Shown here: piece by piece, positions 1 through 48,374 of the stretch
Layout of the letters: the number at the start of each line of letters is the position of its first letter
Position numbering within the stretch: position 1 is the first letter of the stretch
DNA from: Jimgerdemannia flammicorona
Taxonomy: Eukaryota
Assembly: GCA_003990765.1 (NCBI GenBank)
Contig: RBNJ01000038.1
Span: forward strand, 1-48,374
Direction of reading: 5' to 3'
Length of the DNA: 48,374 nucleotides
Made by a program: the position numbers and the translations under genes
Notes under the pieces: model-generated
What the model was told of the DNA's origin: nothing
Databases searched by the model: none
What the model saw: the letters and a program-made list of their open reading frames with translations, nothing else

Positions 1-3000
1 CTATCACCCCATAGCCCCCTGCCAGCATCCACCAATACACCCAGCCTCTCTACTTCCTCCCACCCCCTCATGATGAAAGACTACTTTGCCATTCACCATC
101 ACCACCTACCCACTACTCTGGTCACAGATCTTTTCCACCAACCAACAATGTTGCTCACCCTGGGGCCCCCAATCAACCCACCACCCAGTCAACAGATCTC
201 CCATCAACCCCTCCTATCTCAATAACTTCTCCTATATACCTAACTGCCTCCTCTCCTCAAAAACAAAGAGCCAATATCTAGCCAGCCCTACCCATATAGC
301 TAAAACCCATTCTACAGTGAGCCATCCATTGCTCATATCTCTCACTAACCTAGATTTCAGATCCTCCCACTGCCCTCTCTCTCCATCTGGCCTCCTCTCC
401 ACACCCAACTGAGCCCCAACTGCTAACCAAAAGTCCCCCAGTACCTCACACTCTCTCAGCCAATACTCCAGTATCTGCATAAAACCCCCAACTTGCCCAA
501 TATTATAACACTCCTCACAATCAAATTGACCATCATCTACCAAGTGGCCAGCACAGAAATTCAACATGATATTCCTCTACAATATCCTCTACCATACCAC
601 CCAAAACTTTGGGGGAAGCTACCTCTACACCTCAGCACTCTATGATCAGACTCCTGCCCAGTTCCACTCCTCACCAATCCCCACTGCCTGCCAGCTACTT
701 GGCCACAGATCCTGTCCAAGACCCTGCTGAAATTCTACTCCATCACCAATATCAAACTCAGCAAGTGGAACTCCCCCCAGAAGCAGCCAGTCCCACTGCT
801 ACATAGCTGGCCCCTACAGTATCTCTCCCTCATTGCTTCATCAATACAGGCCTCTCCAGTGTACTCCATCTACTACTCTCCACCAGAAGCCCTTATACTG
901 TAGCCTTCAGCTTCTATCCAGACCCACCAGAGATAGCAAATCACCCAAGGATTCTCATAGAGAGAATCTCATCTCCCATACCTTCTGCATCAGAGGTACC
1001 CAGCCCCCTCCCTACAATTCCACTGCCCTTTTCAACCACCAAGCTCACAGACAATGTAGCTACTTAAGAAGGTCTATTAGTCCTAGCTCTTCCTGAATCA
1101 CCAGTACTGCCAGAGTGTCCCAACCAATCTGGGACTGCCTTCCTGCCCAAATCTAATCCCTAGCCAGTTTCATTAGTCTTTTCACCACCCAAGCTGAAAA
1201 GTCCAAATGATAAGCAACATATCATAGCTTGGGGAATCAGTAGACATTCAGGATCAAGACTTGATCTGCTAGGGAGATGTGGCAACCTCCTCAACCCCTC
1301 AGAGCCTCTCTCCAAATGGCTACTCTCCTCTTCCACCACACTCATAGCAAGACAGAACCATATACTAAAAAAAAGATGCTCAGATACCTCACCACCTCTC
1401 CTGTAGAGACAATTGTTCCAATGATGTCTCCTCCTACTAGACTATTCCCCAGCACCATTGTCTCATACTTATGCCAGTTGAGCTTTGCCCCAGAGTGTGC
1501 CTCATACCAGTCCACTATCACCTGAAGTACTGCAACATCTGCCACTGAGCCAAGACCAACTACCATATCATCTGCAAAGGCCCCCACCTTCTACACCACA
1601 CCATATACCAAGAGCCCTGCCACCTTCTGCTATATCCTATCCATCAAAGGTTCCAATGAAAAGGCATAGAGGATAGGAGACAATGGGTCTCCCTGAGGAA
1701 TGCCTCTCCCCAAGGGAAATGCCAGACCCCAGTGCCCATTATACATCAGTACTACTCTGCTCCCCTTCAACAGATTCAACATAGATGCTCGAAATCATGG
1801 GGGAACACCAATTCTATCCAGTACCTTGCCTAGCCACACCTGCCAAACACAGTCATAGGCCTTCTTCTGGTCCAAAAAGACCAGTCTCCCATCCAATCCA
1901 CAAGCCCTCACTCCTTCAATGATGCCATGAACCCAGGCAGTCCCATCTCTTATAAGCCTGCCTCTAACAAAGCCCTGCTGCTCCTCTCCCAGCACCTATT
2001 GGGCAACCTTCTGTAATCTTGCAACAATCACCTTGGTCACTATCTTCCTGTCTATATTCAGAAGTATGATTGGCCTCCAGTTCTTCCAATTCTCTCTCCT
2101 CTCCTTATCTTTATATAACAAGGCCACTAGCCCAAAGTCCTGCTTGCCGACCCACTTCCCATTCAGAAGAACATAGTCACAGAGAGCAGCCATCTCCCCC
2201 AATACTCCAGGGACCTTCACCATCTTCTTTCAGAAGTCCCAAGGCAGTCCATCTTTCCCTGGTACAGTCCTAAGCTTGGTTGCTACAAGGACTCTCTGGA
2301 TCTCCTCCTCTTGAACTGGTACAATTAAATCACCAAGGCCCTCTACTCATGGCAGATCTCACTCCTCCAGTGTGTCACCAATTGCTCCTTCATCTGCTCC
2401 CCCTTTCTCCTCACTCCACAGACTCCTCCATCTCTCCTTCAATACCCCCAAAATCTGTTATGTGCCATACACCATTTCTCCCTCAGCATCTAAGATCCCA
2501 TCTCAATGATATTGTACCCTCCTAGCTTGAAGATGTCTAGACAAGTACCTAGTAGGCCACTCACCCTCCTCAAGCCCCTGCCACTATAGTCTGACAGCCA
2601 TGCCTTTCAAATGAATTTCCTCCTCTTCTCTCAATATTCTTTGTACCTCCACTACCTCCAATTTCGCCCTCTCCAACCTCCAATCCTCTACCCCTTCAGA
2701 AGAAAGCAAATCAGCCCATTCTATCTGCAATCTACTCAGCCTGTTAGAAGCACATCTCACTCACTTTCTTCTCTGCCTCCCAGTCTCCTTACTAGCTCCT
2801 CCCCAATATACCCTCGCAGCCTCCTTCAGTCTCATTCAACAGTCACCTACAGATGAACCCTCATGTATCTAGTGAGTAATCTTCTCCTGGATCTCCTCCA
2901 CCCATGGGTCCCATAATCTCTTCTCAGCCAGCAGGGAGGAGTTAAGGTACCAATGTCCAGGTCCATCTCCACTCCCCCCAAACTGTCTCTGTTCCAACAG

Positions 3001-3676
3001 CCCCCAGTGATCAGACCATGGACACTACTCTACCTCTAGAGTCTGCCAAACATCATATCCCCAACAGTCAGCCATCAGAATCCAATCAATTCTCATACCC
3101 AGCCCATTCACCCAGTGCATATAGACCCTCTGGTTGCCCCAACATATTCTACCCCTATCCCCTAAGGAGCTAAGGTTCTCTGCCTCCTCTCACTTATCCA
3201 GACCACTACTCCTCCTACCTGTACTCCTCCCTCCATCAGTTCTATCTAGCTGCAGATCCCACACCATATTAAAGTCACATTAATGTCTTCCTCCAAGAGA
3301 ATGCCTTCCTCCAAAAGATCCTTAATCTACTCAATCTACTCACCCCTAACTGCAGGACAGTAGCAGGAGCTAATCTTCACTGACTCCCATCCTGGCCTAA
3401 GCCATTCTCCCCAGACCAATTGATCACCCCAGCTTCTAATTCTGCTCAAATCTCCTCTACCCTTCCTTATCAGAATTGCCACCTTGCCAACCCATGCAGT
3501 AGCTCCTCTTCATTCTTTAGTCCACTCTACTTGATCTTCCTTATCCTCACATATATATCCTGCAGTAAAAAGAGATCAGCCTCCAATCCTTTAAGTTAAG
3601 TAAAAATGTTCTTATGCTGCTCAGTACCCCGCAATCCATTCACATTTAGAGAAAAAATGTTAGTTGTACTGTTTAT
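1..3676 (-). pseudogene. LINE ORF2 (APE endonuclease, reverse transcriptase, C-terminal Cys/His zinc domain), with many stops and frameshifts
   Basis: Motifs FSLNVNG, LFLLQD, SDH, NWKNWRPIILLNIDRKI, QQGFVRGRLI, FLDQKKAYD, GIPQGDPLSP, GAFADDM and CEEC..EYWLREC. Confidence 0.9.
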
Positions 3677-3707
3677 TAGGAATAATGTTAAATATCAATC
3701 CCAGTCT

Positions 3708-5711
3708 CTATAAATCCACATTCAACTCCTCCTATGCTAAGTCCAAGTCATGTTCTGTAGCCAGCACCTTCTTCTCATCTGCCCATACTTCCAATTCTTC
3801 CAGAAGTTCAGCCATTGTCCCATTCTCCTTTTCCTTGAAGTCCTCATGATACTCCAGACATGCCTCTTGCCAGAGCTGCAAACCATGCTGCTCTGCCCAA
3901 CAGTAGACAGCCTGCTCACCAGCAACAACCACCAGCTCCACCTCCCTCACCTTATCAATCTCATATCCTTCCTCCTCCAGAAAAATCACAAGAATCTCCA
4001 TCTTCAGTGTCTGCACCACCCCTTCTCTATGCAAAATCCCTGCTCAATGCTCCTCACTCATCACTCACAGGTCCATCTCCCCCAACTCCTCAGCTACAAG
4101 GTTATCCATCACCTTGCTCATCCATAGCAGATTCCCCACCTCCTTTCCTCCTGGTGTCCCTGGCCTTCCTGTATCCAGTATCATGGTATTAGCCCCTACA
4201 CTGACAGTCTCATCCCATTCCTCCTCAGGGACATCCACCAGCTCATCCTCACCAACAGCCACTACCTGTCTACCCTTTACCACATCAGAAATCCCAAAGT
4301 GCACCTGCTGAGCACCCCACATCAGCTCATCCTCTGCTGCCTGACCTCTTGTAGCTGGGCCCTGTCTGATCAGAGAGGGAGTATCATCCACAACTAGGTC
4401 CCAGATCTCAAAAGTACCATCAGCAAATGGATCCTTGAGTGGTGCCTTCTCAGCCCCTTCCAGGCCCTCCTCCCTATCCCCTCTACCCTTGCTAGCCCAG
4501 ACACTTGCCTCCACTCCTCCAGACTTCACAGGGCCCCCAGCCTTCATCTTAGCCCCTCCATCTATGCTTGCTAGCAACTTCCTCTGCCTTCTGTGCCCTT
4601 GAGCCCTCTCCCACTACCTCTTGTCAGTACAGACATGCTTCCCATCAATAATCTCCAGATGTGTTAACTCCTCATACAATTTCCAGGCCTTTGCCCTCTA
4701 ATCAACTACACTACTCAACTCCTCCAGAGCCTCCAATAAGTCCTTCTCCTCCTCTTCACTCCCTCTCACCCTCAATATCTTATAGACAAAAGCTCTCCAC
4801 ATCAACACTGAGGGCCAGTCACTCATCTTCCCCATGGCCTCCTTTCTAGCCAATCTAATCCTCACATCCATATCACCTGTCCTGATGGAGGTCCCCTCCC
4901 ATACCTGGAAGCCAATGTCCACCACATTATCATACTCTACCATCACCTCCTCTACCCTCCTCCTAGTCTCCTCCTTTGTCACTATAGGCACCCCCTTCAC
5001 CAACAACTACACCACCCTGGGGTCTCACCTCAGACAGTGCACCATGGGGACCACCACTTTCCCAACCACTACTCTAGTCTTCAGAGCCTCTTTCAGTGGG
5101 CCCGCCTCCTCAAAGCCCACCTCAACTCCCTCCAGACCCTTCAGAAACTTCACCAAGACAGCCCCAGCCACCTGTTTCAATATAAGCCCCAGGACCATCC
5201 TTGTCATCACTACCAAGCCCTGGAAGCACAGTATCATTGCAAACTCCGAGATTGATTTCCTGAGTAACAGTATTACCACCAGCCCCATTATACCATTGGC
5301 CAGGTCCCCCTTCTGCATTGGGAACCCCTGCCCTACTCCACTATCACCAGTCACATCTCTTTTTTTTTTCTGATTCCCCATCATACTTCTATCAGCAATT
5401 CCTCTCCCAGCCACAGCACCTCCTATACCTATGCTTGCAGCCCTCACCTGAGTACCTCCCCCCCTTCCAAGGCTCACCTTGCCCTTCCCTTCAGCAGTAC
5501 CAGCCCTAGATCCAGCCAGCCACCCAGTCTCCTTCACCTTATCTGCAAAGCTTGGGGGGCCAGGCCTTCCCCCATTGCCACCAGCCACTGGTCCACCTCT
5601 AGATCCAAAGGCCCCCATCCCCAGGCCATAACCCCTCTCTATATTCTGCTAGCTGAAAGCTCCAGGTCCATCCAATCCAGCATGCCTGTCAGAACTCTTA
5701 CTCAATGACAT
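3708..5711 (-). pseudogene. LINE ORF1 (RRM-like region plus acidic C-terminal region)
   Basis: ATG at 5711. LVKGVP..VEYDNVVDIGFQVWEGTSIRTGDMDVRIRL resembles the RRM of Tx1-type ORF1 proteins. Homologous to 42600-44619. Confidence 0.75.
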
Positions 5712-5796
5712 GTTTATAGTACCTTTCCTCTGAGTTATATTGAAAACTATTGCTTAAAGTTGGTGTAATGTAAATTATATAGGAGAAAGGAAGTCT

Positions 5797-6516
5797 GTAC
5801 TGGTGATCCTTATTATTATATCCTCTACTGCTATGAAATAGAAACCAAGATCACTATTGCTACCAAATGTCTCCAAATATAGCAGGAGTATGAAATAGGA
5901 AACCTCCTCTACTAGGAGTTCCTACAGACCAGCCCCCAAGAGTTACAAGATGCCACTCCCATAGATATATGAAGCAAGGACAGCTAAGAATATCTATCAG
6001 ATCTTCAGACATGTACTATGGTCAATCCCCAACTTGGAGTATGTTAAAGTCTCAGATTTCAGAGACCTGTTATCCCACTATATCAATGTACTAAAAGCCA
6101 GAGTGGCTATAGAAGCCCAGTTCACTATCACCCTCAATAGTGATAAAGTAGAAGACTTCTGATATCCCATTCTTCAGGACAACCCAGATCAATTCCTGCA
6201 AGGATTGATCTCAGTATTCTAAGGCCCAAGCATCCAGGTTAGACCTCCCCAAGACCCCATATTTATTCTCTATTTTGTAAAAGAGAACCTCATAGACTGG
6301 AGAGCTCTAGATCTCCTTGTTCCTGCCACCACCACCACTAAATGTGATGACATCATTGGCAATAATGTCATCTCATGTGATATATGTGAAGTATGCAAAG
6401 TATGCACAATGAGTGACCTATGTAATGATGATGAATTTGCAGACCTCATCTCCTATGAAGACATCCTGACCTCTGATGAGAATGAAGCCCCTATAGTCTT
6501 AAACATTCTGCTCTAA
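5797..6516 (+). pseudogene. Decayed copy of the LTR-encoded 277-aa protein of unknown function
   Basis: Translates as GDPYYYILY..IETKITIAT..WSIPNLEYVKVSDFRDL..ILQDNPDQFLQGLI..EAPIVLNILL*, matching ORF 21106-21939. Confidence 0.85.
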
Positions 6517-6882
6517 AGTTCTTTTGTTACACTGAATTATTTCAGCACCATTTTCCTGTACTACTGTAATTATACCAGCATCCTGAATCTATACAACTAG
6601 TGCTCCAAATGAATGGAGTTGATTCAGATGAGATTCGATTCAGATTCATCATGTGATGGATTCAAATCAACTCAGATTGGTCTTGTGATCTGATCTGGAT
6701 TGATCCATCCAGATGATCCATCTGGATTGATCCATCTGGATTGAAATCTTTGGTGACATCATCCTTTCTTTTGTTCATTTCACTCTTGTTTTTTTTTTTT
6801 CTGCCGCACTTTGGTGACATCACTCTTTCCTTTGTTCCCTCTCTTTTCTTTGTTCTTTTTCTTTATTCTTTCCTGCCACATC

Positions 6883-8982
6883 ATGAGCAAACAAAATAGC
6901 AGCCCTTAATTTATATGTTGGTCCAGTCTACTCATTTTTCACCCTGCAATGATCATCAAAAGAGGGAGTATTCAAGGTGGAAATGCACTCTCTGCTGACA
7001 ATGTTAGATTCTTTCTCATATGAACAGCACACAAGCTGCTCATCAAGAGCCAAAGGGGTGACGGCAGTGGTGGTGGTGATGGCAATGGCAGGGATGAGGG
7101 AGAATTCTGGCAACAACTCACAGCGGCCCTTCGGACCTCGGAATTCACAGACCTCACAGCTATGTATGCAGCAGCCTTTTTGGAGCAGCCAATAGTAGAT
7201 GTAGGTTGCTCACTCGGCTGCCACTTGTTTACTTGTGTTTATTTAAACTTCTCCAGCACAACCCAATTCACCTTGTGCTTTTCTTAGGGTCCACAGCTCT
7301 ATGGTGAGATCTGCCAACTTTATTCACAACATCTGGTCAAGATGAAGAAAGACTGGCAGATGTTGCGGGGCATGTCTTTGGTGGCTGAGCTGTTGAGTCA
7401 ATGCATCATGTGGCAGAGGTCTCAAAAGAAACAGAAGCAAGCCTTCATGAGCAATTCTTGTGCAACTCGTACAACTCATCGGTATGCAACTCATTGGCAT
7501 ATAACTCGTCAGTATGTAGCTCACTCACTCATGCTCTTTTTCTGAAATACCCATCTCCATGTTTTATTTAATTTCATTTTTACATGGTCTCCTCTTAAAA
7601 AACACCCACACCTACATTAAACCCACACGCAACCCATCTGCATACAACCCGCCTGCACGCAACCCACCCGCAATCTGCCTGCAAGCAACCCGCCCACATG
7701 CAACCCATCTGCATACTTGTCTTGGTCCCTCAGATCAGGGCTCAGTTCCATTGGAAAGGAGAGTTCAAAGTTACCCAAGTTCAACTATATCCGGCATCTG
7801 ATCAAATAGAGAAATTCGAGGGCAAGATGTTCAGCATGAGCAGTACCAGCATCATCATTAAGGCTTGGGGGTCTACATTCAAATCAGAGCCAATTGTACT
7901 TGACCAAGGGGTCCATTGGCCAGCAGGAGTAACCAACGATGAAGAGAACCATATCTTTATTAACGAACATGGAGAGGTGGTTGCGATGGTGGTAAGGAAC
8001 CTCTACAGCAATGAGCTTTGCCGCCACATCAACAAGATTTGCAAGGATTGCATCAAATACCGGGTGGTAGGAAAGAGGGGGCAAAAAAAGCAAGGAGGGG
8101 GGGTTTGGATGGGAATTGGGTATACTGCAACACTGGTGAAGGGTGGGTTCCAGAGTTCCGAAATCTCCTGCACTCATCTCCTTTTTTTTTAACCCCTACC
8201 CAGATAAATCACACTCTTCGCCGACATACTCTTTTTGATACAATTCCAGAGATGCACAAGATTCTGTACCCCTACCAGAACTTTAGAAGTGCCATCAAAG
8301 AGCAAACTGCATGTGAGTACGACATGACCTGTGCGGTGATGGCAGCTATAATCTGGGGTTCTTTGAGCAGATTGGTAGAGTGTACGGCAGGCCAGCTTGG
8401 TGGTGATCTCGGCACGGCTGTACATACATTCTTGGCACAATTTAGCATGCTGTATGAGGTGAGGAGCTCCACTTTTTTGGGGTGCTGCAGCCCGGGGGGT
8501 TTCTGCGGCCTGGGGGGTTTCTGCCCCCTTGAATGCAAAAAGGACTGACCGGTTGCCATCCGATTTGGCAGGTTTCCGAGCCGGGGCTCTCGGGGCTGGA
8601 CCAAGGGCAGGCATCCACCAGCACAGCCTGGCAGTATGAGGTCCTGGGCCAAGGGTTCACCCAACCATATGCTCACATCACATCAGGATACATCAGGCAC
8701 AACCTTTCTCTATCCACACACACAGACAACAATGTCACCCCAGTAATGTTTTATGTCCCAGAAAGGAAGGGCCCAATCTGGGAGGATAGCAGCAGAGTCT
8801 GGTACGATCTCACCTATGGTTTCGGGGTCCCATTTGTGGCCAACACGGTCATCCTATTCCAACAACATGACCTCCATGGCACCGTCACCTTTGAGGAGAG
8901 CTCGGATACAACAGTTGTCGCACTCACAATGGATGACAGACTCATCAAGGCCTGGGACCAGCAGGTGGAGCAGTTTTTGTGA
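6883..8982 (+). pseudogene. Spliced cargo gene: putative TET/JBP-like 2OG-Fe(II) dioxygenase (two stops in exon 1; last exon open)
   Basis: Predicted exons ~6883-7200, 7288-~7511, ~7739-~8135, 8204-8458 and 8572-8982, separated by GT..AG introns. HxD (THTD, 8719-8727), then YDLTYGFGVPF..TVILF..HDLHGT (distal His at 8875), fits a double-stranded beta-helix metal triad. GGGVWMGIGY lies upstream. Confidence 0.6.
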
Positions 8983-9269
8983 GGATTAGGCAATCTTTCA
9001 TAAGGGTTAGGCAGCCATTTTGTGCAGGTTGGGCAGTCTTATGTGGGGGGGTTGGGCCGGGTGCCTCTTATGTAGCACTAGCTTAGCTGTTATGCAGGGC
9101 CCTACTGGCCCCCGGCCCTGCTCTGTAGTGCTGCTGGTGTGGTGCTGCGGTGCAGGGCCAGAGTGCCCATGGGACCCGAACCAGTGACTTCAACTGCCGG
9201 AAATATCCTTCAACCACCAGAAGCACCCTCCAACCGCCAGAAGCACCCTCTGCCCCAGACTCCTTGGCG

Positions 9270-9735
9270 GCTTAGGGCTGCCCCTATGCCACTGGCGGAG
9301 GGCTGCAAATTTTGCATGCTCCCTCCACCTGTCCTGCCTGTCCCAGACACTTGCGGCTTGGGGCAGCCCCTTGCTGCCAGCAGAGGGCCACAAATTTTTG
9401 CATGCTCCCTCAACCGACCCTGTGCCTACCAACCGACCCTGCCCACTGACCTGGGTGCTGACAGCTTAGGGCTGCCCCTTGCTGCTGGCAGAGGGCCGCA
9501 AATTTTGCATGCTCCCTCCGCCTACCCCCCCGACCCGGACACTTGTGGCTTGGGGCTGCCCCTTGCTGCTGGTGGAGGGCCACAAATTTTGCATGCTCCC
9601 TCCGCTGACCAGCCCACTGACCACTGACCCACTGCCCTCTGACCCACCGATCTGCCCACCGACCTGCCCACCGACCTGGGCACTGGCTGCACCTTGCTGC
9701 TGGCTGAGGGCCGCAAATATTGCACACTCCCTCCA
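9270..9735. repeat. GC-rich ~55-75 bp direct repeats (about 5 units) between the two convergent genes of the hAT element
   Basis: Recurring unit GGGCTGCCCCTTGCTGCTGGCRGAGGGCCRCAAATTTTGCATGCTCCCTCC, interspersed with short CCGACC/CTGACC repeats. Confidence 0.85.
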
Positions 9736-9869
9736 CCATTGCTGCCAACTCCGCCCCACTTTGGCTGCCAACTCTGGGCTGAGGTCTCAGGTTTTTTTTT
9801 CCTTTTTTATTATTTTGAAAGATATTAAATATTCCACAAGGCCAACCAACTTATCTACAGACCTGCCAA

Positions 9870-12450
9870 ATTTTAGCAGCCTGAGCCCCACCAAGACTTC
9901 AGACACATATGCTCAGATTGTCTCAGCATTCAGCATACACCTCTTTGGGGCAACAAGGTCCACCCCACCTGAGAACACCCACTCGATAGGAGCACTGAAG
10001 GTAGGAATCGCTAGGTAGTCCCGAGCCATACCACACAGGCTGGGGAAGTCTGTTTGATGCAGCTGTATGCCCCAGTGGGTAGAGCAGTGGTTAGATTGGT
10101 GGGTTAAATTGGCCCAATGCCCACCTGACAACCCACCTTCCACTAGTTGAGTATCTCTGTGCCCTCCAGCAGGACCATGCGGTCACTGGCAAGGTAAATA
10201 GTAAGTTCATCTATTGATGGCAACTCTTCCACTGATGGCTCCCTCTTCCTCTTTCTGCCGAAGTAAATGTGGGACAGGAGGGATCTCTTGGCATATTCAT
10301 CCGGACTTTGGCCAGAACCTTGCGGCGGTGCATAGTTTTTCCAGTACACTTCAATTACGGCCTGCTTAGTTCTCTCAATGAAGTGCTGCTCCCAGCCCTG
10401 ATCTTTATGGTATTGTAGCTTTAAGCATGGGTCCAGCACTATTTGAAGAAAAGGAGAGTGAGTTTTTGCAGGGTTTCCTCTATTTTGAAAGGGGTAATGG
10501 CCATATGCTGACATCGACATACCTATACTGATTGAGTATATAGCGGTATCTATTTGGGAGTAGTATTTTCTAAGCTTACTTAGAGCAACCTCCACAGCAT
10601 CTCTCTGATCCAGGCTTAACCGTAAATCACTGCAACCCTCCAGCCTGTCCTTGAGCTTGTCCTCTAGCTGGTCAATCAGAAGGTTGTATATCAGTATTAC
10701 AGAGCTTATTGTCGGAGTCGTTTGTTTGACTATATTCTTTGTATAATCATTGAAACACTAGCAGTTATGTATATGTGGTGAGGTGTTGTATTGTGCGAAG
10801 GCAGACAAAATGAGTGTGGAGCCAGGGCAACCACTACTTACTTTCAAAACTCTAACAACATTCCTAAGTACATCCCACTTGCTTTTACCTAGAGCCTCGG
10901 CCCATATTTCCTTGTCGGCACCCATCATTGAATCTATTGGCTTTTTTTTTTTTTTTTTTTTTAAAAATAAATCTTCCATCATCCAAAACAGTTGCTTCAG
11001 CTGACCAAAGAAAAAAAGGATACATACCACAGCAAAATTCCAGTATGTGCTGGATCATTGCAAATGTTGAGTTTCAATGCATACAGACATCTAATATAAG
11101 CTCTTTCGGGGCTAAACTGATTGCCCTACACTGCATAGCGAATTTGTCTCATTATTGTGGGGATGATCAGACCAACACAACCATTGCGCAGCTTGGAAAT
11201 TATACTCAGGGCCCCTCCTCTCTCAGATGTTTTGTCTATATACATAAGATAGTCCTGAACAGCAAGGTTCAGTATATGGGCCTGGCATCGCATATGGCAG
11301 CTTTCTGCACTGAAGGCCATGTTTTCCTATTTGAGGCTGACCGCTAAAACTTGGAAAAATGTTGAGTTGTTTGTGGCATTGTCTGTCATAATGGCTAAAA
11401 TCTGTACTTGAAATATTTGGTTGACAAATTTATGTGAAAATAAGTAACCAATAAAATCTGATTTGGTTTAGGACCTCCCTCAAAATGCTGACCTAATGAC
11501 AAGCCCCCCTTTTTTACCTTGGTGGTGATCCCAAGCTCCCGGATACAACTAATAAAAGCATCTGCGATGTTGTCTCCAGAATGAGGGCCAGCAAGTTTGA
11601 CGAAGTCAAGGGTGAGAGATTTAAGCTGCCAATTGAGGTCAATCCAATGACTGGTAATGCCCAGAAACGAAATTGCATTGGGGGATGTCCATGTGTTGAT
11701 CGTAAACGAAATTTTGCCTGTCGAATTCTGCTTATTGAATGTGAGGTTAAATTGGTGAGCTCTTTTATATAATTCAGCTTGCAAAGGTATGGTGCTGCCC
11801 TTATTTTATCTGAAGTATCTGGCAGAGATTGTCATGCTCCTTCCTATAGGCCTCCAGGACATCTTTGCAAATAGTATCGGCACTTGGCAAATATAAATCA
11901 TGCTTGAGGAGGCCAAAGATACTATGCAATTGATCACTCTTGATGGTTGTGAATGACTGATCTATGTACACAATCCAGCAAATGAGCTGATTTCGAAATT
12001 CTGCTGAAGAGTATGGCTAAATATTTTTGATTAAATGGTGTTGTTAGTACAGAAATGGTCAGGCAATCAGATAAACATACCCACCACAGCTTGGATATCG
12101 ATTTTATTTGTCTCCATGTTCTTTTTGATTTTGTCAGAGTGCTTGTCTTTTATGTGTTGATTCATGTTCAAAGTCATACCCCCAAGCATTTTGAACTTCT
12201 GGCTGGTGCAGTTCATGGGGGTGGATGAAACAATATCATGTGTGTGTCAAAACAATATCATGTATGTGTCAAAACAAAGTGTCAATAGGTGTGTCTTAAT
12301 TTTTTACCTGCAATAATTACAAACAACATCATCTCCTATCTTAGCACATTATTGCCAGATTTTGGAGCAAGGATTGTGTGGAACTATCAGAGATGTTTGA
12401 CTTGAAGCATCATCGGTACTGTGAACTGTTGAAGACTGATCTGTCGACAT
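9870..12450 (-). pseudogene. hAT transposase (BED finger, RNase H-like DDE core, C-terminal dimerisation domain), intron-containing, with stops
   Basis: SKIWQ..VVCNYC..TLNMNQHIKDKH (BED); ISFTINTWTSPNAISFLGITSHWID; GPHSGDNIA; TDNATN; RCQAHILNLAVQD; LDPCLK; FPSLCGMARDYLAIPTFSAPIEWVFS. Confidence 0.93.
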
Positions 12451-12554
12451 GTGTGTTTGTGTGTTTGCATGTTTGCGTGTGCATGTGTATGCGTGTGTAT
12501 GTATGCATGTATGTGTATTGTATTATGGACGTGTCCGGCATATGAGTTATGTAG

Positions 12555-12970
12555 AGGATTTGGATTGGAGGATTTGGTTGAAGGATTCAGATGAGGATTC
12601 AGATTGAAGGATTCAAATTGGAGGATTCAAATTGGAGGATTTGAATTGGAGGATTCAAATTGGAGGATTTGAATTGAGTGATTTGGATTGAGTGATTTGG
12701 ATTGAGTAATTCGAATTGAGTGATTTGGATTGGGGTAGTTCGGATGGGTGATTCAGATGGGTAATTCGGATGGGGCAATTCAGATGGGGCAATTCAGATT
12801 GAGTGATTCGGATTGAGTGATTTGGATTGGGGTAGTTTAGATGGGTAATTTGGATGGGGCAATTCAGATAGGGCGATTCGGATTAAATCTGAGTTGATTC
12901 AGATGGCTTCAGATTTGAGATTCGAATCAAACCATCATGTGATGAATCGAATCTGGATTTGATTCAAATT
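12555..12970. repeat. hAT subterminal tandem repeats (~15-bp GGATTCAAATTGGA / GTGATTTGGATTGA units)
   Basis: Directly visible tandem array next to the right TIR. Related motifs occur at 6615-6750. Confidence 0.85.
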
Positions 12971-13334
12971 GACTTGTTCAGAGCACTATATACAACCATC
13001 AGTACCAACCCTGGAACTTAGTAGTTTTTCCTGTCCTGGTATTTTATTTTAGTTATTGTAGCTTTATATCTTAGCAATCATTGAATTATATTTTGTATAA
13101 ATACCTCTCTTATTTTCTCTGAAATAAAGTCAGTCAAGTTCACTTTTATATACTTCCTTGCAAGCAATCTAAGAGATAACAAGATAGTTTAAAGATAAGA
13201 AGTTTGAGGACTATAAGACCTTAGGAAGGCACTCCAATAAGAACTTGCTTATAACAAACTTGAGTTAGTCTAAGAGATACATCTTGAAGAGAATCTGACA
13301 TATTTGAAGGACTCAGTGACCACTATATAATAAT

Positions 13335-13690
13335 ATTTAGCTTATACTAGTAGATTATTTATTTTGCAACAGAATAAGAAAACAGTTATAAGAATTATAC
13401 TAAAATAGAAAGTAACTATAATTAATATAAAACAAAGTTATAAAAAGATATAAATATTAGACAAGAGGCAGAGCATTAAATATCATCCTCACTCCTTCAA
13501 TACTCTCACTTCTATCAGATAGTCTGATGAGGCCAGCTCTTTCCAAGTAATATAGAGAGACTCTTTGACCATATTAAGGTTACTATATAAGGAAGAAATC
13601 ACTACTCTGAGGCTCTTAACCTCACTAGTTAGAACTTAGAATATTTTGTTTTCAACTGATAGAAAATTATTGAGAGAGCCTATCAGATCA
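13335..13690. repeat. ~350-bp interspersed repeat, copy 1 of 3 (others at ~18803-19182 and ~22812-23174)
   Basis: All copies share TAGCTTATA..GATTATTT..CAACAGAATAA..GACTCTTTGRYCATATTAA..CTTAAYCTCACTAGT. Confidence 0.75.
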
Positions 13691-14788
13691 CTAGTATGAC
13701 AAACCAAAATATATCACCTGAATTATAACTTAGTCAGATGATGTGAATACATAGCATAGTAACCAGCAACCATTGCTGTAGAAAGCTGTATAAATAGCCA
13801 GACTACTAAATAAGGTATACTTGTACAAGACCTGTACACCCATGCAAGATCTGCACACTTGTCATAGATAGTAATCTATAATTAGCAACATAGTAATCAG
13901 ATAGCAACCACAACTGTATAATACCCCAGAGATAGGAGTGAATAAACCTCAATCTGAAAGTCTGAATTCAAAGCAAAAGACAAGTCTGCCTATTATACTT
14001 TGAGAGATATGTCTGCCAAAAGCCACTTGATCTAGAAAGGATTGCAATACTTAGGAGAAATACCCACTCTACAGCCACTGCTAGGAGATTGTGAGCATTG
14101 GTTCCCCTTTCTACTCTGGTCCACTTTCTGATACAAAGAATGAGTCCATTTTTGGTTTACTTGCCAGATAAGCCTGAAGTTTGCTGCCAAGTTTAAGGAG
14201 AACTTCACTATCATTTCCAAGTTATTCGCTATATTCCCAGAAAGCCTAAGAGAAAGCTGTCTTGCATAAGCCAGTCTCTGATGCAACTTCACAGTAATCT
14301 GTCATATAAATGAAGCCAGTTTTTGATATAACTTTGCCAAGAGACTCTTTCCCAAAGCTGCCAGTTGTTTGTATTCCCAGAAGAGCCCAATTTGGAAGAA
14401 CTCACACCATCTGAGTTATTTCTCAGTTAAAGCTGCCAATTCAGGAAGAATCTGCATTATCTACTATTCTCAAGTTATCCACATTCTCAGTTGAAGCTGC
14501 TGATTCAAGAAGAGTCTGCACCACCCAAGTTATACAACATCTGAGTTATTTGTTCCCAGTGAGTCTGGTATAGAGAATCTGCCACCAGTATTATTCCCAG
14601 TTATTCAAATTATCCACACCATCTAAGTTATTATTCCCAGAAGTCTGCTGATTTAAGAGAATCCATGCCATATCAAGGGGTTCACTAGAGTGGCAATAGT
14701 TACAGACCCAAGTGGCCAGTCCAAGTAGCCATATACACTTCCATAGTAACTTAATTTGGAGAAATCAGTAACATGTGATAAATGAAAA

Positions 14789-14789
<1 letters not shown>

Positions 14790-14829
<40 letters not shown>
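14790..14829. repeat. (AAT)n microsatellite
   Basis: Direct observation. Confidence 0.95.
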
Positions 14830-14830
<1 letters not shown>

Positions 14831-14860
14831 CAAAAACTCAAGGATGATAGGTCTCAAGAA

Positions 14861-16908
14861 TTAGCTCAATTGATGCTCGCACATATTGAAAAAATTCAAC
14901 TGTCTTTGCATTGTCACCATTATCTAAAATCTGCCAAAATGAATCATGAAATCTCTCTGTTATCTCATTCATTTCCAACTGCAAATTCTCAGTCTCTCTC
15001 TGCTCCTTGGTCTCAAACTCATAAACTTCAACTATTTCATGATGCTCATATACTGAATATCCAGCCTCACAAATATATCTTGAAAACCTTGCCAGGCATG
15101 CTCTGTGAGTAGCTTTAGTGTCCTGTGAAAATGCTCATAAAAAATGTATCAACATGGTATCAAGTAATGCATGAAAAATCATCAATGACACTCAGCATTA
15201 ATCAATCCTGGTGGGGCTTTCTCTTTCTCAATTCATTTTAGTACAAAAAGGGCCTCATCAGTAAGAAGTCGCTGGAGAGGATAGGGGAACTTGTGGATTT
15301 CAGTGAGGACAGCATCATCAACAGCAGCAATAGAGAGTTTATAGGTATGAAATTGCAATTCTGCTCATCAGGCATCCTGACTCTTCTTGGTATCAAGCTT
15401 GACAGTCTTTATACATGCACTTGTAGTTTATTAAATTATAAAAATCAATTAAATAATTATTAATATTAAAATTATAAAATCAATTAATAATAAAAAAAAG
15501 TAAACATACCAATTAAACCATGAGAGGATGATGTAGTAGTCTTGAGCTCACTGTGAAATGATTCTACAACATTGGTAGTTATTACTTGAAACAGAAGTGA
15601 TGAGTGTTGGTGGGTCCATAGTGCCCACTTTTCTATATTATTAACATAGTTCTTTATAATGTAATTTTTGATGGCTGAAGTGGGAGCAAGCTCAATTGCT
15701 TGCTGTACATTCTCCTTACAGTTGGCTTTAGTTCGTCAATGCATAGCCAGAATCATCTTATTGCAGACAGCATCATCATATATCTTTGACATCCATGTTT
15801 GCATAATATGAACTATATATAAAATAATAGTACATTCCATCTCACCAGCTTCTAGATCTTGAAAGACCTTATTGATAGCATTAGCTTCAATGACACTCTG
15901 ATCAGGAAGAATATATTGAGGACTCCAGTTGGGTGAAAACCTTTGAACTATCTTGAGTATCTGAGTTATGATAGTACTGTCTTCTCCATCTACAAAGAAG
16001 TATCCACCTATACACTAGCATCCAATATTATCATGAATGTATAAGATAAACAACTGCCAGTCCCACTTATTTGTCTTATGTGTTGAGTTGATAAGTGTCA
16101 GCCAGCCATGTTTTGAAAGTTTTTGAGATTATTCCGAGATAGCAAAAACAAATCCTTGTTTAGGCAGAATGAATGTAGAAGATGAGATAGAAGATGAGGT
16201 AGAAGATGAGGTAGAAGATGAGATAGAAGATGAGATAAAAGATGAGGTAGAAGATAAGGTAGAGGATGAAGATATTTCTTGAATGTGATATCTATTTTCT
16301 AGTAAAAATTTAAGAGTCTCTATAATGTCTGTCTTCAAATCTTCACTTCCAATGAGATGTATATTAACTGGTCTCTGCACAACTTGTTAAATGTTTGTAA
16401 CATCCTTTATTCAAAGATATTATGCTCCACTTCCTTCACTCAGTTTTGCTATAGCACTTTCTTTTACTGATGTAGTAATGTCTGGTGGCCAATAGCTCTT
16501 TGCAGCCTCCTCAGTTATAAGATCAAGCAATGCCTAAGACTTCTTGAGCATATCAATCTCATCAATTGGATGAGTATGAATAGCAGGTCCTGGGCCAAAT
16601 GGTTCAATATGCACAGTCTGTGTAGAAGAGATTCTAGTGATTCGAATTTTGGTAGAGCAGAGATTAGGGTCATGAATATTTGTTTTTCTATACTTCTCAG
16701 GTTCGACACTCTCTTGACATATACTGGACTGATGATACTTTGAGAGGTGATACATACATGCTGTCCATTTATCTCTCTTTGCTGGAAAACTATCTAAATA
16801 ATGACTCTAAACATTGGTGACAAGTGGTTAAAGTTTATCAAATTCTTCTTGTGAAATTTCAAAGGAGTTTGAAATGTTAAAAAGGTGGAGGTGATTATGT
16901 TGAGCCAT
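14861..16908 (-). pseudogene. MULE transposase (WRKY/FAR1-like zinc finger, DDE core, SWIM finger)
   Basis: LCSTKIRIT..HTH; INSTHKTNKWDWQLF; WSPQYILPDQSVIEANAI; TTNVVESFHSELK; SWIM remnant ECH**FFMHYLIPC*YIF; AT-rich intron at ~15420-15509. Confidence 0.88.
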
Positions 16909-17059
16909 TGAATAAAGTGAAAAAGATTTCAAGTTTGCAGTTTATTATAAACAACTAAGAGTCCTTATATATAATACAGAATACAGTCTGAGTAAGTAAG
17001 AAAATAAAAGAAACAATTGAGAAAAGAGGTTGGAGATTTCTGCACCATCTTGGCACTAT

Positions 17060-17402
17060 GGCAAACAGCTGAGAGTCCTTATTATAAAGAGCACAGTATG
17101 AGGCAAAGTCTGAGTAAACAAAAGAAACAATTGAGAAAGAGAGAAAAATATTTCTGTGCTGCCTTGGCACTGCAGCTGGCTGTGGCTATAGCTATTGAAT
17201 GGTTCTTAAGTTCATATACCTTATGAGCTGGTGGCAAACAGCTGAAAGTCCTTATTATAAAGAGTACAGTATGAGGCAAAGTCTGAGTAAACAAAAGAAA
17301 TGATTGAGAAAGAGAGAAAAATATTTCTGTACTGCCTTGGCACTGCAGCTACAGACTGCAGCTATTGAACAGTTCTAAGTTCATATGCCTTATGAGCTGG
17401 TG
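17060..17402. repeat. ~173-bp tandem duplication in the MULE 5' subterminal region
   Basis: GGCAAACAGCTGARAGTCCTTATTATAAAGAG...CTTATGAGCTGGT occurs twice, with a partial third unit at ~16950-17060. Confidence 0.85.
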
Positions 17403-17944
17403 CAACTTGAGTCATGTGTATTCAGCCACTTGTGTCAGCCACTTGGGTCTGTAACTGTTACCACTCTAGCGAACCCCCATATCAAGTTATCTGCCAGAAA
17501 TTGCATACTTTTGGAGATTGCCACCACCAAAGAAGGAAACTATTAAATTGACAGATTATTATACATAAGGAATCTGCCACACTACACAAGATCATTATGC
17601 AGAAATTGTATAAGGAGAACCACTAAATTACCAGACCATCACACACAAAGAGATCATTATGCTATATAGAAATCACCTGCTACTCAAGAAGGAAACTGCT
17701 CATGCTATATATGAAATTCTACCAATTCCCAGTTGACCAAAGAAGGAAAAGACATATATACCCAGAGAACTGTCCAAATAAGGAAACTGCTCACAGACAT
17801 CCAGCTTTGACTATTATACCACTAAATACCAAGGACCTCAGGAATCTTAGAATATTTTGTTACTTTTAACAAAGTAACTGGGGGCTCAAGCCAAATTACA
17901 TCAATCCCCAACCTTGTAATTTGCCTCCATTGAGCTAGGTACAT

Positions 17945-18666
17945 TATACTAGCTATCTAGAAATTTGACATAAATATAAGATTGGCCACTATATCTGCCA
18001 ATACTGTCAAGAACTCTCCTCTGAGCAAATTATAGACTAGACTAATCTAGATAGATATAAATAAAAACTTGCTAAAATAATTTATCAAATCTTCTAACAT
18101 ACTCTCTTTAATATCTCTAACCTCAACTTTATATAAACTATAGACTTCCAGAACCTCTTCTCTGAAGTAGATGAGCTAGAAGCAAAAGTAGCTGCTAAGG
18201 TCTATTTCTAAATTCTTTTTAAGACTAAAGACTATAAACTCTACTAGAGCTCTATTCTGAATAACAACTCTGATCAATAGACTTAAGGTCTCTCTAATCT
18301 ATTTGAAGAACTACTCATTTAAATAGATATCTCAAAAAATAAAGAGTAAGACCTATATATAGATAATTCCAAATATATCAAATAGAGATCTCTAACTCTA
18401 TCTCAAATAACTCTAGATGAGTAAGTTCTATATATATATTGTTTAACTATATTAGATAGAGATCTCCAACTTTATCTCAAATAACTCTAAACTAGTAAAA
18501 ACTATTTAAAGATCTTATTGGCTTTTCTATACTCAATATTGATATCTCTACTGATTTATATACTAGCTAGATAGATACTAATAATAAGAATAAAAATGAT
18601 ATCATTTCTCTAGTTCTCAACTTTAAGATAAGTGAAATAGAAATTAATATAAATATTAATTTCTAA
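17945..18666 (+). pseudogene. Divergent paralogue (type B) of the LTR-encoded protein, copy 1
   Basis: YLEI*HKYKIGHYICQ..LAKIIYQIF*HTLFNISNLNFI*TIDFQNL..ELEAKVAA..ILNNNSDQ*T*GL..DLIGFS..LVLNF aligns along the length of ORF 21106-21939. Confidence 0.7.
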
Positions 18667-19183
18667 ATATAACAAAGTATAAATGATAATTATATAATCT
18701 CATTTATCTTAATTTATCTTATTCATATATTACTTATTTATAATATTATTATCAAATCATATAATTATCATTTGTAGTATATTGTGAATGTAATTCTTAT
18801 TAAGTAGCTTATACTTATAGATCATTTATTTTATAATAAAATAAAGAAATAAATATAAGAAATACATCAGAGTAAGAAGTAGTCATAATTAATATAAAGC
18901 AATAGTTACAAAAAGATATAAATATTCAATAGGAGGTAGAGTACTAAATATTTATCTCTACTTCAGAAATCTACAAAGATATCTCTTCAATACTCTTATA
19001 TCTATCAGACAGTCTACCAAAGCTGATCTCTCTCAAGTGATATAAACAAACTCTTTAGCTATATTAAGATAGTAATATAATGAAGAAATGTCCACTCTGA
19101 GATCCTTAATCTCACTAGTTAAGACCTAGGTTATTTTGTTCTTAACTATATACTAGAAACTTCTCAAAAGAGTCTATTAGTCT

Positions 19184-19834
19184 ACTAGCTATTTGAAAAT
19201 CTAGTATGAGTATGAAATTAGCCACCATATCTACCAATATTATCAAGATCTCTCTGAAGAATAATTGCCAACTAGATTAGTCTAGATATATAGATATAAA
19301 TAATAACTTACTAAAAAAATTCACTAAATATTCTGACATACCTTCTATATAATCTCTAATCACAACTATATATAAACTACTAATTTTCAGAACCTCTCTT
19401 ACTCTGAAGTGGATAAACTAGAAGTAAAGATAACTGCTGAGGCCTATTCTCAGATCTCTCTTAAGACTAAAGATTGAAGTTCTATTAGAGATCTATTCTA
19501 AATAACAACTTCAACCAATAGATTCAGGGCCTCTCTAATCTATTCAAAGAACTACTTATCTAAATAAATATCCTAAAGAATACAGAATAAATCTCATATA
19601 TAAATAGTACTAACTATATTAAATAGTAATATCTAACTCTACTCCAAATAATCTCAAATTAGTAAAAAATTATTTTTAGATCTTATTAACTTTTCCATAC
19701 TTGATATTAATATTTCCACTAATTCATATAATAGTCAATGAGATACTGATAATGAGGATGAAAAGGAGGTCATTTCTCTAGTCCTCAACTTCAAGATAAG
19801 TGAAATAGAAATTAATATAGATATTGATTTCTAA
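19184..19834 (+). pseudogene. Divergent paralogue (type B) of the LTR-encoded protein, copy 2
   Basis: Nucleotide-level homologue of 17945-18666, with the same ending CTCTAGTYCTCAACTTYAAGATAAGTGAAATAGAAATTAATAT..TTCTAA. Confidence 0.7.
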
Positions 19835-20524
19835 GAAGAGAGAATATAATAAAAATTATATTATAAATAAGTTTGATAATATATTGTAAATAATAATTAT
19901 ATAACTAGATAATAATATCATAAACAAATAATATATAAGATAAGTGAGATAAGTAAAAGTAAGATATAAAAAATAATATACTGAACTCTCTAAATACTAG
20001 AGTTATAGCAAATAAATTACTTAACTATATATTACCTAATTAATAATTATTCATTTTTTAAGTAAACAATATCGCAGGTTATTTGTTTTGCAAACAAATA
20101 ACCAAAGCAGTTATATATATATTAATTTAGTCATATATACTTAGCCAAAATTTGTAAATTATTACTTAGCTAATATAAATAAATACTCTAGCAATTATAT
20201 TCAAAATAAACTAGCTCTTAGTTTAGTATAAAATATAATATATATTCCTCTGAGTTCTTAGTAATGATATCTAAGTTACTATAGTATTTCTGACTAAACT
20301 CTAGAAGCCTAGCTAACTTCTATCAGAACTAAGAACTAATATATATTTAAAAGAAACCTATTTTAAATCTGAATTATAAGAGATTTAGTCTATATATAGT
20401 AAAGATAAGTCCCTTATAACTATGATTACTAAAGTAGAACAATACTTTTATTCTATTATAAAGAAATAACACTTCCTCAATCTAAGTTATTACTATTAAG
20501 TAAAAGAATAATTAAAAGGCTTCT

Positions 20525-20526
<2 letters not shown>

Positions 20527-20558
<32 letters not shown>
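20527..20558. repeat. (TA)n microsatellite
   Basis: Direct observation. Confidence 0.95.
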
Positions 20559-20561
<3 letters not shown>

Positions 20562-20793
20562 GTCTTTAAGTAATACCTTATTATTGTCACGTAGTGGTCA
20601 CTGAGTCCTTCAAATACGCCAGATTCTCTTCAAGGTGTATCTCTTAGACTAACTCAAGTTTGTTATAAGCAAGTTCTTATTGGAGTGCCTTCCTAAGGTC
20701 TTATAGTCCTCAAACTTCTTATTTTTAACTATCTTGTTATCTCTTAGATTGCTTGCAAGGAAGTGTGTGTAAGTGAAACCAGAACTGACTGAC

Positions 20794-20826
20794 TTTATTT
20801 CAGAGAAAATAAGAGAGGTATTTATA
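20794..20826 (-). promoter_or_regulatory. LTR TATA box (TATAAATA, 20826-20819) and AATAAA poly(A) signal (20799-20794)
   Basis: TTGTATAAATACCTCTCTTATTTTCTCTGAAATAAAGT is conserved, with minor changes, in all four LTR ends (13093, 20826, 23565, 25070). Confidence 0.6.
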
Positions 20827-20890
20827 CAAAATATAATTCAATAGTTGCTAAGATATAAAGCTAAATATAAATTCCAATAACTAAAACTAC

Positions 20891-21092
20891 TGAGTTCCAG
20901 GGCTGGCATTATTTAGTACCACATCAAAATACCGGTGCTGGAACAATTTCGCATCACCTCAGAATACCGGTGCTGGCATTATCCAGTGTTACATGAGAAT
21001 ACTGGTGCTGGCATTATCCAGTGTTACATGAGAATACTGGTGCTGGCATTATCCAGTGTTACATGAGAATACCGGTGCTGGCATTATCCAGT
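20891..21092. repeat. 35-bp tandem repeats in U3 between the ORF stop and the LTR TATA box
   Basis: AGAATACYGGTGCTGGCATTATCCAGTGTTACATG at 20961, 20996, 21031 and 21066 (partial), plus two diverged units. Confidence 0.9.
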
Positions 21093-21105
21093 ATAACAAA
21101 GAACT

Positions 21106-21939
21106 TTAGAGCAGAAAGTTCAGGATCATGGGAGCTTCATCATCATCATTACTGAAGGAGATGAGGTCCGTGAATTCGTCATGTAGGTCACACGTCTCGC
21201 ATACTTCGTCATTTTCGCGTGCCTCGATATTGCGCGGGATGACATCATCGATGACGTCATTACATTCAGGTGTGGCGGGGAAATCGGGAACAAGGTCTGA
21301 AGCTCTCCAGTCTATGAGGTTCTTTTCCACAAAATAGGGGACAAATGTGGGGTCTTGGGGGGATCTAACCCGGATGCTTGGGCCTTGGAATACTAAGATC
21401 AATCCTTGCAGAAATTGGTCTGGGTTGTCCTGAAGGATAGGGTGCCAGAAGTCTTCTACTTCTTCACTGTTGAGGGTGATGGTGGACTGGGCCTCTGTAG
21501 CTACCCTGGCTTCTAGTACATTGATGCGGCGGGATGACAGGTCTCTGAAGTCTGAGACTCTAACATACTCCAAGTTGGGGATCGACCATGGTGCATGCCT
21601 GAAGATCTGATGGATCTTCTTTGCTGTCCTTGCCTCACGTAGGTCTATGGGGGTAGCATCTTGTAGCTCTTGAGGGCTGGCCTGTGGGAACTCCCGGCAG
21701 AGGAGGTTTTCTATTTTGTACTCCTGCCATATTTGGAGGCATTCGGTGGCAATAGTGATCCTTGTTTCCATTTCACGGCGGTAGAGGATAAAGTGATAAG
21801 GGTCTGCAGTACCCAGGTTGACGCTAGGAGTCCTTCTTGAGCGGGTCCTCATGGCTCTTCTGATGTCTTGAAACATCCTTTCCTCGACCGAGATACCTTG
21901 ATGATTCCTTGACCTTGAGGTTTGGTGGGCAGCAGGCAT
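21106..21939 (-). CDS. LTR-encoded 277-aa protein of unknown function (basic N-terminus, conserved core, acidic tail with CxxC)
   Basis: Uninterrupted ATG-to-TAA ORF in a good context (CAAAATGC). TATAAAA lies ~80 nt upstream, CpGs are retained, and the protein is conserved in divergent paralogues. Confidence 0.8.
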   Translation of the reverse strand: MPAAHQTSRSRNHQGISVEERMFQDIRRAMRTRSRRTPSVNLGTADPYHFILYRREMETRITIATECLQIWQEYKIENLLCREFPQASPQELQDATPIDLREARTAKKIHQIFRHAPWSIPNLEYVRVSDFRDLSSRRINVLEARVATEAQSTITLNSEEVEDFWHPILQDNPDQFLQGLILVFQGPSIRVRSPQDPTFVPYFVEKNLIDWRASDLVPDFPATPECNDVIDDVIPRNIEARENDEVCETCDLHDEFTDLISFSNDDDEAPMILNFLL

Positions 21940-22018
21940 TTTGTTTGTGGTAAGTCTTTGAGCTATTTTGGGATTGGGGTTCTTGTTGGTGGCTGCTACT
22001 GCAGTTCCTTGATCCTTC

Positions 22019-22025
22019 TTTTATA
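22019..22025 (-). promoter_or_regulatory. Putative TATA box for the LTR-internal ORF
   Basis: TATAAAAG ~80 nt upstream of the ATG, conserved in the copy at ~26187-26193. Confidence 0.5.
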
Positions 22026-23174
22026 TTCTTCAGGATGCTTGTGCTGTGGTCACAATGACTCACAGTTGGTCATCATTGCTCATCTCACATACCGTATGAT
22101 CTTCTTGTACTCTGATCTGGTGGCTTATAAAGAAAGGCTGTCTCCTGTGCTGATGTCATCATTCTGGGGTCACCGTTACATTATCTAAGTTATTCAAGAA
22201 TATAAGAGGGGTTAAAATATATAAGTATTATTATATAAAAACAGCCAAGTGGTTTTTTCTAATTAAGTAGAAAGATTATTCCATCTATAATATAATCTGA
22301 GAAAAGAAAGAAACCTTAGAGAATATATAAGAAATACTATAGGAGTATATAGATACTCTTACTCTTCAATAAAGGAGAGAACTACAATTTTAATCTTTTA
22401 AATAACTAAAGCTAAAGAGAGAATGAGAAGAAAATAGACTTATATTTATTCAGAATATATGTATATATTAATAATGAATACTAATAAAAAAATTATTATA
22501 TAATCTAAAGAAATAATTAAATACTATAGCTAGTAAAAAGAAATATATTAACTATCTATATATTACTACTTTTAAATTATTAATAGCAATGATACCCAAT
22601 CAGAGAGTATTTTATTAGAAAGTTGACAAAGAATATAGTACTAATAGTTCTCTTAAAAAGAAATTACTAATAGAGTGCAAACTTCCTCCCAGTTGGTTAA
22701 AATAATACTAAGGCCCTTATTCTATATAAGGTGGTCAAATCTTGCTCAATATACTAAGAAAATTTTATTAGTATCTAGTAATATTTGGCTATTTATATAT
22801 AATTAGTATATATTTAGCTTATATTAGCAGATTATTTTTTTGCAACAGAATAAAAAAAAACTATTATAATAATAAGATCAAAATAAGAAATAGTCTTAAC
22901 TATTGTAGAATAGTATCTGAAAAGAAGATATATATAAATATTAAATAAGAAGCAGATTATCAAATATCATCTCTAGCTCAGGAAATCTATAAAGATATCT
23001 ACTATTACAAAACTATCTACTGAAGTCAACCTTTTCTAAGTGATATAGAAAGACTCTTTGGTCATATTAAATCACTATATAAGAAAGAAATCACTATACT
23101 GAGGTCCTTAACCTCACTAGTCATAATCTAGAACATTTGTTCTCAACTATTGTAAAATTATTAAAAGAGCCAAT

Positions 23175-23300
23175 TAGTACTCTGAATGAGTCAATTTAAT
23201 CCAGATGAATTCAGATTAGATTTGGATTGAATTCTATCTGGATCTACTCAGATGGAATTCAAATTCTATCTGAATTAATTTGAATCAACCATTGTTTTGA
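23175..23300. mobile_element. Isolated terminus of a related, older hAT element
   Basis: TAGTACTCTGAATGAGTCAATTT resembles the TIR of the element ending at 12988 (TAGTGCTCTGAACAAGTCAATTT) and is followed by GATTC-type repeats. Confidence 0.6.
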
Positions 23301-23765
23301 TTTCTAAATTAGACAATTAAATATTATTATATAGCGAGTGCTGAGTCCTTCAAATATATCAGATTCTCTTCAAGGTATACTCTTAGACTAACTACAAGTT
23401 TGTTATAAGTAAGTTCTTATTGAAGTGCCTTCCTAAGATCTTATAGTCCTCAAACTTCTTATCTTTAAACTGTCTTGTTATCTCTTAGATTGCTTGTATG
23501 AAATTGAGTATAAATAAACTAAGAGAACTGACTTTATTTCAAAGAAAATAAGAGAGATATTTATACAAAATATAATTCAATGGTTGCTAAGATATAAAGC
23601 TAAATATAACTTCCAATAACTAAATAAAATACTAGAATACAGAAAACTTCAGTTGTAAGTACAAATTTGAGTATCTATATAAATAGTTATATAAGTTCAG
23701 AATGCCAGGAGATTTTAGTTGTATAAGAAAAGGATGCCAGAAGATTTATATGTTATAAAGAACTT

Positions 23766-24790
23766 AGAGTGAGTTCTGGTACCTTCAGTAATAGAGTAGA
23801 ATTCAGACTCCTCATAGTATTCTTCATCATCAGTATCACTAATCTCTTTGATAACTACTGTATTGATTTGTTCTCTGGTTCTAGTAGTATTACTTGATTG
23901 GGCTCTGTGCTTTGTTTCAGTTATGTAATTCTTTACATAGTAGCCTTCTTCTCTATATTTGAAGTAAATAATATTATATTCTTCTATAATAACTGCAAAC
24001 CTCTATACTGGTCTCCTGTTGATACTTTATACTTCTCTAACAATATCACTAAGATATACAGTCATCTCAGCAAACTGCTTGGTAAGTTCCTCTACTGGGT
24101 CAGCTTTGACTATCTTGGGGGTAGGTGGGAATAGTTGTCTATTAATAACTATAGTGGGTATGATACTAATTAGCTTTGATGGCTCTATCTTAATACTAGT
24201 TATTTTTTTTATTGAGTGTTTGGTAGAGTGTCTAGTAGTCTAATATCTCTATACAAAGACCACTTTCTGATCAAGAGTCAGAGCAGCTGGGGTAGATTGG
24301 ATTGCTAGGGCAATTTCAGAATAGACTCCTTTAAGGAAGGTTGAATTAGCTATTTGTTTCTTGAGGACATTATCATAGTCAGTCAAGACAATCTGGTAGT
24401 AGATTCAGATATAAAATAAGTTGGGATCTTCACTAAGTCTCTGGCAGATAGTATTGAGTTGATCTCTTTAGTATAATATATAGTTCTGAGGAAGTTCTTC
24501 ATATTGGTAAGTTTGGTTGTACCAATATTAGTAATGGTGACTGCATTGAACTTATCTCTGGCAGGTCCTCTGAGGCTGACTGGTAGAAGAGCCAATTATA
24601 TATCCACAGTGAGAGCTCATATGATAGCAAATTGTTCAAAGTTTTAAATAAAGATTAGGATTGACTCTTCAGTAGCAAATCTATAGAATATAGAGAGATA
24701 TATTTCTATCTTGTCTTGAATATTTGCAGAGATGACTCTTGTAGTCAGAGTAGTTGTTATGGTAGTTGTTTATTTTTCAGCTTGAGAGTG
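23766..24790 (-). pseudogene. gag with a decayed CCHC zinc knuckle
   Basis: LALLPVSLRGPARDKFNA; KADPVEELTKQFAEMTV; IYFKYREEGYYVKNY is a CFKCGEEGHY..NC knuckle after G-to-A and C-to-T transitions. Confidence 0.75.
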
Positions 24791-24808
24791 AGAGATTCAT
24801 CTTGAATC

Positions 24809-24826
24809 ACCAGCCAATAGGTACCA
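24809..24826 (-). other. Putative primer-binding site TGGTACCTATTGGCTGGT
   Basis: TGG begins 3 nt after the 5' LTR end. The cognate tRNA cannot be identified by eye. Confidence 0.6.
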
Positions 24827-25237
24827 AGTTGTTATATAGTAGGTACTGAGTCCTTTAAATATATCAGATACTCTTCAAGATATATCTCTTAGACTAACTA
24901 CAAATTTGTTATAAGCAAGTTCTTATTGGAGTATCTTATTAAGATCTTATTGTTCTCAAACTTCTTATCTTTAAACTGTCTTGTTATCTCTTAGATTGTT
25001 TGTATGAAATTGAGTATAAGTGAACTGAGGGAACTAACTTTATTTCAAAGAAAATGAGAGAGGTATTTATACAAAATATAATTCAATGGTTACTAAGATA
25101 TAAAGCTAAATATAAATTCCAATAACCAAATAAAATACTGGAATACAGAAAACTTCAGTTGTAAGTATAAATTCAAGTACCTATATAAATAGTTGCACAA
25201 GTTCAGGATGTCAGTAGATTTAGATGTTACAAAGAAC

Positions 25238-26103
25238 TTAGAGCAGAATGATCAAGACTCTGGAGGCTTCATCTTCATTACTATCATCAAGATTAGAGGT
25301 CAGAGACAGGATGTCTTCAAAGAAAATGAGGTCAGCAAATGTTTTGTCTATCTCACATATATTACATATGTCATGCATTTCATGTGCTTCATGCATGTCA
25401 CCAATTAGTAGGATGACATCATCACTGGTGACATCATCATGTATGGCAGTAGTGGAGAGAGTGAGAAGATCTAGGGCTCTCTAATCTATGACATTCTCTT
25501 CTACAAAATAAGGGATAAATGTGAGATCTTGGGGAGGTCTAATCTAGATACTGGGGCTTTAGAATGCTGAGATCAATCCTTGCAGAAATTGATCTGGATT
25601 GTCCTGGAGGATGGGATTTAAGAACTCTTCTATCTCATCACTATTAAGGGTGATGGTGGATTGAGCTTCTGTGGCCACCATAGCCTCCAATGCATCTGTA
25701 CAGCAGGCTGACAATTTCTTGAAGTCTGAGACTCTGGTATACTCCAAGTTGGGGAATTGACCATGGTATATACCTGAATCTTCTTGGCTGTCTTTATTTT
25801 ATATATATCTATAGGGGTGGTATCTTATATCTCTTGGGGACTGGCCTAAGGAAATTCCTGACAGAGGAGGTTTCCTATTTCATATTCTTGCCACATCCAG
25901 AGATATTCAGTAGCAATAGTGATTCTTGTTTCTATTTTATAGTAGTAGAGAACAAAGTGATAAGAATCACTAGTACCTAGGTTGAGGCTAGGAGTTCTTC
26001 TTATATAGGTCCTTATGGCTCTTCTGATGTCTTAGAATATCCTTTCTTGTACTGAGAGGCCTTGGTGGTTCCTAGACCTTGAGGTTTGGCAGATAGTAGA
26101 TAT
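25238..26103 (-). pseudogene. Decayed copy of the LTR-encoded protein within the 5' LTR
   Basis: EYTRVSDFKKLS..LEAMVATEAQSTITLNSDEIEEFLNPILQDNPDQFLQGLI; start codon mutated from ATG to ATA. Confidence 0.85.
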
Positions 26104-26399
26104 TTTATTTATTGTGAGTCTTTGAACTATTTTGGAGTTTTGTAAGTCTTATTTGAGTTGCTATTACTGTAATTTCTTAGTCTTTCTTTTATATTTCTTG
26201 AGATGTCTATCTTGTGGTCATGATGACTCATAGTTAGACATCATTGCTCATATTATAGCCTGGGTGAGTTATGCTATATAATCTTCTTATACTCTGATCT
26301 GATGGCTTATAAGGAAAGGTTATCTTCTATAATGATATCATTATTCTGAGATCACTATTACAATATATATATAAGTATTATGATACTTTATTCTATTAA

Positions 26400-28885
26400 G
26401 TTCTATATTTAGTAAAATATCCTTATACTATATTAGTAGTAAACTAATTTACATAAAGAAGATATAGACCAGAAATCTCTGACAAGACTCTTAGTCTATA
26501 TCTGTCTTCTACTTCATCCTCTGATTATCTAATACTATATAATCCTAGCTTTTTTATATAATATCCTATATCTTTCTCAGAGCACCTAATTGATTTCTCT
26601 TCTCTTGATATTATCACCTTTATATCACTTCTTAGAATAACTACTATTACTTATCTATTAACTCTCTAACCCCTATCTAGCTTTCTATTATAGATTATTT
26701 ACTAATAAGTGACTTTTAGGATTCAGACACCAAGGATCTGCCCTACTTTTCTCTATATATCACCAGTCTCTCCTACTAACCTCCTCCTAACTCTCACTCT
26801 GATAGTATTACTCAACCTCCTACTGCTAGAGTTTCAATATCTCTTCAAATACTACTAATAACTTTCTATATCTAGGCAGACTACTAAGATATACTCTAAT
26901 ATCTATACCACCTCTTTTTAAAGCTCATAATTATGATAGCTATCAGCCTTCATCCAATCTATTCTGTATCTCAGTATCATATTCTTCCTCAGAAACTGTC
27001 ACTATATTACTTAGTATCTAGGAGATATTATTCTATATAAAGTATCAGTCAGTATTAAGTTTCTCCCCACTCTTATGTCTTACTAATCTCTGTCTTCTAC
27101 CAGCTAACTAGCTATCTCTCAAGAGACTCTACTCTCATCCACTCTATTGTCTTCTCTAATGTATACTTCTCTATACTCTTATCTCCAATCTGGAGCAATT
27201 TCAGTCTCTACCAATTCCTCTTAAGGTTCTCACTATCCTCTACCTCTGGCCCAATCAGTCTTATGACCAATCAGACCTCTACCATGCCTCACTAAAAGCC
27301 ATTATACTATAACTAACTGATGCTTTCTACTTGAAGCAAATCTCTCAAATCCTTTTACTCTTTATTATAGGGGTAGAACCTGATCTTCTAATTATTTATA
27401 GTCAGTCTGTTCTATTCTTCCTCTCTAAATTTATCTCTACCAGCCCCTCAGAACCTTCAGCTGTCTCTAAAAGTCCACCAGATCCAGATCTCTATCAGCT
27501 ACTTAGATCACCAATATCTCTCAATTAATTTACAGTTACTTCTCTCTCTATAGCTATTCTTCAATAATCTTCTTCAGCCTCCTCACTACCTATCTAAGAA
27601 AGTCCAAATGATAGATCAAATACTATAGCTTCAGCAGCTAATAAATGTTCAAAACTATTACTCTGTCTATTAAGAAGAAGTTTCTCTCAATTCTATAAAC
27701 TGAGAACTAAATCTTTAGATATCTAACAGTCTCTTCTATAGTTATAGTATATCTAAACCTTTCTTTCTTACTAAGATTAGTTCTTATCTTTATTGTCTTA
27801 CACTTTTTCCAATTCAGCTTTGTCCTCACTACTCTTTTATACTTTTCTACTCCATTTTGTAAAATTTTTACATCTTTCTCACATTTCAATCTAACTACCT
27901 ATTATCTGCAAAAGCTTCTAGCATTCAGACCATCTCTCTCATCTACAGTCAGTTAGACACTCTCTCAGCTAAGCTAGTATAGATTCTAAGGATAGTATAT
28001 AAAGAAAAAAAAAGAGAGAATTATCTTGTGAGACTCTTCTTCCCAAGACAAACTCCTGGCCCACTCTATTTATTTATCAGAATTACCACTCAATAGCTCT
28101 ATACCAAACTAATCATCCTTCTGACCTCTATACTATCAAGCCTCACTCTCCACAGTACTATCTCTAAATAATCTCACTATACTCTATCACAGGCTTTCTT
28201 TTGATTTAAAAAAGACTATCTGCCCATCTACTTAATAGCTCCTGTAATTCTCTAGAACATTTTATACCCAGGCTATACTATCTTTAATCTATCTTCTCTT
28301 CACAATCTCATACTACTCCTCTCTAACAAATCTGTTAATTTACTGCTATATTCTTTCTACTAAGATAATTGAGATCAACTAGTTATCAACAATTAGCAGT
28401 ATAATTAGTCTCCAGTTATGCCAAACTCTTCTATCTCCTTTCTCCTTATAGAGCAGAGAGACTAAACTCAAGGGTCTATTGTCAACCCAGTAGCTCTCTT
28501 CAAATACATGATTTATCATCTCAACCAGCTATTCACTAAACTCTACCTGAAACTCCTTTTAAAATTTCTATGGTAGTTTATCTTCTCCTAGTAATAATTC
28601 TGTCTGTATCTTCTCTAGTACTTCAAGCACCTCTAGAGATATCTTCTCTATCACTGTAATATCCAACTCTGGCACCTCTACCATCTACCTATCTCTCACC
28701 AGATTACCATTCTCAACTTCCATCTTCCAACCTTTCTTATATCTCTCTTTATTCTATCTGAGAGTTTACTACTATATATCTAGAAATCTCTTTAAGTATA
28801 TCTGCAATCCCTAAGACCTCAATGCCATTATCTCACAATATAGAAGCTTAGCTACATATATCACACTCTTCTGATCTTTAGAACT

Positions 28886-28935
<50 letters not shown>

Positions 28936-31900
28936 GTTACTTAGACTTTACTATTTATTATCATTCTATCTAATATAAATATATTACCCCAGTCCTCCAC
29001 CCCACCCTATATCTAATCTCCCTAAGAGGGGCTCTCTCTACTCTCTTATACTTAAAGGCTATCTTATTATCTTCCACAACTACTCTCTTCTTACTTAGTC
29101 TACAAATCTTCTCTACTAAGTAGTACTATTGATCTCTCTGCAGCCCCTATCTCAGCTATCAACTTATTAATACATCAACCATCAACTCTTTCTATCTTAC
29201 TAGCTACTCTCCCAAACTCAATCTTCTCTCTTCCTTAAAAAAAAAAAGTCAGTATCCTGCCAATCTCACTCAGATAGCCAGAGTTCACCTAACTATAAGC
29301 CACTCATTATCAATACCCCCCACCAACTGAGCTTTCAAATATCTCCATCTACTCCATTCATCTACCTTTCTTCTCACTACCCTCAGACAAGACCCAATAG
29401 CTAACTAGAAATTATTAAGTATCTTATACTCCCTAAGTCAATATTCTGGCATCTATATAAATTCCCCTTCCTGCTCTATATTAAAGCACGCCTCATACTC
29501 AAATTGTCTCTCTTCTATTAAATAGCTAGAGAAAAAGTTAAGCATAATATTCTTTCTCAGCAAGCATCACTATACTACTCAGAACTTAGGTAGCATCTAA
29601 TGTCACACCTCAGCACTCTATATCTAGATTCCATTTCAGTTCCACCCTTTTCCAATATCTACTGTCTACCAGCTATTGGGCCATGAATCCTATTCTAACT
29701 CTCTCCAGCACTCCACTCTATCACCCATGTCAAAGTCAATCAGTAGGGTGCTCTCCAACAATATGCAGTCCTATCTCTATATTACAGAACCCTATGGCAT
29801 CTCTCCCTCAGCTCCCTGTCAGTGAAGACTGATATAGTGTGCCCCATCAACTACTCTCTACTAGAATCTCTTATGTTACATGTGCTTGCTACTCCTAAGC
29901 CCAACTAAGGACAATAGATTCTCAGATAAGCTCTATGGTAAAAACATCATCTTCCAGATCTTTTGTATCAGAGATACTCAGCCCCCCCCTCTCAGTTCTA
30001 CAGTTCTCTTCAGCCACCATACTCACAGACAATGAAGCCTCTTTAGAAAGTCCACAAGTCTAAGAACTCCTCTCTCCACTAGTAATGACAGGATCTCCTA
30101 TCCAATCTGGCTTCTTCTCCCTGTTCAGATCTAGTCTTTGGTCAGCTTCAAAAGCTACTTCACTACCCAGGTCAGAAAGTCCAAGTAATATACTAAGTAA
30201 CACAATTTTGGAAGTCAGTAAATATTCAGAATTGAGATATGGTCTGTCAAAGAGATATAGCAGCCTCTCTAGCTTGGCAGGACCTCTCTCTAAATAGCAA
30301 CTCACTGTTCTCACCAAGTCCTAGGCAGTACAGATCTATAAACAGAAAGAAAAATACCCAGATACTATACAATACCCCCAGTCAGGATAATTATTTCAAT
30401 GACATCCCCACCTACCAGACCATTACTCAGCACTATCATCTCACACTTGTGCCAGTTGAGTTTCACCCCTAAGTATGCCTCATACTACTTCACTGATGCC
30501 TGAAGTGCCTCTACATTAGCAATTGACCTAAGGCCCACCACTATGTTGTCTTCCAAGGCTCCTATCTTTCATACAATCCCAAATACTGAGAGCTCTGCCA
30601 CCTTGCACTGAATCCAATCCATCAATAGTTCTAAGGACAAAGCATACAAATAGGGGATAGAAGGTCCCTTTATAGAACTCCTCTATCTAGAGAGAATGAC
30701 ACTCCCTGATATCTTTTGTACATGAGTACTGCCCTACTCCCTCCCAGTAGACTGATCATTACCTCTTGGAAAAGCTGAGAGACACCAATTCTATCCAGTA
30801 TCTCTGCCAACCAGACTCTTTAGACATGGTTATAGGCCTTCTTCTGATCCAGGAAGACCAATCTCCCATCCAGCCCAGATGCCTAAGCTCCCTTGATAAT
30901 GCTATAAACCCAAGCTGTATCATTCCTAATAAGCTGACCCCCAATAAAACCCCACTACTCCTCACTCAGGACTTGCTGAGCCATCTTCTGCAGCCTTACT
31001 ATTATCACCTTAGTGACCAATTTTCTGTCTATGTCCAGGAGCATGATCAGCCACCAGTTCTTCCAATCCTCTCTCCTGCTCTTATCCTTATATAGCAGTG
31101 TGACCAACTCTAGATCCTGCTCTCTCACCCACTTCTCTGACTGTAATATTATATTACAAAGTGCTATCATCTCTCCTAGCACTTCAGGGACCTCTATCAT
31201 CTTCTTCTAGAAGTCCCAGGGCAGACTATTCTCACTCAGTATAGTACCTAGTGAAATTACAGCAAGAACCTAAAGAATCTCCTCCTCTTGAACTAGTAAT
31301 ACCAAATCACCAAGCCTATCTACTTTGGATATCACTCCTCCAAAGTGTTTACAATAGTAGCTGCATCAGCCCTACCCTCCTCCTCACTCCTCAAGCCACT
31401 CCACCTCTCCTTTAGTGATCCCAGAATATTTTGGGAGCTATGTACCAATACCCATCTGAGCCCAGTACTCCCTCCCATCACTGCCTCACCCTCCTTGCCT
31501 TCAGGAGTTGAAAAGTACTTAGAGGGCCTCTCTCTCTCCTCCAGCCCCTGCCAGCATAGCTATATAGCCATTCCCTGCACATGGGTCTCCTCCTCCTCCT
31601 TCAATATCTGTTATAGCTCAGTAACCTTCAGTCTAGCTTACAGCAGCCTTCAATTCTCAACTCTTTCCAAGGACAAAAGATCTGTTCAATTCTTCTGAAG
31701 CCAGACCAATCTAGCAGATGCCCAGGCCACTCTCCTCTGCTGCTGCCTCCCAGCCACCTTTCTAGCTTCACTCCAGTAGATCCTAGCAGTCTTCTTTAAC
31801 CTCACTCATTGAATAGCCACAGAAGTGCTCTCATAAACCCACCTATCCACCTTATAGCTAATATCCTCAGCCCAAGTATTCTACAACTCCTTCTTAGCTT

Positions 31901-34900
31901 ATAAGGAGAAATTGAGGTACTAATGTCCAGGCCCATCCCCACTTCCCCTAAACTGACCACTCTCTAACAACTCTCAGTAGTCTGACTATAGATACCACTC
32001 AACCTCCAGAGACTTCCAGATATCCAGACTCCAGCAATCAGTAGTCAGTATTCAGTCAATCCTTGTTCCAAGTCTTCCCACTCAGTGAGTGTAGATCCTC
32101 CCATCTCTCCACATTGCTCAACCAGCATCTACCAATAATCCAAGCTGCTCTACTTTCTTTCAATCTTCTAAGCCCTCCTCACTTCTACTCTCAGCATTCC
32201 TTCCCCCATCAGTATTATTCACTTGCATCAAACACACTATATTGAAATCTCTCTCCAGTATGTCTATACCAGCCTCTGTAAATTCTCTACTATCCAAAAG
32301 ACCTACAATCTACTCTACCCACTCACTCCTAACAGCAGAGTAGTAGTAGGATTCTACCACAATTAGCTCTTACCCTGGTTATCTCCACTTCTTCCAAACC
32401 AGTCAATTCTCTCAATTCTTACAATTGCATATTTTACTCTGCCCTTTCCATACCAGTATCCCAATCTTACTCATCTACACTACCACCCCTTCCCATTCTC
32501 TTATTCACTCTTATTAATTCAGATCCTCCTTATATTGCATATCTTGCAGAAGAAAAAGATCAGCTTTCAAATTCTTTAGCTAAGTAAAAATGTTATGTCA
32601 TCTCTGAGCACCTCTCAAATTATTTATGTTTAATGAAAATATATTAGTTATACTGTTCATGGGAAATAATATTTAGAATAGATGTATTCTCTTTACAACT
32701 CCATGTTTCTCTTCTCCCTCACCAAGTTCAGGCTATATTCAGCAGTAGTTTCCTCTCCTTTAATCTACTTGGCCTCTAGTCCACTCAGAAGTTCATCCAT
32801 TATGGCATCATCCTTCAGCTCAAAATCCTCCTAGTACTCTATACAAGTCCTCTACCAGATCTCCAGTCCATATTTCTACTCTCACCAATAGACTGCCCTC
32901 TCCCTAGTAGCTGCTGCTAACTCTATCTCTCTTGCCTCATCCACCTCATAACCCTTCTCATCCAGAAAGACTGCCAACATCTCAGTTGCCAAGGCCCCCA
33001 CAATATTCTCCCCCTACAGCACTCTCTCTCAGTACTCCTTACTGATAACTCATAGATCTATCTCTCCCAACTCCTCAGCTGCCAAATTGTTCATCATCTA
33101 GTATATTTACTGGAGGTCCCCAATCTTCTTACCCCCCAGAGTTACCAGTCAGCCAGCCCCATGCATTACCATATCTACCTCTGTACTTACAGACTTATCC
33201 CACTCCTTCTCAGAAACATTCACCAGCTCCTCTTCTCTAACCTCTATCACTCTCTCTCCACTCACTACATTAGAAACTCCAAACTGAATACAGTGAGTCC
33301 CCATCATCTCCACATCCTCCCCAGCCCTTTGCTGTGCAACTTCAGACTTCTCTCCCAGATCCTCACTCTCCTCTCATACCTCCAGTATGCCATCATCACA
33401 GAGAGCCTGATCTCTTGCTGCTTAGCTCCCCTCTATAGTCTGCATACTCCTTTCTACCTCAATATCTGTCTAGATACTCTCCTGAGTACTCTCTACTGCA
33501 CTCTCAGGGCTGGGCACTATCTTCTCCATTGCCTTCTCCTTCAAGCTAGCTAGCAACTCCCTCTGTTGCTTCTGCCTCTATTCTCTCTCCCACTGTCCCA
33601 TCCTGATGTACTTCCCCTCTACTACTTCCAAGTTTGTCAAATCCACATATACCTACCATGCCTTGGTCTAGTACTCTACTGCTCTACTGAGCTCCTCCAG
33701 CACCTCCACCAGATCCTCCTCCTCCTCAATGCTCTCTTTCACTCTCATCACCTTGCAGGCAAAATCTCCCTACATCAGTACTGAGGGCCAGTCCCTTAGC
33801 TTTCTTATAGTCTCTCTCCCAGTCAGCCAGAGCCTGATGTCTATATCTTCTGTCCTAAATAAGGTTCTCTTTCAGACCTATAGGCCAATATCAACTATCT
33901 TGCTATACTCTGCTATGATCTCCTCTACCCTTCTCTTTATCTCAACAGTCATCACTGTGGGCACTCTCTTTATCAGTAACTGAATCACTCTGGGGTCCCA
34001 CCTCAAGCAGTAGGCCATTGGAACTACAATCTCTCCTATAGTCAGCCCTATCTTGATTGTCTCCTCCAAGAGAGCAGCCTCCTCAAAACCCACCTCTACT
34101 CCCTCAAGATCTTTTAGAAACTTCACTAATACTGTTTCTGCTATTTGCTTTGAGATCAGCCCTAGTACTATCCTCACTATTACTACTAAGCTCTAGAAGT
34201 ACAATATGACTATAAACTCCAAAATGGACTTCTTGAGTAATGGGGTCACCACCAGGTCCATTATACTATCAGTCAGATCTCTATACTTCTGTCTGTCCCC
34301 TTATATAGCACTACTATCAGCTGTCATATTTTTTTTTTTTTTCTGAATCCCTGTCACACTTCTATTAGCAGTCACTCTACTATCTCCAGCCATAGCCTCC
34401 CCAGTACCTATGCTCACTCCCCTAGACTGAGGGCCTCTCCCCCTCTCTATGCTTGTCTTTTTCTTCTCCTCAGCAATATTAGCTCTAGCTCCAGCTGACC
34501 ATCTACTCTCCTTCACCTTATCTACAAAGCTTGGGGGCCCAGATCTGCCCCTATTTCTATCAGATACTGATCTTTCTCCAGAGCTCTCTCCACTCTTTAC
34601 CCCTCTAAAAGCATCTATCTCTAGTCTATAACCTCTCTCCACATACTACTATCTGAATGCTCCAGATCTACCTGACCTAGCACACTCATCAGAACTCTTG
34701 CTTGAAGATATTTTGCTAGTATCTTTTCTCTAAGTTGTGTCAAAAACTATTGCTTGAAGTTGGTGTAATATGAATTGTACCAGGAAAGGTCAACCTTCAG
34801 AATTTCAGACAGAAACTTAGTTGGCCTCTCTCCTTTCTCTAGCTACCAAGTTCTCAGTCTGGCCAGCAGCCCATCTATCACTCTATTCTCTGCTACTCAC

Positions 34901-35150
34901 AGCTCCAACTATAGCTCATTTACTTTCTCAGCCAGCTTTCAATGGTTTTTCTCTATACTCTGTCTCTTTTATCTTCACCAACTGACAATACAGCCTCCTC
35001 TCTAGCCTTCTCTCTCTGTTCTATCATTTCTTCTCTGCTATCTTTCTAATATCTCTCTAATAGACTTCTGCTATATGTTTAAACCTTCTCTACTAATCTA
35101 CTATAGACTACTCACCTTTCTTCTATCTTATTACCTCTGATTCTTATTAT
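26400..35150 (-). mobile_element. Older, distinct L1/Tx1-like LINE ORF2 remnant (~26400-28887 and 34791-~35150), split by LINE copy B
   Basis: GERPTKFL (~34820), VWHNWRLIILLIVDN (~28410), FLNQKKACD (~28200), EAFADN (~27910), TKLNWKKCKT. Outer boundaries are approximate. Confidence 0.72.
28888..34790 (-). mobile_element. L1/Tx1-like LINE, copy B (full length, heavily decayed)
   Basis: 45-nt poly(A) tail (T run 28888-28932). ~16-bp TSD TGATCTTTAGAACTTC (28872) / CAACCTTCAGAATTTC (34791), differing only by transitions. ORF1 ~34712-32690; ORF2 32660-~29010. Confidence 0.92.
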
Positions 35151-35199
35151 AGAATTGAGACTCAGCTAGTACTGGATCTAGTGGTTCTTAATAATTTGT

Positions 35200-36400
35200 T
35201 TTCAACCTCTATAGGTATCATTTATAGGAACAGCAAGAGGAGCACTTCTATCTTAGCTTTTTGAATCTTTTTCAGACTTTATTGTAAATATCTCTAGACA
35301 TAATCCTCAGTGTATACTTCTTCCTGGACTTCAGGGTAGTAGGCATTTGTTTTTCTTACTCTATTTCTTCATTCTCTAAAGATAGTTTATTTATTTCAGA
35401 AACAAAAGATGAGAGAGATCAAGAAAGTGTTTCCACTTATCTTTCTTCATATTCTTCATCTTATTTCTAAATAATCTTCTACTAGTATTTCTAAATGATC
35501 TTTCTATAGATCTCTTTCTTTTCTCTACTGGATAGACTGTTTTTCTAGTGATAATCTTGGCTAAGTATAGGTCTAGATTACTGTAATCTTTACTATTACT
35601 TTTTTCTTTAAAGTCTTCAATAGAGTGGACTTCAGTCTTCTTATACTGGGTTTCATTCTTTTGATATAATAGTTCTGAGTCCCTTTAGTCACTTCTTTTA
35701 TTATTATATTTAGTAGTATAGTGTTTGAACTATCTATAGTAGAAGTATTAGACTTGAGCTCTATCTTAGACTAGATATCTTCTTTCTTCTTATAGTTGGT
35801 AGCTTCTGTTATCTTTAGGTGAGTAACCTTGGTTTCTTCATAGTATATACCCTCTGATTTTCCTCAATTTTTACAGATAATTCCTTTACTGACTTTTCTT
35901 TTTTAAGTCTTTCTTATTCTTAGAAGAGTTCTTTTAGAGTCTTAATTAAGGTATCTTCCTTGTTATCTTTCTTATCATAATTACTCCAGATAGTTCTTTA
36001 TCTGATATCAAAAAATTCTTAGACTACATCTACTTGTTCTTTAGGTCTTCTGATATCTAAAGTATAGATATGCTAGGTAATTTTTGGAGGAATCCCATTC
36101 ATGAAGGTCATTAGGCCTATGATGTTTTGGTTGGTAGCATTGAACCTAACTATATGTATTCTCTTTTGAATTCTAGTAAAGAATACTCTAAGTGATTTTC
36201 TAAGATTTATCTTCATCTCTATGATAGATTCTTAGACCTTATAGTAGGTTTAATTTCCTATATATTTCTCAATAAACCAGTAGGTCATGGCTTCATATTC
36301 TACTTCTCAGATTTAAATATATATCACTTGTTACTTGATTAAGTCTGATAATTCTAGTAGATCTAAAATAGCTCAAAGAGTTACTTATAGGTTTAAGTAT
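35200..36400 (-). pseudogene. Retrotransposon gag-like remnant
   Basis: SLRVFFTRIQKR..LMTFMNGIPPKIT*HIYTLDIRRPKEQV resembles the capsid C-terminal F..GL...I pattern. Very decayed. Confidence 0.4.
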
Positions 36401-36660
36401 TCTTAAAGAAAATTTGAAGGAAAATATCTGAGCTTTATTTAAGCAGAGAATAAAAATATTTATAAAAAATCTAAAAGAAAGATCCAGAAGATTTTTGGAA
36501 AAGAAGAGAAAGGTTAAGAAATAGATTCTTGATAAAGATAACTAATAGAATTGTACAATGTTTCAAAAAGTTCAATGATAAGATACTTAGTATTAAGAAA
36601 AGACTAGAGAAAAGATGTAAAAAAATACTAAGACTAAGATATAACTGTGAAATTTTTACA

Positions 36661-36673
36661 TCTCTCTCTTCTT
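36661..36673 (-). other. Putative polypurine tract before a 3' LTR start (AAGAAGAGAGAGA|TGTAA)
   Basis: A purine run downstream of the chromodomain, immediately followed by TGT at 36660 on the minus strand. Confidence 0.5.
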
Positions 36674-36989
36674 AAGAACTGATATTCTTGTTGAATTCTT
36701 AAGTTATATAAGACTAAATATATTTAACCAAAATTTCTCAAACTTATATTAGTGTATTAATAAGGACTAGTCATTCTCATATAGAGCAGAGAACCTATTA
36801 CTAGACTAACTGTCTAGAAGAGATTTGAATCCAGCTAGTAGCTTCATTTTAGTATACTTTTTATTTACTAGATGTTCTACTGATTCCAGGGTCTTAAAGT
36901 AAACTTCTAATACATAAGACACTAATTATTATCATAGGTTATCAATAATCCAAGAAAGTCACTATAGAAATTAGATAATATATTTTGTC

Positions 36990-37335
36990 TTAAAGTCTTA
37001 GACTAGGTCTTGGGAGTTCTTGAGTTTAACCAGTAGCTTTCAGATAGTATCATAATCAGAATAATACATCCATTTGACCAGATATTTAGAACAATAGTAG
37101 TAGATTCATTTGTTGAGAATTTTCTCAATTTTGTACTCAATATAGTCTTCAATAATCACAGGGGTAGATGGCTTGAAAATTTAACCAGGGTAGAGTAGTG
37201 ACTGGTTTCAGGTCTTGAGGTATGATACATGAAAGACTGGGTATAATTTTATGGTTTCAGGTAGCTTGAGATAGTAGAAGAATGCAGAGACTTATTCAGA
37301 AATTTCAAAGAGTCTAATATACTTAGATCTAACAA
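36990..37335 (-). pseudogene. Chromovirus integrase C-terminus (GPY/F region plus chromodomain)
   Basis: YYLKLPETIKLYPVFHVSYLK; EYKIEKILNK..KYLVKWMYYSDYDTI*K..KLKNSQDLV. Confidence 0.8.
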
Positions 37336-37339
37336 TCTT

Positions 37340-40300
37340 CAAGTAAAGGAGATTATGCAGACAGATATAATATCTATAAGATCTGGTTCCACACTTAGTT
37401 CAATGGTCTCAAGTATCAATAAGAAGTACAAGAAGCTTTGACCTACATGAGCCAAGCTGCCAATAAAACCCCTAAGGCCTTCTACCATCAAATTCAAGCC
37501 CAGATAATCAAGCCAAACTTGCAACCTACAGTTCAACTGGTCCTGGCCTCAATCATTTTCCTCAATAAAATATTTCTAGAGCTTTAGAGATAGGTTATCA
37601 GGATGGATTACTGAAGCATTGAACAACAAGTTGCTAGAGTACAAGGGTGCTAGAAAGCAGACTATAGATCACCTCAGCAGATTCAAGAACATCAAGAACT
37701 AGCTTAAGCTGAAATTTCAAGGATTCATAAAATGACTTCAGAATAAGAGAATGTCTATTTAAGAGCATAGCTGGCCAACTATGAGACCAGACCCCCACCC
37801 TCAATTCCAGCCCAATATAGATAGCAATAGTAGCAGTCTCCAACAAGAGTCCAAAAAGACCCTATAATAATGCTCACTAAACAAATGAAGAATTTGGCCA
37901 TTGTAGTTGCTTAGCTAAAGAACTAAGAAGGAATACAGCAAGATTATCACCATGATAGTAGACCAGACTACCAGCAGTAAGACAACAGAAGTTCTACTCA
38001 GACCCTATCAGCTATAACTACAGACTTATCAACAATAAGTACTTATACCCCAATATGTTTCAACTATAGAAACCAAGGCTATATTCAGAGATTCTGCTCA
38101 AAGAAACAACTCCCACCCAATGATAGAAATGTTAACCTCATTCAAATAGATAAAGAGACTTGAGAAATAGAGGAGAAAGCTACCTGGCTATATAGTTAAG
38201 AGAATATCTACTATGAAGTCTTCTCTTCTAAGATGACTTGGAATACTGCCCCCACATAGACCAGAGGATGAGGAAGACCTCCTAGGACCCCTCTTCCACT
38301 ACCACTACTAGTGACAGTATCCATAGGCAAGCACCCAAGACATAGCTACTCCTTCTCAGACACTTAGAAAAATAATAAGTGAGTCAGAAGTGATACCCCT
38401 GAACTAAAGGCTGGGCCTTCAAGGATATCAAGAAGTACTTTCTTGCCTGACTTTGAAGAAGATGAGCACATGAGCATAGAATCTTTAACTGACAAAATAC
38501 CTAATAGAAATGAGAGAACTCACTATAAGAGACCTAGATATCAAAAAAAAAAAAATAGTAGACCCCATGAAGCAGCATCTCTTTGGGAATATATCTATAT
38601 ATAGAATGCAGGCCTTACATTCAAAAAAGTCCTCAAGAATGTACCAGAAGTTAGGCAAAAATTCCTGAAGGAAGCCAAAGAAGATACTAAGAGAATTTCT
38701 ATCCAAAGACCATATACACTAGAACCTAGTACTATCTATATAGTCTATAAAAACTAGGGCTAAGAACATCAATTCACAAGACTTGCCAATGGAAAAGTAT
38801 ATGGTGAAAATGCAGAATCCTTATTGATACTAGAGCAGCAGTCTGCTTCATTACCCAGCAAATACTAGAGAGGATTAGATAGAGAATTGATAAAGGAACT
38901 AAAGTAAGAGTCATCATGGCAGATGGATCAGTATCTACTCCTCTTAGACTAGTCAGAGACATATCTATTCAAGTTGAAAAAGTCTGTCTCAATATATCAC
39001 AAGCTATAGTAACCCCAGCAATCTCTTATGATCTAATCTTAGAAACTAATTAGTTATACTAAGTTGGAGCCAATGTAGATATCAAGAAATAGCTCCTAGT
39101 CTTCACTTTCTATGAACAGAAGTACAAGGTACCAATTGAATCAAGAGAATTCTCAAGAAAAGTAAGTCAGATCTCTGAAATAGAATGGCAAGAATATGAT
39201 GATATACCTATCTCTATAGAAGATGAAAGTGAAGCCAATTTTCTACAAGAACTAAGAAGTGATTTTGATACCCTCCAAGACTTTGAAAGTGGTCAAGAAG
39301 ATCCTTTTGTTGGAGTTGTTGATACTGAGAACCTGGAGGAAAACATTGAATGAACTATTAGCAAAGAAGTAATACTTGAGTTTACAGGACTATCTATACA
39401 ACCACTATCATCTCTAAAGGAAAACAGAATCATATAAGCCTTCTACTTAGGTATGTGTGAACACTACAACCATTTCTACTCACCAAGAGATAATTGTAGT
39501 AACTCTCAATTCCTTGACCTCAAGAAGACTTCAATACTACCAATAGAAGATAAAGATAAGTTAAAATGAGCTCCAGTACTCAAATGAACACAACTACCAA
39601 CCCTAAAGATATTTAAGAAAACCTATAAGGAAGAACAGAAGGTCCTCTCTCACTAATCTCTAGAAACTCTCACAATCAAAGGAGACAACAACAATATTTA
39701 CACCATTACCTGAGCTCTTCAGATTACTCTATCCACTTATAATAAATATCAATGAAGATACCCTACAAGCAAGAAAGTCAAGCAGCAGAATGAAGAGTTT
39801 ATCAAGCAAAGACACTATAATTATAGAAAGACCTTTATCTGTTATTAGTATAAATATCAAAGTATTTACCTCAGTGATGATGTTTATAAGAGCTGAGTCA
39901 AGAGAAAGGATCCTATTCTGTAAGAACCCTGAATTTGCTAGGTCTGTTGAAAATGTAAACAGATCAACTATGAAGGAGACTGTAAGACCAAGAGCAAGAT
40001 CTCTATTTGGGATCTGCTATTAGAATTACTTACAATTATTCACTAGTACTGCTGCTCTTACCAAGACAATCAAAGAGTCAATCTTACCTTTACCTTTATA
40101 GAAGTCCTAGATCTACTTGAAAGAACAGAATTCAATTATACAAGAAATCCAAAAACTAGAGTATATTGGTCATTCTTTAAGCTAGAATATATAGAGCCCT
40201 TATTTATAATGATAACTATAGAGACACTATTCCTCAAGACTCAACTAGTCATTTAAGTCAAGTTACTATCATCTTGAGTATAACCTCCTTTAGTATAAAT

Positions 40301-42520
40301 AGAAAGATCAGTCAGATATAATCTCTGTCTTCTCTACTAGGTAGTACTGTATCTCAGAACTTTAAGGACCTTTGATCTTCAAATTACACTCATTATACTA
40401 CCTAGACACTATGGTTAACTGACATTAAGATCATCTCTGACAGCCAAAGAAGTTACAGTAAAAGGAGTTATTGACCAAAATTATCAAGGCCCACTAAAGG
40501 TTATCATCTACAATAGCAGTAGAAATCACTGAGTCTTTAATCTCTTAGAAGCTATCCATCAGATCCTGTTCATCAAGACATTACAACTGACAATCCAAGA
40601 AGTAGACCAACTCAGCAGCACCAAGAGAGGACAAAGAGGCTTTGGAAGCATTAATAGAACTCAATAGAACCCAATCACCCATTGAAGTTCACCTAGTAAT
40701 AGTAACTTAGTTCTATCAAATGAAACCACACTTCTGCTACTACATTCAAGCAAGAGAAGATATCATCCTCCAGCCTTATCAACAAAGAAGCATAGACATA
40801 TATCTACCAGAAGATACTGATAATCTGATATTTGAGCCTTCAATTGAACTTCAAGAAAAGTATTACTTCCTCCTAGCCAAAGAATAAATTCATGACTAGA
40901 TTTCACCAATTCACATCTCTATTAGAAATTTGATCTTCAAAATAGTAATAATTTCCAAAGGAACAATACTGGGATACTTTGAACCACTGATAGATACCTA
41001 TGAGAAAGAAGTCTTTGAATTCTTAGAAAATGATGAGTTCTCTCTAGTGAGACTGACAGTACCAGAGAGAAGACTCAACAATCAAAGCTGTCAACATCAA
41101 GACAACTCTAACAGAGAATCAGCAACAATAGATACAAAAGTTGATAGAAGAATACAAAGTATATTTACCACAACATATAATAACTTCTCACTATATTAAT
41201 ATGGAGAGTATACTATGTATATATACAGAAGATGCAAAACTAATCTGATAGTACCCATACCAAACACTATATCATCTGATCAAGTTTGAACAATAATATA
41301 TAGAAGAAATATTTCAAAATAAGTTATCAGATCCTCATCAAGCCCTTGGACTTCACCAGCAATTATAGTACCAAAAAGGGAGGATAGAGACTAATTGTAG
41401 ACTTCAGAAAGCTCAATAAGATTACTATAGATAATATCTACTCACTACTAAGAATTGATGACCTCCTCAATGCTCTTAGAAAAGCCAAGTACATAACTAC
41501 CACAGACCAATTTCAAGGATTCTAAGTAATACCTATTACTAAGAATGACATCTGTAAGACAGCTTTTATTATCAGATGAGAACGGTATGAATATCTTTAT
41601 ATATCATTTAGACTTTATAATATACTAGTCTCATTCTAATAAATAATGAACTATGTCTACTGAGACCTAATTGGAAGAAATGTTCTAGAATATATAGATG
41701 ATATAATTATCTACTCTGAAACATTTAAACAATATCTATAAGACCTCTGTAAAGTATTTAATATCATTCAAGGATTGGGACTTAGACTCAATACTAAGAA
41801 ATACTTCTTCAGAAAACACTAAGTCAAATATCTGAGATATATTATCTCAGCCCAAGGAATTCATACTGATTTTCATAAGGTAGAGAAAGTCAAGAACTAC
41901 CTAACCCTGACCTCAGTAAAGAAAATTCTATCCTCTTCATATATATTAGTATCTTACTATTAGCAATTTATCCCAAGATTTTCTGATAAAGTAGCACTAT
42001 TATGAGATATTATCAAGAAGGACCAACCATTCTACTAGAAGAAAGATCAACAGAAGTTATTTGATCTACTTAAGAAGACTCTTACTAAAGCACCTGTTCT
42101 GACTTAACCAAACTTCAATAAGTCATTCATTCTGGTAACTGATGCCTCAGCTCTAGGACTTGGATCAATTCTGTCTCAGCAAGATAACCAAAAGAGAGAG
42201 CATATTATCAAATATACTAGTAAAGCTATAAATGAATTACAAGTAAACTATAGAGCTATCAAGTTGGAATACCTAGCAGTATTATAGGCAGTAGACCATT
42301 TTCAACACTATTTCTTAGGAAAGAGATTTGCTCTCATTACTGACTATTAAGCTCTACAATGGTTGTTCAATAAGTCAGAATCTTCAGGAATTTTTGCTAG
42401 ATAGATCATGTCCTTATAAGAATATCAGTTCACTATTGTCTATAAGAAAAATGCCAAGAATTCTAATATCAATACTCTGTCAAGAATCCCACAAAATCAA
42501 CAAGAAAAGAAGAAGTCCAT
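37340..42520 (+). mobile_element. Ty3/Gypsy internal region: gag, protease, spacer, dUTPase, RT, RNase H; cut off by LINE copy C before the integrase
   Basis: Knuckle CFNYRNQGYIQRFC (~38055); ILIDTRAA (~38820); SPWTSPAIIVPK, VDFRKLN, KTAFI, YIDDIIIYS (~41695); LVTDASALGLGSILSQ, ITDY*AL, NINTLSR. Confidence 0.92.
40280..40660 (+). pseudogene. dUTPase domain within Gypsy pol
   Basis: All five motifs can be recognised: SVRYNL (from SAGYDL), LRSSL, GVIDQNYQGPLKVIIYN, AIHQIL and KRGQRGFGS. Confidence 0.88.
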
Positions 42521-42599
42521 CTTTCTCCAGTAACATTCAGGTTACACAATCTTTTGGCAACACTTTCAACACAGTTTCTAGAGACAAGCTACTAGTTTC

Positions 42600-44619
42600 A
42601 TGGTAACCAATGAATATCCTGAGGCACATACTAGGCAGGGAGGCCCTGGAGTATTCAAATGGCAGCAAGTGGGGAGAGGCCCTGGCTTGGGGGGAAGCAT
42701 GAGGGGTCTGCTGGCGGGAGGACGTGGGGGAGAGCTGGAGGTCAAGGGTCTGGCAGAGCGAGCTTTGCGAAGAAGGTGAAGGGAGGTCAGCAGGGGGCCA
42801 GACTGGAGAGCTGGCTGAGGGGGGGGAAGGTGCCAGTGAGGGCTTCTAGACAGCAACCTCATGGGGGTGCCTCTCTGGAGGGCCATAGGGGTGGAGCTGG
42901 GGGGGTAGTGGCTGAGGCGGGGACTGCTGATAGAGGTGTGACAGGTGATCTGGAAAAAAATCTAGATGGGACTGCTGATGGTGAGCCAAGCAGTGGGAAG
43001 GGCACAAGGCCCAGAGACCTGGCAGATGGTGTAATGGGACTGGCAGTGGCACCATTACTCAAGAAGTCGATCTCAGAATTTGCAGTCATGATGTATTTCC
43101 GGGGCTTGGTAGTGATGGCAAAAATGGTGCTGGGGCTTATTGCTAAGCAGGTGGCAGGAGCTGCATCTGTGAAGTTTTTGAAGAGACTGGAGGGAGTGGA
43201 AGTTGGTTTGAGGAGGTGGCACCACTGGAGGAGGTGCTGAAGGTTGGATTAGTGGTTGGGGAGGTGTGTGTTCCAATGGCACGTTGCCTGAGGTGGGATC
43301 CCAGGGTGGTCCAACTACTGGTGAAAAGAGTGCCGACAGTGACAGCAATGGAGATGAGAAAGCAAGTTGAGGACTTCATAGTAGAGTATGGAGAGGTGGT
43401 GGATATCAGCTTCAGGATCTGGGAAGGGACCTTGCTCAGGACTGGTAATATGGATATGAGGATTCGGCTGGCTGAGAAGGAAGCCACTGGGAAGGCAAGG
43501 GACTGGTCTTTGGTGATGGTCTGGGGAGCAATCTTGTGCAAGGTGACAAGGGTGAAGGGTAGTGAGGAGGAGGAGGAGGATCTATTGGAGGTGTTAGAAG
43601 AGCTGGGTGGTGCTGTAAAGCAGTGAGCAAAGGCTTGGGAGGCCTTTGTGGAGGCGACGCATTTGGAGGTGGTGGATGGAAAGCAGATTCGAGTAACCAA
43701 GGAGCAGTGGGAAAGGGCTCAGGGGCATAAGAGACAGATAGAGCTGCTGGCCAAGCTGGATAATAGGCCACTGGGGGATGCGAGCAAGGAGAAGGGTGCA
43801 GGGGGAGCCAAAGCAAGTATCTGGGCTGGCGAAGGAAAGGGGAAGGATGAGAAGGAGGCAGGGGAGGAGAAGGTGAAGCTTATTAAGGACCTGTTTGCTG
43901 ATGGTATGCTGGAGGTTTGAGAGGAGGACTGGGAGGGTTCCCCTATCCCTACTCCTCTTGTCAGGTGTGGCCTGGCTTCCTGAAACAGGGTGGTAGAAGA
44001 TGTGCCAATGCGAGGGGCCCAGAGGGTGCAATTCGGAGTTCCAGAGGTGATGTATGGGGGACAGGTGGTGGCGGCTGGCGAGGAGGAACTGGTGGATGTC
44101 CTGGAGGTATGGGATGAGTCTGCAAGCACTGGAGCTGACACCACAATGTTGGATGGAGGGAGGCCGGTGACTCCAGAGGGGAAAGAGGTGGGGAACTTGC
44201 TTTGGATGTGCTGGATGATGAATAACATGGTGGCAGAAGAGTTGGGGGAGGTGGACTTGCGAGTAATGAGTGATGATCATTGGGCAGGGATACTGCAGGG
44301 GGATGGAGTAGTGAAGGCATTGAAGGTGGAAATTCTTGTGGTGTACCTGGAGGAGGAAGGGTATGAGGTGGATAAGGAGAGAGAGGCAGAGTTGGTGGTC
44401 ATTGCGGGAGAGAGGGCTGAATACTGCTGGAATAAGCATCATGGACTGCAGCTCTGGCAGGAGGCATGTATTGAATACCGAGAGGAGTTTGAAGAAAAGG
44501 CAGATGGAGAGATGAATGAACTGCTGACTGGATTGGAGGCTCAGAGGGCAGAAGAGGAGGAGGTGGCTGCGGAACATAATCTGGACACGGTACAGGAGGA
44601 GGCGAGCATGGAGCAGTAG
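42600..44619 (+). pseudogene. LINE ORF1 (~670 codons, a few stops and frameshifts)
   Basis: Fragments 42659-43240, 43216-43626, 43648-43920 and 43990-44619 join up; RRM-like VKRVP..YGEVVDI..WEGTLLRTGNMDMRIRL. Confidence 0.8.
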
Positions 44620-44649
44620 AGATTGATTGACAACATAACATCTTCCATT

Positions 44650-47600
44650 ATGAACAGTACAACCAACATTTTTTCTTTAAACGTGAATGGGCTACAGGGT
44701 GCTACTTGACAAAGGAACATTTTTACTTGGATAAAGAAATTGGAGGCCAATCTCTTCCTTTTGCAGGATGTCCGGTGTGAAGATGATTCTGATAGGATAG
44801 AATGGACAAAGGAATGGGGAGGTGTAGTGATTTGGAAGGACAAGGTTGGGATTTTGGTTTGGAAAGGTAGAGGGGAGATTCAGGAGGTAAGGAGCTGGGG
44901 GGAGAGGCTGGTCTGGGGTGAGTGGATTTGGGCAGGCTGGGAGCCAGTTACAGTTGGCTCATGCTACTGCCCCACGGTATGGGGTGAGAGAGTAGATTGG
45001 GTGAAAGGCTTATGGGAGAGTGGGTTACTTGCGGAGGCTGGAGTGGATCTGCTTGTGGGTGATTTCAATATGATTCGGGACATACTGTTGGATAGAACAG
45101 ACAGAGGACAAGGTGCTGAGAGCAGGAGTAGAGGACTGGTAGAATGGGAGGAGGTAGAAAGGCTAAGTGCACTAGTTGATGCTGGTAGTGAGTGCTGGGG
45201 GAGTAGGAGGATTTATATACATTGGGCAGGGGATCTGGGGACAAGAATTAACTGGATTTTGACAGCCAGCTGCTGGGGCCTAGATGTTTGGAAATTATTG
45301 GAGGTAGAATGGTATCCATGGTCAGATCACTGGGGGCTTTTGGGACAGGAGTGCTTTGAGGGAAGTGGGGATGGGCCTGGACATTGGCACCTCAATTCCT
45401 CTTTGTTAGATGACAAGACCCAGTGGGATGAGTGGGCTAAAGACATTCAGCTGAGGGTAGAGAACTGGCGGCAGGAAGGGACCTCAGTTGGGACTCAGTG
45501 GATGAGGATGAAGGAGATGGCCAAGATTTACTGGAGTGAGGCTGGCAAGGAGACAGGGAAGCAGCGAAGGTGTAGAGTGCATTGGGCCTCTACTAGACTG
45601 ACGAGGCTTCTGGAGGAGTGGGCGAGGCTGAAGATGGTGGAGGAAGAAGAAGATTGGAGGTTAATGAGAGTGAAAATGGAGATTAGGGAACTACGACAGG
45701 TGCTGTGGGAAGAGGAAGAGGTGAGGGTACAGAGCTTGGTGGCATGGCTTTGCTGGCAGGATCTGGAGGAAGGAGAGAGGCCTTCCAAGTTTCTTACAAG
45801 AACCCTTAGGGCAAGGTGGGTACAGTAACAGTGGGAAGGGGTGTTGGATTCCGATGGTAGACTGGTGCATGGTGTACAGGACATTCTTGGATCGCTGAAG
45901 GAGAGATGGAGTGGATTGTGGAGTGAGGAGGAGGGTGGGGCAGATGCCACTGCCATTGAACTTACATTGGAGGATTGGTACCCACCACAAGTCGAGGGGC
46001 TAGGTGACCTGGTGATGCCTGTACAGGAGGATGAGATCCACCAGGTTCTTGCCACGACAATACCAGGTACAGCTCCAGGGAAGGATGGTCTGCCCTGGGA
46101 CTTTTGGAAGCGAATGGTTGGAGTCCCAGGGGTGATGAAAGAGATGACAGCATTGTGCGATCTGATTCTACAGACAGGGAGGTGGGTGGGGAAGCAGAAC
46201 CTTGGGCTGGTGGTACTGCTTTATAAAAACAAAGGAAGGCAGGAGGATTGGAAGAACTGGCAGCCGATAATGTTGCTAGACATGGACAGAAAGTTGGTGA
46301 CTAAGGTGGTGGTGGCAAGACTACAGAAGGTGGCCCAGCAAGTCATGGGTGTTGAGCAGAGGGGATTTGTGGGTGGTCAGCTCATCAGGGATGATACTGC
46401 CTGGGTATATGGAGTTATCGAAGGGGCAAGGGCCTGTGGACTGAATGGGCATCTAGTCTTCTTGGACCAGGAGAAGGCATATGATCAGGTGTGAAGAGTC
46501 TGGCTGGTGTAAGTTTTGGAAAGAATGGGGGTCCCATACCAATTCTGGTCAGCAATGGTCAGCCTACTGGAAGAGAGTAGGGCTGTACTCACATGTAATG
46601 GACATAGAGGAGTAGCATTCCCCTTGGGTAGGGGGGTGCCCCAGGGGGACCCACTGTCCCCCATTCTGTATGCTCTTTTCCTGGAACCTCTTATGGATAG
46701 AATTCGGAGGAGGATAGTGGGGCTCTCTGTCTTTGGCATCGGGTGGAAAGTTGGGGCCTTTGCAGACGACATGGTGGTGGGTTTGGGTTTGATTGCTGAT
46801 GTTGAGGAGCTCAAGAAGACTGTAAAGTGGTATGAGGAGAACTCTGGAGCTAAGCTGAATTGGCATAAGTGTGAAACAATGGTACTAGGTAATGGCCTGG
46901 TGGGAGGGGAAGTTATAGGAACAATCATCCCTACTGGTGAAGCAGTGTGGTACTTGGGCATCTATTTGTCAGTCTATGGATCAGTTCTGCCCAGGATTTG
47001 GTGGGAGCAGAGGATTGGAATCTGGGAGGAGGCCCTGTGGAGTTGGGGGGGAAGACAATTTTCTCTGGTAGAGCAGGTCTCGATTTTGAATGTCTACTGG
47101 CTGCTGAAGTTGTGGTATCTGGTATATCATCTGGACTTCCCAGTCTGGGTGGTGAAGAGATTGATGAAGTTGGTGAAGAGATGGATTTGGGCTGGCAGGT
47201 AGAGTCAGATTGGTTGGGAGACCTTGTCCCTACCAGTGGCAAGAGGTGGTCTTGGGCTGGTGGACTTTCCTAAATGGTTACATTGCTTGAGAGCATGGTG
47301 GCTGAAGAGGGCAGTGGAATTGCGAGGAGGTGGTTGGGTTCCTCTACTACAGAAGATCTGGGAGAGGTGGTCATTGCCAAGGGGTTCCACTGGCGATCTC
47401 CTCTCATTGGTAGGACTTCAGAACACAGAACAATTGCAATATAGAGGATTTTGGTGGGGGATTGCAGAAGGGGTGCACTGCATTGGTATTCATTGGCAGG
47501 GGAATGAAGGAGAGGAGGACTGGGACCTAGCTATGTGGAGATGGGATCGTATATTGCTGGGTAGTGCTCCTTTAATTGAGTTTGACATTGGGGATAGAAT

Positions 47601-48306
47601 GGAATGCCAAAGGGGACCAGGCCAGGATCTGTGGCCTAGTAGTTGGCAAGGAGTTGGAATTGGAGAAGAGTGGAATTGGTATGGTATTTGGACCTGGAGT
47701 GCAGCAGTGAGAAAGTGGATGCCACCAAAGTACTGGGTGGTCTGGTGGCATATACTGCAGAGGAATATTATGCTCAACTTTTGCTTGGGGCACCTTATCA
47801 TTGGGGGTTGCTTTGACTGTGAGGAGTGCCACAATGTAGGGCAGGAGGGGGGTTATATACAGATGCCTGAACATTAGCTAAGAGAGTGTGAGGTGCTGGG
47901 GGATTTTTGGCAAACAATTGGAGAATGTTTGGGGGTACAGCACAGGGGAGATGAAGTACGGGGGAGGTGGGAGGACTTGAGGGATAGATTGGTAGGGGGG
48001 ATCGGGAAGGAGTGGCTTACATTGGATTGGGCTTTAGCTATTTGGGTGGAGCTGGCCAGTCATTGGCTATTTGTTTTTGAAGATGGGAGGAGACAGGGCT
48101 TGGGAGACTAGTTGCTGCGGTGGCATAGGCTTATGGAAGACACCTTAACAGGCTGGTGGCTTGGTTGGGAGCTGCAGAGTGGTCGGAGGTGCTGCTTAGT
48201 GGCAAAAATTTATGGGCAGAGTGGGGGGAGAGTTGGAGTAGTTGGGGAAAGGGTGATTTTTATTCATGAGGAGGAGGGGAGGGGCCCCCCTATGGGGATT
48301 GGGTAG
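44650..48306 (+). pseudogene. LINE ORF2 (APE endonuclease, RT, zinc-binding domain), mostly in frame with scattered stops
   Basis: MNSTTNIFSLNVNG, GDFN, SDH, PGKDGLP, QRGF, LDQEKAYD, GVPQGDPLSP, AFADD, YLG, GGLG and CEEC..EH*LREC. Confidence 0.93.
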
Positions 48307-48374
48307 TGGGTGGTGATGATGTATACTTATTCATAGACTGGTAATAAAGGCGGAGTCCAAGTGACTTTAAAAAA

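What the first reader, a model, noticed from the sequence alone, without database searches (positions are those of the whole stretch)
6883..8982. hAT transposon carrying a TET/JBP-like dioxygenase cargo gene
Seen: a multi-exon gene convergent with the transposase lies inside clean hAT boundaries (TIRs plus 8-bp TSD). Its last exon has HxD...GFGVPF..VILF..DLHGT, the layout of a 2OG-Fe(II) DSBH fold, similar to TET's ..LIE...ELHATT. Established: fungal TET/JBP genes travel with Kyakuja/Dileera/Zisupton and Plavaka transposons and oxidise 5mC. I know of no standard association with hAT. Inference: this could be a transposon-borne demethylase that counters host CpG methylation. Caveat: the 2OG-binding Arg expected after the distal His is not obvious (DTTVVALTM), and exon 1 has two stops.
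Basis: partly seen in the sequence, partly recalled or inferred. Interest (0 to 1): 0.85.

Follow-up and report, generated by a model that had tools for sequence, protein, structure and literature searches.

The report
hAT transposon carrying TET-like gene
A 6.4-kb cut-and-paste transposon in a heavily CpG-depleted, probably fungal genome carries, besides its transposase, an intact gene for a distant relative of the TET/JBP DNA-base oxidases, an arrangement that was described in print for rust fungi in 2025.

Summary
Window 6598-12988 is an hAT-superfamily transposon. It has an 8-bp terminal inverted repeat and an 8-bp target duplication (TATACAAC). Empty sites are seen in public contigs and in a paralogous repeat in the window. 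Its hAT transposase lies on the minus strand.

Convergent with the transposase is a five-exon gene (7162-8982, my model, 431 aa, no stops, all introns GT-AG).

Pfam, PHROGs, NCBIfam and PDB sequence searches do not recognise the protein. An exhaustive HMMER search found four unnamed metagenome relatives, and later searches added one protein and two contigs.

Profile-profile comparison links this small family to ten phage TET/JBP enzymes (probability 92%, P 6e-7). The HxD and distal His align. A P4H-type 2OG oxygenase control scored nothing, and reversed or shuffled controls stayed far below.

The iron triad is conserved (H 19/19, D 17/19, H 18/19). The Arg that clamps 2-oxoglutarate in TET2 and NgTET1 is absent in 19/19.

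No fold could be obtained: the only AlphaFold model had pLDDT 35.6.

hAT elements carrying TET/JBP genes are already published (Kojima 2025, hAT7, 7-bp duplications, six Puccinia species). This is therefore a new member of a known kind. Activity and substrate are untested.

The parts
6590..6597 (.). left copy of the 8-bp target site duplication TATACAAC
   Evidence: empty-site joints with 8 shared letters
6598..6605 (+). left terminal inverted repeat TAGTGCTC (start of the element)
   Evidence: the 19-nt left end occurs once in the window
6693..6744 (.). left subterminal 14-bp repeats (ATCTGGATTGATCC, 3.8 copies)
   Evidence: palindromic pair I5
7162..8982 (+). cargo gene for the TET/JBP-like protein. 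Exons 7162-7200, 7288-7515, 7734-8142, 8250-8458, 8572-8982; 431 aa; 5' end uncertain
   Evidence: Gene model. tblastn of P0003 and P0008 onto exons 3-5, E 1e-9 to 4e-16. Intron places shared with L001
8719..8727 (+). codons for His-Thr-Asp (HxD, proposed iron ligands; residues 345-347 of the model)
8875..8877 (+). codon for the distal His (residue 397 of the model)
9207..9774 (.). GC-rich (about 0.6) tandem and direct repeats between the two convergent genes (units of 84-108, 20, 15, 12 and 23 bp)
   Evidence: (D12)
9916..12450 (-). hAT transposase gene. Its reading frame is in at least seven pieces. There is a TAA between the first Met and the CxxC of the N-terminal finger. The motif reads INTWTS where I recall D-x-W-T-S
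   Evidence: the hAT dimerisation domain is at 9916-10182
12554..12884 (.). right subterminal array of about 20 copies of a 14-bp unit (GAGGATTYRGATTG)
   Evidence: (D1)
12981..12988 (-). right terminal inverted repeat GAGCACTA (end of the element)
12989..12996 (.). right copy of the target site duplication TATACAAC

Best explanation
Window 6598-12988 is one copy of a multi-copy hAT-superfamily DNA transposon. It inserted into an older repeat that has lost its CpGs.

Besides the transposase, the element carries a spliced gene for a very divergent member of the TET/JBP (5-methylpyrimidine dioxygenase) superfamily.

Most likely mechanism (inferred): the protein binds Fe(II) through His345, Asp347 and His397 of my model. 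It oxidises a methylated base, most plausibly 5-methylcytosine, on the element's own DNA and on neighbouring DNA. That would weaken methylation-based silencing and methylation-linked C-to-T decay, which have erased CpG from the surrounding repeats.

Shown: the hAT anatomy, the intact cargo reading frame, homology to TET/JBP at profile level, and conservation of the triad.

Inferred: the fold, the activity, the substrate and the benefit to the element.

This particular copy probably cannot move by itself, because its transposase frame looks damaged.
For: hAT anatomy. An 8-bp TIR and an 8-bp TSD. Empty-site contigs in 2 of 4 runs laid. An uninterrupted paralogous target in the window. Pfam Dimer_Tnp_hAT at 32 bits. 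Subterminal 14-bp repeats at both ends.

Multi-copy with cargo. Contigs at 80-100% identity cover 30 of 30 bins of 6400-13200 in X1, X3 and X5, and 29 of 30 in X6. The cargo region is covered as well as the transposase region.

Cargo gene. A 431-aa open frame with four GT-AG introns. A 358-aa homologue on metagenome contig L001 has its three introns at the matching places.

TET/JBP link. hhalign of the family (A3, 7 rows) against ten phage proteins related to Mycobacterium phage Cooper gp2 gave probability 92.2%, P 6e-7, score 55.0 and 194 columns. HxD, an invariant Arg-x-Gly and the distal His-Gly all align. Cooper gp2 is the phage TET/JBP cited in Kojima's Figure 7 legend and hits Pfam Tet_JBP at E 4e-6, though at 26.6 bits it is below the 34.9 cut-off. 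With the window's exon 5 as first row the result was 92.0% and 54.7.

Controls. The family against ten cyanophage 2OG-FeII_Oxy_3 proteins scored 15.4, probability 0.2%. Tet_JBP against Oxy_3 scored 20.9. Against my local real score of 51.1, reversed profiles scored 13.5 and 11.3, 60 column shuffles reached at most 21.0, and 60 block shuffles at most 32.7.

Triad conservation. H 19/19, D 17/19 and H 18/19 rows of A4.

Language-model leads. P0003 is nearest to a Basidiomycota cluster in which 15% of members carry PF20515, with score 0.96 and 211 of 256 features. A Tet_JBP cluster stands at rank 11.

CpG context. CpG observed/expected is 0.33 inside the element, against 0.00-0.06 in most flanking 2-kb bins. 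Differences between copies are almost all transitions.

Precedent. TET+ hAT and ten other DNA-transposon lineages in fungi (PMC12730594).
Against: No sequence-to-profile search recognises the protein. This covers Pfam at E up to 10, PHROGs and NCBIfam and PDB sequences.

The family alignment is shallow (Neff about 1.6-2.1), so hhalign statistics are rough.

The only structure model failed: mean pLDDT 35.6.

The Arg 15 residues after the distal His is A, S or T in 19 of 19 rows. That Arg is invariant in the ten phage enzymes (R236). It is described as strictly conserved for 2OG binding in TET2 and NgTET1 (PMC7854593, passages).

The other candidate Arg, seven residues before the HxD His, is His in the window and in P0001.

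Many other copies carry TAA at codon 104: at 7776 C>T, depth 57.7 of 81.9 in X1 and 16 of 16 in X5.

The higher CpG content can be explained by a young insertion alone.

The host organism is not identified.
Confidence: 0.6

Rival explanations
1. The protein is a TET/JBP-fold enzyme with non-canonical chemistry. Without the Arg that clamps the C5 carboxylate of 2-oxoglutarate, it would use another co-substrate or another binding mode. The algal TET homologue CMD1 does this: it uses vitamin C and makes 5-glyceryl-methylcytosine. The product would then be a DNA mark other than 5hmC.
For: Arg at His+15 is 0 of 19, while Ser/Thr at His+17 is 19 of 19, so the strand is kept but the clamp is gone. 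CMD1 cannot use 2OG because no basic residue stabilises the C5 carboxylate (PMC7854593, Discussion passages). The His-to-His spacing of 52 residues equals that given for CMD1, His345 to His397. Kojima reports CMD1 among the nearest solved structures for transposon-borne PU and PE types.
Against: No structure and no assay. An invariant Arg in [KE]-R-x-G (18 of 19 rows, aligned to the phage invariant R187) or another residue could bind 2OG instead. Equal spacing is weak evidence. I could not compare directly with CMD1 because its sequence was not on hand.
Confidence: 0.15
2. The gene is a decaying passenger. A once-functional or captured dioxygenase gene would be carried along without benefit to the element, and this copy's open frame would be chance survival.
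For: Many other copies have a stop at codon 104. Close relatives of L001 show D>N, H>Y and R>H/C changes at key columns. L002 has broken frames. No RNA holder was available to show expression. The transposase of this copy looks damaged.
Against: A 1296-nt spliced frame without a stop, in an element whose copies differ mainly by transitions. The triad and about 15 other columns are invariant across relatives of 29-80% identity. Intron places are kept between distant relatives. Kojima notes mostly undisrupted TET frames in transposons.
Confidence: 0.15
3. The hhalign match is a false positive. On this view the protein is an unrelated accessory protein of unknown fold that happens to carry H-x-D and a later His.
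For: No Pfam, PHROGs, NCBIfam or PDB sequence hit. The profiles are shallow. AlphaFold gave no confident fold.
Against: The real score of 51-55 compares with at most 32.7 in 120 shuffles and 13.5 for reversed profiles. The match is collinear over 194 columns, including the N-terminal strand region. Four separate invariant phage positions align to invariant family positions: H, D, R-x-G and H-G. An independent language-model search points the same way.
Confidence: 0.1

Closest known systems
TET+ hAT7 transposons of Puccinia species (Kojima 2025, Biology 14:1741, PMC12730594)
   Same: An hAT-superfamily element that carries a TET/JBP-type dioxygenase gene beside its transposase. The host genome has CpG-directed hypermutation of repeats. 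The proposed role is escape from methylation-based silencing.
   Different: hAT7 makes 7-bp target duplications; this element makes 8 bp. In the three P4-lineage hAT7 families named in the paper's Discussion (hAT7-1_PCor, hAT7-2_PCor, hAT7-1_PHor), the TET gene lies upstream of the transposase in the same orientation; here the two genes converge. The host here is unknown. The paper's sequences (Table S1, Data S1, Repbase) could not be seen, so identity to one of its families is unlikely but not excluded.
PU-, AG- and PE-type transposon-borne TET/JBP dioxygenases (same paper); CcTET of Coprinopsis cinerea
   Same: The HxD...H triad. Divergence so great that only profile or structure methods see the relation, as the paper reports for PU and PE types. 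Carriage by DNA transposons.
   Different: It is not PE type, whose hallmark is HxE; this protein has HTD. Assignment to PU or AG could not be tested. Pfam PF20515 and PF12851 do not hit it.
Phage 5-methylpyrimidine dioxygenases next to ParB (Cooper gp2 and relatives; O'Toole et al. 2026, PMC13229309, abstract read)
   Same: Profile-profile match over 194 columns, with aligned HxD, R-x-G and His-Gly-x-Thr.
   Different: The phage enzymes keep Arg-x-Ser after the distal His (R236 and S238 invariant), act on thymine, and lie beside ParB-like genes; O'Toole et al. describe a ParB-dependent subclass. The family here has A/S/T-x-S/T, and no ParB gene was noticed among the element's reading frames.
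CMD1, algal TET homologue that uses vitamin C (PMC7854593)
   Same: A TET-family enzyme without a working Arg clamp for 2OG. The His-to-His spacing is the same, 52 residues.
   Different: CMD1 retains an Arg at the aligned place, though it points away. CMD1 is a host gene, not transposon cargo.

Membership tests
hAT superfamily of DNA transposons | 8-bp target site duplication | tested here: met
   TATACAAC on both sides. Empty-site joints share 8 letters.
hAT superfamily of DNA transposons | Short terminal inverted repeats | tested here: met
   8 of 8 bases are complementary, TAGTGCTC and GAGCACTA. The first five bases, TAGTG, fit the YARNG terminal consensus, which I recall from memory.
hAT superfamily of DNA transposons | Transposase with the hAT C-terminal dimerisation domain (Pfam PF05699) | tested here: met
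   E 1e-7, 32.0 bits against a cut-off of 21.4, on 9913-10182(-).
hAT superfamily of DNA transposons | Intact DDE catalytic core | tested here: inconclusive
   The frame is in at least seven pieces, and some breaks may be introns. There is a TAA after the first Met. The motif reads INTWTS where I recall D-x-W-T-S. No reference hAT protein was on hand.
hAT7 (Kojima 2025) | 7-bp target site duplication | tested here: not met
   8 bp.
TET/JBP (5mYOX) dioxygenases | Match to Pfam Tet_JBP (PF12851) or 2OG-FeII_Oxy_6 (PF20515) | tested here: not met
   Neither family hit the window's exon frames (E up to 1), P0001-P0004 (E up to 1) or P0003, P0008 and P0009 (E up to 10).
TET/JBP (5mYOX) dioxygenases | Profile-level homology to recognised members across the catalytic core | tested here: met
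   Probability 92.2%, P 6e-7, 194 columns against ten phage members. The result is specific when set against a P4H-type 2OG family and against shuffles.
TET/JBP (5mYOX) dioxygenases | HxD...H iron-binding triad | tested here: met
   H 19/19, D 17/19 and H 18/19 rows, aligned to the phage invariants H171, D173 and H221.
TET/JBP (5mYOX) dioxygenases | Arg (R-x-S) after the distal His that binds the C5 carboxylate of 2-oxoglutarate | tested here: not met
   0 of 19 rows have Arg at His+15 (A 2, S 3, T 14). Ser/Thr at His+17 is kept in 19 of 19. The phage relatives have invariant R236 and S238.
TET/JBP (5mYOX) dioxygenases | Double-stranded beta-helix fold | tested here: inconclusive
   The AlphaFold2 model of P0003 with 7 rows had mean pLDDT 35.6 and was unusable. 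No second model could be obtained.
TET/JBP (5mYOX) dioxygenases | Oxidation of 5mC or T in DNA | not testable with these tools
   Needs an enzyme assay.
PE-type transposon TET (Kojima 2025) | HxE in place of HxD | tested here: not met
   The window has HTD. Relatives have HVD or HTD.

The most novel reading that the evidence does not exclude
This is a separate, so far undescribed branch of transposon-borne TET/JBP-fold enzymes. It is found in soil eukaryotes and is invisible to Pfam. It has lost the 2-oxoglutarate-clamping Arg in every member, so like algal CMD1 it may use another co-substrate and write a DNA mark other than 5hmC on transposon DNA.
Probability: 0.12. Interest if true: 0.75.

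Novelty: new member of a known kind. Interest (0 to 1): 0.4.

Why it matters
Transposons that carry their own DNA-demethylating enzyme are a counter-defence against genome methylation. The idea and the hAT case are in print, so this locus mainly widens the range: an 8-bp-TSD hAT, a convergent gene order and a protein family that standard domain libraries miss. Two points could repay bench work. First, the whole family lacks the canonical 2OG-binding Arg, which raises the question of what co-substrate it uses and what product it makes. Second, the locus offers a clean natural contrast: a CpG-retaining element set in a repeat landscape with almost no CpG left. That contrast could test whether such enzymes protect their carriers from methylation-linked decay.

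Tried and rejected
Family libraries. Pfam on all exon frames and on the relatives gave nothing relevant. PHROGs and NCBIfam gave nothing relevant.

PDB by sequence. With the single sequence and with the profile, only chance hits appeared: picornavirus capsid and endoglucanase, E 0.2-0.6.

Word-indexed homologue searches. Three searches yielded only P0003, P0008 and P0001.

Exhaustive HMMER with exon 5. It returned 7 hits, of which 4 are true relatives and 3 are repeat-protein noise.

Structure. AlphaFold2 of P0003 failed with pLDDT 35.6, so no fold search was run. No second model could be obtained.

Expression. No RNA holder was listed for the element, so expression and splicing are untested.

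Whole genome. None is held for the window, so copies could not be counted or aligned and no dN/dS was possible. The metagenome loci could not be scanned with Pfam models through the genome search.

Earlier findings. Nothing was on record for this genome, sequence or place.

Rfam. No match in the window.

TCG-specific hypermutation, known in Pucciniomycotina. It is not evident in the element: ACG/CGT is the most depleted context at 0.13, while TCG/CGA stands at 0.40. This gave no clue to the host.

Literature. Iyer et al. 2014 is not held in the library. What I say of it comes from Kojima's text.

Host organism. Not identified. 'Probably fungal' rests on the precedent, the CpG pattern and the taxa of the language-model neighbours of P0003.

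Full report
**1. What is there**

The window is eukaryotic, repeat-rich DNA with 40% G+C. Between 6598 and 12988 lies a 6,391-bp element.
- Its ends are TAGTGCTC and GAGCACTA, 8 of 8 bases complementary.
- TATACAAC flanks it on both sides.
- A second inverted pair of 20 nt, 85% complementary, sits 45 and 40 nt inside the two ends.
- 14-bp subterminal repeats occur at both ends: 3.8 copies on the left and about 20 on the right.

The boundaries do not rest on motif reading alone.
- I laid the contigs of four public runs on 6400-13200. Contigs in two of the four runs (X1 and X5) join 6589 directly to 12989, with 8 letters shared.
- A paralogous copy of the flanking repeat inside the window (25340-24864) runs uninterrupted across the insertion point, at 74.8% identity over 492 columns.
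- The element therefore inserted into an older repeat and duplicated 8 bp, as hAT elements do.

**2. The transposase**

On the minus strand, a series of open frames from about 12450 down to 9916 has the look of an hAT transposase. The last frame hits Pfam Dimer_Tnp_hAT (E 1e-7, 32 bits, cut-off 21.4).

The frame is in at least seven pieces. Some breaks may be introns. Two other features suggest this copy's transposase is damaged:
- a TAA lies between the first Met and the CxxC of the N-terminal finger;
- the motif reads INTWTS where I recall D-x-W-T-S.

I had no reference hAT protein, so this stays a partial reading.

**3. The cargo gene**

A plus-strand gene converges on the transposase. The two are separated by a GC-rich block of tandem repeats at 9207-9774.

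tblastn with the relatives found below fixes exons 3 to 5. The model is 7162-7200, 7288-7515, 7734-8142, 8250-8458 and 8572-8982. It has four GT-AG introns and gives 431 residues without a stop.

The real 5' end is open.

**4. Relatives**

- Domain libraries and PDB sequences are silent.
- An exhaustive HMMER pass over 1.84 billion representatives with exon 5 gave 7 hits. Four are real: P0001 at 80%, P0002 at 51%, P0003 at 31% (374 aa, full length) and P0004 at 34%. Three are repeat-protein noise.
- Further searches added P0008 and two metagenome contigs, L001 and L002.
- All of these are unnamed metagenome or Logan sequences.
- L001 carries an intact 358-aa homologue whose three introns lie at the same places as three of the window's four.
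- L001 has 34% G+C and a CpG ratio of 1.2. It shows no transposase in its 3.7 kb.

This is a small eukaryotic gene family with conserved gene structure. It is not a chance frame.

**5. Is it TET/JBP-like?**

The structure route failed. AlphaFold2 on P0003 with a 7-row alignment gave mean pLDDT 35.6, and no second model could be obtained. The fold is therefore not shown.

Instead I built comparison profiles from named phage records.
- Positive set: ten relatives of Mycobacterium phage Cooper gp2. This is the phage TET/JBP member used in Kojima's Figure 7. It hits Pfam Tet_JBP at E 4e-6, though at 26.6 bits it is below the 34.9 cut-off.
- Control set: ten cyanophage P4H-type 2OG oxygenases. The seed hits PF13640 at 1.7e-16.

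| Comparison | Probability | Score |
|---|---|---|
| Family (A3) vs phage TET/JBP set | 92.2% (P 6e-7, 194 columns) | 55.0 |
| Family with window exon 5 as first row (A4) vs TET/JBP set | 92.0% | 54.7 |
| Family vs P4H-type control set | 0.2% | 15.4 |
| TET/JBP set vs P4H-type control set | 1.4% | 20.9 |

In my own run, which included the spliced window and L001 proteins, the real score was 51.1. Against it, reversed profiles scored 13.5 and 11.3, 60 column shuffles reached at most 21.0, and 60 block shuffles at most 32.7.

The alignment puts the family's HxD, an invariant R-x-G and the distal H-G on the phage invariants H171/D173, R187 and H221/G222.

A protein language-model search gave concordant but weaker leads.

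I conclude that the family is a distant branch of the TET/JBP superfamily. My confidence is about 0.8 for homology and lower for function.

**6. Residues**

Across 19 rows:
- H of HxD: 19/19.
- D of HxD: 17/19. Asn replaces it in two near-identical relatives of L001.
- Distal H: 18/19.
- Arg at His+15: 0/19 (A 2, S 3, T 14).
- Ser/Thr at His+17: 19/19.

The ten phage enzymes have invariant Arg and Ser at exactly those spacings. For TET2 and NgTET1 this Arg is described as strictly conserved and as holding the C5 carboxylate of 2OG. CMD1, which lacks a working clamp, uses vitamin C instead (PMC7854593, passages).

**7. Context**

- CpG is almost gone from the window outside a few islands: 0-4 CpG per 2 kb over most of it.
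- The element keeps a ratio of 0.33, and the change coincides with its boundaries.
- Differences between copies are overwhelmingly transitions. Of the 28 best-supported window-derived transitions, 12 are at CpG.
- This fits a host that methylates and mutates repeats, the setting in which transposon-borne TETs are thought to help. A young insertion explains the same contrast.

The family is multi-copy in four runs: three soil metagenomes and one run of a coded organism. Cover runs across the cargo region and the transposase region alike. Many copies carry TAA at codon 104, where the window has CAA. Intact cargo is therefore not universal.

**8. What is known**

Kojima 2025 (PMC12730594; abstract, Methods, sections 3.1.2, 3.2, 3.4 and 4, and figure legends read; supplements closed) reports TET/JBP genes inside eleven DNA-transposon lineages in Pucciniomycetes, Agaricomycetes and Pezizomycetes. 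These include twenty hAT7 families in six Puccinia species. The paper proposes the same anti-silencing role.

The present element differs in three ways:
- an 8-bp rather than a 7-bp duplication;
- convergent rather than tandem gene order;
- a protein that has HxD, so is not PE type, and is not hit by PF12851 or PF20515.

Whether it belongs to the PU or AG type could not be tested.

My library searches found no other paper on hAT with TET.

**9. Verdict**

The kind is already known, so this is a new member of it. The lack of the Arg clamp across the whole family is an open biochemical question. Interest 0.4.

Noticed in passing
window 1-6500, 13000-20000, 22000-42000: There is almost no CpG: 0-4 per 2-kb bin, observed/expected 0.00-0.08, at 24-50% G+C. 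CpG survives only in the hAT (0.33), at 20-22 kb (0.48) and at 42-48 kb (0.12-0.24). This looks like a host process that removes CpG from repeats.
   Followed up: partly
window 6298-6597 + 12997-13300; 20620-20906; 23359-23648; 24864-25340: The hAT sits inside a member of an abundant repeat family with three more copies in the window (75-88% identical). This flank has the highest depth in all four runs laid.
   Followed up: partly
window 7776: Where the window has CAA (Gln104 of the cargo model), many other copies in public contigs have TAA. The depths are 57.7 of 81.9 in X1 and 16 of 16 in X5. The window copy is one of the intact ones.
   Followed up: partly
window 8873: All X1 contigs covering this place (9 contigs) read A instead of T. 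That changes Leu to His directly before the distal His, giving His-His.
   Followed up: no
window 1805-5603 and 30782-34582; 42000-48374: Two strongly C-rich, strand-skewed repeat copies (GC skew about -0.45), about 72% identical, lie about 28,980 bp apart. A G-rich block at 42-48 kb holds broken reverse-transcriptase frames (RVT_1 hits at 45829-46491 and 46513-47199).
   Followed up: partly
window 20902-22020: A 35-bp tandem repeat (4 copies) lies next to a 304-aa open frame on the minus strand with no Pfam hit. The region is one of the few that keeps CpG.
   Followed up: no
window 9207-9774: A GC-rich (0.6) block of nested tandem repeats fills the space between the stop codons of the two convergent genes of the hAT. 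Its role is unknown. Public contigs show length variants here (joints at 9324>9431 and 9326>9643).
   Followed up: no
L001 615-1956; L002; proteins P0004-P0022: The homologue sits in an AT-rich organism with a normal CpG ratio and no transposase in view. Its 28 near-identical database variants include D>N at HxD (2 of those aligned), H>Y at the distal His (1) and R>H/C. L002 has broken frames. This may be a multi-copy, decaying gene there too.
   Followed up: partly
window 7472-7516 and 7620-7707: Short tandem repeats lie at the end of exon 2 (15-bp unit) and inside intron 2 (41-bp unit). The exon 2 donor I chose (7515/7516) lies in the first repeat, so this junction is the least certain in the model.
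   Followed up: no

What the first reader, a model, noticed from the sequence alone, without database searches (positions are those of the whole stretch)
20585..22180. LTR that carries its own protein-coding gene in U3 and leaves it behind as a solo LTR
Seen: a 1596-bp unit with TG..CA ends and a 4-bp TSD. It holds a TATA box, an intact 277-aa ORF, 35-bp tandem repeats, a second TATA box and AATAAA. The same unit at 24830-26362 is directly followed by a PBS and a gag with a zinc knuckle, so it is an LTR. Established: LTR-encoded genes are known from retroviruses (MMTV sag, the HIV nef overlap), whereas LTR retrotransposon accessory ORFs usually lie outside the LTR. Inference: each insertion delivers two copies of a self-contained expression cassette, and LTR-LTR recombination leaves a working gene behind. 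I do not recognise the protein. In such a heavily silenced genome, an anti-silencing, transactivator or restriction role is conceivable but untested.
Basis: partly seen in the sequence, partly recalled or inferred. Interest (0 to 1): 0.85.

Follow-up and report, generated by a model that had tools for sequence, protein, structure and literature searches.

The report
Retrotransposon LTR carrying its own gene
A 1.6-kb terminal repeat of a retrotransposon carries a conserved protein gene of unknown function with its own promoter-like signals, so a lone repeat left behind in the genome still holds an intact gene.

Summary
Window 20585-22180 is a 1596-bp unit with TG..CA ends and a TTAT target duplication. 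On the minus strand it reads: TATAAAAG, an intact 277-aa ORF, 35-bp tandem repeats, TATAAATA, AATAAA.

It is a real LTR, oriented on the minus strand. A decayed copy (24830-26362) is followed by a tRNA-type primer binding site and a decayed gag with a zinc-knuckle pattern. In contigs of public soil runs, the unit's far end is preceded by a polypurine tract and its near end is followed by the same primer binding site. So the whole 1.6 kb is the LTR, not only the terminal 450 bp.

The ORF is a real gene:
- It belongs to a family of 15 orphan proteins, down to about 27-40% identity.
- dN/dS is at most about 0.24 against a distant homologue.
- 8 of 10 listed differences between copies are synonymous.
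- The TATA box and a 20-nt leader are conserved while the flanks are unalignable.

It has no Pfam, PDB or fold match and is not a gag/pol fragment.

Not shown: transcription, the U3/R boundary, function, or a full element with the ORF in both LTRs. The one element in the window has a truncated 3' LTR.

My best guess at function is a nuclear regulator acting on the LTR's own repeats. That is inference only.

The parts
20581..20584 (.). Target-site duplication TTAT, left copy
   Evidence: Read directly. It matches 22181-22184.
20585..22180 (-). Solo LTR, 1596 bp, sense on the minus strand (5' TGTAAC ... GTGACA 3')
   Evidence: Termini and TSD are. The same two boundaries, with different flanks, occur in copy 24830-26362. 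In contigs of public runs these boundaries continue into a polypurine tract or a PBS.
22181..22184 (.). Target-site duplication TTAT, right copy
22018..22025 (-). TATAAAAG, upstream TATA box, 86 nt before the ATG
   Evidence: TATAAAAGAA is conserved 80 nt before the ATG of the distant homologue in L001, while the surrounding sequence does not align.
21940..21959 (-). 20-nt leader immediately before the ATG
   Evidence: It is 20 of 20 identical to L001 355-374, although synonymous sites between the two ORFs are saturated.
21106..21939 (-). Intact ORF of 277 aa (orphan family): basic N-terminus, helical core, acidic C-terminal tail
   Evidence: ORF. Family. Selection. No Pfam, PDB or fold match. 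Charge profile.
20902..21098 (.). 35-bp tandem repeats just downstream of the stop codon, variable in copy number between copies
   Evidence: 3.8 copies at 20961-21092; family D6. Copy (iii) has 2.5 copies of a 32-bp unit. Contigs skip 70-109 bp here (table 5).
20819..20826 (-). TATAAATA, second TATA box; inferred promoter of the element's genomic RNA
   Evidence: Sequence read. The function is inferred from its position after the tandem repeats.
20794..20799 (-). AATAAA, 20 nt downstream of the second TATA box
   Evidence: Sequence read. The function is inferred.
24830..26362 (-). 5' LTR of a decayed element of the same family, with the ORF broken
   Evidence: blastn 74-86% identity over the whole unit. 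ORF homology appears in two frames. 190 of 366 differences from the solo copy are C>T or G>A.
24814..24826 (-). Primer binding site TGGTACCTATTGG, 3 nt after the LTR end
   Evidence: The form TGGTGCCCATTGG follows the same LTR end in 8 contigs of run X1 (table 7).
23770..24813 (-). Decayed gag-like region; zinc-knuckle pattern at 23966-23925
   Evidence: translation. The relaxed pattern occurs only 3 times in 96,744 six-frame residues, and one of the others is in the gag of the gypsy element in the window. There is no Pfam hit, so 'gag' rests on position and motif.
23325..23769 (-). Truncated 3' LTR of the same element: only the part from the ORF's stop codon to the LTR end
   Evidence: ATAT flanks the whole element at 23321-23324 and 26363-26366.
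5797..6597 (+). Third copy of the LTR (ORF part, sense on the plus strand), cut by a LINE at 5797 and by a hAT transposon at 6598
   Evidence: hAT ends and the 8-bp TSD TATACAAC are.
12997..13332 (+). Remainder of the third copy (terminal part of the LTR)
18788..19864 (+). Decayed copy of a second subfamily of ORF-bearing unit, P0006/P0011-like; ORF about 18982-19835
   Evidence: The ends are not precisely defined.
13333..13695 (+). 5' part of another second-subfamily copy; it continues at 17948 after a 4.25-kb insertion
   Evidence: ORF residues 4-70 lie here and residues 69-213 at 17948-18379.

Best explanation
Window 20585-22180 is a solo LTR of a tRNA-primed LTR retrotransposon family, oriented on the minus strand.

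Layout. The 5' two thirds of the LTR (most likely U3) hold a complete small gene. Its parts are a TATA box, a 20-nt conserved leader and a 277-aa ORF. The gene is followed by the usual LTR control block: variable 35-bp tandem repeats, a second TATA box, AATAAA about 20 nt later, and about 200 bp to the LTR end.

Consequence of the position. U3 is copied to both ends during reverse transcription. Every new insertion should therefore carry two copies of the gene, and LTR-LTR recombination leaves one copy with its signals intact. That is what this solo copy shows.

Inferred transcription logic. Transcripts from the upstream TATA contain AATAAA and would end inside the same LTR, giving an mRNA of about 1.2 kb. 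Transcripts from the second TATA start at or after AATAAA and would read through into gag.

Function. The protein is an orphan with an Arg-rich N-terminus, a helical core and a strongly acidic C-terminal tail. My best guess (about 25-30%) is a nuclear regulator, either a transactivator or an anti-silencing factor, that acts in trans on the family's own LTR repeats.

Basis of each step. Shown: the anatomy, the LTR identity, and the conservation of and selection on the ORF. Inferred: the U3 assignment, the two-promoter logic, expression and function.
For: LTR identity:
- TG..CA ends and a TTAT TSD.
- A second element of the family has its own TSD, ATAT.
- Copy 24830-26362 is followed on the minus strand by ACT+TGGTACCTATTGG and a gag-like frame with a zinc-knuckle pattern.
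- In Logan contigs laid on the region (table 7), 8 contigs of X1 continue from the unit's 20585 end into CCAATGGGCACCAAG. This is the same PBS without the two transitions.
- Contigs of X1 (6), X7 (4) and X3 (1, 209 nt) continue from the 22180 end into CTTCCTCCTGAATAAGG.... On the sense strand this is ...CAGGAGGAAGA directly before TGTAACGG, a polypurine tract at the full-length LTR start.

The gene is real:
- 15 related proteins (P0001-P0015) were found in collections of 5.8 and 1.84 billion proteins. They share conserved blocks down to about 27-40% identity.
- Against the L001 homologue, 264 codons align, with pN 0.415 and pS 0.725. dN/dS is at most about 0.24.
- Of the 10 base differences listed inside the ORF among contigs, 8 are synonymous third-position changes.
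- A second, diverged subfamily of the ORF sits in other LTR-like units of the window.

Own promoter:
- TATAAAAGAA at -86/-80 and 20 of 20 nt before the ATG are conserved between the window and L001, while the rest of the flanks do not align.

Protein features:
- The N-terminal 60 aa have net charge +6, including RRAMRTRSRR. The C-terminal 70 aa have net charge -17.
Against: - No transcript evidence: no run on record as RNA holds the stretch.
- The only element in the window has a 3' LTR reduced to its last ~450 bp, with no polypurine tract. An element with the ORF in both LTRs was therefore not seen.
- The contigs that show the PPT and PBS junctions are short (100-400 bp) and come from metagenomes or a coded organism. 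None spans a whole LTR.
- Only 40 of 412 base differences and 24 of 219 loose ends were displayed, so the 8-of-10 count covers the best-supported subset only.
- dS against L001 is saturated.
- The protein database holds only called ORFs, which favours intact copies.
- The U3/R boundary is not mapped, so the ORF could lie in R.
- No pol of this family is known, and its superfamily is undetermined.
- The function has no support beyond composition. AlphaFold confidence is low (pLDDT 49 and 54).
Confidence: 0.7

Rival explanations
1. The upstream TATA is the element's only promoter, and the ORF lies in a very long R/leader. The 277-aa protein would then be the first cistron of the genomic RNA (an 'ORF0'-type upstream gene), not a separate cassette in U3.
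For: The TATA and leader upstream of the ORF are the most conserved non-coding parts. The second TATA and AATAAA are only 20 nt apart and lie in AT-rich sequence, so they could be fortuitous. No TSS data exist.
Against: Variable tandem repeats followed by a TATA box about 250 bp from the LTR end are the classical U3 enhancer/promoter layout. An R of about 1.2 kb would be without precedent, to my knowledge (recalled). An AATAAA inside the 5' leader would end most genomic transcripts early.
Confidence: 0.17
2. The ORF is a passenger. A host or foreign gene was captured into the LTR and is copied along without serving the element. Its apparent conservation reflects recent copying and database bias toward intact ORFs.
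For: The family is tiny and has no known domain. All homologues lie on short contigs of unknown context. Gene capture by LTR elements is known (review PMC7264820, passages read).
Against: Two to four subfamilies at 27-45% identity keep the frame, the start MPxxR and the conserved blocks. dN/dS is at most about 0.24 across the deepest pair for which DNA is available. Two diverged subfamilies both sit in LTR-like repeat units of this window. No stand-alone or fused homologue was found: 0 hits among the 8000 scored candidates of 600-2000 aa, which is weak evidence.
Confidence: 0.08
3. The real LTR is only the terminal ~450 bp, and the ORF is internal sequence between pol and the 3' LTR.
For: In the one element in the window, the 3' copy has only the terminal ~450 bp, starting at the ORF's stop codon.
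Against: The far boundary (TGTAAC..., window 22180 and 26362) is the same in two window copies with different flanks. In 11 contigs of 3 runs it is directly preceded by a purine run. TTAT brackets the whole 1596 bp. The full unit, ORF included, sits upstream of the PBS in copy 24830-26362. An element with a long 5' and a short 3' LTR cannot come from one round of reverse transcription, so the short copy is a later deletion.
Confidence: 0.04
4. The ORF is a chance open frame in a repeat and codes for nothing.
For: There is no domain, no confident fold and no RNA evidence.
Against: The frame is open for 304 codons. 8 of 10 listed differences are synonymous, dN/dS is at most about 0.24, and distant homologues are alignable.
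Confidence: 0.02

Closest known systems
MMTV sag (superantigen gene in the U3 of the mouse mammary tumour virus LTR)
   Same: In both, a complete protein ORF of about 300 codons lies inside an unusually long LTR (over 1.2 kb), in sense orientation and upstream of the LTR promoter. It is therefore duplicated at both ends and retained by endogenous copies. That sag lies in the MMTV LTR/U3 comes from the search listing and abstracts and from recall.
   Different: There is no sequence or fold similarity. The host here is an unidentified soil organism and the element is a retrotransposon without a known env. The window ORF has its own conserved TATA and leader inside the LTR, whereas sag is expressed from spliced or other viral promoters (recalled). 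The function is unrelated to vertebrate immunity.
Cassandra, Helenus and Ajax non-autonomous LTR retrotransposons with small-RNA genes in their LTRs
   Same: The LTR carries an independent transcription unit that is duplicated with each insertion and left behind in solo LTRs. Source: abstracts of PMC10886601 and bioRxiv 10.1101/2023.07.14.548913, as listed.
   Different: Those units are Pol III small-RNA-like sequences (5S and others) that serve as promoters. Here the unit is a Pol II-type TATA box with a 277-aa protein gene.
Additional ORFs (aORFs) of plant and rotifer LTR retrotransposons (env-like, Grande gene23, Ogre ORF1)
   Same: In both, a conserved accessory ORF of unknown function is kept in most copies of a family, sometimes with its own promoter (PMC7264820, passages read).
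   Different: The review places aORFs in the internal region, mostly between pol and the 3' LTR. It has 0 occurrences of 'in the LTR' or 'within the LTR'. Here the ORF lies inside the LTR, so it is present twice per element and survives solo-LTR formation.
VANC anti-silencing proteins of Arabidopsis VANDAL transposons
   Same: This is a working analogy only. VANC is a TE-encoded orphan protein next to subfamily-specific tandem repeats in the TE's non-coding DNA, and it is reported to bind such repeats and to lift silencing (PMC5735166, listing and abstract start; details recalled).
   Different: VANC belongs to a DNA transposon, not an LTR element. There is no sequence similarity (Pfam finds nothing). 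Neither binding nor an anti-silencing effect has been tested here.

Membership tests
LTR of an LTR retrotransposon (solo LTR) | 5'-TG...CA-3' termini with a short inverted repeat | tested here: met
   The sense strand reads TGTAAC...GTGACA. The same ends occur in copy 24830-26362, decayed to TGTAAT...TATAACA.
LTR of an LTR retrotransposon (solo LTR) | Target-site duplication of 4-6 bp | tested here: met
   TTAT at 20581-20584 and 22181-22184. ATAT at 23321-23324 and 26363-26366 around the element. Both are weak alone because the DNA is AT-rich.
LTR of an LTR retrotransposon (solo LTR) | Primer binding site (TGG...) a few nt after the 3' end of the 5' LTR | tested here: met
   TGGTACCTATTGG lies 3 nt after the LTR end at 24826-24814. 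TGGTGCCCATTGG occurs at the same place in 8 X1 contigs. The matching tRNA is not identified: there are no tRNA genes in the window and no genome is held.
LTR of an LTR retrotransposon (solo LTR) | Polypurine tract directly before the 5' end of the 3' LTR | tested here: met
   ...CAGGAGGAAGA|TGTAACGG is seen in 6 X1, 4 X7 and 1 X3 contigs. It is absent from the window (0 matches), because the window's 3' LTR is truncated.
LTR of an LTR retrotransposon (solo LTR) | Two copies in direct orientation around a gag-pol interior | tested here: inconclusive
   The window element has a full 5' LTR, PBS, a gag-like region with a zinc-knuckle pattern, then only the last ~450 bp of the 3' LTR. There is no pol.
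LTR-encoded accessory gene of the MMTV sag type | Whole ORF inside U3, sense strand | tested here: inconclusive
   The ORF lies between the LTR start and the repeats/TATA/AATAAA block. The U3/R boundary is not mapped because no RNA data exist.
LTR-encoded accessory gene of the MMTV sag type | Sequence or fold homology to a known LTR-encoded protein | tested here: not met
   Pfam finds 0 families, the PDB sequence profile has 0 matches, and Foldseek has no match at E<=0.001. The best VIA Z is 4.6, but the model is of low confidence.
   Pfam finds 0 families for the ORF and for P0002, P0007 and P0011. The family profile hits only ORF copies in the six-frame window and none in the two gag regions. 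No longer fused homologue was found (weak evidence).
TE-encoded transactivator or anti-silencing factor (Tax/Tas/VANC-like, by function) | Binds and activates or de-represses the element's own repeats | not testable with these tools
   Only the composition (basic N-terminus, acidic C-terminus) and the adjacency to variable tandem repeats point this way.

The most novel reading that the evidence does not exclude
The LTR-borne gene encodes a family-specific trans-acting regulator: a transactivator or anti-silencing factor that recognises the adjacent 35-bp repeats. It would be expressed from every LTR, solo LTRs included. The hundreds of solo LTRs would then form a dispersed pool of factor genes that keeps the family, or neighbouring host genes, transcriptionally open in a genome that mutates and silences repeats. 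This would be an LTR-retrotransposon counterpart of retroviral Tax/Tas and of VANDAL VANC.
Probability: 0.2. Interest if true: 0.85.

Novelty: new variant of a known kind. Interest (0 to 1): 0.68.

Why it matters
Accessory genes of LTR retrotransposons are normally described in the internal region and are lost when an element collapses to a solo LTR. A conserved, selected protein gene inside the LTR changes three things:
- It is present twice per insertion.
- It is carried by the most abundant and longest-lived remnant of the element.
- It can be expressed without gag-pol.

If it is expressed, solo LTRs of this family are dispersed genes rather than inert scars. The orphan protein would then be a candidate for how an element deals with a host that hypermutates repeats.

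The finding also gives a concrete and easily tested system: one small ORF, one set of repeats and two TATA boxes.

I found no description of such an LTR-borne protein gene in a non-retroviral LTR element in the searches. These cover open-access papers only, so it may be in print elsewhere.

Tried and rejected
- Whole genome: none is held, so genome-wide copy collection was not possible.
- RNA evidence: no RNA holder is listed among the 20 runs. This says nothing about expression.
- Earlier notes of this scan: nothing by sequence, place or words.
- Known families: Pfam finds no family for the ORF or for three homologues. The PDB sequence profile has 0 matches.
- ESM Atlas: the best score is 0.87, to an unnamed cluster, which is below the level that carries weight.
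- Structure: the two AlphaFold models have pLDDT 49.2 and 54.0. Foldseek against the PDB gives nothing at E<=0.001. VIA-align wide gives a best Z of 4.6, within noise for helical models.
- Fused or longer forms: none among the 8000 scored candidates of 600-2000 aa.
- Metagenome contig scan: it returned only one locus, L001, 1535 bp.
- Other scans: genome contigs and viral contigs returned nothing, whether searched for the 20-nt leader or for the protein family.
- Is the gypsy element at about 37400-42908 the parent of this LTR? No. Its gag shows no similarity to the gag next to copy 24830-26362. A transition-blind alignment of the unit to 34780-37500 scored no better than controls.
- Is the sequence right of 26362 the element's interior? 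No. It is a LINE fragment (Pfam alone had found nothing there).
- Is the 6.4 kb between the two pieces of the third copy an interior? No. It is a hAT transposon with an 8-bp TSD.
- Is the ORF gag-derived? No signal was found, but the gag copies are decayed, so distant kinship is not excluded.
- LTR boundaries of L001 and of the second subfamily could not be defined.
Full report
**1. What is in the sequence**

The unit runs from 20585 to 22180 (1596 bp). It begins TGTCAC, ends GTTACA, and is bracketed by TTAT on both sides.

All functional-looking features read on the minus strand:
- TATAAAAG at 22025-22018.
- An ATG at 21939, opening a 277-aa ORF that ends at 21106. The frame is open for 304 codons stop to stop.
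- 35-bp tandem repeats directly after the stop. TRF reports 3.8 copies at 97% over 20961-21092, and two more degenerate copies start at 20902.
- TATAAATA at 20826-20819.
- AATAAA at 20799-20794.
- About 200 bp more to the end of the unit.

**2. Copies in the window**

blastn of the unit against the window finds four further pieces:
- (ii) 24830-26362: the whole unit, at 74-86% identity.
- (iii) 23325-23769: only the part from the ORF's stop codon to the unit end.
- (iv) 12997-13332 and (v) 5797-6597: these are inverted and together form one copy.

Copy (iv)/(v) is split by a hAT transposon at 6598-12988. The evidence is a hAT dimerisation domain, TAGTGCTC terminal inverted repeats, and an 8-bp TSD TATACAAC. 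The copy is also cut at 5797 by the 5' end of a LINE.

The big repeats A (109-5779), B (29204-34779) and C (42908-48228, inverted) are LINEs:
- They carry RVT_1.
- About 3.3 kb lies upstream of the RT.
- A 45-nt poly(A) run (read on the minus strand) sits at 28888-32.

A fourth LINE fragment fills 26363-28887 (tblastx E about 1e-32 to the RT of A, B and C). So the DNA to the right of copy (ii) is not the interior of this element.

Copy (ii) differs from the solo copy by 366 substitutions, 190 of which are C>T or G>A in the direction of (ii). The share of sites changed is 39 of 70 CpG, 77 of 239 CpA, 40 of 179 CpC and 34 of 227 CpT. This is a repeat-directed C-to-T decay. The solo copy is untouched by it and so is young.

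**3. It is an LTR, sense on the minus strand**

Evidence in the window. Left of copy (ii), reading the minus strand, the LTR end ...TATAACA is followed by ACT. Next come TGGTACCTATTGG (24826-24814) and about 1 kb of decayed coding sequence. That sequence contains YFKYREEGYYVKNY at 23966-23925.

This is the spacing of a CX2CX4HX4C zinc knuckle, with Tyr at all four Cys/His positions. Each of these Tyr codons is one C-to-T-type transition away from Cys or His.

The relaxed pattern [CY]x2[CY]x4[HY]x4[CY] occurs only 3 times in the 96,744 residues of the six-frame translation:
- here;
- in the gag of an unrelated gypsy element, just upstream of its protease;
- in a poly-Tyr run.

Pfam does not recognise the decayed frame. 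'gag' therefore rests on position and motif.

Evidence from public runs. I laid Logan contigs of four runs on 20300-24900. X1 and X3 are soil metagenomes. X2 and X7 are a coded 'organism A'. Together they come from three studies. In X1, 2263 pieces were laid, 294 of them at least 99% alike.

Of 219 loose ends, 24 were displayed, and they give both missing junctions:
- Eight X1 contigs run from the 20585 end into CCAATGGGCACCAAG. This is the flank of copy (ii) without its two transitions. The sense strand then reads ...GTGACA-ACT-TGGTGCCCATTGG, a primer binding site.
- Six X1, four X7 and one X3 contig (209 nt) run from the 22180 end into CTTCCTCCTGAATAAGG.... On the sense strand this puts ...CAGGAGGAAGA directly before TGTAACGG, a polypurine tract at the full-length start of the unit.

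The opposite orientation fails. It would put a non-purine sequence where the tract belongs and no TGG where the primer site belongs.

The whole 1596 bp, ORF included, therefore behaves as the LTR.

**4. The one element in the window**

(iii) + gag + (ii), at 23325-26362, is flanked by ATAT on both sides, so it is a single insertion. Its 3' LTR starts only at the ORF's stop codon. Homology to the LTR resumes at 23769. There is no pol and no polypurine tract.

One round of reverse transcription makes two equal LTRs. The short 3' copy must therefore be a later deletion, or a template-switch product, and not the native form.

An element with the ORF in both LTRs was thus not seen directly. That claim rests on the polypurine junction plus the established mechanism that copies U3 to both ends.

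**5. The ORF is a real, selected gene of an orphan family**

Searches:
- The word-indexed search of 5.8 billion proteins found 5 relatives.
- The exhaustive search of 1.84 billion representatives found 5.
- A profile search found 12.
- With cluster members, this makes 15 proteins, P0001-P0015. All lie on contigs of 567-4848 bp and none has a Pfam domain.

They fall into at least three subfamilies, at 91% down to about 21-30% identity to the window protein. The shared blocks are:
- the start MPxxR;
- WxEYEI;
- AKKIHQxFRHxPW;
- WNPILQDNPDQ(F/W)LQ;
- F(Q/E)GPxI;
- PQDPxxxPY;
- DLIxF;
- a C-terminal xLNF.

A second subfamily (P0006/P0011-like) is present in other repeat units of this window, on the plus strand. 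Its pieces lie at 18982-19835, at 13495-13695 continuing at 17948-18379, and at 23000-23171.

Against the only homologue with DNA in hand (L001, a 1535-bp metagenome contig), the comparison gives:
- 264 codons aligned, 110 residues identical;
- pN 0.415 and pS 0.725;
- after Jukes-Cantor correction, dN 0.60 and dS 2.5, with dS saturated;
- dN/dS at most about 0.24.

Among contigs laid on the solo copy, 10 of the 40 displayed base differences (412 in total) lie in the ORF. Eight of them are synonymous third-position changes. The other two are L182S and A103T. By my hand calculation, the binomial chance of 8 or more third positions in 10 is about 0.003.

The L182S change matches the Ser that the homologues carry at that site.

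The ORF is not a fragment of gag or pol:
- Pfam finds nothing.
- The family profile hits no gag region in the window.
- No longer fused protein was found (weak evidence).

**6. Its own promoter-like signals**

The non-coding flanks of the window unit and of L001 do not align, with two exceptions:
- TATAAAAGAA, 86 and 80 nt before the ATG respectively.
- The 20 nt directly before the ATG, identical at 20 of 20 positions although synonymous sites are saturated.

This argues that the upstream TATA and leader belong to the gene and are under constraint.

Downstream of the ORF the layout is the classical LTR control region: variable tandem repeats, a TATA box and a poly(A) signal. The repeat number is 1 copy in (ii), about 2.5 in (iii) and about 5.6 in the solo copy. 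Contigs skip 70-109 bp in the repeat region.

I infer three things, none of which is shown:
- The ORF lies in U3.
- Transcripts from the upstream TATA end at the LTR's own poly(A) site.
- The second TATA, with AATAAA only 20 nt behind it, launches genomic RNA that lacks the signal at its 5' end. Retroviruses with a very short R behave this way (recalled).

The main rival is that the upstream TATA is the only promoter and the ORF sits in a long leader.

**7. What the protein might do**

It has no recognisable domain or fold. Pfam, PDB sequence search, Foldseek, VIA-align and the ESM Atlas are all negative or within noise. The AlphaFold models are of low confidence, with pLDDT 49 and 54.

Composition gives the only hints:
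- an Arg-rich N-terminus (RRAMRTRSRR; net +6 over 60 aa);
- a helical core;
- a disordered C-terminal 70 aa of net charge -17, with conserved hydrophobic motifs (DLISF, LNFLL).

This is the make-up of many nuclear activators. Together with the subfamily-variable repeats next to the gene, it makes a trans-acting regulator of the LTR my best guess, at about 25-30%. Other roles, such as RNA export or packaging, or interference with host defence, are not excluded.

**8. Comparison with what is known**

- MMTV sag is the closest in architecture: an ORF in the U3 of a long LTR. It is unrelated in sequence, host and probable expression (listings; details recalled).
- Cassandra, Helenus and Ajax carry Pol III small-RNA units in their LTRs (abstracts listed). 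The principle is the same but the kind of gene differs.
- The review of additional ORFs in plant LTR retrotransposons places them in the internal region. It has no occurrence of 'in the LTR' or 'within the LTR' (PMC7264820, passages read).
- The fungal crapaud LTRs, which have a variable U3, are 339-443 bp, and no LTR ORF is reported in the passages read (PMC10787394).
- VANC of VANDAL transposons is only a functional analogy (PMC5735166, listing).

Searches for an LTR-borne protein ORF in retrotransposons found nothing relevant. Only open-access texts were searched and no supplements were read.

**9. Verdict**

The structural interpretation is supported: this is an LTR with a conserved accessory gene inside it, and an intact copy has been left as a solo LTR. 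Expression, the U3 assignment and the function remain open.

I rate it a new variant of a known kind, of clear interest to transposon biologists and easy to test.

Noticed in passing
window 6598-12988: A hAT DNA transposon is inserted into an LTR copy. It has a Dimer_Tnp_hAT domain on the minus strand, terminal inverted repeats TAGTGCTC and an 8-bp TSD TATACAAC (6590-6597 and 12989-12996). It is largely undecayed (GC 43-55%) and contains 84-bp tandem repeats at 9334-9609 and 14-bp repeats at 12583-12883. A similar hAT end starts at 23176 and cuts another unit.
   Followed up: partly
window 109-5779, 29204-34779, 42908-48228 (inverted), 27440-28528: There are four copies of one LINE family with RVT_1. 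Two sit in the minus orientation, and a 45-nt poly(A) run lies at 28888-28932. They show a strong strand GC skew (about -0.45 on the plus strand of copies A and B) and only 65-68% mutual identity.
   Followed up: partly
window ~37400-42908, plus strand: A decayed Ty3/gypsy element carries a dUTPase between protease and RT. Features: gag zinc-knuckle pattern at 38056-38097, protease at 38811-39041, dUTPase at 40302-40649, RT at 41376-41840 and RNase H at 42042-42425. It is cut by LINE copy C before the integrase. It is unrelated to the ORF-bearing LTR family.
   Followed up: partly
window 13333-13695 + 17948-~18787; 18788-~19864; 22797-23175: A second, diverged subfamily of ORF-bearing units (P0006/P0011-like protein) lies on the plus strand, with a TATA-like GATATAAATATT about 65-75 nt before the ORF. 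Two copies lie head to tail, and one abuts the end of an LTR of the first family. Their ends, and whether they are LTRs too, were not established.
   Followed up: partly
window 13696-17947: A 4.25-kb insertion splits a second-subfamily unit inside its ORF (residue ~65-70), with a possible ACTAG duplication. It is mostly undecayed, has no Pfam hit in 35 stop-to-stop frames, and holds 173-bp tandem repeats at 17059-17402. Its nature is unknown.
   Followed up: no
window 21940-21959 (minus strand) and L001 355-374: The 20-nt leader before the ATG is identical in two subfamilies. On the opposite strand it reads ...TGGTAAGTC..., a consensus 5' splice-donor-like motif. Whether the constraint acts on the sense leader or on an antisense signal is open.
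   Followed up: no
L001 171-205 and 1478-1515: [quoted passage not shown] It could be a sub-repeat or a sign that the contig spans more than one LTR length.
   Followed up: no
window 23770-23790 vs 21106-21130: The deletion that truncated the 3' LTR of the window element joins the acidic C-terminal end of gag to the last few codons of the LTR ORF. The two share about 30 nt of similarity around the stop codon (..GAAC..CTCTAA.GTTCTTT..). This may be microhomology-mediated deletion or a deeper relation between the two tails.
   Followed up: partly
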